A stretch of DNA of 60,130 bases. It comes from a virus (lineage: Duplodnaviria; Caudoviricetes). Both the position numbers and the translations under genes were made by a program. The notes beneath the pieces were generated by a model, which saw only the letters and a program-made list of their open reading frames with translations, ran no database searches and was not told the DNA's origin. Positions 1 to 60,130 of this stretch are shown here, piece by piece. The DNA is taken from the IMG/VR virus record IMGVR_UViG_3300025108_000048, positions 1-60,130 of that record. One strand, 5' to 3'. Numbering within the stretch: the first letter of the stretch is position 1; each line of letters begins with the position of its first letter.

Positions 1-33
1 GAGGGTGACTTCGATATCAAAGAGGAGGTATAG
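1..33 (+). CDS. 3' end of an upstream gene (partial, EGDFDIKEEV*)
   Basis: Frame 1 is open from base 1 to TAG at 31-33, just upstream of the exonuclease gene; identity cannot be determined. Confidence 0.4.
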   Translation, partial: EGDFDIKEEV

Positions 34-59
34 AATTGTTGAACCTATAAAAGGTAAAA

Positions 60-1076
60 ATGTCAGTATTATTAGTAGACGGAGATAACTTACTTACAAT
101 CGGATTTTATGGAGTAAAAAATTACTTCTATAAGGGTGATCACATTGGTGGTATATATCATTTCATTAATACTTTAAGAAAATCATTTGAACTTTATAAG
201 TTAGACAAAATTGTTGTTTTTTGGGACGGAGAAGATGGTGCCGCCACTCGTAAAAGGATGTATTCTCGTTACAAAGAAAACAGAAGACAACGAATTAGAA
301 CCGACAAAGAAAAAGAGTCTTACACAAGACAAAGAAGAAGAATTCAACAGTACCTCGAGGAACTATATGTTAGACAAGGTGAGTTTGAATTCTGTGAGGC
401 GGACGACGGTATTGCCGAATACACACAAAAAAGTTCCGAGAATATAATTGTTTACTCTTCTGATGGGGACTTAGCTCAATTAGTATCTGACACAACAAAG
501 ATATATAACCCATCACACAGGAAACTTTACGGTCAAAATGATATAATACAATACGAACATCAAGAACTACACATACAGAACGTTAAAATCGTTAAGATGG
601 TGTGTGGTGATCGATCAGACAATATCACAGGAATCTATAATTTAGGTACTAAGAAAATTTTAAAACTTTTTCCTGAGTTAAAAACAAGACCTGTCACTTT
701 AAATGAAATTGTTGAACGTTCAAACGAATTATTTGAGAAAGACAAAGATAACAAAACCATTAAAAATCTTTTAACGGGTGTTACAAAATACGGTATTTAC
801 GGGGAAGAGTTCTTTAACCTTAACGAAAGTATTGTAAGTTTAGATCAACCGTTTCTCACGGATATTGCGAGAGAAACAATCACAGACCTTATAAATGAAA
901 AATTGGATCCTGAAGGAAGATCCTATAAGAACACGATGAAGATGATGATGGAAGATGGGATATTCACTGTCTTACCTAAATCAGATGATGCGTGGATAAA
1001 ATTCCTTAACCCTTTCTTACGTTTAACCCGTAAGGAAAAAAATAAAAGAGTTATAAAAATTAAAACAAATGAGTAA
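60..1076 (+). CDS. 5'-3' exonuclease / flap endonuclease (T4 RNase H or PolA N-terminal-like)
   Basis: LLVDGDN, VFWDG, YKENR, EADD, SSDGDLAQL and GDRSDNITGI..LGTK (H3TH) motifs. Confidence 0.92.
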   Translation: MSVLLVDGDNLLTIGFYGVKNYFYKGDHIGGIYHFINTLRKSFELYKLDKIVVFWDGEDGAATRKRMYSRYKENRRQRIRTDKEKESYTRQRRRIQQYLEELYVRQGEFEFCEADDGIAEYTQKSSENIIVYSSDGDLAQLVSDTTKIYNPSHRKLYGQNDIIQYEHQELHIQNVKIVKMVCGDRSDNITGIYNLGTKKILKLFPELKTRPVTLNEIVERSNELFEKDKDNKTIKNLLTGVTKYGIYGEEFFNLNESIVSLDQPFLTDIARETITDLINEKLDPEGRSYKNTMKMMMEDGIFTVLPKSDDAWIKFLNPFLRLTRKEKNKRVIKIKTNE

Positions 1077-1521
1077 CAACGAAACGACAAAACTTGAATT
1101 TCTATTAACCTTGAACGATAATATTATCTGTCAAAGGTTCTTTAATGTCAGAGGATTTAACCCAAAAGTTAAAAGATCTATGGATCTTCACTATGATGTA
1201 AAAAATATTTGTGAAGAAATCGAAGAAAATTTGAAACAAAAAACTTTGGATTATCTACATAAAGATCAACATTATTTTCCCGTTTTCGACCCTTTGAACA
1301 ACGAGGGTCCAGACCCGGATGAATACTTCAGAGTAGAGATTAAGCAGAATGACGATGTATTTATTTCAAGAGCATTCCCCGCACATATCTATCACCCTAA
1401 AGTGAGATATTCTGTGGACATTCGACCGATCTTAAGAAGAGTATTAGGTGGACTAAGCGAAACCTTCTCTTTAGAGGATATAACAACAAAATATATGAAT
1501 TATAATTTACAACAAAACTAA
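1069..1521 (+). CDS. hypothetical protein
   Basis: 150-aa ORF coupled between the exonuclease and helicase genes. Confidence 0.8.
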   Translation: MSNNETTKLEFLLTLNDNIICQRFFNVRGFNPKVKRSMDLHYDVKNICEEIEENLKQKTLDYLHKDQHYFPVFDPLNNEGPDPDEYFRVEIKQNDDVFISRAFPAHIYHPKVRYSVDIRPILRRVLGGLSETFSLEDITTKYMNYNLQQN

Positions 1522-1527
1522 AGTATT

Positions 1528-2919
1528 ATGAGTGAGATGAACTTCGGAAAACAAGGAAACCAATTCCAACAAGCATTAATTAAATCAATAATTGAAGACG
1601 CCAAATATGGTGAACAAATTATGGAGGTTCTTGAAAGTAGATACTTTGACAATAATTCATTTAAGTATATTATCACACATATAAAAGAGTTACAGGATAT
1701 ATATAAAACTATCCCAACATATGAGACTCTTAAACAAAAGATAATGACTGAGACGGCTAATAATCCATTGGCTGGTAGGTTACACAGTGAGACATTACAA
1801 TCAATAGAGGGGTTGGAAGAAGTTGTTGTCGGTCAAACGTATGTAAAGGACACCGCACTTAATTTTTGTAAACAACAGAATTTGAGAAAGACCATGAGTG
1901 AGGCATTAAAGATCATAGATAAGGGTGATTTCGAGTCATACGATAAAATTTCAGAGATGGTTAATACTTCACTACAGGTAGGTGCGTCAGATGATGATAT
2001 CACTGATATTTTTGATGATCTTGACAATGCATTAGACATCGATCCAAGAGTTCCTATACCTACGGGTATAAGTGGTTTAGATGATCTTTTAAAAGGTGGT
2101 ATTGGAACGGGAGAATTAGGTATGATACTGGCACCCACAGGTGTTGGTAAATCAACTATTCTTACTAAGTTCGCGAATACCGCGGCAAATACAGGACACA
2201 AAGTTGTACAAATATTTTTCGAAGACACTAAAACACAAATTAAACAGAAACATTTTACGTGTTGGTCAGGGTTTAGTACCGATCAACAAGTCGAAAGTCC
2301 TGAGGCTAAGTTAGCGACAATTGCGAAAGCACGTGAGTGTCAAGAAAGAGAAAGTTTTGGTGGTTTAAAAATTATCAGAATGGAAAATTATAACACCACA
2401 GTTAGTGATGTTAAAAGAAAATTATTAAAATTACAATCACAAGGATTCAAGGCGGATTTAGTTGTCATTGATTATGTGGATTGTATGATTGCGGATAGAT
2501 CTAAAGGATATGATGAAGAATGGAAAGGTGAGGGTTCTGTAATAAGACAATTAGATGCAATGTGTTATGATCTTAATGTGGCACTGTGGACCGCATCACA
2601 AGGTAATAGAAGTTCGATATCAGCGGACATTGTGAACGTTGATGACATGGGGGGATCAATTAAAAAGGCACAAACAGCACATATAATTCTTTCAATTGCA
2701 AAGAGTTTAGAACAAAAAGATAATAAGACGGCTAATATGAGTTTAATTAAGTCGCGAGTTGGTAGAGACGGTGTGAACTTTAACAACTGTAAATTCGATA
2801 ATGAATTTATGGAAATCGATGTCACGGAACAAGAAACCTTATTGGGTCATCAAATGAGGAAACAAGAACAAGGAATGAACCGTGCGGCAGAGATTTACAA
2901 ACAAACACACAACCTATAA
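1528..2919 (+). CDS. DnaB-like replicative helicase (T4 gp41-like)
   Basis: IPTGISGLDDLLKGG, Walker A APTGVGKS, Walker B VVIDYVD, TASQGNR, KSR. Confidence 0.92.
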   Translation: MSEMNFGKQGNQFQQALIKSIIEDAKYGEQIMEVLESRYFDNNSFKYIITHIKELQDIYKTIPTYETLKQKIMTETANNPLAGRLHSETLQSIEGLEEVVVGQTYVKDTALNFCKQQNLRKTMSEALKIIDKGDFESYDKISEMVNTSLQVGASDDDITDIFDDLDNALDIDPRVPIPTGISGLDDLLKGGIGTGELGMILAPTGVGKSTILTKFANTAANTGHKVVQIFFEDTKTQIKQKHFTCWSGFSTDQQVESPEAKLATIAKARECQERESFGGLKIIRMENYNTTVSDVKRKLLKLQSQGFKADLVVIDYVDCMIADRSKGYDEEWKGEGSVIRQLDAMCYDLNVALWTASQGNRSSISADIVNVDDMGGSIKKAQTAHIILSIAKSLEQKDNKTANMSLIKSRVGRDGVNFNNCKFDNEFMEIDVTEQETLLGHQMRKQEQGMNRAAEIYKQTHNL

Positions 2920-2944
2920 TTAATTAACTAAATACATTAAAAAC

Positions 2945-3919
2945 ATGAGTGAAAAGATTTTACAAGAAAATCCTGGACGATTCGTCCTATTCCCAATAAC
3001 ACACAACGATATTTGGAAATACTATAAACAACAAGAGGCGAGTTTTTGGACTGCGGAAGAAATTGACTTACAACAAGATGTGAGTGATTGGACCAATAAA
3101 TTAAACGATGATGAAAGACATTTCGTAAAACACGTATTGGCGTTTTTTGCGGCGTCTGATGGTATTGTCAATGAAAATCTCGCGGAGAACTTTATTAATG
3201 ATGTACAGTATACTGAAGCAAAATTCTTCTATGGTTTTCAAATCGCAATGGAGAATATTCACTCAGAGACTTATTCACTATTAATTGATTCATTAATTAA
3301 AGACACAGTAGAACAAGATAGATTGTTTAATGCGATTGAAACTATTCCCGCAATTCAAAAGAAAGCGGAATGGGCACTTAAATGGATTGAATCTGATTCA
3401 TTTGCGGAGAGACTTATTGCATTCGCAGCGGTGGAGGGTATATTCTTCTCAGGATCATTCTGTTCTATATTTTGGTTAAAGAAACGTGGTTTAATGCCGG
3501 GTCTAACATTTTCTAACGAATTAATTTCAAGAGATGAGGGATTACACTGTGATTTTGCATGTCACTTATATAACAACCATATTGAAAATAAATTACCTAA
3601 AGGAAGAATTGAGGAAATTATTCTTTCAGCATTGGAAATAGAGAAAGAATTTATCCTTGAAGCACTACCTGTTAGGTTAATCGGTATGAATGCGGATTTA
3701 ATGGAAAAATACTTAGAATTTGTTACTGATAGATTGTTAGATTCTTTAAATATTAAAAAGGAATTTAATACTGAGAATCCATTTGACTTTATGCAAAACA
3801 TAGCATTACAAGGGAAAACTAACTTTTTCGAGAAAAGAGTGGCGGAATACCAAAAAGCGGGTGTTAATAACGAAACCGAAGAGGACATAGATTCTGCGTT
3901 CGGAGATATGGATTTTTAA
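2945..3919 (+). CDS. nrdB: ribonucleotide reductase class Ia beta subunit
   Basis: [30 protein letters not shown] (radical Tyr), [24 protein letters not shown]. Confidence 0.97.
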
Positions 3920-3931
3920 CAACTAAGAAAG

Positions 3932-6385
3932 ATGAAGGTAAAAAAGAGAAATGGTTCCTTAGAACAAATGAAATATGACAAGATCACAAGGAGAATATCT
4001 GCATTGTGTTCTGATCTAAACTTGGATTACGTAGACCCCACATATATTACTTTAAAGGTTACACAAGGAATATATGATGAGATAACCACAACAGAGTTAG
4101 ATACTTTGGCTGCGGAGACTGCGGCATCTATGACAACCACTCATCCCGATTATTCAAAACTTGCGGGTAGACTAGCGGTTACTAATTTACATAAAACAAC
4201 ACCTAAAAAGTTTTCACAAGCAATAAAAGAACTATATTCTTTTATCGAACCAAGGACAGGTAAAGAATCCTCATTAATATCTGACGATTTATATGAATTC
4301 GTTATGAAAAACAAAAGTACTATTGATGGTGCGGTTGTCCAAGAAAGGGATTTTGATTTTGATTATTTTGGGTTTAAGACTTTAGAGAGATCATATCTGT
4401 TAAAAATTAGTGGTAGGATCGTTGAACGACCTCAATATATGTATATGAGGGTTGCAATGGGAATATGTAATGGGGATATAGATGAAGGAATTAGGATTTA
4501 TAATGATTTATCCCAACACTTTTATACTCACGCAACACCAACCCTATTTAATGCAGGTACAAGACGACCACAAATGTCATCTTGTTTCCTTATTGGTAAT
4601 AAAGGTGACGATATTAATTCGTTATTTGATACCGTAAAGGATGTTGCTAATATATCTAAATGGGCTGGTGGTATAGGTTTACACGTACACGATGTAAGAG
4701 CGAAAGGTTCATACATAAAAGGTACAGGTGGTGAGTCCGACGGGTTACTACCAATGATGAAAACCTACAACGAAGTTGCGAGATGGATAAATCAAGGGGG
4801 TAAAAGAAAAGGGTCATTTGCAATATACCTTGAACCATGGCATGCAGATGTCTTCGAATTTATTGACTTAAGAAAAAATCATGGTAAAGAAGAGATGAGA
4901 GCGAGAGATTTATTTCTTGCAATGTGGACTCCTGATTTATTTATGGAAAGGGTTAAACAAGATGGGGATTGGACTTTATTCTCACCTGACGAAGCACCTG
5001 GTTTATCGGATGTATATGATTCACCAGAATCTAAAAACTTTACTGAGTTGTATGAAAAATACGAACAAGAGGGTAAAGGTAGAAGAGTGGTGAAGGCAAG
5101 AAAACTTATGGATGCGATATTAACCGCACAGATTGAAACAGGTACACCATACATGTTATATAAAGATGCCGCTAACTCTAAATCAAATCAAAAGAATTTA
5201 GGGACCATTAAGTCATCTAACCTATGTACTGAAATTATTGAATATAGTTCACCTACAGAACAGGCGGTTTGTAACTTAGCATCTATAGCATTACCAAAAT
5301 ATATTGTAGATGGTGAGTTCAGTCACAGTTTACTATATGACTATGTTTATCAGGTAGTAAGGAATTTAAATAATGTAATTAACTTAAATTTCTACCCTAC
5401 AGAAGAAACTAAGAGATCTAATTTTAGACACAGACCAATTGGGTTAGGTATACAAGGTTTGGCGGATGTATTCTGTAAACTTAAAATACCTTTTGAATCA
5501 GAAATTGCGGATACACTTCAAACAGACATATTTGAAACCATATATTTTGCGGCAATGACCTCATCTAAAGATATTTCTTCTGATGTTGGACCATATGAAT
5601 CTATATCAGGATCACCTATAGAAAAAGGTATTTTCCAATATCAAATGTGGGGATTAAAAGATAAAGATTTATCAGGTAGATGGGATTGGAAATCACTTAG
5701 AAAAGAGGTGGTTAAGTACGGTGTAAGAAATTCACTTTTATTAGCACCTATGCCGACAGCATCTACGGCACAAATATTAGGTAATAATGAGGCGTTCGAA
5801 CCATTTACTTCTAACTTATACTCAAGAAGAACATTAGGTGGTGAATTTATTGTTATCAACAAACATCTTGTACAGAGTTTAATGGAAAATGATTTGTGGA
5901 ATGATGAAATCAAGAATAAACTTATAATGGAGAATGGTTCTGTACAGAATATTCCTGAAATTCCTGTTGACGTTAAGGAAGTTTACAAGACTGTTTGGGA
6001 AATGTCTCAAAAAACATTACTGAATATGGCGGCGAAAAGATCTGTTTTTATTGATCAGTCACAATCACTTAACCTTTTTATAAGTAATGCTACGAAGGCG
6101 AAGTTGTTGGCGGCACATTTACATGGATGGAACTTAGGTTTAAAAACAGGAATGTATTATTTAAGAACAAAATCTGCGGTCGACCCACTTAAAGGTTTAG
6201 GTGTAAGTACGACTAAAAATAAAACACCTGAGGTAGAGTCGGAACCACAAAAAGAAGTGGTTGAAACCAATACCATGCCGACCTCTAATTCCTTAATAAG
6301 TGATAATAAAGAATTACAAATGGTTTCACAACCTACAATACGTCCTGATGACTCACCGTTCGAGTGTGAAGGTTGCGGATCGTAA
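3932..6385 (+). CDS. nrdA: ribonucleotide reductase class Ia alpha subunit with ATP cone
   Basis: N-terminal KVKKRNG ATP cone, TPTLFNAG, SSCFL, SNLCTEI, VCNLAS, MPTAST, KTGMYYLR, C-terminal CEGC. Confidence 0.97.
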   Translation: MKVKKRNGSLEQMKYDKITRRISALCSDLNLDYVDPTYITLKVTQGIYDEITTTELDTLAAETAASMTTTHPDYSKLAGRLAVTNLHKTTPKKFSQAIKELYSFIEPRTGKESSLISDDLYEFVMKNKSTIDGAVVQERDFDFDYFGFKTLERSYLLKISGRIVERPQYMYMRVAMGICNGDIDEGIRIYNDLSQHFYTHATPTLFNAGTRRPQMSSCFLIGNKGDDINSLFDTVKDVANISKWAGGIGLHVHDVRAKGSYIKGTGGESDGLLPMMKTYNEVARWINQGGKRKGSFAIYLEPWHADVFEFIDLRKNHGKEEMRARDLFLAMWTPDLFMERVKQDGDWTLFSPDEAPGLSDVYDSPESKNFTELYEKYEQEGKGRRVVKARKLMDAILTAQIETGTPYMLYKDAANSKSNQKNLGTIKSSNLCTEIIEYSSPTEQAVCNLASIALPKYIVDGEFSHSLLYDYVYQVVRNLNNVINLNFYPTEETKRSNFRHRPIGLGIQGLADVFCKLKIPFESEIADTLQTDIFETIYFAAMTSSKDISSDVGPYESISGSPIEKGIFQYQMWGLKDKDLSGRWDWKSLRKEVVKYGVRNSLLLAPMPTASTAQILGNNEAFEPFTSNLYSRRTLGGEFIVINKHLVQSLMENDLWNDEIKNKLIMENGSVQNIPEIPVDVKEVYKTVWEMSQKTLLNMAAKRSVFIDQSQSLNLFISNATKAKLLAAHLHGWNLGLKTGMYYLRTKSAVDPLKGLGVSTTKNKTPEVESEPQKEVVETNTMPTSNSLISDNKELQMVSQPTIRPDDSPFECEGCGS

Positions 6386-6413
6386 GTTTAACCACATTTT
6401 GTCAGTTTTTTTT

Positions 6414-6440
6414 AAACCCACCACCAAGGTGGGTTTTTTA
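6414..6440 (+). terminator. rho-independent terminator after nrdA
   Basis: Perfect stem AAACCCACC / GGTGGGTTT with a 5-nt loop and a T tail. Confidence 0.85.
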
Positions 6441-6476
6441 TTTACAATCATTTTAGTATTGAATATATTTATTAGT

Positions 6477-6929
6477 ATGGCAGTAACATATGGAATTGAC
6501 TTTCCTTTTAGAGAAAGTCTGACAGGAGATTATTTAAAAATGAGTACAAGTCCCGAAAAAGAGGTCAGGGCAAACCTTATTCACCTTATTCTTACAAAGA
6601 AGGGTAGTAGATATTACTTACCTGATTTTGGAACGAGGATATACGAATACATCTTTGATCAAAACGATATGGTTACATTTAATTTAATTGAGGAAGAAAT
6701 TAGAGAGGGTTGTAAGAAATACTTACCGAATCTTGATATTAATTCAATTAAAGTGATTTCTTCAGAAGATGATTCCGATCCCGTAACAACGGTGGATGAA
6801 GAAGATGATGAAAGATTATTTAGACTTGCGGACGAATCAACTAAACCATACACCGCAAAAGTTAAAATTGATTACACGGTTAATAATGGTGCGTTTTCGT
6901 CATCAGATTTTATAATAATTAATATATAA
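6477..6929 (+). CDS. gp25/GPW-like baseplate wedge protein (start re-called to ATG 6477)
   Basis: YGIDFPF...VRANLIHLILTKKGSRYYLPDFGTRI gp25 pattern; the longer start in the ORF track would cross nrdA and the terminator. Confidence 0.85.
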   Translation: MAVTYGIDFPFRESLTGDYLKMSTSPEKEVRANLIHLILTKKGSRYYLPDFGTRIYEYIFDQNDMVTFNLIEEEIREGCKKYLPNLDINSIKVISSEDDSDPVTTVDEEDDERLFRLADESTKPYTAKVKIDYTVNNGAFSSSDFIIINI

Positions 6930-6930
6930 G

Positions 6931-8763
6931 ATGGCAAAAAAAATATCATACGCTAAAAGAGACTTTGCAGGATTAAGGGAAGAGTTGGTTAATTTAACTA
7001 ACGATTTTTATCCTGACTTAATAAAGAATACTAACGATGCATCGATTTATTCGGTGATGTTAGATCTTAACGCCGCAATAGGTGATAACCTACACTACCA
7101 CATTGATAGGGTTTGGCAAGAAACGATGTTAGATTTCGCACAACAAAGGAGATCACTTTTTCACATTGCAAAAACATATGGTATTAATGTACCGGGTAAT
7201 CGTCCATCAGTCGCATTATCTGATTTCTCAGTAAATGTACCTGTAAGAGGTGATAAAGAAGATGAGAGATATTTGGGTGTACTCAAGGCAGGGGCACAAG
7301 TATCGGGTGGAGGACAAACATTTGAAACTATAGAGGATATAGATTTCTCAAGTCCATTTAATAGTAAGGGAGAACCGAATAGACTTAAGATACCAAACTT
7401 TGACAGTAATAATAAGTTGGTATCATATACAATTACCAAAAGAGATGCAATAGTTAATGGTGTATCAAGAGTTTTTAGAAGAGTAATTGGGGCACAAGAT
7501 CAAAAACCATTTTTAAAATTGTTTTTACCTGAACAAAATGTGTTAGGAGTAACATCAATAATACATAAGGAAGGAACTAACTTCACGTCTAACCCGTCAA
7601 CCTCTGAATTTCAAGATGAGAAAAACAGGTGGTATGAAGTTAAGAGTTTAATGGAGGATAAGGTATTCCTACCAAATAAAACCAAAACATCAGACACGGA
7701 TAATTTTACTGCGGGTGAATACAAAAGAGTAACAAACAAATTTATTTCAGAATATACACCTGAAGGATATATGTCAGTGACTTTTGGATCCGGTAATATT
7801 GATCCACTTGATAACTTAGACAAGTTTAACGAAGGTAAGTTGAAGGTTAACCTGGCATCATATTTAAATAATTTATCATTAGGGTCAACACCTAAGAAAA
7901 ACTCAACTGTGTTTATCAAATATAGAATAGGTGGAGGTAAAAATAGTAATCTCGGTGTTAATGTGATAACAAGTGTAGAAAATGTAGAGTTTAATGTGAC
8001 AGGACCATTAGGAAATGTTAATAGTCAAGTTATACGTTCTTTAAATGCAACCAACGTAACCCCTGCGGTGGGTGGTTCAGATCAACCTACAATTGAGGAA
8101 ATAAGAAATATGGTGGGATATAACTTTGCAGCACAGGATAGGGCGGTAACACTTAATGATTATAAAGTTTTGATAGAGACCATGCCTTCTACATACGGTG
8201 CACCCGCAAAAGTAAATGTCATGGAAGAAGACAATAAAGTTAAAATAAAACTTCTTTCCTACGATGATGAGGGTAACTTAAATGATACTGTTTCAACAAC
8301 ACTTAAAAACAACATATTAAGGTATCTAACGAACTATAGAATGATTAATGACTATATTGATATACAAAGTGGAGAAGTCCTTGATTTAGGGTTAGAAATC
8401 GATTTATTAATTGATAAGAATATTAATCAGACAGACGTACTTAAAGAAGTGGTTAGTCAATCAACATCATTCTTCAATATAGAGAAAAGAAAAATGGGTG
8501 ACCCACTGTTTGTAGGTGAGTTACAGAAAGAAATATCAAATATATCTGGAATTGTTAATGTTGTTGACTTAAGAGTTTTTGGAAAAACAGGTGGAGAATA
8601 TTCACCGGCGGAAGTAAGTCAAGGATATAGTGACGAGGAAACAAAACAAGTTGCTCAGTCAGATTCAACAATTTTTATGAAGAGTAACCAAATCTTCCAA
8701 ATTAGATTCCCTAATAAAGATATAAAAATTAGGGTTAAATCTTTAGGTTCCACTACATTTTAA
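6931..8763 (+). CDS. baseplate wedge protein (T4 gp6 / baseplate J-like)
   Basis: RDFAGLREEL N-terminus, YRIGGG, GGSDQPTIEEIR, AQDRAVTLNDY; follows the gp25-like gene. Confidence 0.85.
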   Translation: MAKKISYAKRDFAGLREELVNLTNDFYPDLIKNTNDASIYSVMLDLNAAIGDNLHYHIDRVWQETMLDFAQQRRSLFHIAKTYGINVPGNRPSVALSDFSVNVPVRGDKEDERYLGVLKAGAQVSGGGQTFETIEDIDFSSPFNSKGEPNRLKIPNFDSNNKLVSYTITKRDAIVNGVSRVFRRVIGAQDQKPFLKLFLPEQNVLGVTSIIHKEGTNFTSNPSTSEFQDEKNRWYEVKSLMEDKVFLPNKTKTSDTDNFTAGEYKRVTNKFISEYTPEGYMSVTFGSGNIDPLDNLDKFNEGKLKVNLASYLNNLSLGSTPKKNSTVFIKYRIGGGKNSNLGVNVITSVENVEFNVTGPLGNVNSQVIRSLNATNVTPAVGGSDQPTIEEIRNMVGYNFAAQDRAVTLNDYKVLIETMPSTYGAPAKVNVMEEDNKVKIKLLSYDDEGNLNDTVSTTLKNNILRYLTNYRMINDYIDIQSGEVLDLGLEIDLLIDKNINQTDVLKEVVSQSTSFFNIEKRKMGDPLFVGELQKEISNISGIVNVVDLRVFGKTGGEYSPAEVSQGYSDEETKQVAQSDSTIFMKSNQIFQIRFPNKDIKIRVKSLGSTTF

Positions 8764-8823
8764 AATTCTTTTTCTGTATTATTATTAATTAAGGGAAACT
8801 ATGTTCCAATCTATTTATATGAT

Positions 8824-11800
8824 ATGATGCAGAAACACAGAATACGTACTGAAATAGGAAATAATCAAAAATTGACTGTAGAGTTAAAACAAGATTATGA
8901 CCTATTAGAGATACTTTCACTCAAATTTAGTCAAAAAGACGCATACACATCTCTTTGTGCTGATTATGGAGTTGTTTGTGGTAGAATTAGCGCAAACCAA
9001 GGATTTGGTGTCGCAAATGCAAGAGTATCAATTTTTATACCCTTGGACGATGTTGATGAACAAGATCCTGTAGTATCTGCACTTTACCCATATAAATTAA
9101 CACAAGACACAAATACAGACGGATACAAGTACAATCTTTTCCCAAAAAGAAAACAACACACAGGACACACACCTACAGGTACATTTCCCGACCAAGAAGA
9201 CATTCTAACAAGAGAGGAAGTACTATATGTTTATGAAAAATACTATAAGTACACTGTAAAGACTAACGACGCTGGTGATTTTATGATATGGGGAGTTCCT
9301 GTTGGTAAACAAACAATACATGTAGATGTAGATTTATCAGACATGGGATGTCAGTCGTTAGTACCTTATGATTTTATTTATGAGGGAGTTTCTGAAGAAA
9401 AGTTTGAAAACAATTACTCATTTAGAAGTAGTTCCGACATTGGAAGTTTACCACAGACATTAACTTTTGAGGAAAGTTTAGAAGTTTATCCTTTTTGGGG
9501 TAACGAGGATTTATGTGAAATAGGAATTACAAGAACAGATTATGATTTATCCGAACAAGGTATTAGAATAGAACCATACTCAATCATGATGGGGGGGACT
9601 TTCACTGATTCAGGAAAGGATTCGGTAAGAGTTAGGTGTAATGTTGATAACCAAATGGGGGAAAAATGTGCACTCGTAACTGGTGAAGGTGATATCGAGG
9701 CAATTAGATTTTCTGGATATTATGAGGAAAATAATGATGGGACACCAAATTTCGAAAGACCAATATTAGAGGCAATACAGTTGGATTCCCAAATAGATAA
9801 AGAAGGTAATTTCTTTTTTAGAGTACCCATGAATATGGGATACAGAATTACAAATGAATTTGGTGAATTAGTGGAAACTAAAGATACCCAAAGGGGAATA
9901 CCTACAAGAGGAACTTACAGATTTAGATTTTCGTTACAAAATGATAATGGTCAGAAAAAACAATACAGGGGTAAGTATTTGGTACCACAAGTTAAAGAAC
10001 ATCAATTAAGTGGTGAGATTCATCCCAACGCGTACACATTCTCAGATAATTTAGATGATTACCCTTCCGATTCACATGATGATATTACGGGTATTAATAA
10101 TAATGGGTTTGCAAATGACATGTTTTACTCTTTTAGATACAATAGGGTTTATACGGTATCGTCATTTATTAACCAATACCATAATAAATCTTGGGGTGAA
10201 CGAGTATTTCCGTTTTTTGCAAAAGATAGAAATGAATCCTTTATCGGTATAAAAGAAATACAACCCTCCATTGAAGAAGATTGTTCGAATAATAACGAGT
10301 ACTTCCCAATTACTGATGCGGTTAGAAATCACAAATTTAAGTTCCTAATCACAACGATCTTAAATTTTTTGGAAAGACTTTATTTAATTATTACTCAATT
10401 TGCATTTGATTTCATTGTTGAGTTCATATTTGATGTTTCTGAAATCCTTTACAACATTAAAATTCCTGTCGTTAAATACAGACCTTTCAAAGGAACCGCA
10501 AGAAAAGTTTCCAGATTCGCACGACAAATTCAAATTGCCACAATTAGAAATTTAGAATTAATTAATTATCCTGATTGTTATGAATGTTCAAAAGATCCAC
10601 TAACGGGTAGTGACGGAACCCCTGGTGGAGATACATACGAGATAGTTCTTATAAATGATGATGGGGACGAAGTAGATTTCCCAAGTAGTACCGATAGTAG
10701 TACTCTAGAGTCGATTGTTAATGCTTCGGGTTTGACCGCGGTGAACAGTAATATAGTTACTAACCACCCATATGACCCAAATGATGGTACTTCAACTGGT
10801 TCTCCCGATTATTTGGATTTAACTATAACAGGTGGACATCCTGATAAAAACTATATTATAAAATTTATTGTTGAACCAGAAGTTGGATATACTGACCCCA
10901 ATACGGGAGATTACATAATTACATCGCAGGCGGTATATAATTATCTATTTATTGGATATGGATCTGATTCTCCGGTAAACGATTCAGTTACTGGAAGGTA
11001 TGATGGTCTTTCGTACGAGATATTTACTGCTTACTACGATGCCAACAACACAGATATGAGTGGTACCTTACCCACTTCAGACCCGGGAACTGTATTATCC
11101 GCTGTTGGTCAATTTACCATTCACACCGTCTATTTCTATGGTGAAAAACAGGTAAATACTACTTCTAATGATTTAGCGGAATCCGGTTGTTCTAAATATG
11201 ATACCATTTACGATCCTGATAATGACATGTCATTAAGGGCATTTTTGAATAATGCTGGAGGGACAAATGATTACAATTATTGGGTTGGGGTTGGTTCACA
11301 AGGAAGTGCTTATCCCGACATCTTTATAGACACTGAAGATCCGTGTAACTATACCCCACCATCATTTGATATCGTGGCATCAATTAGTGCATGGTATAAG
11401 GAAGCTGGTAAATCAGGTGATCCATATACCTCAAGAAGATGTAGGATAGCGGACGGACACGCACCAGATAGAGAAACAGGAATCCCTGCAGGTACTGCGT
11501 CAGGACATTCAGAATTTAGAGACGGTGTCTATACTTTAATTGCGGCTGGGGGTAAAAATAGAGCAATGATTCTAAACTACTCAAGAAGAAAATTACTCGG
11601 AAAACTTATGTGTGGGGGTATAACATCATACACATTTAGTAATAGTTGGTTAAATGGGTCATTATACTTCTTCCAATTTAGAAGAAGAAAAGGGGGTAAT
11701 AATGCAAAATATTGTAAAGATGTTATACATCGGGAAGTAGACGACACTGGAGTACACTATTATTATAGATCAACACCATATGACGGTACTAATTTTATTG

Positions 11801-12669
11801 GTGGTAAAAATGAAGAAAATAGTCAGACTAACCCCGAAATATTATTTCCAACAACAATTATGGATTTAGGACCAAGAAACATGTTCATTAAGGAGATATG
11901 TGTAGACCCTGAATTAGATGTAAACTGTTCAGTATCTAAGAGTATTGGAAATACATCATACCAAGACATAAACGACCTAATGGAGTGGGTTATATCCTCT
12001 AAAGAGGTCAAAGAAAAGGGAAAACTAAAAGTACAAGATCTTTTTGATAAAAGGGGTAATGGGTCAATGGACGGAGATATTGTTCAATTATTAAATTTCA
12101 ACTCCCAACTTGGGATATACGGGTATGACGATGAGGACCCAGATAGTCCCTACTTCCCTGTTAATGGCGCTGAGTATTTTGATGGTGTTGGACCACTAAG
12201 TTTAAACTTTCGTTTTTCTGAAGATGATGAGGATACTGAAATTGTTGAAAAAGATGGTACGTTACTTAGAATATGTATAAACTCATCAGGTAATTTAACC
12301 GAAACAGCTCAGGATGTCCCATATTATAGGTGGGATAAAAAGGGTGACGGATTTGGTGGTGTCGGGACGACCAATACAGAATCCCAAGATTGGTCGAGAA
12401 ATACCATATACTCAACCAAATATCAGGGAGGGTGGACCTTTCCCGGTTTAATGGAAATAGACCCATATAACGATGCCGGTGGGGATCCAACAGACGAGAT
12501 AAATAGTCATTACTATGATGGTAGTATTTTACCACCATTTCGTGAGTGTAACGACGATAATTACATACCAGATGAAGTACCACTTGGTGGACCTTACCAC
12601 TTTTACTTCGGTTTAAGAACTGGTAAAAGTTCTTGGAATAAATTTATTAAAAACTTCGGTCCGTTATGA
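8824..12669 (+). CDS. large putative baseplate/tail structural protein
   Basis: 1281 aa within the structural module; N-terminal GVVCGRI..GVANARVSIF resembles a carboxypeptidase-regulatory-like beta sandwich. Confidence 0.6.
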   Translation: MMQKHRIRTEIGNNQKLTVELKQDYDLLEILSLKFSQKDAYTSLCADYGVVCGRISANQGFGVANARVSIFIPLDDVDEQDPVVSALYPYKLTQDTNTDGYKYNLFPKRKQHTGHTPTGTFPDQEDILTREEVLYVYEKYYKYTVKTNDAGDFMIWGVPVGKQTIHVDVDLSDMGCQSLVPYDFIYEGVSEEKFENNYSFRSSSDIGSLPQTLTFEESLEVYPFWGNEDLCEIGITRTDYDLSEQGIRIEPYSIMMGGTFTDSGKDSVRVRCNVDNQMGEKCALVTGEGDIEAIRFSGYYEENNDGTPNFERPILEAIQLDSQIDKEGNFFFRVPMNMGYRITNEFGELVETKDTQRGIPTRGTYRFRFSLQNDNGQKKQYRGKYLVPQVKEHQLSGEIHPNAYTFSDNLDDYPSDSHDDITGINNNGFANDMFYSFRYNRVYTVSSFINQYHNKSWGERVFPFFAKDRNESFIGIKEIQPSIEEDCSNNNEYFPITDAVRNHKFKFLITTILNFLERLYLIITQFAFDFIVEFIFDVSEILYNIKIPVVKYRPFKGTARKVSRFARQIQIATIRNLELINYPDCYECSKDPLTGSDGTPGGDTYEIVLINDDGDEVDFPSSTDSSTLESIVNASGLTAVNSNIVTNHPYDPNDGTSTGSPDYLDLTITGGHPDKNYIIKFIVEPEVGYTDPNTGDYIITSQAVYNYLFIGYGSDSPVNDSVTGRYDGLSYEIFTAYYDANNTDMSGTLPTSDPGTVLSAVGQFTIHTVYFYGEKQVNTTSNDLAESGCSKYDTIYDPDNDMSLRAFLNNAGGTNDYNYWVGVGSQGSAYPDIFIDTEDPCNYTPPSFDIVASISAWYKEAGKSGDPYTSRRCRIADGHAPDRETGIPAGTASGHSEFRDGVYTLIAAGGKNRAMILNYSRRKLLGKLMCGGITSYTFSNSWLNGSLYFFQFRRRKGGNNAKYCKDVIHREVDDTGVHYYYRSTPYDGTNFIGGKNEENSQTNPEILFPTTIMDLGPRNMFIKEICVDPELDVNCSVSKSIGNTSYQDINDLMEWVISSKEVKEKGKLKVQDLFDKRGNGSMDGDIVQLLNFNSQLGIYGYDDEDPDSPYFPVNGAEYFDGVGPLSLNFRFSEDDEDTEIVEKDGTLLRICINSSGNLTETAQDVPYYRWDKKGDGFGGVGTTNTESQDWSRNTIYSTKYQGGWTFPGLMEIDPYNDAGGDPTDEINSHYYDGSILPPFRECNDDNYIPDEVPLGGPYHFYFGLRTGKSSWNKFIKNFGPL

Positions 12670-14411
12670 TAAAAAAGAAAATTGTTGCACCAAGTAAACG
12701 TTATAAAAAGGCGGAATCTGAAGATTTAACTTTAAGAATAAATTTTGAAGAGGATAAGAGTTTATTAAGGGAGGGTGATAAAAATATAGTTTTAGACATT
12801 GCAGAACTTTATAGAAAGGAACGTAATGAAAGTACCAAATATAGAATTTATGGTAAAATGAATATGGTGTTTAGAAACACATATAGCGGAACCACCACAT
12901 ACGATCCTTTACGTAACAACCTTTATATTATAGGTGATGGTCTTGATGGGGATTTTACGGGACACTTACCATATAACGAATTTGCATTCATTAGAAACGA
13001 TTATGTTAGAGAAGTCTCTATTTCAACAGGTACTACAATGGGGACCTATGATCCCAACATATTTATAACAGGTGATACCACACATAGAGTGATAAATGAA
13101 ATAGACTCCGCATCTACAAATTGGAATGTGTTTTTATCATATGTCTATGATAAAGACTCAACACACCAAATGAAGTATACTTTGTCGGGAAATACGGAGT
13201 ATAGTTTTACGGCATCTAATGGAGTACCGTTTAGGGTAACGGAGTATCCGAACTACTACGAACTTACAAGTCCAATACCACATAATATGAAACAGGGGGA
13301 ATTCGTAATAGTTTCAGGAACTTCAATAAGTAGTGGTACCGAATTGGATAGAATATTCCCAATATCTTCAGTAGGTAATGAAATATTTGACTCTGAGAAA
13401 TATGTATTAATCATACAAAAGTCGGCACTATCTAATTCACAAACAATGAGTGGGGTGGTTTTCGGTAAAAGATGTATAGACAAATTAAGAATGTCGGGAA
13501 CAACATCTGAGTATTATGTTCATAAACACAAAATACTCACAAATACTGACGACTGTATAATAGATAGAACAGGTTTTGAAACACCTGTTTTTGAAATAGA
13601 AAGAAAATTACAGTTTGAAACCGCAGACAATAGAAATGATGTGTATACAGTACAGAATAGACCTGAAACGGTTCTATTTCATTTTAAAGATGAGATAGAC
13701 ATAAATGGTCTAATAAATAATTTAGGTTATACAATAACGGACCTTTATGTAACGAAAGTGTTTAAAAATGGTAATGGATATTTCCAATATCCCCCAAGAC
13801 ACGGTTATAAATTTCATTTCCATAATAATTGGGTGGATAATCATTTTGATACTTCATTTTCAGGGTCAGACTCAGGACTACAATCAACCAACTTTAGTAA
13901 TAGTGGTTTTACATTTACAAAAGGTACTGAACTTCAGAAAGATGACGAGATATTAGGTGCATTTGTGGAATACAATAAAGAAGATTTTAAAGAAACTATA
14001 TTGTCTGAGTCGTTTCATAAATACACAATTGATTTTAACATTTTTAATCACGGACAAATAGATCCAAGTGTCGGATCAACCGTAACAAATCCTTTAGGGT
14101 TATACTACCAACCTCACCAAAGGGTTAAATTAAGAGAATTATCACCATACGTGGAGACCGCAAATACGGATCAAATATATGGACTACCTGAGAACTCTGT
14201 TTACGATGAATATAGGGTTTTATGGAAATGGAGAGATTTATATGACCATGGTTATATTGATCCCGATGGGTTTGGAACAAACCACCCATTTACAAATGGA
14301 CAACATTACGTCAAATCTGACATAAACTTTTACCTTAGAAATGAGGAGACCTTCATGAATAAAAGTGATGGTTTAACTAATTTCAGTGAGGATAACGATG
14401 GAATATGTTAG
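12666..14411 (+). CDS. putative structural protein
   Basis: 581 aa, ATGA overlap with the upstream gene, rich in [ST]GxT. Confidence 0.6.
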   Translation: MIKKKIVAPSKRYKKAESEDLTLRINFEEDKSLLREGDKNIVLDIAELYRKERNESTKYRIYGKMNMVFRNTYSGTTTYDPLRNNLYIIGDGLDGDFTGHLPYNEFAFIRNDYVREVSISTGTTMGTYDPNIFITGDTTHRVINEIDSASTNWNVFLSYVYDKDSTHQMKYTLSGNTEYSFTASNGVPFRVTEYPNYYELTSPIPHNMKQGEFVIVSGTSISSGTELDRIFPISSVGNEIFDSEKYVLIIQKSALSNSQTMSGVVFGKRCIDKLRMSGTTSEYYVHKHKILTNTDDCIIDRTGFETPVFEIERKLQFETADNRNDVYTVQNRPETVLFHFKDEIDINGLINNLGYTITDLYVTKVFKNGNGYFQYPPRHGYKFHFHNNWVDNHFDTSFSGSDSGLQSTNFSNSGFTFTKGTELQKDDEILGAFVEYNKEDFKETILSESFHKYTIDFNIFNHGQIDPSVGSTVTNPLGLYYQPHQRVKLRELSPYVETANTDQIYGLPENSVYDEYRVLWKWRDLYDHGYIDPDGFGTNHPFTNGQHYVKSDINFYLRNEETFMNKSDGLTNFSEDNDGIC

Positions 14412-15380
14412 ATGAAAATTAGATTTAATCAAAATAATAAGAACTTATTAATCAATAAGGAACAAAACTTTAAAACTGATGCTGGATGGGATGAGAATTT
14501 TCAGTCATATGAGGATGAGGTTTTAAAAGACATTATAAATCCTGTTGAGAACTACGAAACTAATAGGTATGTTCATAAACCTTACGTTTCTACAATAGGT
14601 CAAGCACCTGGTTCAGGAGACACGTCAGCTCCTGACGGTAGTAATGATTCCGCATTTTCAACATCATTATTTACAACTACTGTTAGTTCCGTAGAACAAA
14701 CCGATATATGGTTTTACTTTTATTTTAAAAACCCATCAAATGTCTACACATTGGATTACAATAATGTGGGCATTACCCAAACAGATAAATTAATGGCTAA
14801 CTTAAAATATAGTTTTTTTAGGTTAGAGTTTTATAAAACCCCCAATAACGAACCACCTAACAGATCTAATAGGAGATTGGTTTTTGCAAAAAATTTAGCA
14901 CCCGCGGTTGGAGAAAGAGCAACCTTTGAAAATAAGTTCGAGAAAATATATGTACCTGTATTTTTTGGTTCAAGTATGAGAAACAAAGAGAATATGTATC
15001 TTTTTTGGTTCCATGACGATACTGTTTTAGAAGAGACAGAACTTACGGGAACTACTTTCTTTATGACCGCAAAGTTTTACAATTCTTTTGATGGTAGTAA
15101 GGTACCATTTGCAAATAAAGAAATAACAGACACTTCGAACATTGTAGAAGAAGAAGATCTATACTTCCAAGTAGAGATGGACAGGACCAACACACCCACA
15201 TACCATTACACTATTTCAGAGTACGACGGAACCTCATCACCTTACACTTCGAATAGAAAAGGTATGAGTGGAGACCCCATAAAGTTTTATGAGATCCCTA
15301 CACCAACTGTAGATAGTAGTGACCCATTAGCACCTACAACACCGGTAGGACCTGCAGACCCTAATACTTCAACTGATTAA
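14412..15380 (+). CDS. putative structural protein
   Basis: 322-aa ORF abutting its neighbours in the baseplate operon. Confidence 0.6.
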   Translation: MKIRFNQNNKNLLINKEQNFKTDAGWDENFQSYEDEVLKDIINPVENYETNRYVHKPYVSTIGQAPGSGDTSAPDGSNDSAFSTSLFTTTVSSVEQTDIWFYFYFKNPSNVYTLDYNNVGITQTDKLMANLKYSFFRLEFYKTPNNEPPNRSNRRLVFAKNLAPAVGERATFENKFEKIYVPVFFGSSMRNKENMYLFWFHDDTVLEETELTGTTFFMTAKFYNSFDGSKVPFANKEITDTSNIVEEEDLYFQVEMDRTNTPTYHYTISEYDGTSSPYTSNRKGMSGDPIKFYEIPTPTVDSSDPLAPTTPVGPADPNTSTD

Positions 15381-16301
15381 ATGATGAACAAAAATTATTA
15401 TAAAATATTAAGATCAATTACGGGTACTACATATCACTTACCAATATACTTGGATAGTAAAGGTTATGAGATGGGCGGAATGGTTGGATTTGAAGGGGAC
15501 ATTGAACAGGTCGAACAAATAACAAATTTTAATTACCAACATACCAGTGGAAACACAATTAGGTTGTATAACTCAGTCAATAGGGACGCGTTAAGGATAA
15601 TTAAAAACGAAGATTTTTCTATTGATTGGGGTGACGGTACTGTAGACACTATTGGTGTGGGTATGGGTAATAATTTAGAATTTAAACAACATACATTTCC
15701 TTCTTCAGGTACTTATAATGTGTCTATTGGTTTAAGTAATAATTGGGCTCAGAAAAAAATAACTAAAAAAATTACAGTACCTAAAAACACAACAGTAACT
15801 AACCCTAATGGGTCATTTGGTCCGTTCACGTTACCATATACTACGGGAGTTACAATCACCCAAAACTATATAAACGACTTAGATTATGTCGAGAAAGACT
15901 CAGACGGTCCAATATATTTTGCGGCTAAAGGGAGAAGTAGAATAAGTGAATTAAAGAGATACGGTGAAAGTACTTACCAAGGTACAACAATAGGTACAGA
16001 TGGTGTAGGTAGTTATACGGGGTATACAATAGATAATTTATCATATAAAGATTATGATGATGGAATAACAACAATAACGGGGACAACAAGTGATTATGAA
16101 AAAGAAGAGGTTTTTAATGAGATGTTAACAAGGAACGAACATTTCATTGGTTTTATTGACGAACCAACCATTTTTTCTGATGTATTTGTTGAAAGGGGTA
16201 AGCAAGGAGTCTTAGAAATGAACCTAAGATTAGGAGAAATCGACAACGTAGGTGAAATAGATATCTACGGAAATGGATTTTTCCAAGTTAAAAAACAATA
16301 G
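15381..16301 (+). CDS. putative structural protein with PKD-like domain
   Basis: FSIDWGDGT...QHTFPSSGTYNVSI matches the PKD pattern. Confidence 0.65.
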   Translation: MMNKNYYKILRSITGTTYHLPIYLDSKGYEMGGMVGFEGDIEQVEQITNFNYQHTSGNTIRLYNSVNRDALRIIKNEDFSIDWGDGTVDTIGVGMGNNLEFKQHTFPSSGTYNVSIGLSNNWAQKKITKKITVPKNTTVTNPNGSFGPFTLPYTTGVTITQNYINDLDYVEKDSDGPIYFAAKGRSRISELKRYGESTYQGTTIGTDGVGSYTGYTIDNLSYKDYDDGITTITGTTSDYEKEEVFNEMLTRNEHFIGFIDEPTIFSDVFVERGKQGVLEMNLRLGEIDNVGEIDIYGNGFFQVKKQ

Positions 16302-16326
16302 AATAATATTTATTAATTAAAAGGAT

Positions 16327-17241
16327 ATGGCAGTAGGTAGTTATGGAACAGTAAGACCGGCAGATGTGTCACCATCAGACGTAGAAATTTTCTATCATTA
16401 CGTCTCGGGGAGAACGTCGTCCGCACCTGTACAATTTAAAAAATTAAATTCAGAAGATATATTAACACCTATCTATCACAATTCAGATACGACGGATGCA
16501 CCGAACGCACCTGATACGGAAATTTTAGGTGGACTATACAATCTAAAGTTAGATACGGCGGACTTCGATGAATTAGGTATATATACCTTACATCTTAGAC
16601 CTAAACAAATAAGAACCTCTATAACCGACTGTGGGGTGTTAGCGGCACTACCATCTGTAAGAGGAATTATAATAGATTTAAGTAATGTGCCGTCAACAGA
16701 TAGAAATAAATTCAACCCTCAAGGGTTAGTTGGATACAGAATAGAGTATTTGAATAACGATGGAAGTAAAACCCCTAACTTTTACAGGGTTGTTACATCT
16801 TCATTCTACTGTACTCCAATTACGTCAAACCTGACAAGTACAACTCAAAAGGCAATAAGATATCAATATACAGATCAAGCGACTAATTTGTTGTTTTTAA
16901 CGGTAACTCCGTCATCTGCACCATCTAATAGACCGAATACAGTTCCTTTTATTGGGGAACCGTCTCAAAACATAGTTTTATCAAATACATTTTTTAACCC
17001 AACAACGATTGAGGTTGATATGGTAGAACACGATGAGACAACATTGGCTTACGCATTCTACGGTAACCAAACAAAATCTATTTCTGATGGAATATACACG
17101 ATATACACTGCGGAAAACAATATCTACAAACAATTTAACTTGTTTGAGGTGAGAGATGAGTTCAACGAAACACTTTACGAGGTTAGAGAAGAGAGGGACG
17201 AAATCGATGAAACTAAAAACTTTGATGATATCACTGAATAA
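16327..17241 (+). CDS. putative structural protein
   Basis: 304 aa, preceded by the TATTTAT motif, stop overlaps the next start (TAATG). Confidence 0.6.
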
Positions 17242-20200
17242 TGGCGAAAAGAAAAGTTCCAAGTCAATCTGCGAGTGGAGGGGATACCTTTAATGACAAC
17301 TTAGTTGGTAATCAAATTACCAATGGGTCAAGTCAGTTGACTGCCACAAACTTTTCAATAGATAAGACAATACCACAAAGAGATACTAAGAGTTTTACAT
17401 CCGTACCTTTTTCTGATTTTTTAACAATTGAAGATCTTAAAGAAGAAACTAATGCGCCTAAAACAAAATCAGATAGATCCGTAAAGAAAGAAGGTAAAGT
17501 AAAGTTCAGAGAGAACAAAGACGCGGGTTCTAAGACACTATTTGGATCTTTAAGTAAAAGACTATCATCTTCAGTTAATAATATAGTAGAACAGTTCCCT
17601 GCGGGTTTCTTTATTGACAAAGATACTCCTATATCATTTTCACAATACACTGCGGAGAATATTACTTACGATCTTAAGGCAAGAACAACAACTTTTAAGT
17701 TTGAAAGATCAAAAATATTCAATCCATTAGACGTAGTACTTGAAAAACCTTTAAGTAATGTAAGTCCTGATGTTAATAACGAATTTAAAAACTTCTTTGA
17801 GAATTATTCTAAGTACTCCCTTATTATTGATGAGGTTGAGTATGAGATATTAACATATACAAAGGCGGGTAACGACGGACTTATTACGTTAAAAGTTAAA
17901 GGAAAACCTTTTATTGGTGACACATACAGTGAGAGTTTCTTAATTAGACCAATTAATCAGACAGTAGAAGAGTTTTTCGGAAGTTTAGATGAGTTAGAAA
18001 GTTTAATATTAGATAGAGAATCTACACCTAAGTACACCGCTGAGTTTAAACTACCAAAAGATTCCTTAGATGGTTCTAAAACAGAAACTACAACAACTAA
18101 AATTAGTTGGCCATTATTCAAAGATGGTTGGAACATAAAGATCGGTGGTACTGAATATATTGGATACTTAGAAAGTTTAAAATCTATAGGTGATGAAGTC
18201 GATCAATACAAGTCTAACTTAATATCAAGATTTTTAACAACAGCATCACTAAATGAATTCGATACTGAAGATCAAAGAATGTCTTCGATGTTTCAGATTT
18301 ATGGTAGTGGTTTTGATTCTGTAAAGAAATTCATAGACAACATAGCATACATGAGAAATGTAAGTTATGATAAGATTAATAACATTCCCGATGTATTATT
18401 AAAGAATCTCTCAAACACACTTGGATTAGATTCTGTAAACCTATTTGATGAGAAATCATTGGACGATACACTTTATTCAAGAGTGGATAGTCAGTTCGAA
18501 GGTAATAACCTTGGAATGAATATGGTTGAAGCGGAGGCGGAATTCTATAGAAGATTAGTCATTAATCTTGTAAGAATATATAAATCTAAAGGTACAAGAA
18601 AATCTATTGAGTTCTTTTTAAGGTTTATTGGTGCACCTGAACCATTAATAAAAATTAACGAACATGTATACAAATATGACGATGTTAAGAAGGTTTCTTC
18701 AGACATCGATGATGACATTTATGATTTAACTCAATTAGAAAAAACGTTCACTGTTGGTCAGATAGACCTTGAGGACAAAACACATTCTTTCATATACCAA
18801 GGAATAACAACAACGGGTACCACAACATACCAAGTAGATGAATACCCAATAGTATTAACGGGTGTAACAAAATACGGGGATGTACAAAAAATTGTAAGTG
18901 AGAATAATGACGTATTCTTTCAAAAAGGTTCAGGTTGGTATGAGATATCCTTACAACATAGGTCATCGACCGAATTAGATGTTGAGAATTCCAACTTGCT
19001 GTCTAATCCTAAGATTATAAAAACAAAAAATAAGGACTACACTTATGGTGAGGACTATTTTGATTTATATAGGCAATTTTACGGATTAGATTACGGACAC
19101 GAATTACACAATACGATTGATAACGAAAAGACAGAGTTACTGTCGGATGTAGACTCAAAAACTTTAAATAGAAAAAACATACAAATCTACTTGTCATCTG
19201 CACAAGGTATTGATTATGATGTGTATAAAAAGTCTAGAGATTTAGAGGTAAGTTTTGGATTAAAAACTCTCCAACCACAAACAGGTTTTACGTTTGCGGA
19301 ATACATGGATAATGTATTAAACGAACAAATACGTAATTCACATGTCGTTAAGTATCAAAAATCATACATTCAATTAGAGGATGTGTATTGGGGGTATTTA
19401 GAAAAGGTAGGGACACCATATAGTTTCCCAACGGTTAATGAATTCATAAACAGAATGAGTCCACATTGGGTGGAGATTGTGGAACAGTTTGTTCCAGCAA
19501 CAACCCTATGGACGGGTGGTAATATTTTAGAAAATAGTCGTATTGGGAGATCTAAACACGATTATTTAAAACCATGTACCATTGAACAAGTTGAAGATAA
19601 TCTATTTCCTAAATTAGGTTTTGAACATTCTATAGAGGAAGATTTAGAAGTTTACTTTTTAGGGGATAAAGACTTATTTAGAGGATTAACGGTAGTAAGT
19701 GGGGTAACTTATGTATTAAAGATAGTTTTAATGGGTGAGGTGTATACCGCATCTTCTCCGATTACACTTACTGGTGGTCAACTATTCGATCCATTCGTAT
19801 CTACTTCTGATTGTACAACAATTAATGAGGTTGTTTTTGATAGTGGGGAGACTTTTGACGGATCAAAACATTTACCCTTATTATGTGATTTTAAGTGTAA
19901 TTTAAATCCTGACAGAGATGTATTAGATCCATTATGGATTAATGCGGTCGATAGTATATTTTCTCAAATAAATGAAAAATACTTCACCAAAACAGCGTAC
20001 ACAGGTTATGACACAATTAGTAACCATGCCGGTGGTGAAGGATATGAAAGAATAACGGGTAACACAGAAACAAGTGATGAAAATCAAAACATAGAGGGTG
20101 GATTTAATTCTGAACTATCAACCAACGGAGAAAACTACGGATATGAAAATGTCCCTATAGTTTCTCATGAGATTTTTACTGATAGTGATGGTATTGAAAA

Positions 20201-23200
20201 AATAAGAATTACACCATTCACGTATGATACACAATTGTATGTCTCAAACCCTGGTGATCCATACGGTGACGCATACATACCCGCGGATTTAGATTGTTTA
20301 GATTTAAGTACGTTCGATTTTTATTGGGAGTCAACATATCTAACGGGAACTACGGAATGTGACCCTAAGGTTAAAGTTTACGGACCAAATACTTTCTATA
20401 CATTACCTGAAGATGAGGACGATTGTATCCTAATGGAGGATGTCTATTTCGAAGTGTCGGGTGTTACATTTGGTAATGAAGATACTATAGATGATGGAGA
20501 TCCATGTACTGATTGTCCACCATATAATACATCTTGGCCGTTAAACATATTCATAGATTGTGTTGGTGGGTATAATGAATCAATTAGTGGACATACGTAC
20601 ACAGTTGATCATATTTCAGGATGTACGTTTGTTGTTAATAATGTTAGAGAAAATGATGTCATTGACATCTCAATAACAGATGCGGCAAATTGCGATCAAA
20701 AAATAAGAATAGAGGGATTACAACAAAAGTTTGAATGGGACCCTGTAGATGGTGACGATGTTACTACATCAAGAAGTCATTATTTAGAATACTCATTTGA
20801 TACTTACGCTGATGGGGATAACCCTGATAGTAGTGAACCTCTTAATAGTCAATCTGGTATTACTTTCTGTGATAATTATTCAGGATATACTATACAACCT
20901 ATTGTACAATATAGACCTACGTTTGATTATGGTCTGAGACAAAACACTAAAGTTATAAAAGTAAATAATGGTGTTATACTTGACGAAAATACAACTTGGG
21001 ATCAAATACAAACCTATTTAGATGATAATACTTTAGAAAAAATAAACATTGAAAATGTTGTAATAGGTGATCAACTACTTTCAGGGGTATATAAAGATTG
21101 TCCTTTCTCATCTCAAGATTATAACGATGCGGTTATTAGTGGTTATTCGTTCTCTTATGATTATAAGGTCGTAACAGTTGAAAATAAAGACTGTTTAGGT
21201 TCTACTAAAATTAACAAGATAAATGAAAGATTTAGTTTTTTACCTAATACTAGATTATGGGTAATGACTAAAACAATGGAAGATGGAAGTCAGGGGGATA
21301 ATTGGAGATTTATTGAAAAGTATCCTGAAGAATTATATCCAAGACCTGATGATCCTACAGATCCTTGTTGTACTTATCAAGTTGGTTACTACGAAAGGGG
21401 AGACTTTATTTTTAACGAACACGGTTTTCCTATTGAAGTACTCAAGGTCGATTTAGACTACTGCGCAAGAGATTTGTTCTACCATTTAAATGTCACACAG
21501 AAAACAGATGCTAACGTTAGTTGTACTGAAGTAATATTATTTAATGGTGATTCTGAGGACTGTATATTAGTTGGACATGACGAACAGAAGTTCGAAAACA
21601 TGGACATGAAAATGCAACAATACTTCCAAGACAAGTTAGATTGTTCTGACATGCCGGACATAGATGACATTGAGAGGGATTTAACAGGATTAGATGATTG
21701 TAACACATTAAATGCGTTTAAAATTAAACACTTTGACACTGGGGAGATAAGATATACCGAAATAAACGATGACTTTGATATAGGAGATACGGTAAATATT
21801 GAATTTATTTACAGTGGTTCTTACAACGAAGAAATTAACTCAATTCAGAAACTATCACCGGGACAAAATTGTTGGGTTGTAATCTCTAAAGTTTATGCTA
21901 ATGTCATTGAATATTTGGCATCGGGCCCATGTGATGATGTTAGACGACCAGGTCCAAGCGCTACCCCAACTAACACACCAACACCAACACCTACAAGTAC
22001 TCCAACGAGCACACCTACAAGTACCCCAACTCCAACACCAACGAGCACACCTACGAGTACACCAACATCAACACCAACGAGTACACCAACAAGTACTCCT
22101 ACCCCAACACCTACAAGTACACCAACGAGCACTCCGACTAGCACTCCGACTAGCACTCCGACTAGTACTCCTACATCAACACCTACAAGTACTCCTACAC
22201 CCACACCTTCACCTACACCAAATTGTGACTTTGACATAGATATTGATGTCGTAACCCCTACACCAACACCTACAGAAAGTAGTACTCCTACACCCACACC
22301 TACACCAAATTGTGATTTCGATATTGATGTTGATGTTGTTACCCCTACTCCTACACCAACACCTTCACCCACACCAAATTGTGACTTTGATGTGGACATT
22401 GATTTAATAACTCCAACCCCAACACCCACTCCAAGTCCAACACCAGATTGTGACTTTGATATAGATATTGATGTAGTAACTCCAACACCTACAGAAAGTA
22501 GTACTCCTACACCAACGCCAACTCCAACTCCGAACTGTGATTTCGATATTGATGTAGACTTAATAACTCCTACACCTACCCCAAGCCCAACAGGTAGCCC
22601 AACCCCAACTCCAACTATTGATTGTGACTTTGACATAGATATTGATGTCGTAACCCCAACACCTACTCCAAGCCCAACAGGTAGCCCAACCCCTACACCT
22701 ACACCAGATTGTGATTTTGATATAGACGTTGATTTAGTTACTCCTACACCTAGCCCAACAAGTAGTCCAACACCTTCACCAACACCTACGATAGACTGTG
22801 ATTTCGATATTGATGTGGATTTAGTTACACCTACACCAACTCCTACACCAACAAGTAGTCCATCACCTACCCCAACACCAGATTGTGATTTTGATATAGA
22901 CGTTGATTTAGTTACTCCTACCCCAACAAGTACTAATATACCACCCACATCAACACCAACCCCTACACCTACACCAGATTGTGATTTCGATATTGATGTA
23001 GATTTAATAACTCCAACGCCTACCCCTACGGAAAGTAGTATTCCATCACCAACCCCTACACCTACACCAGATTGTGACTTTGATATAGACGTTGATGTCG
23101 TAACCCCTACACCAACACCAACAAGTAGTCCATCACCCACCCCAACAAACACACCAACTCCAACTCCGAACTGTGATTTCGATATTGATGTGGATTTAGT

Positions 23201-25046
23201 TACTCCTACACCTTCACCAACAAGTAGTCCTACACCAAGTCCTACCAACACTCCTACACCTTCACCAACGCCGAATTGTGATTTTGATATAGATGTGGAT
23301 TTGGTAACTCCAACACCAACACCTAGCCCAACAAGTAGTTCAACTCCAACACCTACAGAAAGTAGTACTCCTACACCCACCCCAACACCTAATTGTGATT
23401 TTGACATAGATGTGGATTTGGTTACTCCTACCCCAACACCTTCACCAAGCCCAACTAATACACCTACTAATACCCCAACTCCAAGTCCAACACCTAATTG
23501 TGATTTCGATATTGATGTTGATGTAGTTACACCAACCCCTACCCCAAGTCCAACGAGTACTCCGACTAACACGCCAACACCAAGTCCAACGAGTACTCCG
23601 ACTAATACGCCTACACCAAGTCCAACCCCTAACTGTGATTTTGACATAGATGTGGATTTGGTAACTCCAACACCAACAAGTACTCCAACTAACACACCAA
23701 CACCAACAAGTACTAACACACCTACACCAAGTCCTACTAACACACCTACACCTTCACCAACGCCGAATTGTGACTTTGATATTGATGTGGATGTCGTAAC
23801 ACCTACTCCTACACCTAGCCCAACAAGTACTAACACACCTACACCAAGTCCTACTAATACGCCTACACCAAGTCCAACCCCTAACTGTGATTTCGATATT
23901 GATATTGACGTGGTAACCCCTACACCAACACCTACTAACACACCAACACCAAGTCCAACTAATACCCCAACACCTTCACCAACAAGTAGTCCTACACCAA
24001 GTCCAACTAATACACCCACACCTACCCCTACACCGAATTGTGATTTCGATATAGACATTGATGTGGTAACCCCAACACCTACACCAAGTCCGAGTCCAAC
24101 CAACACACCAACACCTAGCCCAACTAACACACCTACACCTACACCTACACCGAATTGTGATTTTGATATTGATGTTGATGTAGTAACACCTACACCAACC
24201 CCGACAACTAGTCCTACACCTACACCAACAAGTAGCCCTACCCCTACACCAACAAGTAGTCCAACACCAAGCCCAACTAATACACCTACACCAACACCTA
24301 CACCTAACTGTGATTTCGACGTAGACGTTGATGTAGTTACACCAACTCCTACACCAAGCCCAACAAGTACTCCTACACCTACACCAAGTCCGAGTCCAAC
24401 TAACACACCAACGCCAAGTCCGACAAGTACCCCAACCAACACACCTACACCAAGCCCTACTAGTACTCCAACACCAACACCTACACCTAACTGTGATTTC
24501 GACGTAGACGTTGATGTGGTAACACCTACACCAACACCTACTCCAAGCCCAACACCTTCACCAACTCCATCACCCACACCAATAGATTGTCCTGCACCAT
24601 GTACGACAACAATAAACTCAGATCTATTCCAAACTTGGAACACTAACTTGGTTGGGTCCAACTTTAAAGAATTGGGTGGATATTGTAATGAAGTGAGAAA
24701 TAAGAGTGGTAATGTAGTATCAACGAATAGTGAAGAATGGACTTACGATACAAACACATGTATTGTTTACGTTTACTATGAAGGTAGTACTATGAGAAGG
24801 AGTTGTATTGGGGAGCATACATCACCCGTAGGGACTGAAGTAAGTTCTTTTGACCATACAGATGGTACCCTTACACCAACAGGTTCAAATAGGTTATTTG
24901 ATACTGATATAAGATTTATAGATAATGATAACAATGCAATAATAATAGTAACCGAGTGGGATTCCACATTAACATCATTATTACATGTTCACATTTTATG
25001 TGACTGTAGTTTTGAGGGGGATGTTACCGTTCATAATTTGAAATAA
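17241..25046 (+). CDS. giant baseplate-associated protein with a Pro/Thr-linked repeat array
   Basis: 2601 aa; [19 protein letters not shown] resembles the P2 gpI / T4 gp7-type baseplate motif; Cys-rich middle; 22 CDFDxDxD motifs near the C-terminus. Confidence 0.75.
21950..24580 (+). repeat. coding repeat array: 22 x [ND]CDFD[IV]D[IV]D[VL][VI] separated by (PT/PS/NT)n linkers
   Basis: Counted directly in the translation; units are synonymously diverged at the DNA level. Confidence 0.95.
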
Positions 25047-25064
25047 AAAGTATATATTTTAATA

Positions 25065-28000
25065 ATGGCAAGAATATTCGACATAAAAATAACATCAGGG
25101 ACTTCACACAGTCTCTATACGATATACTACGATCAAGTCGATGCTGCCAATATCGCAACAAGAGTGAGTACCTCATTACCTGCAACAGGTGTGACATATA
25201 ATGATTTAATAAGTGGTTCGGGAGTCACAGTTAGTGTCCCTAACAGTGCAACTTCAATACTACTATATAATAATTCATGTGTGATTGATGATGAAATTAT
25301 TTTACCAACCCCAACTCCATCACCTAGCCCAACAAGTACACCAACACCAACACCAACAAGTAGTCCTACACCAAGTCCTACACCAAGTCCAAGTCCAACA
25401 GAGACACCTACCCCAACACCATCACCGAGCCCAACAAGTACTCCAACTCCTAGTCCAACGACTAGTCCAACACCAACACCTACACCAAGTCCAACTCCAA
25501 ATTGTGATTTTGATATGGACATCAATGTGGTTACACCCACACCAACACCCACACCAAGCCCAACAAGTAGTCCAACACCTACACCTACAAGTACTCCGAC
25601 TCCAACACCAAGTCCGAGTCCAAGCCCAACAGAGACACCTACACCAACACCGAGTCCGACAACAAGTCCTACTCCAACTCCAACTAGTACACCAACACCT
25701 ACTCCAAGTCCAACACCAAATTGTGACTTTGACGTTGATGTCACCCTTAATACAAGACCCTCCATAATAGTACCTAATTTTTCTCAAACAGAAAACACGG
25801 CAACAGGAACTACAATAGGTAACTTAGTTGCAAATGATGATGAGGGAGGAACGTTTACGTGGGTATTTGAAGATACCGCAAGTTATCCTGATAATAATTC
25901 TTTCTCATTGACTAGTGGTGGGGTATTATCTAACGCGGAGGTTTTCAACCATGAGGTAAAAAGTTTATATACTTTATATGTTAAGGTCACCGATAACGGT
26001 GGATTAACAAATACAAGAGAATTTACGGTAGATATAGTCGATGTTAATGAAACACCATACGGTTTAACCTTAAGTAATAATTCGCAAAGAGAAAACACAC
26101 CAACGGGGACAACAATTGGTATTTTTTCGGGGTTAGATGTTGACAGTAACGAAACATTTACATACGCACTAACGGGTAGCGGTAATAATAATTCGGCGTT
26201 CGCCTTATCAAGTTCGGGTGTACTCAAAAATGCAATAGTTTTTAATTATGAGGTTAAAAACTCTTATAGTATTGAAGTGACGGTTACGGATAGTGGTAAT
26301 AACACTTATACGGATACATTTACAATTTCAGTACTTGACGTTAATGAATCACCAACAAATTTATCCTTATCAAGTAATAGTATTGCGGAAAATCAATCTA
26401 CAGGAACAACAATAGGTACTTTCAGTAGTACGGATGTTGATTCGGGAGATAGTCATTCTTATGAACTTGTTAGTGGTTTAGGAGATACTAATAATGGTTC
26501 ATTTACATTAACAAGTGGTGGTGTTCTAAAAAGTAAAGAAGTTTATAACTATGAAGGTAAGAACAGTTATTCTATAAGAGTAAAAACTACTGATTCGGGG
26601 GGATTAACCTACATAGGTATATTTACGATTTTGATTACAGATCTTAACGAAACCCCTTCTAACATAACACCATCAACAGTGTCGTTTCAAGAAAATCAAT
26701 CGACAGGAACAACAGTGACTACATTCACCGCCACCGATGTTGATGCGGGCGATACACATACTTTTGAATTAGTAAGTGGTGTTGGAGATACCAACAACGA
26801 TTCGTTTAGTTTGAATAGTAATGGTACTCTGACATCTAACGAGGTGTTTAACTACGAAGTTAAAAACTCGTATACAATAAGAGTCAAAGCAACAGATTCA
26901 GGTGATTTAACATACGAAAGATCAGTAACAATTAATATCACCAACGCAAACGAAGTACCCACAGATATAACTTTATTAGATAATAATATCCCTGAAAATA
27001 GTTCTACAGGTACTACGGTTGGTCAATTATCAACTACAGATCCTGATGCATCAAATACATTTACATATACATTAGTAAGTGGTGTAGGAGACACTAATAA
27101 CAGTTCATTTAAGATAAGTGGTAATAAGATTCAAAGTAGTGAAGTATTCAACTATGAAGTTAAGAACACTTATTCAGTTAGAGTAAGGTCAACAGATCAA
27201 GGAGGGTTATATAGAGAAGAATCGTTTACCATTAATGTAACTAATGTTAATGAAACTCCAACAAACATATCATTATCTAATTCATCTATTGATGAGAATG
27301 TGGCAACAGGGACCACTGTGGGGACACTATCAACTACAGACCCTGACGCAGGAAATACATTCACATATACATTAGTAAGTGGTGCGGGTGACACTAATAA
27401 CGGTTCGTTCTATATAGACGGAACAACCTTAAAAAGTAATCAAGTTTTTGATTATGAAACCAAGAATTCATACACAATAAGAGTAAGAACAACAGACCAA
27501 GGTGGATTATGGTATGAAAAGAAAATAACGATATCAATTACAAATATCAGTGTTTCAGGAACTGCGGATGTAACCAATATTACATGTAGCAATCTAAAGA
27601 ATGGTAGTATTGAGGTTACCTCAACTACAGGAGGTGATTCACCATATACATATTCAATTAACGGTACTAATTACCAAACATCAACGACATTTTCAAATCT
27701 CGACTCAGGAACCTACACAATTTATATAAAAGACGACAATGGTGAAATAGGTACTATAAGTAAAACAGTTACAAAACCATCCGCAATAACAATATCCGAC
27801 ACCCATACAGACCCAACATGTGATGGTGATTCTGATGGTACAATTACTTTCACCGTTGGTGGAGGAACAGGAACCAAAACATATACGTTAAATGGTGTGG
27901 CGATTACTAATCTTTCTCAAACAGGGTTGGATGAAGGCAACTACACTTTAGTTGTAACCGATGAAAATGGATGTACAAATTCAAGAACAGTGGTACTAAC

Positions 28001-31000
28001 TAAGTCAGCGATAACCTTATCGGTATCCATAACAAATACAATATGTAATGGATTACAATCGGGTGAAATTAGGATAACTAATATAGGTGGTGGTAATGGT
28101 GGTCCGTACAAGATAAAATTTGATGACGGAGAGTTTGAAGATGATAATGGGGCTAATCGTACAATAAGTAATTTATATGCGGGTACATACACAATAACAA
28201 TACAAGATGGGAGTTTCTGTGAGAGAGAATTCTCGGTAACAATAACAGAACCATCACAAGTATCATTTACATCAACACATACTGATCCAACATGTTGGGA
28301 CGGTTCGGATGGTGAAATAATTATAACGGCAACGGGAGGTAGTGCACCATATGAATACAAACTAAATAATCAGTGGTATCCTTCAGGGAACTTCACAGGG
28401 TTAACAACTGGAAATTATACATTAGACGTTAGAGATGTTAATTTATGTCAAACAACAGGATCAAGTAGTTTAACGTTATTAAAATCAGCACCTATAGTAA
28501 CGTGGTCATTTACAAATGTCACATGTAATGGGGCTGGTGATGGTACTATATCGGTGGCAAACCCATCTGGTGGAAACGGTGGAACATATCAGGTAAAACT
28601 TAATAAATTAGGTACCTATGTAGACCTACCAAACAATACTATTCAAGACTATACGTCATTAGCACCTGGTACACATACCATATTCATTAAAGATGGTGAG
28701 GGTTGTATAAAAACATACACACAAACCATAACACAAAATGCAGTGGTAGGTATATCTGTTTCAAACACAATGCCGACATGTAGATTTGATAGTGACGGTC
28801 AAATTGTTGTTACAGGTAGTGGTGGGACTGGGTCTTACACTTATAGTAAAGACGGTACTAATTATCAAACATCCAACACATTTTCAAACCTTTCAAAAGG
28901 AAGTTATACGTTATACGTTAAAGATACTAATGGTTGTGTGGTGAATACATCAACCACATTAGATAAAGCACAAGTAACGGCATCAATTTATTCTAATGCA
29001 CCTAACTGTCATAACGGTAGTGATGGTGATATTACATTGGCAGCAATTACGGGTGGAAACGGTGGACCATATCAGTTTAAATTTTCAAGTGGTAATTGGA
29101 CTAATTTTACTACACCAGTAACGTTTACAGGTAAATCGGGAGCAACACCTTATTATGTGTACGTTAGGGACAAAGTTGAGTGTGAAAATGAATATCAAAT
29201 AGTATTAAATAACCCACAAAACTTAGTAATAACCACATCGGTGACACATCCGACGTGTCGTGGAAATAGTGATGGCGAAATTGTAATCACATCTACTGGT
29301 GGTACAGGAACTAAATTATATTCAATAAATGGTGTTAATTATTTTACGTCAGGTACGTTCACAGGACAGACTGTAGGGACAAGAACAGCATATGTGAAAG
29401 ATAGTAATAACTGTATTACGACTAAGAGTGTTACATTAACAAAAACTGATCCTTCATTTAATGCGTCACTTGAACATGTTTCATGTAATGGTGGTACAGG
29501 AACAATAACAGTATCAAGTCCAACAGGTGGAAACGGTGGACCATACCAAGTTAAATTAGATAGTCAATCGTACATAAACTTTAATACAGGCACACCACCT
29601 GAATATGAATTCACAGACGCGTCTGTGGGTCCACATACTGTAACAATAAAAGATAAGGACGGATGTACTAAAGGTTATACATATATTATTACACAACCAC
29701 CGGTGGTCAATGTAACTACAAAAAGTGTTACTCACCCATCGTGTCGTAATTCTAATGATGGTTCGATAACATTTGAAGCAAGTGGAGGAACAGGATCACT
29801 AACATATACAATGAATGGGGTATCAACAACAGATCTCACATTCACAGGTTTAACCATAGGTGGGTACTCGTTTAGAGCGACAGACCAAAATGGTTGTTAT
29901 GACCAAGTTACGGTAATTCTTCAAAAAAGTGATGTTACCGCAACGGTATCATCATCAAACCCTACGTGTTATGGTGGTACAGGATCAATAACAGTGTCTA
30001 ACCCAATTGGTGGAAACGGTGGAACATATAGTTCTAAAATAGGTTCGGGAAGTTATTCTACAACATTCCCTAAAACATACAGTAATTTGAGTGGTGGTTC
30101 ACATACTATCACTGTTAGAGACGGTGATGGATGTACAAGAACATACACAAAAACAATAACAGTACCCACACAAGTTAGTTTTACCACAACATTAACACAC
30201 CCTTCATGTAGTGGAGATAATGATGGTGAAATAGTAATTAATGCAAGTGGGGGTAGTGGATCGTACACATATTCTTTAAATAACGGATTTAATTACCAAT
30301 CGAGTAATACTTTTTCTACTTTAAGTTCCGCTATCTATTTGATAAGAGTCAAAGATAGTGCTAACTGTGTTCGATCAGGAAGTGCACAACTAAATAAGAC
30401 CGCTCCAAACGCGACATTTACAACAAGTAGTGTAAGTTGTCATGGTGGTAGTGACGGTGAGATAACAGTGTCGAATCCAACAGGAGGTAACGGAGCAACA
30501 TATAGTTCTAAAATAGGGTCAGGAAGTTACACAACGACTTTCCCTAAAACATATACAGGTTTATCGGAAGGAAAAAGTACAATCACAATTAAAGATAAAG
30601 ACGGTTGTGAACAATCTTATCAGGTAACCATAACTGAACCTTTAGATGATACTGCAACAATAACATCATTTACCACAGGTGCTAATGGTGACATTACTGT
30701 TACATCTGCGGGTGGGACGTGGAATAAAACATATAGATTATATGAGGACACAACGTCTCCCTATACTAATAGTGGGGGTGTTTTAGTCGCAACTATCACA
30801 GGTGTGACAGCGGCAAATCATTCACAAACATTCAGTAGTTTACCTGAAGGGTATTATTATGTTGTAGTTACCGATGCAAACGGTTGTGTCTCAAGTACAT
30901 CAGAACAAAGTACATTTGCCGATGGTGATGACTGTAATTGTATAGAGGTTGGTGTTATTTCGAGTAAATTAACAAGCGGTGGTAATGATTTATACTACAT

Positions 31001-31244
31001 TAATAATGATTGTGAAAATGGGATGACTTCTGTAAACTTAAACAATTATTTAGCTGAGATTGGTGAAGACGAGGAAAGTAATATTTTTAAATTCTGTAGT
31101 CAGTCACCGTATAGTCATAGTTTTAAATATGGTTTAGCTGGTGAGACTTTCGATGGACCTCAAGGTGGGGGAATAACAGTAACACCTTTTGATGATCCAT
31201 GTACTAGTAACTCGGATTGTTCAAAAACCATTAAACCATTTTAA
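25065..31244 (+). CDS. adhesin-like fibre protein: N-terminal domain, PT linkers with 2 CDFD motifs, 6 cadherin-like repeats, about 13-14 SprB-like repeats
   Basis: ENxxTGTT[IV]G...D.D...FNYE.K..Y.I.V..TD.GGL...DVNE.P cadherin pattern; xxC.G..DG.I....GG...Y.Y....L..G.Y...V.D..GC SprB pattern. Confidence 0.85.
25750..27550 (+). repeat. six tandem cadherin-like domains
   Basis: Units of about 100 aa starting ENTATG, ENTPTG, ENQSTG, ENQSTG, ENSSTG, ENVATG. Confidence 0.85.
27570..30890 (+). repeat. tandem SprB-like repeats
   Basis: Units of about 80 aa with two Cys each, e.g. [24 protein letters not shown]. Confidence 0.8.
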
Positions 31245-31338
31245 CCTAATTGGTATATAATAAATAATAAATTAATAACAAAACGAATAAATCGTAAAAA
31301 CGATATATTTATAATAAACAAAACAAAATTAAAATAAC

Positions 31339-31944
31339 ATGGCAGGAGCAACAGGATCGACGTATCAAGTAACATTCACCCTATCACCAGCATTTACTGG
31401 AACGACAGAGGCTGATAGTTTTACAATAATTGGAAAACACTGTAATGGTAATCCTTCAGACACTACTATAGCGTCAGGGGTTTCTAAAGCAGAATTAACC
31501 ACAGGAATGACATACACAATTGCACAAACAATTTCAGGTGGAACTATAACATCAACAGGAGATTGTACTAACTCTGTCAATTGGACAGGTTTAGCGTGTG
31601 AAGGTGACCCAAGTCCAACACCTACACCAACATCTGAAGGAGAACCTGGAGGTGGTGGAGGATCACTATTCCAAGTGAGTAGATGTAACGATGATTCCAC
31701 ATGGTTAATTGCTGACGATATAAGTTGTATTGAAGGTAATCCGAGTACACCACCTAACCCAAGTATTTATCAAGTAGGTGAATATATACAGATGACGACA
31801 GGAACTTCTTGTTCAAGTCCACAAACTTCATATTGTGCGTTAATTACGGCGGTTGATGTAAGTGGTACAAGAAATGCGGTACTAATACAACACGCTCTTC
31901 TTAACAAAGATAAAGGTTGTACTAACACTGAATGTATTGAATAA
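31339..31944 (+). CDS. small Cys-rich virion-associated protein with PT linker
   Basis: N-terminal domain (IASGVSKAELTTG...TSTGDCTNS), SPTPTP linker, Cys-rich C-terminal domain. Confidence 0.7.
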   Translation: MAGATGSTYQVTFTLSPAFTGTTEADSFTIIGKHCNGNPSDTTIASGVSKAELTTGMTYTIAQTISGGTITSTGDCTNSVNWTGLACEGDPSPTPTPTSEGEPGGGGGSLFQVSRCNDDSTWLIADDISCIEGNPSTPPNPSIYQVGEYIQMTTGTSCSSPQTSYCALITAVDVSGTRNAVLIQHALLNKDKGCTNTECIE

Positions 31945-31966
31945 TACATTTTAATTAATATATTAA

Positions 31967-31997
31967 AAAAAAACCCGTCTTTATGATGGGTTTTTTT
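31967..31997 (+). terminator. rho-independent terminator (possibly bidirectional)
   Basis: A-run, CCCGTC, TTTAT loop, GATGGG, T7. Confidence 0.8.
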
Positions 31998-32033
31998 ATT
32001 TAAAGTAATCTACTTATTAATGTATTTATATGT

Positions 32034-33134
32034 ATGGGATTAATTGTTAGAGTATTTGATATTGTTTCACCTAATGACTTTGATTTAAGTATTGGGTTGT
32101 CACCGTATGGGCCGTTCACAAAATTAGACGGACCTGGACCTGATAATTCTTGGCCAAACTCTACGGATAGAGACTATAGAACGGAACCAATTTATATTGG
32201 AGACAATGAACCCGAAGTGATTAATGGTGTACCACCATCATCAGAAGTAATATTTTATGATTTAGAGTTTGATACTGAATTTTGGTTGAAAATGGAGGAT
32301 AAGGTAAATGTTATAGATATATGTGGAGATAATCAAACACCAAGGTACATTGTAGAAAACATATACATACATGATAGTAAGACATTTGAATGTTACGATA
32401 AGATAAACTTTAGTGTGTCTTATGAATGTGTATTACCACCAACCCCAACACCCGAACCGACACCAGGAACAACCCCAACCCCAACTCCATCACCAACAGG
32501 TGTAGTTATAGACGACAAGACTGAAATTAATATATACTTTGATAATTCAGGTTCTATGGGTAGTACTGAAGCCCCACTAAATACTATGGCCACAACCATT
32601 CTTAAAAACTGTTTACTACCGTTTTATAACAACGACTCTGCCTTATATGATAGTAGGGTAAAAGTTTTAACTATGGGTCAACTTAATTTAAGTGAAAGAA
32701 GTTACGGTTGTATGGCAAGAACTGGTACAACAATTAATATTACTAAAGTCATAAACTTATCATTTCAAGATGAAGGACAATCAGTTTATCACGGTGGTAA
32801 TGGGTGGACTAATGCACAAACGAGAACGAATGCCTTTAATGCCGATATAACATTATTAAGAAATAACATTGATAATAACCCATCAGATTATATAGTTGGG
32901 GAGATTTTCCAAGTCCAAACCAATACTACTGGACAGTGGTTGTCCTTTAGAAATTTATTGGAATCGGTTGATGGTGGTTTAGGTCAATATACTGGTGTTT
33001 ATGGATTATCCGATAAACCTGAAATACATAATACCTATGGTGTTACACCAGGGAGTACTCCACAATATTATATGGGACTTATAATCACAGCAATTAATAA
33101 TTTAGGTTATAGTATACCTAACTGTACAGAATAA
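32034..33134 (+). CDS. PT-linked protein with C-terminal vWA-like domain
   Basis: INIYFDNSGSM (DxSxS MIDAS pattern) directly after the PT linker. Confidence 0.65.
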   Translation: MGLIVRVFDIVSPNDFDLSIGLSPYGPFTKLDGPGPDNSWPNSTDRDYRTEPIYIGDNEPEVINGVPPSSEVIFYDLEFDTEFWLKMEDKVNVIDICGDNQTPRYIVENIYIHDSKTFECYDKINFSVSYECVLPPTPTPEPTPGTTPTPTPSPTGVVIDDKTEINIYFDNSGSMGSTEAPLNTMATTILKNCLLPFYNNDSALYDSRVKVLTMGQLNLSERSYGCMARTGTTINITKVINLSFQDEGQSVYHGGNGWTNAQTRTNAFNADITLLRNNIDNNPSDYIVGEIFQVQTNTTGQWLSFRNLLESVDGGLGQYTGVYGLSDKPEIHNTYGVTPGSTPQYYMGLIITAINNLGYSIPNCTE

Positions 33135-33141
33135 AGATAAT

Positions 33142-34122
33142 ATGGGGAGAATAGTAAGACTAAATATTTCGTTAGATAACAGTCATTCATTAGATGACTT
33201 TCCCGTTGATTTATATTCGGGTTTAACAAGTGGGGATACAACTAATTTAGTATATGCAAATATAGTTAGTACGGATATACCACTTGATCTAATGTTTGAA
33301 GATAGTGATTTAAATGTTAGTAATGACCCTAATAATCCTTTTGCACCACACTGTTATATGAGAATATCATCTGACGGATGTTATGATGAAATAATAAAAT
33401 TAGAGGTACCAAAAGTAGATTGTGAAATGTGTGTTGATTTCCAAGAAATTATACCAGAACCAACACCCACTTCAATACCACCAACACCTACTTCAATACC
33501 ACCAACACCTACTTCAATACCACCAACACCTACGGAAGGACCAACACCTACCCCAACACCGACATTACCACCTGGACCAAGTCCTACACCAACAACTACG
33601 AGTACACCAACCCCTACACCAACAAGTAGTCCTACACCAAGTCCTACACCAACAAGTACTGACGGACCAACAACATGTAATGAGTACTCATTATATATGA
33701 CAGGACAAGGTGAAACGTCCTCACAGTGGGAATGGACTGAATGTGGAGGTTCGGTTACAACATGGACAAATGTGGGTGCTAACTATAGGGTTGTATGTTC
33801 AGAAACAATACCGACATTAAATTACGGTGATGGGTTTAGTTTACTTAACGGGGATTGTGGTAATTATACGGTAAGTAGATGTACTGATGGACAACAATTT
33901 ACTGTTGCCAAAAATAAGAACTGTAACACAGGTACACCACCAGCATATAGTGTTGGAGATATTATCCAATTCAAAGAAATGAGCGTTACTAATGGTCAGT
34001 GTTTTGGTGCGTCCTACTGCGGTACTATTACCGCCACGGACTCAAATACACCACATGATGCGTTAGTAAGTAGGGCCGCAACAGTTGATGGTTGTGACGA
34101 TGTAATACATTGTGAGAATTAA
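33142..34122 (+). CDS. PT-linked Cys-rich putative virion protein
   Basis: N-terminal domain, PT linker with 3 x 21-nt repeat, Cys-rich modules; VSRC...Y.VG..IQ...SYC..ITA.D is shared with the 31339 protein. Confidence 0.7.
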   Translation: MGRIVRLNISLDNSHSLDDFPVDLYSGLTSGDTTNLVYANIVSTDIPLDLMFEDSDLNVSNDPNNPFAPHCYMRISSDGCYDEIIKLEVPKVDCEMCVDFQEIIPEPTPTSIPPTPTSIPPTPTSIPPTPTEGPTPTPTPTLPPGPSPTPTTTSTPTPTPTSSPTPSPTPTSTDGPTTCNEYSLYMTGQGETSSQWEWTECGGSVTTWTNVGANYRVVCSETIPTLNYGDGFSLLNGDCGNYTVSRCTDGQQFTVAKNKNCNTGTPPAYSVGDIIQFKEMSVTNGQCFGASYCGTITATDSNTPHDALVSRAATVDGCDDVIHCEN

Positions 34123-34175
34123 AAATTTTAATTTAAAATAAAGTATTTATATAATAAGAATAAAAAAATAGTAGA

Positions 34176-35726
34176 ATGGCAAGACAGTTTACAGTAACAT
34201 TGACATCAGGAACCGATTCAGGTCCTTACAACATATATTATGATTCGGTATCATCAGGTACGTTAGCCACTTTATGTGGAACATCTAATTTAGCGGAGAA
34301 CCTAACATTATCTCAAGTACAATCGGGAGTATGTGTTGAAGTTCCAAATGATGCGGACCGTATTATATTTTATAATACCAACCCTGACATTGCAAAAGAC
34401 TGTGAAACTAATCAGGAAGTTCATGAATTAACGAGTGAGCCAAGTCCTTCACCAACAACTACGAGTACACCAACCCCTACACCTACAGAAAGTAGTACAC
34501 CAACACCAACACCTACACCAAGTTCAACAGAAGATATTGCATGTCAATGTTTTGAGTTTATTAACACAACTCAAAATAATATTTCATATATATATACCGA
34601 TTGTAACGGTACAAGTGTAGAGGCGGTCTCTGATAAAGAACCATGGACATTCTACGTCTGTGCTCAAAGTATAGACAGTGTAACAAGTAATAAATTAACT
34701 TATAGTGTTTATGGCCCATGTGCTGAAGGAGTTTGTGTTAATACTCCATCACCAACACCAACTAACACACCAACATCAACACCTACGAGTACTCCTACAT
34801 CAACACCAACTCCAACACCTACAGCAACGGATATACAAGGAGTTCAATCGAGAGATCGAAAGTTCCAGAATTGTGGTACAACACCTGGATCTCCGGATAG
34901 TGCTGAAGTGGAAACTCAAGCAGCACCTGGTGACGGAGAATCGACTATTCCAATTTTTATATACCTAACGATAGATGAATATGGTAGTACACCAGGGTTA
35001 GGTGATAAAGTCCGTGTTAATTTCGGTACGAGTGATCAATATTGTTATGAATATGTTGGTATTGAAACAGGTGAGGAAAACACATCATTAGTGGTTGAAT
35101 TAGATGATTGTAATTGTGACACCGCTCAAGGTGTATGTAAATTCTTTGAAGTTGGTTCAGAAGTAGATCAAAGTAGATATGGTTTACGTTGGGTCCGTTC
35201 AAATGAGGAAACACCCACGACGGCTAAATTTAATAGTATGACCTCCACACCAATGGGACAGGAAGTCGGTAGTTCTGTAGCCGTCGGGGTATGTACCGCC
35301 ATTGGAACTTCAGTAAGTATATGGGATTCTAATGATGATTCATTAGTTTCGAATTTACCAGGAGTCAGTACTCTAGCTCAAAAGAATTCAAGTTGTGATG
35401 AGACTCCACTTGGAAGATGTCAATACAATGTCCCTGATGAACCTACTCAAACGAATAGAACAGTTACGGGTTGTACTTCAGGTAATATATATGTCATTAA
35501 TCATACTGAAACGTGTGACGCCGGTACTATACAAGCGTCTACAGATGAATTAGAATTAGGTGATGTAATATGGATTACCGTAGGTGATTGTGGTGAGGCT
35601 GTTGATGAATGTGCAACTGTGGGACAAGTTACCAATGATGAAATAACCGCGATTAGAAGAGGTCAAGAAACATTTAATGGGTGTTCCAATGATGAGGGCA
35701 ACGCCACAGGGTGTTACATGCCTTAA
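34176..35726 (+). CDS. PT-linked Cys-rich putative virion protein
   Basis: N-terminal domain homologous to that of the 25065 protein; CQCFE module; ends in GCYMP. Confidence 0.75.
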   Translation: MARQFTVTLTSGTDSGPYNIYYDSVSSGTLATLCGTSNLAENLTLSQVQSGVCVEVPNDADRIIFYNTNPDIAKDCETNQEVHELTSEPSPSPTTTSTPTPTPTESSTPTPTPTPSSTEDIACQCFEFINTTQNNISYIYTDCNGTSVEAVSDKEPWTFYVCAQSIDSVTSNKLTYSVYGPCAEGVCVNTPSPTPTNTPTSTPTSTPTSTPTPTPTATDIQGVQSRDRKFQNCGTTPGSPDSAEVETQAAPGDGESTIPIFIYLTIDEYGSTPGLGDKVRVNFGTSDQYCYEYVGIETGEENTSLVVELDDCNCDTAQGVCKFFEVGSEVDQSRYGLRWVRSNEETPTTAKFNSMTSTPMGQEVGSSVAVGVCTAIGTSVSIWDSNDDSLVSNLPGVSTLAQKNSSCDETPLGRCQYNVPDEPTQTNRTVTGCTSGNIYVINHTETCDAGTIQASTDELELGDVIWITVGDCGEAVDECATVGQVTNDEITAIRRGQETFNGCSNDEGNATGCYMP

Positions 35727-35800
35727 TTAAATTTAACCTATAAGTTGTGGTTTATTAATTTGTTTCCATTGTATTTATATACATAGACTAAATATATATA

Positions 35801-37279
35801 ATGGGTAATCTTGTAACAGTTAAAAATAATTATGATAATGGAGTGTGTAGTGGATTTACCATATACACAGGTACCACTTACAATGGACACCCATTTACAA
35901 TACCACCTTCCGCAAATAGTATAGGTTTTCACACATTACCACATACCTTTGATATTGGATATTATAGTGGTCCATTATATGTCTTTTTAGAGCATTGTGA
36001 CAATCATATTTCACCCCCACCAAACGAAGACCCAAAAAAACAAGGTGGATTCCAAGTAGTACTAATCGATGTTGATTGTGAAGTATGTCCACCAAATTCG
36101 GATTCAATTGACTGTACAATGATTGTTAGTTTTGTGGAAAATAAATCCACTGACTGTAACTTTACGGTAACTTTTGACGAGATACTTACATCACCATCAC
36201 CAACACCGACATCAACAAGTACACCAACACCAACACCGACATCAACAAGTACACCAACACCAACACCAACATCAACAAGTACACCAACACCAACACCAAC
36301 ATCAACAAGTACACCAACACCAACACCAAGTTCAACAGAAGATATTGCATGTCAATGTTTTGAGATTAATAGTAACCGTCAGGGTTATTTCAATTACTCA
36401 TATTTTGATTGTAATGGTGTGAGGGTAGATGCAACGTCTGAGACTCCACCAATGCAGGAAATAACATTTTACGTGTGTGCACAAAGTATAATATCAGTTG
36501 CTGATAAAGTGACTTATAGTGTTTATGGCCCATGTGCTGAAGGAGTTTGTGTTAATACTCCATCACCAACACCTACACAAACACCTACACCTACTCCAAC
36601 GAGTACCCCAACAAGTACACCAACATCAACACCTACGAGTACTCCTACGAGTACACCAACATCAACACCAACAAACACACCAACATCAACACCTACGAGT
36701 ACTCCTACACCAACACCAACTAATACTCCAACCCCAACTCCAACATCAACGTCACTTATACAGTTAGAATGTGTAATTGCCACCTTTACTGCTAGTGGAG
36801 GTAATTTAACGGTTACTTATGATCCGTGTGGTGGAGGTAAGAGACAAAATCTGTTTATATTTGATGGTCAGACAGGAGAGACCGTTTGTGCACAAAACAA
36901 CTCATGGACATATGATTATCCTGATTATTTAGGTAGTGTAAGTATTGACCCATGTCCTCCCGATCAAACCCCAAGTCCATCAGGTGTAGATGATGAACCA
37001 AGTAATGGTAATAGGGCGGTTATAGGTTGTGATTCAAATACTGAATATATAATTAATGAGAACGAAACATGTTTAAATGGTCAGATGGCAATCACCGCAA
37101 ACCAATTGCAACCGGGTGAAATAATATGGATCAGTGCTGAAGAGTGTGGTGATGTTATTGAATGTGCAACTGTAGGGGTACCTAAGGTAGGTCCAATAAC
37201 TGCAGTTAGGTATAATGAGAATACGTTTGAGGATTGTAGTCAAGAAGAAAACTTTCAGGGTGGGTGTTACATGCCTTAA
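35801..37279 (+). CDS. PT-linked Cys-rich putative virion protein, partial paralog of 34176
   Basis: Shares the CQCFE...[10 protein letters not shown] module and the GCYMP C-terminal domain with 34176. Confidence 0.75.
36201..36320 (+). repeat. 4 x 30-nt near-perfect tandem repeat ([10 protein letters not shown])
   Basis: caacacc[g/a]acatcaacaagtacaccaacac repeated four times. Confidence 0.9.
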
Positions 37280-37352
37280 TTTAATTATGACAATCCATAA
37301 AAATTTATTATATGATATTTATTATTAACACTAAAATACGTATACTTTAATT

Positions 37353-39644
37353 ATGAGTTTCTTAAATCAAAATAATGCGGAATTTTTATCAGCAAGACTA
37401 ACCCAAAAGGGTAGAAAATCTATTGCTGAGGGAGATTTTCAAATAAAGTTTTTTCAGGTAGGAGATTCTGAGTTCGATTATACTCAACCTTTTCACCAAT
37501 TAAATGGAGAAATAAACACACCACAACAAAGTGTTTTCGCACCTTTTGATAAAGATAGTCAAGTAAAGTACCCTTATTTAATGGATGGTAATCGTGCAAC
37601 TACTTATGGGGTACCTATTAAAGATTCCATTACTGAAACTTTAAGAAACGGAATGGGACCTGCAGGGTTTGTAACTGAATATAAAGAATATGATGAAGTT
37701 AACTGTAGTGGTACTACCATAGAATGTGCGACAGTCAGGTTACCTTTAAGTGGGGTAAGCGCAACCAATACAATAACATTTACAGAAACACAAGCGTATT
37801 TAGATTGTGATAATGGATCTACCTCTTCAATAGACACGAATTATTTATCTAGATTTAATCAATGTGAATACATCACTATTGTTTTTAATAATGAATTTGT
37901 AAGTGAAGAACAGGTTATAACGAGTAATTCAACTAGTTTAGTTTATAAAATTTTAAATATAACAACAGTAACAGGGATTACAACAACACCTAATTGTGAT
38001 GAAGTCATAACAGGTCAAACCACAATAACTGTTGATAGGTATACACCCGATTTCACGTCGATTAACGGTTATGCCGAAATTGTGTGTAATAAATGTAAAA
38101 TAGAACACCCTTTATCGGGAACTACAGCTGAGGTATGTGTCTCTAATCAAGTTGATCCGAGTGAACAACATGATCCATGGACATTAAATACCGTTTGGAA
38201 AGAATTACCTATTGGCGGACAGATTGATGATGAGAGTATAAGTGGGTATACTAGTGCTAAACACATATCCACAATGGAATACTTAGGATATGGGACTTCA
38301 AGTGGTCAGGTAACAAATACAGGAACCACTTACTTTAACTCATATGATGAAGAAATTACGGTTTCTCCTGAAGAACAAAAATGTATTGCGGTTATACATT
38401 ACTCAGAATTAGGTCACGTATTTGAAGATCCTGAAAGGTTTTTTAAGTATGATGATTATATTGGTAGTTCTACAGGAACTACGGAAGGTGTGTTGGTAGA
38501 TGAAGAAGTGGTATCGGATGTTGAATTCTTCAATATATACCTACCATTTATATATTATGAAAACAGTACAGGTACCACCGTTGGATCTGAATTCAAAATG
38601 GGTGAAACAGACTATTATTTAGATTCGACAGTTGCAGGAACACCGGGAGATATTAGAACTAGATATATTAAATTTCGTTACATACTAGATGAAATAGGTA
38701 AAAAGGTAGGTAAAGTATTTGTAGATAAAAAAATTATAGTATTTGATGATCAGGAGTTAGTTGCATTATTAGACTACAGATCAAATAGAAGATACACATT
38801 ACCAACACCAAAAGTATACCACATCCCTAGTGATGGTGTAATTGCGGAATCATGTTTTTCAGGTACAACAGAACAAACATACCATATAACATATATGTTA
38901 AGTTATGTTGATGGGAACGAATTTGAATTAAATGGTTTACCATGTAATAACTTCTCTAAGGTACAGATAAATGTGGTGGATAATGAATGTGAAATCAAAT
39001 ATCCTGCAAATATAGGTATTAAATGGGGAGGTGAAGACCATCCAAATGGAGTAGGATCTTTTCAACATATGAATACGACTTTTAGTGGATCAACTAAAGG
39101 TTATATCGCAAATAAATTATGGATTTTGGTACAAGAAACCACAAATGAGGTTAATACGATACCTGATCCAACACAATGGACTAAAATAGATATTACCGAT
39201 AAAATACCTAATCATGTTTCGGGTTTAATTGATCCAACTAAACTTAGAGACCACACTTTTGTTATTAAACAGACCGATATAGATGGGGGTAGTTTATTTG
39301 ATATAGAGGACTACCTAAAAGAATTACCAACAGGAACAGATTATATGGGAAGTTCAGACCCCTCTACCGATCCACAATTCGGTGATGAACAACCCTTCCC
39401 TGGTAGTATAAAATTAGTTAGATCTACAGACATCGAAGAGATGAGATTCTTGGTTAATTTACCACACACTCAGTGGAATTTATCACAAAACCCTACACTC
39501 GATAACGGTATAAGAAGTAATGAGGAAAGAATAACTGAAGTCGCATTACTTAACCAAAATAAAGAAACCTTAGTTACCGCTAAGACATCATCACCTATTA
39601 AGAGAACAGGATCTCAAGTAATTTCAGTAAAAATAGATTTTTAA
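37353..39644 (+). CDS. putative tail-collar / fibre attachment structural protein
   Basis: N-terminal ARLTQKGRK..F.I..FQVGD and C-terminal ITEVALLN...LVTAK...PIKR resemble a tail-collar fibre domain with a large insertion. Confidence 0.55.
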   Translation: MSFLNQNNAEFLSARLTQKGRKSIAEGDFQIKFFQVGDSEFDYTQPFHQLNGEINTPQQSVFAPFDKDSQVKYPYLMDGNRATTYGVPIKDSITETLRNGMGPAGFVTEYKEYDEVNCSGTTIECATVRLPLSGVSATNTITFTETQAYLDCDNGSTSSIDTNYLSRFNQCEYITIVFNNEFVSEEQVITSNSTSLVYKILNITTVTGITTTPNCDEVITGQTTITVDRYTPDFTSINGYAEIVCNKCKIEHPLSGTTAEVCVSNQVDPSEQHDPWTLNTVWKELPIGGQIDDESISGYTSAKHISTMEYLGYGTSSGQVTNTGTTYFNSYDEEITVSPEEQKCIAVIHYSELGHVFEDPERFFKYDDYIGSSTGTTEGVLVDEEVVSDVEFFNIYLPFIYYENSTGTTVGSEFKMGETDYYLDSTVAGTPGDIRTRYIKFRYILDEIGKKVGKVFVDKKIIVFDDQELVALLDYRSNRRYTLPTPKVYHIPSDGVIAESCFSGTTEQTYHITYMLSYVDGNEFELNGLPCNNFSKVQINVVDNECEIKYPANIGIKWGGEDHPNGVGSFQHMNTTFSGSTKGYIANKLWILVQETTNEVNTIPDPTQWTKIDITDKIPNHVSGLIDPTKLRDHTFVIKQTDIDGGSLFDIEDYLKELPTGTDYMGSSDPSTDPQFGDEQPFPGSIKLVRSTDIEEMRFLVNLPHTQWNLSQNPTLDNGIRSNEERITEVALLNQNKETLVTAKTSSPIKRTGSQVISVKIDF

Positions 39645-39693
39645 TCTTTACAATCTCCTTAAATTTGTTTATTAATTGTCTATATACATTTAT

Positions 39694-40299
39694 ATGGACA
39701 AGAAATTTAAAAACAAACCGAAAATATTAGGATTAGACATTTCTACAAAAACCATTGGCTGGGCTCTGTTTGATATAACAGGATCACATCTACTTGAGTT
39801 AACTCACTTTTCACCTAAGATAAAACCAAAACCTGAGGATAAAATAGAGGAACTACTTAAAAAGGCCGACGGGTTCAGAAAACACTTAGAAAACTATAAA
39901 GACATCGGTATTACTAAGGTTATTATCGAAGAACCACTGTTAAACTCAAACAATGTTTATACGGTTGGTACTTTACTTAGATATAATAGTATGATTCTTT
40001 TATCTTGTTTCGATGTTTTAGGTATTGTACCCACATTTATATCAACATACAACGCTAGAAAATTTGCATTCCCCGATTTAGTGGGACAGAACTCGAAAGG
40101 ACGAAACGTACTTTTTGGTGGTTATCCTAAAACTATCGATAAAAAACATGTGGTATGGGAACATGTGAATGATTTGTTTCCTGAAGTAGAATGGCCACTT
40201 GCAAGGACGGGTAATCTTAAAAAAGAAAATTACGATATGAGTGATGCCGCAACTGCGGTCATTGGTTACATAAATAAAATAAAAAGTGAAGAGAAGTAA
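39694..40299 (+). CDS. RuvC-like Holliday junction resolvase
   Basis: ILGLDISTKTIGWA, VIIEEP, YDMSDA acidic triad; start re-called to ATG 39694. Confidence 0.8.
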   Translation: MDKKFKNKPKILGLDISTKTIGWALFDITGSHLLELTHFSPKIKPKPEDKIEELLKKADGFRKHLENYKDIGITKVIIEEPLLNSNNVYTVGTLLRYNSMILLSCFDVLGIVPTFISTYNARKFAFPDLVGQNSKGRNVLFGGYPKTIDKKHVVWEHVNDLFPEVEWPLARTGNLKKENYDMSDAATAVIGYINKIKSEEK

Positions 40300-40346
40300 T
40301 ATAGGTCCTTTACTTTGTTGAATTAATTACTTATATTTATTAAAAA

Positions 40347-40421
40347 CGGGGCGTATAGGGTTTATTCTCTATACGTTGGTTGGTTGTCCCCAGGGAGTGG
40401 TGTTCCTGGGGACTTTTTTTT
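40347..40421 (+). ncRNA. candidate small RNA of about 75 nt (two hairpins)
   Basis: GC-rich intergenic island; stem 40351-40376, stem 40386-40413 plus T8; TATTTAT motif at 40334-40340. Confidence 0.4.
40386..40421 (+). terminator. strong intrinsic terminator
   Basis: GTCCCCAGGGA / TTCCTGGGGAC 11-bp stem followed by T8. Confidence 0.85.
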
Positions 40422-40448
40422 CTCATTTATTTTTCGTATATTCTAAGT

Positions 40449-41390
40449 ATGATGACCCAAGAAGTAGATTTTATACCGTTAGTCGATGTTCTCCACGATA
40501 TATTTGGTGAAAGTAGATCACATAATGATGTTAGAGGTCAGATTACGTTTGATTGTCCTGTGTGTTCTCACGATATAAAGGGTTTAGATGAGGGTGATGG
40601 TAAGGGTAACTTGGAGATAAACTATAAGATGTTTGTTTATAAATGTTGGGTTTGTTCCGAGACATATCATACACATGGTCATCTAAATAAGTTAGTTTAT
40701 AAGTACGGAAGTAAATTACAAATTAGAGATTTCAAATTATATAGTCCTGATGAGTTTGTATACCGTGCAGACAAACAATTTAAAAAATTAAGACTACCTA
40801 AAGAGTTTATAGAATTTTCTGAAGCGAGTATGGGTAGGAAATTAACTCACCATTACAAACAGGCATACAAATATCTAAGAGGTAGAAATATAAGTGATGA
40901 TATGATACAGAAGTATCGTATTGGTTATTGTGATAATGGTTTATATGAAAATAGAGTTATTATACCATCCTATGACGAGTATGATGATATCAATTATTTT
41001 GTTGCTAGGTCGTTTACAAGATACAGTAGGAGAAAATATATGAATCCTCAAGCGGATAAAGAGAGTTTGATATGGAATGAACATTTAATCGATTGGGAAA
41101 AACCAGTTTATATTGTTGAGGGTGCGTTTGATAGTTTATTTTTAGAAAATTCCATACCAATGTTAGGTAAGTTCATTACCGACAACTTATTGGAGAAGAT
41201 ATATGACAACGCAAGTAAAGTAACCATTGTTTTAGATGGAGACGCGTGGTCAGACACTAAAAAATTATACCACAGAATGAATGTGGGGAGACTCATGGGT
41301 AAGGTATGGGTAATAAAATTAGATATAGATAAAGATATTGCCGATATGGGTGGTGATTTATCAAATTATAACGAAATACAATTAGATTAA
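40449..41390 (+). CDS. DNA primase (DnaG / T4 gp61-like)
   Basis: Zn finger CPVC...CWVC, YLRGRNI, RVIIP, KYMNP, Toprim YIVEGAFD and VLDGD; start re-called to ATG 40449. Confidence 0.88.
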   Translation: MMTQEVDFIPLVDVLHDIFGESRSHNDVRGQITFDCPVCSHDIKGLDEGDGKGNLEINYKMFVYKCWVCSETYHTHGHLNKLVYKYGSKLQIRDFKLYSPDEFVYRADKQFKKLRLPKEFIEFSEASMGRKLTHHYKQAYKYLRGRNISDDMIQKYRIGYCDNGLYENRVIIPSYDEYDDINYFVARSFTRYSRRKYMNPQADKESLIWNEHLIDWEKPVYIVEGAFDSLFLENSIPMLGKFITDNLLEKIYDNASKVTIVLDGDAWSDTKKLYHRMNVGRLMGKVWVIKLDIDKDIADMGGDLSNYNEIQLD

Positions 41391-42244
41391 TGGATTTAAA
41401 TCAAGAAGCGGAGAAAATAAGGAAAATATTAAATAAAAGAAGGGATGATATAAGTTTAACTTTCATTGAGGAGGATCACTTATATTTCATGAGAGACAAT
41501 AATGGGATGATTAGGTCTAACTATCCATCAGTCTCTAAAGTAATCAAAAAATTCTATGAAGAGTTTGATTCTGAAGGTATCTCATGGAGAATGTCTAAGG
41601 GAGATAAACAAAGACAAAAAGAATTATTAAAAGAGTGGGCGGACAAGGGAACTTATGCAACCAATCAAGGGAGTAGAGTTCATTATATCTTAGAAAAGGT
41701 ACTGATTGAGGAGTACGGTGATTATAAAGATGTAAGAGAACCAATATATCAATGTGATGAGGAACAAATAGAACGAAGTAATAATATGATAGGTGCGGGA
41801 AAAGACTTTATAAAGTTAATGCACGAAAGAAATGCAGTATTACTCGATACGGAAATTGTCTTAGGTGATCCTGATTTAGGTTATGTGGGTCAACCTGATA
41901 AGGTGTGGTTAGTTGAGAATAAAGAAGGTACCGATTATGGTATTGTTATTACTGATTGGAAAACAAATAAACCTGAAAACTTTAAAAAGAAACATTACAC
42001 AAAAAAGATGTATCCACCTTTTGATAATGTAGATAGTACTGCATTAGGTCACTATTATTTACAATTACCTTTTTATGGTAGACTTCTTATGAAGATGTTA
42101 GAGGGGTCGGATTTTGAAGATAAAAAGTTGTTAGGTTGTATTATTGTTTTGGTAAAGGAAGATATGAGTTATGAGGAATATAGGGTACCTAAAGATGTCA
42201 CACATAAAATCCTTTTAATGGATATGGATAAAGTTTTAAAATAA
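41390..42244 (+). CDS. PD-(D/E)XK exonuclease
   Basis: YPSVSKVI, GSRVH, GQPDKV, ITDWKT, YYLQL..Y. Confidence 0.82.
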   Translation: MDLNQEAEKIRKILNKRRDDISLTFIEEDHLYFMRDNNGMIRSNYPSVSKVIKKFYEEFDSEGISWRMSKGDKQRQKELLKEWADKGTYATNQGSRVHYILEKVLIEEYGDYKDVREPIYQCDEEQIERSNNMIGAGKDFIKLMHERNAVLLDTEIVLGDPDLGYVGQPDKVWLVENKEGTDYGIVITDWKTNKPENFKKKHYTKKMYPPFDNVDSTALGHYYLQLPFYGRLLMKMLEGSDFEDKKLLGCIIVLVKEDMSYEEYRVPKDVTHKILLMDMDKVLK

Positions 42245-42693
42245 TGGGAAAAGGAAAGATAGGTTTTACTGCTGGTAATTTTGATTTATTACATCCGGGT
42301 TATATATATACTTTCGAGACCGCAAAACAACATTGTGATTGGTTTATTGTCTTCCTACAAAGAGATCCATCTTTACATAGAAAAAGTAAATATAAACCTG
42401 TTATCCCTCTTTACGAAAGATATAAAACTCTAATGTCTATACAATACATAGATGAAGTATTCGTATACCAAACAGAAGAAGAATTATTACAATTGATAAA
42501 TATAATTAAACCTGACATTAGAATATTAGGTGAAGATTATTTAGGTAAAGATTTTACAGGAAAAGAATTACCAATAGAAGTGATATACACAACCAGATCC
42601 CATGATTGGTCAACAACTAAAATAAAAGATCTGATTACAAAACAGACCATACAACAAAACCCAAACATATTAAACGATGGAGAAAAAATTTAA
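42244..42693 (+). CDS. cytidylyltransferase (TagD / RfaE-like)
   Basis: GNFDLLHPGY, ER motif, YIDEV, GEDY, RSHDWSTT. Confidence 0.85.
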   Translation: MGKGKIGFTAGNFDLLHPGYIYTFETAKQHCDWFIVFLQRDPSLHRKSKYKPVIPLYERYKTLMSIQYIDEVFVYQTEEELLQLINIIKPDIRILGEDYLGKDFTGKELPIEVIYTTRSHDWSTTKIKDLITKQTIQQNPNILNDGEKI

Positions 42694-43429
42694 GAAAGGA
42701 GTAATTGCGGGTAATTTTGATATTATCCATCCAGGGTATGTGCATATGTTCAAAGAATGTTTTGATCAGTGTGAGGAGTTTATAATTCTATTACATACCG
42801 ACCCATCTATTGAAAGACCTAAAGAAAAACTAAAACCAATTTTAGATATACAAGAAAGAATGAAAATTCTTTTCTCTATAAGGTTTATCTCAAATATATA
42901 TACATATACATATGAGAAGGATCTAATTGATTTACTTAAAGAAATACAACCTGATGTGAGGTTTCAAGGTGTAGACTACAAAGACCGTAAATTTACAGGT
43001 GATGAATTAGATATACCAATATCATGGATCAATAGAGACCATGGATGGTCTACCACAAAATTTAAAAAATTAATAACCGAATCAACTTACCAAACTGAAA
43101 TTAAACCTTGGGGTGAATATAAAGTGGTGTACGAAACGGATGACTGTAAAATAAAGAATATAACATTAAAACCAGAACAAAGAATGTCTTACCAATACCA
43201 CACTGAAAGACAAGAGGTGTGGACAGTTACCAAAGGAACTTTAACCATCATACTAGATGATGAAAAGATTTTTAGAGGGGTGGGTCAATCGGTTAGAATA
43301 CCTAAAGGTAGGAAACACAGAGCATGGAATGAAACTGATGAGGTTGTAGAATTTATAGAAGTGCAGACAGGGACATACTTTGGTGAAGACGATATCATTA
43401 GAATAGAAGACGATTATAAAAGAGAGTAA
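42677..43429 (+). CDS. cytidylyltransferase fused to a mannose-6-phosphate isomerase type II cupin
   Basis: GNFDIIHPGY...RDHGWSTT, then KPWGEY, SYQYHTERQEVW, KHRAWN, FIEVQTGTYFGEDDIIRIEDDY. Confidence 0.85.
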   Translation: MEKKFKKGVIAGNFDIIHPGYVHMFKECFDQCEEFIILLHTDPSIERPKEKLKPILDIQERMKILFSIRFISNIYTYTYEKDLIDLLKEIQPDVRFQGVDYKDRKFTGDELDIPISWINRDHGWSTTKFKKLITESTYQTEIKPWGEYKVVYETDDCKIKNITLKPEQRMSYQYHTERQEVWTVTKGTLTIILDDEKIFRGVGQSVRIPKGRKHRAWNETDEVVEFIEVQTGTYFGEDDIIRIEDDYKRE

Positions 43430-43430
43430 T

Positions 43431-43670
43431 ATGAAAACAGTTAAGAATAATAATGAAGATGTGAAAAGAGTCGATGACTCAACCGCACAAATGTTAGTTA
43501 ATAGTGGTTCTTGGTTTTATTGTAGTAAAGTAGAATATAAGAAAAATAGAAAATCTGTTAAGGTAAAAACTAACAACAAAACCGAAACTAAAGATATTGA
43601 AAACAGAGGTTTATCAGATAAAAAACTTAGAAGAGAAAGAAAACGAGCTAAATCAAATAGAAATGATTAA
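43431..43670 (+). CDS. small basic hypothetical protein
   Basis: 79 aa, K/R-rich, coupled to its neighbours. Confidence 0.65.
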   Translation: MKTVKNNNEDVKRVDDSTAQMLVNSGSWFYCSKVEYKKNRKSVKVKTNNKTETKDIENRGLSDKKLRRERKRAKSNRND

Positions 43671-44466
43671 AAAAATTATACATACCGCTGACATACATAT
43701 ACGTAGGACTAAGTACCACGACATGTATATTGAACAATTTGAAAAGTTTATTGAGAGTGCTAAGGAGCGCATCAAAGATTATGCGTATGATGAAGTAAGA
43801 GTGGTTATTGCGGGAGATCTCGTGCACGAGAAAATCAATATATCAAATGAACAATTAGTAATATTATCTAAATTCTTAAATGACATTACTCGTGAAATAG
43901 GTAAGGTAGTTATCATACCGGGTAATCATGATTTCTTAGAAAATAATCACGAAAGGGTTGATAGTATAACACCTGTTGTTGAAATGATGAAAAACGACAA
44001 CATTGTCTACTATAAAGATAGTGAGGTTTATAAAGACGAGAATATTAATTGGGTTGTCTACTCACTATACCAACACAATCAAAGACCTGTATTTGAAAAA
44101 GAAGACGGGTTATATGTTGGTCTTTTCCATAGTCCAATTGCGGGATTATCCACCGACACTGGTTATGAGTTTGAAGACGGATATTCTCCTTTAAATTTTA
44201 AGGACCTTGACATATTGTTATGTGGGGATATTCACAAGAGACAAGTTTTTGAATTACCTGATGGTGGGAGAGCGGTTATGGTTGGTTCATTAGTACAACA
44301 AAACTTTGGTGAAACAGTAAAACATCACGGATATGGTATTTATGATGTAGAGACCGACGACTATGAGTTCTTTGATTTAGAAAACAAACAACCATTTCTT
44401 CACTTCTCAATAAACGACATTAAAGACATTGACGATGAAAAAGAAATCCTCCTTAATATTGGATGA
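43663..44466 (+). CDS. Mre11/SbcD-like nuclease (T4 gp47-like)
   Basis: HTADIH, IAGDLVH, PGNHD, GLFH, CGDIHKRQ, GSLVQQNFGE; start re-called to ATG 43663. Confidence 0.88.
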   Translation: MIKKIIHTADIHIRRTKYHDMYIEQFEKFIESAKERIKDYAYDEVRVVIAGDLVHEKINISNEQLVILSKFLNDITREIGKVVIIPGNHDFLENNHERVDSITPVVEMMKNDNIVYYKDSEVYKDENINWVVYSLYQHNQRPVFEKEDGLYVGLFHSPIAGLSTDTGYEFEDGYSPLNFKDLDILLCGDIHKRQVFELPDGGRAVMVGSLVQQNFGETVKHHGYGIYDVETDDYEFFDLENKQPFLHFSINDIKDIDDEKEILLNIG

Positions 44467-45019
44467 TGAATTCCTTGAATACTGTGAACTAAATAAAATA
44501 GTTAAGGTAAACAAATTGGCAAAGGAAACATTTGACAGAGGATTCACTATCTTAAAATACGGTGAAACTCCTTCCTTTTTAAAAGGTAAGGAAGTCATTA
44601 AGGAGATTGAGAAAGAAGTTGTAAAAGAAATTGAAGTAATCAAAGAAGTGGAAAAACCTGTTGAGGTAATCAAAGAGGTTGAAAAGATAGTTGAAGTAGA
44701 AAAACCTATCGAGGTAATAGTAGAAAAGGAAATATACATAACTGATGACGAGCAGGTCAAACAACTTGGTGATAAAATTTCTGAATTAGAAAAAGACAAA
44801 AAAGGACTATCTAAAAAAGTCACCTCACTTGAAACAAAACTTAGAAAGAAACCTAAGAAAGTTGTAAAGGAGGTTATCAATAGTGACGAGATTGATAAAT
44901 TGAAAGAAGAGAATAAAAAACTTAAAGAGGACTTAGAAAAAATAACCTCATCTCTATCCGGCCTAAACAAAGCGAAATATATTAAAAATTCCAACCTAAA
45001 CTCATTATACGACGAGTAA
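44435..45019 (+). CDS. hypothetical protein with V/I-E-K repeats and coiled coil
   Basis: KEVIKEIEKEVVKEIEVIKEVEKPVEV... tract. Confidence 0.7.
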   Translation: MKKKSSLILDDEFLEYCELNKIVKVNKLAKETFDRGFTILKYGETPSFLKGKEVIKEIEKEVVKEIEVIKEVEKPVEVIKEVEKIVEVEKPIEVIVEKEIYITDDEQVKQLGDKISELEKDKKGLSKKVTSLETKLRKKPKKVVKEVINSDEIDKLKEENKKLKEDLEKITSSLSGLNKAKYIKNSNLNSLYDE

Positions 45020-45025
45020 ACGGGG

Positions 45026-45054
45026 TTGACTCTTAATATTAATTTACGTATCTT
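45026..45054 (+). promoter_or_regulatory. sigma70-type promoter TTGACT-N17-TATCTT
   Basis: Exact 17-nt spacing; ATG starts at 45060, only 5 nt after the -10 hexamer. Confidence 0.6.
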
Positions 45055-45059
45055 TTAGT

Positions 45060-45371
45060 ATGATAGGTTTATTAATATTTTGGAGTTTTATGGCGTATGG
45101 AATGACGACCATAATAGTATACGGATCAATATTCGAAGGTCTTCGTAATTGGATCAAGAAACACTCAAAGTTTTTCGGTGAATTAGTTAATTGTCCTCTA
45201 TGTACATCAACATGGGTGGGTTTCTTTTTATCGTTAACCTTAGGTGGTATAAGTTCACAAATTTTCTCGATTGGTTATTTTGGGATATTCTTTGACGGAT
45301 TGTTTACTGCGGGTGCTGTTTGGGCAATAAACTCTTTTGTAGAATTTTTCGAAGAAAGTAGAATAAAATAA
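45060..45371 (+). CDS. small membrane protein with CxxC (DUF1360-like)
   Basis: Hydrophobic segments flanking ELVNCPLCTSTW. Confidence 0.65.
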   Translation: MIGLLIFWSFMAYGMTTIIVYGSIFEGLRNWIKKHSKFFGELVNCPLCTSTWVGFFLSLTLGGISSQIFSIGYFGIFFDGLFTAGAVWAINSFVEFFEESRIK

Positions 45372-45379
45372 CACCATGA

Positions 45380-45892
45380 ATGTTTATACCGGGTAAATTC
45401 AATGATACTCTTATAAGGAACGAAGTGATTAAATTTTTTAAACAACGGTTTAGAATTAATTTAAAACATAATGACGTACACAATAAGATAGATCTTGTAG
45501 GTATAAACGACCCCACATTAGGTGTGGAGGTAGAACATGGGAAATGGGTTGGTAATTTTTGGGAAAATGACAATTACTCGTTAATATCTGAACAATCGTT
45601 TAGAACCGCAAACATTCCAATAAGAAAAGAGAAGTATTGGTTAGACGAATACGTTTATTATAATAAATTAAGGTCTAACCCAAGCAGTACTAAAAACATA
45701 TTTGTAAGATCTAATGCAGACTTTACACAGTTTTTAGTTATACGACCTGAAACTGTTAGAAATCCTAAAAAATTAGTCAGATCCAAGTTCAAACCTTCAA
45801 ATAGTAATGAGGTAGAAGAATGGTTGTCGTTTAAAAAAAATGACGTAGAAACCTACAATGTAAAAAATGGAAAATACTATAAAGTAAAATAG
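45380..45892 (+). CDS. hypothetical protein, possible PD-(D/E)XK fold
   Basis: KIDL...GVEVE is a weak match; inserted between sbcD and sbcC. Confidence 0.55.
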   Translation: MFIPGKFNDTLIRNEVIKFFKQRFRINLKHNDVHNKIDLVGINDPTLGVEVEHGKWVGNFWENDNYSLISEQSFRTANIPIRKEKYWLDEYVYYNKLRSNPSSTKNIFVRSNADFTQFLVIRPETVRNPKKLVRSKFKPSNSNEVEEWLSFKKNDVETYNVKNGKYYKVK

Positions 45893-48232
45893 ATGAAACA
45901 CGAAAATCCATATATTAAGGTAACTTGGCACGACACTCCTGAAGCATTCACTCCCGAGAAAATGAAGAGGGTGAAAAACTACTTTAAAGAAAAGTACAAC
46001 ACAAGATTCATTAAAGTAATTACTAAAATCCAAACCACAAATAGTAATAATAAACTCAAATCACTTGAAATAAGTGAAAGTATATTAGACCCTAACTATC
46101 AGAAGTTACTAATGAAGGACTTCATCAAGGAAAACAATATTGTGACTCATGGTGATATGATTGAAAGATTAGATAACAAGGTCAATGAAACAATATTTGC
46201 ACAAGATGAGACAATCATTAAATATAATCGATGGTACATCAAAAATGTAGAGTTTTCGAACTTTTTGTCATTTGGTGAGAACAATAGAATTGATTTCGAA
46301 ACGTTAGATGGGATTACAGTTGTAGAATCTAACCCGAGAAATTTCGGTGGTAAATCTACATCTACAGTTGATTTATTAATGTTCTTATTTTTTAATAGTA
46401 CAACCAAAACAAATAAGTCTGAAGAGATTTTTAATAGATTTACTGATAAAGACCGTGTACACGTAAAAGGTGTGATAACTATTGATGGTGAAGACTATGT
46501 AATTGAAAGGGAGGTTACCAGAAAATTAGGTAGATCTGAAAAATACACTGTTAAGAATGATCTTCAGTTTCATAAGATACTTGAGGATGGATCCTATAAG
46601 AATCTATCGGGAGAACAACGTAAAGAGACTGAAAAGTTTATTGTCAAAGCGATAGGGACTAAGAAGGATTTTCTTTCCACCATTTTAACTACAGGTTATA
46701 ATTTAGAAGAATTAATCGATACTAAACCAACTGAAAGAGGTCAAATACTGACTAAATTTATTGGTTTAGAGGCATTAAAAGAAAAAGAGGTGGTCTGTAG
46801 GGAAATGAAAAATACCTACGAGAGAAAGATGTTGTCCAATACTAAAGATAAGTTCACTTTAGAAAATCAAATAGAAACATATTATGAACAAATAAAGATA
46901 AAAGACGACGAAACACATAACAAACAAAAAGAATTAAAAGATGCCACGGAAAGACTCAAAACATTAGAGTCAAAGAAAGAGGGAATTCTAAGTGAGAAAC
47001 ATACTGACGTTGACCAATCTTTAGTAAAAACTAACCCAACCACTATAAAGAGTGAGGTGAGGGATTGCGATGATAAAATAAAAAGACTAAATAAAACCCT
47101 ATCTGAAACCGTTGTTAAAGAACCAAAGGGGTATTATTTGGAGGATGAACATGACACGATGAAGGATCTTATAAGAGATCTTACATTTAAAGTAAAAGAA
47201 GACACTCACAATATTAAAAAATGTGAGGACCATATTAAACAACTAACTGAGGGGAGCATCTGTCCAACATGTAAGAGACCTTTAGAGGGTATTGACCATA
47301 CTAAAGAGATTAAATCAAAAAAATTAGAAATAAAGGATTTTGAAAAAATCATAGTTGACACTAACAAAACCATAGAAAAAACTACTAAAGATGAAGTTAA
47401 GTTTTCCACGCTGAAAAAAGAATACGATACGTATGAAAAAAACAAACTCATTAACACTCGATACGAACTTGAAATTAGACAAATCGAGATGGATAAAAAA
47501 GACAAAATTAAAAAACTAGAATTTTTTGAAGCTAACAAAAAGAAACACGAGAGAAATATACAAATAGATAAAGATCTTATAGTACTTAGAACTCAAATAG
47601 ATACTGCATCTTCCGACATAAAACAATCTAATATTTTGATTGAAAGATATAAGAATGATATAAAGAATTTTAATGACAAAATCGATACCAACAAAAAATT
47701 AATAAAAGAAATATTGGTTGAAGAGAAGGTTTTAGAAACTTATAAAGTATATTTAACCGTGTTTGGTAAAAATGGTATATCTAAAACCATTTTAAGAGAC
47801 ATGATCCCATTTCTAAATAACGAATTGAGTCACTTATTGGACGATAGTTGTATGTTTAAATTAGAAATCAAAATTAATGGAAGTAATGAACTTGATTTTA
47901 TAATGATAGACACAGATACCAGGGTTGTTAAACCTCTTTACGCAGGTTCAGGGTATGAAAGAACGATAGCATCTTTAGCACTTAGAAGTGTACTAACTAA
48001 GGTTTCATCATTACCAAAACCAAACATTGTGGTCATGGATGAGGTGTTTGGGAAGATTGCTGATGAAAATTTAGAAATGGTTGGGGAGTTCTTCATTAAA
48101 ATTAAAGAATATTTTGAACACATACTAGTAATTTCACACAATCCATTAATAAGGACATGGTCGGATAACCTACTTATGATTGAGAAAAATGAAAATATAT
48201 CATCCATAGAGTCAATTAATACAAAAATATAA
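45893..48232 (+). CDS. Rad50/SbcC-like ATPase (T4 gp46-like) with N-terminal extension
   Basis: NFLSFG, NFGGKST Walker A, CPTC zinc hook, GSGYE signature, VVMDEVF Walker B, ISH. Confidence 0.9.
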   Translation: MKHENPYIKVTWHDTPEAFTPEKMKRVKNYFKEKYNTRFIKVITKIQTTNSNNKLKSLEISESILDPNYQKLLMKDFIKENNIVTHGDMIERLDNKVNETIFAQDETIIKYNRWYIKNVEFSNFLSFGENNRIDFETLDGITVVESNPRNFGGKSTSTVDLLMFLFFNSTTKTNKSEEIFNRFTDKDRVHVKGVITIDGEDYVIEREVTRKLGRSEKYTVKNDLQFHKILEDGSYKNLSGEQRKETEKFIVKAIGTKKDFLSTILTTGYNLEELIDTKPTERGQILTKFIGLEALKEKEVVCREMKNTYERKMLSNTKDKFTLENQIETYYEQIKIKDDETHNKQKELKDATERLKTLESKKEGILSEKHTDVDQSLVKTNPTTIKSEVRDCDDKIKRLNKTLSETVVKEPKGYYLEDEHDTMKDLIRDLTFKVKEDTHNIKKCEDHIKQLTEGSICPTCKRPLEGIDHTKEIKSKKLEIKDFEKIIVDTNKTIEKTTKDEVKFSTLKKEYDTYEKNKLINTRYELEIRQIEMDKKDKIKKLEFFEANKKKHERNIQIDKDLIVLRTQIDTASSDIKQSNILIERYKNDIKNFNDKIDTNKKLIKEILVEEKVLETYKVYLTVFGKNGISKTILRDMIPFLNNELSHLLDDSCMFKLEIKINGSNELDFIMIDTDTRVVKPLYAGSGYERTIASLALRSVLTKVSSLPKPNIVVMDEVFGKIADENLEMVGEFFIKIKEYFEHILVISHNPLIRTWSDNLLMIEKNENISSIESINTKI

Positions 48233-48242
48233 TGAGAATTAA

Positions 48243-48272
48243 TTGTACATTTAATAAAATTGTTTAACTTTG
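48243..48272 (+). promoter_or_regulatory. Bacteroidota-type promoter TTG-N19-TAACTTTG
   Basis: Matches the -33/-7 TTG-N19-TAnnTTTG consensus upstream of clpP. Confidence 0.55.
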
Positions 48273-48292
48273 AAAAATCAACAAAACACATT

Positions 48293-48967
48293 ATGATACC
48301 AAAAGAATATAAAGATTTCAACCTATTTGCAAGAGACCAAAAAGTAAGCGGTTCTCAATTAGATTATTATAACAAACAGATAGAGAATAGTTTAACTCCT
48401 TATATATTAGAAGAGAGACAAATGAATGTTACCGTTATGGACGTATTCTCAAGACTAATGATGGAGAGAATTATTTGGGTTGCGGGTCCTGTAAATGACA
48501 ATATGTCAACTATCGTTCAAGCACAACTTATGTTTTTAGATAGTATTGATAATAACGATATCACAATGCATATTGATACACCAGGTGGTTCTGTCAAATC
48601 GGGACTATCTATGGTTGATGTTATGGACTATATAGATTCAGACATACAAACCATTAATACGGGAATGGCGGCGTCTATGGGTTCTATCCTTTTAGGCGCG
48701 GGTACCAAAGGTAAAAGAGGGTCACTTAGATTTTCGAGAACAATGTTACACCAATCAAGTGGTGGTTTCAGAGGAAATATACAAGATGCAGAGATTGATA
48801 TGGTTGAGTGGAAAAAACTTAATCACCAACTATTCGATCTTTTAGGTGATTATTGTGGTAAACCAGCCGAGGTGGTTATGAAGGATGCATCTCGTGATAT
48901 GTGGTTATCGGCGGATGAGGCACTTAAGTATGGTATCATCGATAAAGTGGTAAAAAAGAAAAAATAA
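48293..48967 (+). CDS. clpP: ATP-dependent Clp protease proteolytic subunit
   Basis: MDVFSRLMMERII, DTPGGSV, AASMG (Ser), MLHQ (His), RDMWLSADEALKYGIID; start re-called to ATG 48293. Confidence 0.95.
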   Translation: MIPKEYKDFNLFARDQKVSGSQLDYYNKQIENSLTPYILEERQMNVTVMDVFSRLMMERIIWVAGPVNDNMSTIVQAQLMFLDSIDNNDITMHIDTPGGSVKSGLSMVDVMDYIDSDIQTINTGMAASMGSILLGAGTKGKRGSLRFSRTMLHQSSGGFRGNIQDAEIDMVEWKKLNHQLFDLLGDYCGKPAEVVMKDASRDMWLSADEALKYGIIDKVVKKKK

Positions 48968-49005
48968 ATAATAATCAATATTTATAGGAATATAACATAC
49001 ACAAC

Positions 49006-49701
49006 ATGAAACGTTTATTAAACATGGATATCAAAACAGTTGCGATCATCGTGTTATGTGTATTCCTTTTACTAAGAAATTGTTCGAACGGAGATACCGA
49101 GACTCGAGAGATAGTCAAAGTTGACGGTAAAAAGTACGAATTATTAGATCAAAAGGTAGATACCGTAATCATTGAAAAAACTGTTAAGGTTCCGACTTAC
49201 GTACCAAAGTACATTACTAAGGAAGTAATTAAAGAGGTTAAGATCCCTGCAGATATAGATTCATTAGCGGTGGTTAGAGACTACTACACTAAGATAACAG
49301 TCAAAGATACTCTACAACTTAATTATGATTTTCCTGAAGAGGTTAAAGACTCCTTAGGGAATAAACCACCTTCTAATTTAGGTTATGGTATTTTAACTGA
49401 CGTGATTGGTCAGAATACTATACAGTCAAGAGATGTAGATTGGTACTTTAAAATACCTACCGTATATAATACTAAAATTGTTAAGGACTTACCTAAAACA
49501 CAATTGTATTATGGTTTTAATTTAGGTCTAAATAGAACGGATATCTTTTCAAGTGTCGGAGGAGGACTTATATTAAAGACAAAAAAGGATAAACTATACC
49601 AACTTAATATCGGTTTGATGAATCAACCAACACCCACATCAACACTTACACCTTATATTGGTGGTGGTATCTATTGGAAAATAAACCTTAAGAAGAAATA
49701 A
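49006..49701 (+). CDS. membrane-anchored or lipoprotein-like protein with C-terminal beta strands
   Basis: Hydrophobic N-terminus ending LLLRNC; amphipathic strands ending YIGGGIYWKI. Confidence 0.65.
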   Translation: MKRLLNMDIKTVAIIVLCVFLLLRNCSNGDTETREIVKVDGKKYELLDQKVDTVIIEKTVKVPTYVPKYITKEVIKEVKIPADIDSLAVVRDYYTKITVKDTLQLNYDFPEEVKDSLGNKPPSNLGYGILTDVIGQNTIQSRDVDWYFKIPTVYNTKIVKDLPKTQLYYGFNLGLNRTDIFSSVGGGLILKTKKDKLYQLNIGLMNQPTPTSTLTPYIGGGIYWKINLKKK

Positions 49702-50154
49702 ATGACAAACAGTTTTATACTTTTTATTTTCGGTATGTTCGAGGACACTGAGGATATCGAGTTTTATTGTAACGAAATTCTATTAGAAAACCCTGCAGTA
49801 AAATCATTAAGATTTATAGTAGAAAATTCTAAGAATCTTATAGTTATATTAGAATCAGATAAAACACAAAAAGAATTAAGTAAATCATTACATAAAGATT
49901 TATTAGATCAGAACGTAAAATTCTATTTTATATTTAGGAGAGATGAGGTAGTGTCAGCACACATACCCGAACAAGTAAAGAAATTTATTTATGGGGAAGT
50001 GAGTGATGAGGAAAAGTATATTATGGTACAATACACTAAGGTAAGTAAGGTTGATTCACTTGACTTAGATGAGGTTCTTGAAAAAATTAAAAACAACGGA
50101 ATAGATAGTTTAACAAAAGACGAAAAAAAGTTCTTAGATAATTTTGATTATTGA
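49702..50154 (+). CDS. hypothetical protein with DUF6576-like C-terminus
   Basis: LDEVLEKIKNNGIDSLTKDEKKFL. Confidence 0.65.
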   Translation: MTNSFILFIFGMFEDTEDIEFYCNEILLENPAVKSLRFIVENSKNLIVILESDKTQKELSKSLHKDLLDQNVKFYFIFRRDEVVSAHIPEQVKKFIYGEVSDEEKYIMVQYTKVSKVDSLDLDEVLEKIKNNGIDSLTKDEKKFLDNFDY

Positions 50155-50209
50155 TTTCGTTTACATATTTTAGTAGTTCAGTATTCACATTTAAAAATTT
50201 ACCACAACC

Positions 50210-51022
50210 ATGAACAAAAGCAACAGTTTCCTAAACACCGAAGAGATAAGTTTCTACCTTAAAGACGTAAAAAAAATACCAACCACCAACAACAAAAGAC
50301 TAAAAGAAATTATACATAGTCTTAAACAGAAAAACATAACAGAAAAAGAAAAAACGTCTTTACAACACGAACTTGTAGTTGGAAATCTAAGGTTTGTTAT
50401 TAGTGTTGCTAAACAGTTCTCAAATCAAGGGTTAGACTTACCCGATTTAATTTCAGAAGGTAATATTGGTATGATTAGGGCGTCTGAGGAATTCGACCCT
50501 AATAAAAAGGTCAGATTTATTTCTTATGCGGTTTGGTGGATAAGACAGGCAATTATGTCTTCCTTAAATGAGAACGCAAGAACTATAAGACTTCCATCTA
50601 ACATTATACAAGAATATCAGAAAACTAAAAAGATGTCATTTTCTGAAGACGATCCTGATTTTGTAGAAAAATATAACAAACAGGCTTCACAATATGTTCC
50701 AAAAACCGTAAGTTTAAGTAATCCGATTAATGAAGAAGGTGATCAATTAATTGACATTGTTGTCAATAAAGATTCTTTAAATCCTGAAAGTTACTTGGAA
50801 AATGAAAATGAAAGAAAGAAACATGTGAAGAACGCATTGTCAATACTAAACGATAAAGAGAGAACGATTATTGAGAAGTACTTTGGATTAAATGGGGTTC
50901 AATGTAATTTAGAAGACTTGGGTGAGGAGTTTGGATGTACCAAGGAGAGGATAAGACAAGTCAAGGAAAAGGCAATGAAAAAACTCAGAAATGAGAGTTT
51001 TACATTATTAAAATATTTATAA
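50210..51022 (+). CDS. sigma70-family (RpoD/RpoS-like) sigma factor lacking region 1.1
   Basis: NLRFVISVAK, DLISEGNIG, FISYAVWWIRQAI, TKERIRQVKEKAMKKLR. Confidence 0.93.
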   Translation: MNKSNSFLNTEEISFYLKDVKKIPTTNNKRLKEIIHSLKQKNITEKEKTSLQHELVVGNLRFVISVAKQFSNQGLDLPDLISEGNIGMIRASEEFDPNKKVRFISYAVWWIRQAIMSSLNENARTIRLPSNIIQEYQKTKKMSFSEDDPDFVEKYNKQASQYVPKTVSLSNPINEEGDQLIDIVVNKDSLNPESYLENENERKKHVKNALSILNDKERTIIEKYFGLNGVQCNLEDLGEEFGCTKERIRQVKEKAMKKLRNESFTLLKYL

Positions 51023-51040
51023 GAGTAAAAAAATATAATT

Positions 51041-51343
51041 ATGAAAAAATTTTTAGAAAAACATTTCGTAACAATCGTTTTCGTTATCTTAATCTTCACC
51101 TTTTTTAGAGGTTGTGGTGATAGTAGGGAAATGTCCGCATTAAAAAAAGAAATGATAGAGTTAAAGGACTTTAGTAAAGAACGAACTTATACTAAAGAAC
51201 AATTAGATTTAAGATTAAAAATCGAAGGATTAAAAAGTGAACACAGAATGATTCAGGCGACTGACAGAAAGATGTTCGATTTAAACAGACAAACTCAAAT
51301 AGAAAAAGAGTTAGAGTCATTACAAAGTGAACTTATTAAGTAA
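51041..51343 (+). CDS. small N-anchored coiled-coil protein (possible lipoprotein or spanin-like)
   Basis: Hydrophobic N-terminus ending FRGC, helical remainder. Confidence 0.65.
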   Translation: MKKFLEKHFVTIVFVILIFTFFRGCGDSREMSALKKEMIELKDFSKERTYTKEQLDLRLKIEGLKSEHRMIQATDRKMFDLNRQTQIEKELESLQSELIK

Positions 51344-52573
51344 ATGGGAAGTTGGTTAAGGAATAACTTCAAGTTATTAATTTATATTTCGTTTTTAGTA
51401 CCGATTATAACGGTGGCAATAGTATCTATATCTCACGTTACTGTGTGGTACGGGATATCTAATCCAATGTCTTGGGCATTGTATCTATCGATAGGTATTG
51501 AGATTGCGGCACTGTCGGCATTGGCCGCAATATCAGCACAAATGGGATCTAAAGTTTACGTACCCTTTGGTATCGTTACCTTAATACAATTTGTTGGTAA
51601 TATTTTCTTTGCGTTTGAATTCATTAAAATAGGTAACGAACAGTTTCTATCTTGGGTTGAATTAACAGGACCTATATTGGAATATGTTGGTATAGAACAA
51701 GGGGACCTACAATCACACAGAAGATTCTTGGCAATATTTGCGGGTGGTATGTTACCACTTATATCCTTATCGTTCTTACATATGTTAGTTAAGTTTAATG
51801 AGGAGAATGCAGAATCAAAAACTCAAGAAGGTGAAGACACTAAAAAAGTTATTGAAGAGGAAACTAAAATCAAACCTACTAACGAAGAATTAGATAAGTT
51901 ACAAGACCTACTAAACAAATTTAAACCAGAAGAAAGAGAAGAACATCTACAAACCATAATTGATAATGACCAAGAAATGGGATTATGGGATAATACTACT
52001 AACGATGGTTTAGAAGATGATGAAGTACCTCCTGAATGGTTAAGTGAGGGACCCGAACCTGAAGAACACGAGTATAATGATTTTGATACCACAATAGAAG
52101 AAGACGAGTGGGACGAAGATCATGCATTAGACATGGTAATGAATGATATGGTATCCGATTTATCACCTCGAGATATTTCAAAAATTGTAGAAGAATCAGA
52201 AGAAGTTATAGAAGAACCTATACAACCTATACCCAATAAAGTCTCCAATAGATATGAACAAAAAAGTGATTATTTAAGTAGAAGTACTGATTGGGATTCT
52301 AAAGAAAAGGAAGAAGAAGGTTTATTACCTGACACAGTGGAATCTGCGGAATTAGATCTACAAACGGGACAAATATCAACACCCGAACCAATTAAAGAGA
52401 TTAGTGTTGAGATTGATGAAAACCAATTTACCCCTAAAAATAATTTTGAGGTTGATGTGGAGGTTAAACCTTCACCTACCCCAACACCTACAAATCCCCC
52501 AAACCCAAACTTTGTTGTGGGAAAAACATTAAGTGAGGTACAGGATCAAACAGATTCTGAAAAAAAAAATTAG
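51344..52573 (+). CDS. multi-TM membrane protein with acidic tail; probable -1 frameshift extension to 52935
   Basis: About 4 hydrophobic segments; ends GAA AAA AAA AAT TAG. Confidence 0.75.
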   Translation: MGSWLRNNFKLLIYISFLVPIITVAIVSISHVTVWYGISNPMSWALYLSIGIEIAALSALAAISAQMGSKVYVPFGIVTLIQFVGNIFFAFEFIKIGNEQFLSWVELTGPILEYVGIEQGDLQSHRRFLAIFAGGMLPLISLSFLHMLVKFNEENAESKTQEGEDTKKVIEEETKIKPTNEELDKLQDLLNKFKPEEREEHLQTIIDNDQEMGLWDNTTNDGLEDDEVPPEWLSEGPEPEEHEYNDFDTTIEEDEWDEDHALDMVMNDMVSDLSPRDISKIVEESEEVIEEPIQPIPNKVSNRYEQKSDYLSRSTDWDSKEKEEEGLLPDTVESAELDLQTGQISTPEPIKEISVEIDENQFTPKNNFEVDVEVKPSPTPTPTNPPNPNFVVGKTLSEVQDQTDSEKKN

Positions 52574-52935
52574 AAAACCCACCTACAGAAGTCCCAATTC
52601 CAACATCGACATCGGTACCTTCTAATACACCCACACCTTACCCAACAAGTACTCCAATACCAACGAGTACATCAACACCTTACCCAACAAGTACTCCAAC
52701 ACAAACGAGTACTTCAACACCTTACCCAACAAGTACCTTAACACCCACACCAACAGAAAGTAGTACTCCTACACCGACAAGTACACCTACTCCAACCCCA
52801 ACCCCAACATTATTCGTTGACGACCTATATATGGAACCTGGGGTCGGGGTCGCACCACAAGAACCATATTTAATGGTGGGTTCCAAAGTAATCACAAGAA
52901 ATGTTGGAAATTCGAGACGTAGAAACAATAGATAG
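52561..52935 (+). CDS. -1 frame Pro/Thr-rich extension with no start codon of its own (KKKLENPPTEVPIPTST...RRRNNR*)
   Basis: Open from the A10 run to TAG at 52933-52935, bounded upstream by TGA at 52558; PT codon style matches the other genes. Confidence 0.65.
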   Translation, partial: KKKLENPPTEVPIPTSTSVPSNTPTPYPTSTPIPTSTSTPYPTSTPTQTSTSTPYPTSTLTPTPTESSTPTPTSTPTPTPTPTLFVDDLYMEPGVGVAPQEPYLMVGSKVITRNVGNSRRRNNR

Positions 52936-53506
52936 AAAATCATTAAACCACGTTGGTCGCAAATATAAAAAAAGACAAATTCTTTTATATGACACTAAAC
53001 GTAGGATTGATGATTTTGTCGGTAAGATAAAATATCGAAAAGATGGTAAGTATGAGGACATACCTCATTTTATTGTTTCTAAAATGGGTGACATTTACCA
53101 AGTATTGGATATGGATTATTCTTCGGTTACGTTCGGTAACCACGAACTAGATAGAAAACAAATTAAAATTGCGGTTGAGAACTTAGGATGGTTACATAAA
53201 AACACCATAACGGGTTATTATAGTAATTGGATTGGAGACCCTCATCGAACTGAACCATTCATCAGGAGTTGGAGAGACAAATTTTATTGGGATCGTTACA
53301 CCGATCAACAAATGGAAAGTATTGTTAACCTATGTGAATACATTTGTGATCAGAAACAAATAGATAAAAGAGTGGTCCCCAGTCACGGTTATATAGAAAA
53401 GATAGATAAATTTAAGGGAATTGTATGTAAATCCAATTTTTCAAATATTTATACAGATATAAACCCTTCATTTAATTTTAAAAAATTTTTAGATGATGAA
53501 ATATAA
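52901..53506 (+). CDS. N-acetylmuramoyl-L-alanine amidase-like protein (Amidase_2 fold, divergent)
   Basis: PHFIVSKMGDIYQV, IAVEN, YTDQQMESIVNL; the first Zn-binding His appears to be missing (ILLYDT). Confidence 0.6.
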   Translation: MLEIRDVETIDRKSLNHVGRKYKKRQILLYDTKRRIDDFVGKIKYRKDGKYEDIPHFIVSKMGDIYQVLDMDYSSVTFGNHELDRKQIKIAVENLGWLHKNTITGYYSNWIGDPHRTEPFIRSWRDKFYWDRYTDQQMESIVNLCEYICDQKQIDKRVVPSHGYIEKIDKFKGIVCKSNFSNIYTDINPSFNFKKFLDDEI

Positions 53507-53993
53507 AACACATATGAACTACGACAATACTAAAAAAATGTTGAATACTCTCAGAAGTCTGACAGAATCAACAGTAAAACAAGGAACGATCTCTGAACAA
53601 GAGGAGAAAGAAGAATTAAAAGACAACGTAACTGTTGTAGGAGGTGTTGAGGTGAGACTTATTGCGTCCTCTAATGAAGATTTAGAGATCAATGAACAAC
53701 AAAAGAAGATCATAGGTGACATCATTAGTAATTTTGGTACTCAGGTATCGGATTTAGGTGATTTACGACCAGGGATCACGATACAGTCTAATCAAGTAAG
53801 GTTAGATGGTAATCTACCTGATGTAAGTTTAGATTTCGTGATTATTGCGGGTGAGAACAAAGGTACATATCTTAATACTGCGATGTTGAAGGTAAATTAT
53901 GACTTATTAGAGTCAATACAAAAACTATTAAAGTTTGAAGATGTGTTTGCGGATGCATTGAATGACCTAATATCTCAAAGAAGGATAGATTAA
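53493..53993 (+). CDS. hypothetical protein (start may be ATG 53514)
   Basis: 166-aa ORF downstream of a TATTTAT motif. Confidence 0.7.
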   Translation: MMKYKTHMNYDNTKKMLNTLRSLTESTVKQGTISEQEEKEELKDNVTVVGGVEVRLIASSNEDLEINEQQKKIIGDIISNFGTQVSDLGDLRPGITIQSNQVRLDGNLPDVSLDFVIIAGENKGTYLNTAMLKVNYDLLESIQKLLKFEDVFADALNDLISQRRID

Positions 53994-53994
53994 C

Positions 53995-54240
53995 ATGGCT
54001 CTTACAACCACAGATAAAACTCAAATACAAAGTATAGCGAAGAAAGAGATAAAAGACTTCCTTAACGGTACTCAAGCACATAAGATTGTGGTTGATATGG
54101 TTAAAAAAGAGATGGGTACAAGAGACATTAATAAAAAAGTGGTGGAATTATCTACTAAAGTTGTTGTTGAGTTATTTAAACAACTGTGGCAACGTAAATC
54201 TTTTTGGGAAGGACCCCTAAAAAACATTAATAGTAAATAA
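53995..54240 (+). CDS. hypothetical protein
   Basis: 81 aa, coupled to its neighbours. Confidence 0.7.
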   Translation: MALTTTDKTQIQSIAKKEIKDFLNGTQAHKIVVDMVKKEMGTRDINKKVVELSTKVVVELFKQLWQRKSFWEGPLKNINSK

Positions 54241-54761
54241 TGAAAAAAGAAACTAAGGAAGCTACAATGTCAGGTGGTTCTTCAGGATCATTCGAAGCAC
54301 CCATGAACTTTATGAGTAAGAGAGAAATCTATAAAATTCATAATAGTAAGAAATACAACGAAGAGGAACCGAAAGAAGAGGAATTTACTGAGGCAACGAC
54401 TTCAGCCACTTCATCGGCAGGACAATATGACGCACCATTTGGTGGTGGAGGTAAAGATCCACTTAAAATAGGTGGACCTAAGACAATCGTACAACGTATG
54501 AAACATATGAGAAAAACTAACTTTCCAATGTACGGAGGTTCGGGTGGTTCATATGTTAAGGTGAAAGAAAAATGTAAGAAATTCCCATATTGTGACGAAG
54601 GTGACATTAATGCATTGGAGTTTTATGAAAACGACGAATTAAATGAAGCAGTAAAGAATGTTTCAAAAAAATACGGTTTACCCTATAAAGAGGTGGAGAA
54701 AATAGTAATAAATGAGATAAAGGATATATTTATAGAATATGAAAGTTTCAGAACTAAATAA
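54240..54761 (+). CDS. hypothetical protein
   Basis: 173 aa with duplicated EAT...SSG.[FY][ED]AP motif and CKKFPYC. Confidence 0.7.
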   Translation: MKKETKEATMSGGSSGSFEAPMNFMSKREIYKIHNSKKYNEEEPKEEEFTEATTSATSSAGQYDAPFGGGGKDPLKIGGPKTIVQRMKHMRKTNFPMYGGSGGSYVKVKEKCKKFPYCDEGDINALEFYENDELNEAVKNVSKKYGLPYKEVEKIVINEIKDIFIEYESFRTK

Positions 54762-55947
54762 AATTATTGAAGAAACTATCTCAAAAGAGATAACGACCAC
54801 CATTTTAAACGAAGAAGGTGGTAAAAAGACCGCACACTGTATTAAGTGTGAGGGTCAATACGTTGAGATTTGTGATACCAAAGAGGAGGCAGATCAAAAA
54901 TGTGAAGAATATAATAAAAATAACCCCAACAAAGATTTTGTTGTGGAAATAGAAACCTATGAATCAAAAGAAGATTTATTAGATAAATTAGAACAAATAG
55001 GTGAAGAATTAGACTCAAAAGACATGAAAAAAGACCATTCAATCGAAGAATTAGAACAAGACCAACACGAAAATGCATTTGTTTTGGCGGCGGACGCAGC
55101 TAAAGACAAAGGTGAGAAGGAATTTGAATTTCCTAAAGGTAGTGGTAAGATGCATCCTGTAACAATTAAATCAGACATAGACGAAAAAGAAGACTGTCAA
55201 GAATGTGGTAAGGATATGTATGAAGACGAAGAAGAGGGTGGTGTTTATCAAGACATCGACGAATCAACTTGTGAATCTTGTGGTAAATCTTTATGTGAAT
55301 GTAGTGGTATGGATGAAGAGTCAATCAATGAAACTAAAGAACCTAAAGTACTTAGACTTTCAGAATCACAATTAATTGATATGATTAGTAAATTAGTTAA
55401 TGAGGCGGTAACACCAGGTTTAAAGGCGGTTCAAGACTCACATAAGTTAAGTAATAAAGAAACAAAAGAACATATGGGTAACGTAGATAAGAAATTAAAG
55501 AAGGCATTATCAATTGAAGGTAATGACAATCCTGAATTCCCAAATGCATCGGGTAAAGGTGAGATAGACCCTAAAAAAGTAGTACATAATACCGAAGAAG
55601 AAAATGAAGAGGTAGATATGGAAAGAGGGGAACACGCATTGGACTTAGACTACGACCATGAACCTAGTGATCAGTTTAAAGACAGAGTCAAAAAGGCATT
55701 AGAGGGTGATTCCACTATGGGTAACGCAGACGGAGGAAATACAATACCAACTGAAACAGGTAAAAACCTATCAAAAACAGCGGAGAAGAGAAAAGAAAGA
55801 AATGAAAATCAACCGATGTATAAGAAAGATATACAACCAGTTAAGTCGGTTAATGAAGAAAAAGAATCAAAAGAAGAAAGTAACGTTTTACAAGAAGAGA
55901 TCAAAAGACTAAAAGATCTTTCTAATTATAACGAAAAGACTCAATAA
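54739..55947 (+). CDS. acidic hypothetical protein, possible head/scaffold-type
   Basis: 402 aa, very D/E-rich, CxxC motifs, LSESQL, LQEEIKRLK. Confidence 0.7.
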   Translation: MKVSELNKIIEETISKEITTTILNEEGGKKTAHCIKCEGQYVEICDTKEEADQKCEEYNKNNPNKDFVVEIETYESKEDLLDKLEQIGEELDSKDMKKDHSIEELEQDQHENAFVLAADAAKDKGEKEFEFPKGSGKMHPVTIKSDIDEKEDCQECGKDMYEDEEEGGVYQDIDESTCESCGKSLCECSGMDEESINETKEPKVLRLSESQLIDMISKLVNEAVTPGLKAVQDSHKLSNKETKEHMGNVDKKLKKALSIEGNDNPEFPNASGKGEIDPKKVVHNTEEENEEVDMERGEHALDLDYDHEPSDQFKDRVKKALEGDSTMGNADGGNTIPTETGKNLSKTAEKRKERNENQPMYKKDIQPVKSVNEEKESKEESNVLQEEIKRLKDLSNYNEKTQ

Positions 55948-55952
55948 TATTG

Positions 55953-55981
55953 TTGTCTTTGTTTTCTTTTATTCGTATATT
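55953..55981 (+). promoter_or_regulatory. promoter TTGTCT-N17-TATATT
   Basis: Exact 17-nt spacing upstream of the 55994 ORF. Confidence 0.55.
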
Positions 55982-55993
55982 AATAATGGAAAT

Positions 55994-56449
55994 ATGGAGA
56001 ATAAAGACACATATCTTAAATCAATACTTAAAGACCAAGATTACGGATACCAGACAGAAGTCTGGTACCGTGCTTACAGTATATCAATAGAAAAAATAGA
56101 ACTATTCTACGACTTAGTCGATTCACTTTATAGAATGGTTGATCAAACTTACTTAGGACCTGACGCAATTATTACAGAAGAAGAACAAAAAATTCACTTC
56201 ACTTGGTGTTGGGATAGGGTCATAGGTAACTTATCTAAAGAGAAAATAAATATTAATCTTCGAGGAATACACTACGAGTACTTTTGGGATTTTTTCTTAG
56301 AATCGTTTTACTATCTAAAGATGGACGAAGAAGAAATCAAGATTAAAGAGTACCTCTATAGATTGTTTAATTACAACCACAAAAAGACAAGGTCTGAACT
56401 AGCGGTTTTAACAGAAATTTATAAATTACTAGAAAAGAACTTGAACTAG
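55994..56449 (+). CDS. hypothetical protein
   Basis: 151-aa ORF with upstream promoter. Confidence 0.75.
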   Translation: MENKDTYLKSILKDQDYGYQTEVWYRAYSISIEKIELFYDLVDSLYRMVDQTYLGPDAIITEEEQKIHFTWCWDRVIGNLSKEKININLRGIHYEYFWDFFLESFYYLKMDEEEIKIKEYLYRLFNYNHKKTRSELAVLTEIYKLLEKNLN

Positions 56450-56469
56450 TAAAATAAATTCCGTATATT
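56441..56469 (+). promoter_or_regulatory. promoter TTGAAC-N17-TATATT
   Basis: Exact 17-nt spacing upstream of the Hc1-like gene. Confidence 0.55.
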
Positions 56470-56492
56470 ACTATCAGAAACGGTAATAAAGT

Positions 56493-56675
56493 ATGGAAAC
56501 GTTAGGAAAAATTAAGGACCTGGTAGAGAAGATGTCGGTTGACACTCACAAGGTATACGACAAAGGTAACAGATCTGCATCAATCAGAGCACGAAAATAC
56601 GCTCAGGAAGTAAAGAGTCTTATTGCATCATTCAGAAAAGAAATTTTAGACGAAATAAAAAGACATGATAAATAA
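56493..56675 (+). CDS. histone H1-like Hc1 family protein
   Basis: KGNRSASIRARK...FRK matches the Hc1 pattern GNKAAGxRARK. Confidence 0.7.
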   Translation: METLGKIKDLVEKMSVDTHKVYDKGNRSASIRARKYAQEVKSLIASFRKEILDEIKRHDK

Positions 56676-56844
56676 TATAGAGTTATATATCTTGATCTTA
56701 TCAATAGTCTTTATTCTAAGATTCGTATTTGAATTCGTAGTAAAACTATTTGTAACATCTGCAGAACCATTATCAATTAACAAGTATGAGAAGGTAATTT
56801 TATATTTTGCAATCTCATATATAATAACATATATAATAACATAA
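56665..56844 (+). CDS. small two-TM membrane protein (59 aa, not in the ORF track)
   Basis: MINNIELYILILSIVFILRFVFEFVVKLFVTSAEPLSINKYEKVILYFAISYIITYIIT*; fills the gap between neighbours. Confidence 0.6.
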   Translation: MINNIELYILILSIVFILRFVFEFVVKLFVTSAEPLSINKYEKVILYFAISYIITYIIT

Positions 56845-56849
56845 ATTAA

Positions 56850-57350
56850 GTGTACGAAATATTAAAACCTTTAAGACCTTATTTCTTCTCTCTAAGAGAG
56901 ATTAAGGGAAATGTTAGTTTGGACTTAAAACTCCCATCTAAATGGAAATACGAAGAAATTGTTTCTGTTTATAAGACCTTGAAAATAAAGGTCCAAGATA
57001 AGAACGACAAAGATGTGTTAGTTTCTTTTATATCTGAAGCGTCTCAAGATGGGTACAACACCACACTACAATGTGCGAATGAAGTTGTAGAAAAAAATAT
57101 TGAGAACGAAAAGAAGAGAGAGTTATTCGATAAAAAAGTTAGAGAAATGAGAGCATTGTTTGAGGAAAGTAAATTAGATGATCTCGAAAATTTAAAATTT
57201 GAAAGTAATGTCCAAGAATACGACACGCAAAGAATTAGATTGGCTGGAGAAGGAGATTCAAAAGGATCAGTTGGAAGTGGAGACTCACAAGAAAAAGATG
57301 ATTCAACAACTGATGAAGACGAAGAAGGAGGATCTATTCAGAGTCCCTGA
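56850..57350 (+). CDS. hypothetical protein
   Basis: GTG start, 166 aa. Confidence 0.7.
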   Translation: MYEILKPLRPYFFSLREIKGNVSLDLKLPSKWKYEEIVSVYKTLKIKVQDKNDKDVLVSFISEASQDGYNTTLQCANEVVEKNIENEKKRELFDKKVREMRALFEESKLDDLENLKFESNVQEYDTQRIRLAGEGDSKGSVGSGDSQEKDDSTTDEDEEGGSIQSP

Positions 57351-57414
57351 AAAGGAAAAAACAAATAAATTAAAAGACCTACTATCAAGGGTAGGTAAAA
57401 TACTAGGTATGTAA
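57208..57414 (+). CDS. small hypothetical protein overlapping the upstream gene
   Basis: MSKNTTRKELDWLEKEIQ...; stop coupled to the next start (TAATG). Confidence 0.55.
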   Translation: MSKNTTRKELDWLEKEIQKDQLEVETHKKKMIQQLMKTKKEDLFRVPEKEKTNKLKDLLSRVGKILGM

Positions 57415-57659
57415 TGTCAAAAGAAAAAAAAGGTGATGTATTAAACCAATTGGCAATTATTTCGGATTTAATCGAGAAGGTTGCTATTGATTCTAATGCA
57501 AGTACTGTATTTTACGAGTTAGATGAAGATCAATACGAGGAGGTATATGATTACATTAAAAAGAAATTTAAAGGGGAAGGTGTTGAAGAGAGTGACTCTG
57601 GTACGTTCTCTATTCTGATAGGTGAGGTCTCCTTTATGTTTAGTAAGAATAGTGTCTAA
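57414..57659 (+). CDS. hypothetical protein
   Basis: 81 aa. Confidence 0.65.
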   Translation: MSKEKKGDVLNQLAIISDLIEKVAIDSNASTVFYELDEDQYEEVYDYIKKKFKGEGVEESDSGTFSILIGEVSFMFSKNSV

Positions 57660-58290
57660 AAAGTTCAGTACGTTTATAACCTTTCTTTTCAAGTAAATTA
57701 TAAAGGGTTTTTCTTTGGGTGGTGGTAATATCCTTCACAAAAATGAAATTACCCTTTTTTTTATGTTTTAATAAGTCCTCTCTAAGTAAGTCAAATAATC
57801 TGTCAGAATCGTTCAGATTTTTATTACCAAACATTTTAACATTGTCTTCTATTTGTAGGAATAATTTTGTATTCAGGGTAAATATTTGGGCAATTTCATC
57901 CACATCCTCTAATATACTCAATAGTTGGTGGTACCTAATGTGTTGTTTAATGTCATGATCATAAATCTTCTCTTCCTGCCAATAGGGTACTATCTCTTTC
58001 ATTCTAAACCCTTTCATGTCCACACCCGCTTGATACAATCTACCGTACTCGTCTCGTTTTACGACTGTTTTTTTCTTAGCCCACCTATTATCAGGATATA
58101 TTAGAGCGAGTTCATAATCCAACTGTTGATTTCGTTTACCACCATACTCCTTCGTGTATCTTGGTTTCTTTTCAGTTTTCAACTCATACCACATGTCACG
58201 TATTGCGGGAAGACTAATAGTTTGGTAGAAGAGTTTCTTTCTTTTTTTATTACAGAAGAGTATTATTTTATACTTCTTCTTTTTTTTCAT
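57640..58290 (-). CDS. hypothetical basic protein
   Basis: Long minus-strand ORF with no competing plus-strand gene; start at ATG 58290. Confidence 0.75.
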   Translation of the reverse strand: MKKKKKYKIILFCNKKRKKLFYQTISLPAIRDMWYELKTEKKPRYTKEYGGKRNQQLDYELALIYPDNRWAKKKTVVKRDEYGRLYQAGVDMKGFRMKEIVPYWQEEKIYDHDIKQHIRYHQLLSILEDVDEIAQIFTLNTKLFLQIEDNVKMFGNKNLNDSDRLFDLLREDLLKHKKKGNFIFVKDITTTQRKTLYNLLEKKGYKRTELFRHYSY

Positions 58291-58292
58291 AC

Positions 58293-58457
58293 TCAAAACA
58301 GTAGAGATAGAAGTTTATAGAGTCCATATAGGGATAAACCTAAAACTATAAATAAGAATATCTTAACCCCTTTCTCTACTTTGATCACTTCTTGTAATAA
58401 TTCTTCCCTTTCTTGTTTTTTCTTGCACTTTGAACAAGATTCCTTTTTTTTCTTCAT
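58293..58457 (-). CDS. small CxxC + C-terminal TM protein (54 aa, not in the ORF track)
   Basis: MKKKKESCSKCKKKQEREELLQEVIKVEKGVKIFLFIVLGLSLYGLYKLLSLLF*; stop lies 2 nt before the next start. Confidence 0.55.
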   Translation of the reverse strand: MKKKKESCSKCKKKQEREELLQEVIKVEKGVKIFLFIVLGLSLYGLYKLLSLLF

Positions 58458-58493
58458 AATAATAATATAAGTAATTTATAAGTATTTATCAAT

Positions 58494-59246
58494 ATGAAAC
58501 TATTGGAAATAGTCGAGGGGGATAAAATAAAATGCGAGAGCTGCGGATGGAGTTGGAAAATCTCCGAAGGTGGTGACGACTTATATATTTGTCATAAATG
58601 TGGTAACGACACAAATGTCGATACCATAGATGAGTCATTAAAAGAACTCAAGTTCATTGATTCAATAAGTGATAAACACCAAAAAGAGATAGACTACAAT
58701 AGAGAAAGTGGTTTGTTTAAGGATTTCGATATTTCCAAATATAAGAAAATGTATCCTCCTAAGAATGATTCTAAGGATACTAAAGAGGAGTTAAAAACAT
58801 TATCATCACTACCCGAACAAAAAGACTTTGTTGAAAAGTATGATCGTATATTCAAATCATTTAAAGAATATGCGGAACAAAAGGATCACAAAATACCTAA
58901 AAGTCAAATTAAAGAGGTTATTAAAAGTGCTGCGGGTATTGTCTATGAATTAAAATATCACTTCAACAGACCAAGACCACAACAAATAGCGGAAAAACAT
59001 GACATGAAAATAGGTGGTATGGATTTGGAAAGTGCAAAATCACCATCATACCCATCAGGACACTCGGTTCAATCTAAAATAGTTGGAGAAATATTAGTTG
59101 AAGTTACTAAAGACGTGGAGTATCGTAATATTGCCGAAAAAATATCTATAAGTAGAAATGTAGGACGAGTACATTTTCCTAGTGATTCTAAATTAGGTGA
59201 GAAGTTAGGTGAAGATTTGTTCGAATTCTTAAAAAACAAGAGATAA
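58494..59246 (+). CDS. PAP2 / haloperoxidase-family phosphatase with N-terminal Zn ribbon
   Basis: KYHFNRPRP, SYPSGH, SRNVGRVHFPSD; CESC...CHKC. Confidence 0.85.
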   Translation: MKLLEIVEGDKIKCESCGWSWKISEGGDDLYICHKCGNDTNVDTIDESLKELKFIDSISDKHQKEIDYNRESGLFKDFDISKYKKMYPPKNDSKDTKEELKTLSSLPEQKDFVEKYDRIFKSFKEYAEQKDHKIPKSQIKEVIKSAAGIVYELKYHFNRPRPQQIAEKHDMKIGGMDLESAKSPSYPSGHSVQSKIVGEILVEVTKDVEYRNIAEKISISRNVGRVHFPSDSKLGEKLGEDLFEFLKNKR

Positions 59247-59251
59247 CGAGG

Positions 59252-59280
59252 TTGACTTACTCATTCTTTTTCTGTATATT
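59252..59280 (+). promoter_or_regulatory. promoter TTGACT-N17-TATATT
   Basis: Near-consensus with exact spacing, upstream of the methyltransferase. Confidence 0.65.
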
Positions 59281-59310
59281 TTATATAAGTAAACGAAACT
59301 GCGGAATCAC

Positions 59311-60130
59311 ATGATAAGTTATATTGGAGGTAAGGCTAGAATAGGGAAATGGATAGTTCCCTTAATCCCTAATGACATTGAGACATACGTTGAACCTTTT
59401 TCAGGGATGTTTTGGGTGTTCTTCAATATGGACCTTAAAAAATACCCCAATCTTAAGACAGTAGTATACAATGACTTCAATGGGTTGAATGCAAACCTAA
59501 TGAAGTGTTCTTTAGAGTACGATAAGATGCATGAAGAATTAAACAAGTATATCGAATATGTACAGGTAGTTGGTGAAGAAAACACACCTCCTGAATGTAG
59601 AGAATTTTTCAATAGATGTCAAGAAGAGGTCTTTCATCCTGACTACGAAATAGGGGAGTATCCAAATTACGAGGCCGCAGCAAAATACGTTTACGTACTA
59701 ACACAAATATTTTCAGGTTCCAAACCTGAAACCTCAAACTACACAGACTATAAAGGTAAGTATCGTTGTAAAGTCCTGATATTTATGGATAAGTTGAAGA
59801 ATGACAAGTTTAGAGAACACTTCGACAAAATAACGTTCGTGGAAAATATGGATTTCCAAGATGTAATTGAGAAATACGATTCTCCTACTTCTTACTTCTA
59901 TACTGACCCACCTTATTGGAAAACTGAAAACTATTATTCGAATCACGATTTTGATAGGTCAGACCATGAAAGATTAGCGGACTGTTTAAAAAATTCGGAA
60001 GGTAGATACAGTTTATCGTATTATGACTTTCCATTATTACAGACGTGGTTTCCTTACACGGATTACAAATGGGAAAAGAAGGGTTTTAAAAAATCCGCAG
60101 CAGCGAAGAAAGACGGTACACAAAATACGG
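59311..60130 (+). CDS. DNA adenine methyltransferase (Dam/D12 class), truncated by the window end; absent from the ORF track
   Basis: MISYIGGKARIG, YVEPFSG, VYNDFN, FYTDPPY. Confidence 0.9.
   Translation, partial: MISYIGGKARIGKWIVPLIPNDIETYVEPFSGMFWVFFNMDLKKYPNLKTVVYNDFNGLNANLMKCSLEYDKMHEELNKYIEYVQVVGEENTPPECREFFNRCQEEVFHPDYEIGEYPNYEAAAKYVYVLTQIFSGSKPETSNYTDYKGKYRCKVLIFMDKLKNDKFREHFDKITFVENMDFQDVIEKYDSPTSYFYTDPPYWKTENYYSNHDFDRSDHERLADCLKNSEGRYSLSYYDFPLLQTWFPYTDYKWEKKGFKKSAAAKKDGTQNT

Follow-up and report, generated by a model that had tools for sequence, protein, structure and literature searches.

What does an array of 22 Cys-bearing strands, each only 11 residues long and set between Pro/Thr-rich linkers, do in a 2601-residue phage protein? 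The protein is encoded at 17241-25046 of the window, the whole 60,130-nucleotide stretch of the virus record that was analysed here, and six adhesin-type genes lie directly downstream (Table 1). The initial annotation read the strands as donor strands that dock the N-terminal domains of these downstream "clients" in the manner of a scaffoldin. Here, we examine the sequence, conservation, distribution and spacing of the strands and weigh that reading against others.

Anatomy of the locus

The gp25-like and gp6-like genes match baseplate wedge subunits in PHROG (E 7.6e-13 and 2.4e-20), and in a tblastn search the wedge region is 26% identical to the baseplate wedge protein of Flavobacterium phage vB_FspM_immuto (E 2e-43). 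These two genes put the 17241-37279 region in a baseplate/tail-fibre module. In immuto, a cultured Flavobacterium myovirus, the slot of the giant gene is occupied by genes annotated as tail fiber and tail spike. A megablast search of 6300-17241 against 50,697 phage records returned no match. The clade consists of large uncultured myoviruses, the hosts of which are probably Flavobacteriia.

The 2601-residue protein had been called baseplate-type, a term that derives solely from its position downstream of the two wedge genes. We found 162 homologues at E<=1e-3, all metagenomic. The 120 listed span 49-100% of residues 1-1600, most of them more than 90%, and among these residues 1-1460 are conserved and the C-termini are variable. 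The gene thus has the layout of a receptor-binding protein: it adjoins baseplate genes and combines a constant N-terminus with a variable C-terminus. The N-terminal part is without a Pfam, PHROG or PDB sequence match: residues 1-1600 find nothing below E 0.3 among PDB sequences, residues 1-1620 have no tblastn match in the 50,697 phage records, and no Pfam family is found at E<=0.01 for the whole protein or at E<=5 for residues 1-1500. A 922-residue minus-strand open reading frame at 21893-24661 is a side effect of low sequence complexity in the coding region.

The array does not end the protein, as had been described, since a folded domain of ~154 residues comes after it. AF2, run with a nine-sequence alignment, predicts this domain to be all-beta (pLDDT 84, pTM 0.79; low confidence in the last ~12 residues), and it closes with a motif-like strand, CSFEGDVTV. 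Foldseek with this model found no PDB structure at E<=1e-3, and the ESM Atlas gave no usable match.

Table 1. Coordinates of the baseplate wedge genes, the giant protein and the downstream adhesin-type genes in the window
Feature	Position	Strand	Description or basis
gp25-like baseplate wedge gene	6300-6929	+	Pfam GPW_gp25, E 5.9e-9
gp6-like baseplate wedge gene	6931-8763	+	
Giant protein, N-terminal ~1500 aa, presumed anchor	17241-21740	+	Homologue conservation
Giant protein, first Pro/Thr/Ser linker, ~90 aa, ahead of first strand	21951-22220	+	Translation
Giant protein, array	22221-24521	+	22 Cys-bearing 11-aa strands and 21 Pro/Thr linkers of 12-50 aa
Giant protein, folded C-terminal domain, aa 2448-2601, then stop codon	24582-25046	+	AF2
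2059-aa adhesin	25065-31244	+	N-domain type A (aa 1-80), PT linkers, 6 cadherin and 12 SprB, Cys-rich C-terminal module
Motifs in the 2059-aa adhesin	25500-25532 and 25719-25751	+	Each preceded by a PT linker
201-aa protein	31339-31944	+	N-domain weakly type A-like, short PT/Gly linker, Cys-rich payload
366-aa protein	32034-33134	+	133-aa N-domain, PT linker, payload with DxSGS string
326-aa protein	33142-34122	+	N-domain closing with motif-like strand, long PT linker, Cys-rich payload
516-aa protein	34176-35726	+	N-domain type A, two PT linkers, Cys-rich modules
492-aa protein	35801-37279	+	N-domain, two degenerate motifs, PT linkers, Cys-rich modules; PHROG 15511, E 1e-21

The six downstream genes are built, as first described, of an N-terminal domain, a PT linker and a payload. 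Their products make up one family of modular, adhesin-type proteins in which N-domains are conserved and payloads vary, and in relatives the genes keep their synteny with the giant gene. The N-domain encoded from 34176 matches that encoded from 25065 (type A) with E 1.8e-16. The six N-domains all have a net negative charge (-4 to -16), type A ends in a motif-like strand of its own with an invariant Cys, and a Cys-bearing strand stands ahead of every PT linker in these proteins. The cadherin and SprB payload of the 2059-residue adhesin is borne out by Pfam, with both families scoring above the gathering cut-off (SprB, E 2.3e-65, 12 stretches; Cadherin, E 1.1e-53, 6 stretches), the only other rows being sub-threshold and Ig-like; in a tblastn search, its SprB region was 30% identical to sequence in a single uncultured phage record of 642 kb. 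A von Willebrand factor A domain claimed for the 366-residue protein could not be upheld: there is no Pfam match at E<=5, the best PDB sequence match (E 0.31) is unrelated, and what is left is the DxSGS string, recognized by eye. Searched against Pfam at E<=5, the five smaller proteins contain no dockerin or other family, with only a few sub-threshold, low-complexity rows. The giant protein's C-terminal domain was considered as a partner of N-domain A and rejected: it is missing from the array-bearing giants in L115 and L142, which have type A neighbours.

Conservation, distribution and spacing of the strand

A regular expression for [ND]CDFD[IV]D[IV]D[VL][VI] recovers all 22 copies at residues 1661-2427 of the giant protein, and a search with a degenerate DNA pattern locates these 22 sites again, all on the plus strand, while the reversed control pattern gives none. 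The linkers are variable and consist of Pro, Thr and Ser with some Asn, Glu, Gly and Ile. Two further 11-residue copies begin at residues 146 and 219 of the 2059-residue adhesin, and both hold their position in 6/6 aligned orthologues. Looser versions are present, as initially reported, in the proteins encoded from 33142 and 35801 and at the giant's own C-terminus.

The 22 copies are encoded by 21 distinct DNA versions in which the Cys, the Phe and four Asp are invariant. Pairwise codon comparison gives 845 synonymous versus 435 nonsynonymous differences, the latter mostly conservative, and by our own arithmetic from these pS is ~0.61 and pN ~0.07. The strand is under purifying selection at the protein level. 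Across the family we tallied 335 motifs in 40 proteins, with Cys present by definition; Phe is found at +2 in 314 and Val or Ile at +4 in 322, and the acidic positions can be Thr, Val, Asn or Phe in relatives. Because the acidic positions are replaceable while Phe and Val/Ile are kept, the conserved feature is the hydrophobic face plus the Cys. The number of Cys per array is even in 20 of the 40 proteins and odd in the other 20, which rules out an even-number rule and makes obligate intrachain disulfide pairs unlikely. The net charge of the strand is -4 to -5. The element is absent from Pfam and PHROGs, and literature text searches found no mention of the motif or of PT-rich phage fibres.

The array is present, patchily, in 47 of 121 family members, which are spread over at least 12 distinct clades in the tree of the N-terminal part. 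Its copy number behaves like a length dial, with 22, 19, 18, 17, 13, 12 and 11 copies in close relatives. In every case read, it is flanked by an N-terminal domain on one side and a C-terminal payload on the other. At least five kinds of N-domain are represented; besides the giant N-terminus and type A, there are the 35801 type and the domains found in L031, L289/L280 and L155. The same slot is filled by plain PT linkers lacking Cys in two relatives (L104, ~750 residues, and L275) and by PT-linked folded domains in two others (L114 and P0011). Payloads switch between cis and trans among relatives: 7 of the 120 homologues listed carry client payloads at the C-terminal end of the giant protein itself (E<1e-5), with the payload of the 366-residue protein fused to the giant in 4 of the 120, that of the 201-residue protein in P0009 and cadherin plus SprB in P0075.

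The linkers lengthen from N- to C-terminus in 34/34 arrays with at least five scorable linkers, with rho>=0.7 in 27; these arrays represent at least seven clades plus one non-giant protein, are related by descent and do not give independent counts. The lengthening often proceeds in steps of one sub-repeat, and often by equal pairs stepping up, as in 20, 20, 28, 28, 38, 38 (P0039) and 10, 20, 20, 30, 30, 44 (P0020). The idea that distal units are simply older was rejected, as distal blocks are recently duplicated (270-nt period, 78% matches) and proximal ones are too.

A proposed in-cis tether and the competing readings

Self-association of the strands had been offered initially as an alternative to docking; it is now part of the reading that we favour, at a probability of about 40%, in which the strand and Pro/Thr array is a reusable in-cis tether of receptor-binding proteins and the strands serve as self-association nodes. 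From the anatomy, conservation, modular distribution and graded spacing of the array we infer its mechanism, namely oligomeric state, strand pairing, any disulfide or cation, and mechanical role. The tether would run from an anchor domain at the N-terminus to a payload at the far end, holding adhesin domains off the baseplate. In the giant protein the anchor would be the ~1500-residue domain on the baseplate side, and in the downstream proteins it would be their small N-domains; the C-terminal beta domain, the cadherin/SprB repeats or the Cys-rich modules would be the payload. Reach would come from the Pro/Thr stretches, the 888-residue region measuring ~275 nm if fully extended. One face of the 11-residue strand would present Cys, Phe and Ile/Val, through which equivalent strands of copies of the same protein could pair in register within an oligomeric fibre, and disulfides or divalent cations might stabilise the pairing. 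With nodes dense by the anchor and sparse by the tip, such a tether would have a stiff base and a floppy end.

The lone and double motifs fixed in orthologues of the 2059-residue adhesin fit pairing between chains better than stacking within one. Counting against pairing, the acidic strands should repel one another unless cations intervene, the equal-length linker pairs are unexplained by in-register pairing, and the minimum length of ~10-12 residues seen for most linkers would also fit one chain folding back on itself. A three-copy complex prediction of residues 1655-1750, which hold four strands, scored 0.00 against a mark of 0.42 and, run with no controls, gives no answer.

Folding back is the core of an alternative that we consider unlikely, in which successive strands of one chain stack as a beta sheet and the linkers are loops, so that a compactly stored tether could release hidden length one loop at a time under load. 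Most linkers have at least the 10-12 residues that are about enough to return along a 10-residue strand, and the stepped equal pairs are expected if loops alternate on the two edges of a growing sheet. Moreover, CDFDxDIDID is also one strand of a 47-residue folded-looking repeat in an unrelated MAG protein (L224), for which Pfam gives sub-threshold rows only. However, linkers of 0, 6 and 8 residues exist, the conserved single and double motifs cannot stack alone, a sheet with four Asp per strand on one face needs counter-ions, and no model supports the arrangement.

Less likely again is the absence of any assembly role, with the strands punctuating a low-complexity spacer for charge or solubility, as modification marks or as inherited duplication. 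Relatives manage with Cys-free PT linkers, and the Cys-bearing strand before each PT linker suggests a duplicated domain end, a "last strand plus linker". Strands acting as marks might designate sites for, e.g., a glycosyltransferase modifying neighbouring Thr, and nucleotide-sugar enzymes are encoded at 42244-43429. Against this, strong purifying selection acts on the Cys, the Phe and the hydrophobic face across deep divergence, and spacing ordered in every array scored is hard to obtain without structural constraint.

A further reading, which we hold to be more doubtful still, takes the N-to-C lengthening of the linkers as the sign of a defined higher-order structure, not a loose string. Either a net would widen radially round the baseplate, cross-linked at the Cys strands of neighbouring fibres, or hidden length would be released as loops open in order under load, for example while the phage holds a gliding host.

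Donor-strand docking, in which each strand, possibly disulfide-locked, would bind a client N-domain to give a branched scaffoldin-like display, draws on co-occurrence. Type A proteins lie downstream of 12/12 array-bearing giants with at least 1.5 kb of downstream sequence and are absent from 4 array-less loci and records, a pattern confounded by descent and by the motifs within type A proteins themselves. The strand is also similar to the one that closes beta-sandwich domains, among them the domains here whose own terminal strands precede PT linkers, and the AF2 model of residues 1-240 of the 2059-residue adhesin (pLDDT 49, low confidence) shows only four strands and a short helix in its N-domain. 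However, client-type proteins themselves contain arrays: a relative's protein with a 35801-type N-domain (64% identity over 95 residues) carries ~10 motifs, and at least three further N-domain types are found on array-bearing proteins. Both client N-domain families also occur in array-less records, which are fragments. N-domains of the 32034, 33142 and 35801 types lie downstream of array-less giants at 4/4 such loci, and 13/44 type A loci have no motif on the plus strand within 10 kb. Pattern matches number zero in all but one of 8-9 whole client records, the remaining one having a single lone match; for type A, 6/7 records scanned whole have none and 1/7 has one lone match. The scanned records are 11-64% complete, so absence is unproven; the positive control gave the 22 matches in the window. 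The initial annotation had named a failure of arrays and clients to co-occur in other genomes as grounds for refuting docking, and to the extent that fragments permit, this is what the loci show. Given, in addition, the cis payloads, the terminal strand that N-domain A already possesses, the acidity of N-domains and strands alike, and the lack of any cohesin, dockerin or pilin family match, docking is highly improbable.

Relation to known systems and significance

Several known systems share parts of this design. Cellulosomal scaffoldins and modular glycoside hydrolases likewise have long Pro/Thr/Ser spacers joining folded modules that vary in order and number. The docking units of cellulosomes are folded cohesin domains of ~150 residues that bind dockerins, whereas the phage repeat unit is an 11-residue strand and no cohesin or dockerin was detected; we know of no Cys-strand punctuation or graded spacing in cellulosomal linkers. 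CBA120-like and G7C-like phages build branched tailspike complexes with conserved N-terminal anchor domains. They, too, have tandem, syntenic receptor-binding or adhesin genes after the baseplate genes, with a conserved N-domain and a variable C-terminal part, but in place of enzymatic tailspikes the proteins here carry cadherin, SprB and Cys-rich modules, borne on PT tethers of great length. Mucin PTS regions with CysD are similarly an extended Pro/Thr/Ser polymer broken by Cys elements thought to cross-link. CysD is a folded domain of ~110 residues with many Cys in a secreted eukaryotic glycoprotein, while here there is one Cys per 11-residue strand in a phage protein made in the cytoplasm.

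The T4 fibritin foldon and the HxH metal sites of the T4 gp37 needle are very small elements that keep fibre chains in register, as proposed here for the strands; there is no sequence likeness, a trimer is only hypothetical in our case, and flexible PT spacers replace a continuous shaft. In chaperone-usher pilins, an incomplete Ig fold is completed by a donor strand that is likewise short with alternating hydrophobic residues, but the candidate acceptor domains here occur without arrays and have their own terminal strand.

Which cells a phage is able to capture depends on long modular receptor-binding proteins, and to our knowledge almost nothing is known about cell capture by the very large uncultured phages of aquatic Bacteroidota. 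The strand element is widespread in these phages, and its ordered spacing calls for a structural explanation. Were the strands only a spacer with inherited punctuation, they would still provide a useful rule for annotating giant phage proteins, hundreds of which are now called "hypothetical". If they serve as nodes that set register or form cross-links, they would rank with the smallest self-association units that build a fibre and be a possible design element for tunable protein tethers. A net or a hidden-length tether, if true, would be a kind of virion superstructure so far undescribed.

The giant protein and its strands

The giant protein carries 22 copies of the 11-residue strand [ND]CDFD[IV]D[IV]D[VL][VI], the number given in the initial annotation: a regular expression matches 22 times at residues 1661-2427, and a degenerate DNA pattern recovers the same 22 sites, with no hit for a reversed control pattern. 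The Pro/Thr/Ser (PT) linkers between the strands measure 18, 12, 12, 18 ... 40, 50 residues. Residues 1560-2447 (888 aa) comprise 259 Thr, 251 Pro and 97 Asp, have a net charge of -99 with two basic residues, and contain 23 Cys, 22 of them in strands. Contrary to the initial annotation, the protein does not end in this array: a C-terminal domain comes after it. The domain is all-beta in AF2, with a confident fold in one of five models (best pLDDT 84, pTM 0.79; the other four 48-64); the final residues of the protein, CSFEGDVTV..., fall outside that fold. The model has no match in the PDB by Foldseek at E<=1e-3 and no hit in the ESM Atlas. The domain was found in 3 of the 120 homologues listed and in nine related loci, and in some of these a payload of the type found in the downstream 32034 protein (downstream proteins are named by start coordinate) follows in cis. 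Arrays close with a distinct variant, DC[STVI]F[DEG][AG]..[TS]E (the window, P0029, P0044, L115, L109, L033), which stands at the extreme C-terminus of the giant protein in the window and immediately before the 32034-type payload in relatives. The long frame opposite the array is most likely not a gene.

Coordinates of features in the window and in two other loci
Feature	Position	Strand	Size	Remark
Giant ORF	window 17241-25046	+	2601 aa	
Open frame opposite array	window 21893-24661	minus	922 aa	coincides with C-rich coding strand, GC skew -0.47
C-terminal domain of giant protein	window 24582-25043		154 aa	
Region of closing variant	window 25044-25046			
25065 protein	window 25065-31244		2059 aa	next ORF after giant gene
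Cadherin repeats of 25065	window 25750-27700			last strands compared by eye
Five further adhesin-type ORFs	window 31339 to 37279			
Two cytidylyltransferase-like genes	window 42244-43429			
Giant relative with Cys-free linker	L104:10001-17200			
Tandem-repeat protein	L224:1-1569	minus		Candidatus Nanopelagicales MAG contig

The 22 copies are encoded by 21 distinct DNA versions, and DNA repeats in the array region are no more than 69-85% matches. Phe and the Asp residues at positions 3, 5, 7 and 9 are invariant despite changing codons, and the Cys codon is TGT in 22 of 22 copies. Pairwise codon differences number 845 synonymous and 435 nonsynonymous, the latter being N/D, I/V and V/L exchanges; by rough hand arithmetic, taking each unit to have ~6 synonymous and ~27 nonsynonymous sites, pS is ~0.61 versus a pN of ~0.07. 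Judged by these comparisons, the strand is under selection as a peptide. The consensus of 335 motifs in 40 proteins is [ND]-C-[DEN]-F-[DEV]-[VI]-[DT]-[VIA]-[DNF]-[VI]-[AVI]-T, with Phe present in 314 motifs and the acidic positions swapped in entire lineages (e.g. NCEFEVTAFVA, NCEFVIDTVAVI and NCDFGVDTNII). The kept feature is the Cys together with the hydrophobic face; the row of Asp residues is not retained.

Linker spacing and proposed strand pairing

Along the array of the window the linkers grow from 12-18 to 40-50 residues (Spearman rho 0.95). Of the 34 arrays in which five or more linkers could be scored, all 34 have a positive rho and 27 a rho of at least 0.7; in every one the mean linker of the second half is longer. 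These arrays are drawn from seven or more clades of the giant family and also include that of an L289 protein with another N-domain; their linker sequences differ. They share descent and are therefore not 34 independent trials. Lengths advance by a local sub-repeat of 6 or 10 residues, and equal-length pairs are frequent (20,20,28,28,38,38 or 10,20,20,30,30,44). That older units are simply longer is ruled out as the cause of the gradient, because distal blocks have also been recently duplicated (270-nt period).

Our analysis points to a modular in-cis tether, with strands as self-association nodes, as the most likely reading. The anatomy and distribution of the array are directly observed; in the proposed tether, an anchor domain would be followed by an extended Pro/Thr spacer and then by a payload. 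Self-association of the strands, an alternative in the initial annotation, becomes the favoured reading here; we infer the pairing itself from the conserved hydrophobic and Cys face, the purifying selection and the ordered spacing. Nodes crowded near the anchor and thin near the tip may give a stiff base and a compliant end.

The strands of one chain could instead stack on each other like an accordion, a rival that is still alive and that fits both the linker floor of 10-12 residues and the equal-length linker pairs rising in steps. We lean towards pairing between chains, because orthologues of the 25065 protein carry lone and double motifs fixed in position and because Cys counts within arrays show no bias to even numbers (20 even and 20 odd in 40 proteins), neither of which favours stacking within a chain.

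N-domains and payloads of the downstream proteins

The initial annotation had proposed that the strands dock the N-terminal domains of six downstream client proteins in the manner of a scaffoldin. The layout it described is borne out. The 25065 protein runs from an 80-residue N-domain through a PT linker, a motif, a second PT linker and a second motif, thus bearing the two motifs ascribed to it, to cadherin/SprB repeats (six cadherin, 12 SprB) and a Cys-rich end, and the five further ORFs all read N-domain, PT linker, payload. The 25065 and 34176 N-domains form a pair (type A; E 1.8e-16) to which that of 31339 is weakly alike; the other three show faint mutual likeness. All six are net acidic, and the terminal strand of the type A domain itself, before the PT linker, bears an invariant Cys. 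AF2 modelled residues 1-240 of 25065 at low confidence. By eye, the last strands of the 25065 cadherin repeats resemble the array strand and the start of its linker; there are hints that the array unit arose from the last strand of a domain.

Docking itself is made unlikely by arrays that lie within client-type proteins and by payloads carried in cis. A 654-aa protein of L060 combines the 35801 N-domain (64% identity over 95 aa) with about ten strands and Cys-rich payloads, a type A protein of L109 has two strands and a 32034 payload, and other kinds of N-domain occur on array proteins of L031, L155, L289 and L280. Fused to giant proteins we found cadherin+SprB (P0075), the 31339 payload (P0009), the C-terminal module of 25065 (P0053) and the 32034 payload (4 of the 120 homologues listed, plus L033/L089 and L115).

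The co-occurrence of array and clients expected from docking was examined locus by locus. From 20 loci with at least 1.5 kb downstream of the longest ORF we kept 16, dropping L096, L117, L118 and L141, in which the longest ORF was not the homologue or had no match. A type A neighbour accompanies all 12 array-bearing giants; the four giants array-less by eye (L104, L114, L130, L134) have no type A domain, even in their whole records, and all four have other N-domain types beside them. An outward search from type A gave 44 loci, 13 of them missing a plus-strand motif ORF within 10 kb; in several of these a folded payload or a PT linker without Cys follows directly on the N-domain. Scanning both strands of nine whole records, 11-64% complete, with T-P-x-C-[DENK]-F (22 hits in the window as control) gave no hit in eight (type A records L295, L296, L299, L300, L305 and L309, with L104 and L114) and one lone hit in the type A record L307. 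Taken together, the array-free loci, the N-domain's own Cys strand, the acidic charge and the module swapping argue that the N-domains are independent of the array, which would not be their reserved rack. The features testable here do not place the system among cohesin-dockerin or donor-strand systems.

The giant family and its phage setting

At E<=1e-3, 162 homologues match residues 1-1600 of the giant protein. Every one comes from a metagenome or MAG and, where a source name exists, is called 'hypothetical protein' or 'surface protein'; no relative was found among 50,697 deposited phage records. The N-terminal ~1460 residues are conserved and the C-terminal parts highly varied, including F5/8-type C, leucine-rich, DUF285, LamG and cadherin+SprB modules and PT linkers with or without strands. 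If the motif is defined broadly, as a Cys and ensuing alternating hydrophobic residues between P/T/S flanks, at least one is present in 47 of 121 members, which are spread over at least 12 separate clades in a tree of the N-terminal part. Arrays of close relatives hold 22, 19, 18, 17, 13, 12 or 11 copies. The L104 relative has, in the array's slot, ~750 residues of TPT(L/Q/Y)(T/S)I-type linker with zero Cys. A strict DNA pattern run against 2.9 million viral contigs matched 59 stretches, 18 with at least three matches; all array-bearing stretches that were read belong to the same phage group, and single matches look like chance. In L224 the strand is one element within a larger tandem repeat of ~47 residues, whose units open with CDFDLDIDID followed by FPCP and have no Pro/Thr linker; against Pfam this protein gave sub-threshold rows only.

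The window (estimated completeness 19%; IMG/VR record of 60,130 bases; GC ~33% outside the array) has gp25-like and gp6-like baseplate wedge genes upstream of the giant gene and, elsewhere, replication and nucleotide-metabolism genes, a ClpP-type prohead protease and a sigma factor. Among cultured phages, the wedge protein is closest to that of Immutovirus, a genus of Flavobacterium phages (26% identity, E 2e-43); there the matching downstream slot carries genes annotated tail fiber and tail spike. The giant gene shares with phage receptor-binding modules its baseplate-gene neighbourhood, its conserved N-terminus and its varying C-terminus. L169 and L155 lie on one 248-kb contig, which was assigned to the bin of a Flavobacteriaceae MAG and is probably a complete phage genome that ended up in the bin of its host; it has the giant gene with at least 13 strands, the cadherin/SprB neighbour and, elsewhere (L155), a 632-aa protein with a different N-domain and three strands. 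The host is likely a member of the Flavobacteriia, because this contig carries both the giant gene and its neighbour. Large aquatic phages of one lineage, with Flavobacteriia as predicted hosts, have been described in 2025 (PMC12619734).

Of the two cytidylyltransferase-like genes of the window, the second also encodes, as a fusion, a mannose-6-phosphate isomerase/cupin part. Such nucleotide-sugar enzymes could help to glycosylate DNA or the virion; any connection with the Thr-rich linkers is speculative.

The array is like known systems in separate respects: in use, like modular carbohydrate-active enzymes and scaffoldins, in which PT linkers occur; in setting, like phage receptor-binding sets, which have conserved N-terminal anchors; and in pattern, like mucins, whose PTS regions are interrupted by Cys domains. 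No publication on the motif or on PT-rich phage fibres came up in literature text searches. We rate the array as a spacer module built on a micro-element that is under selection and undescribed, and spaced by a rule that awaits explanation.
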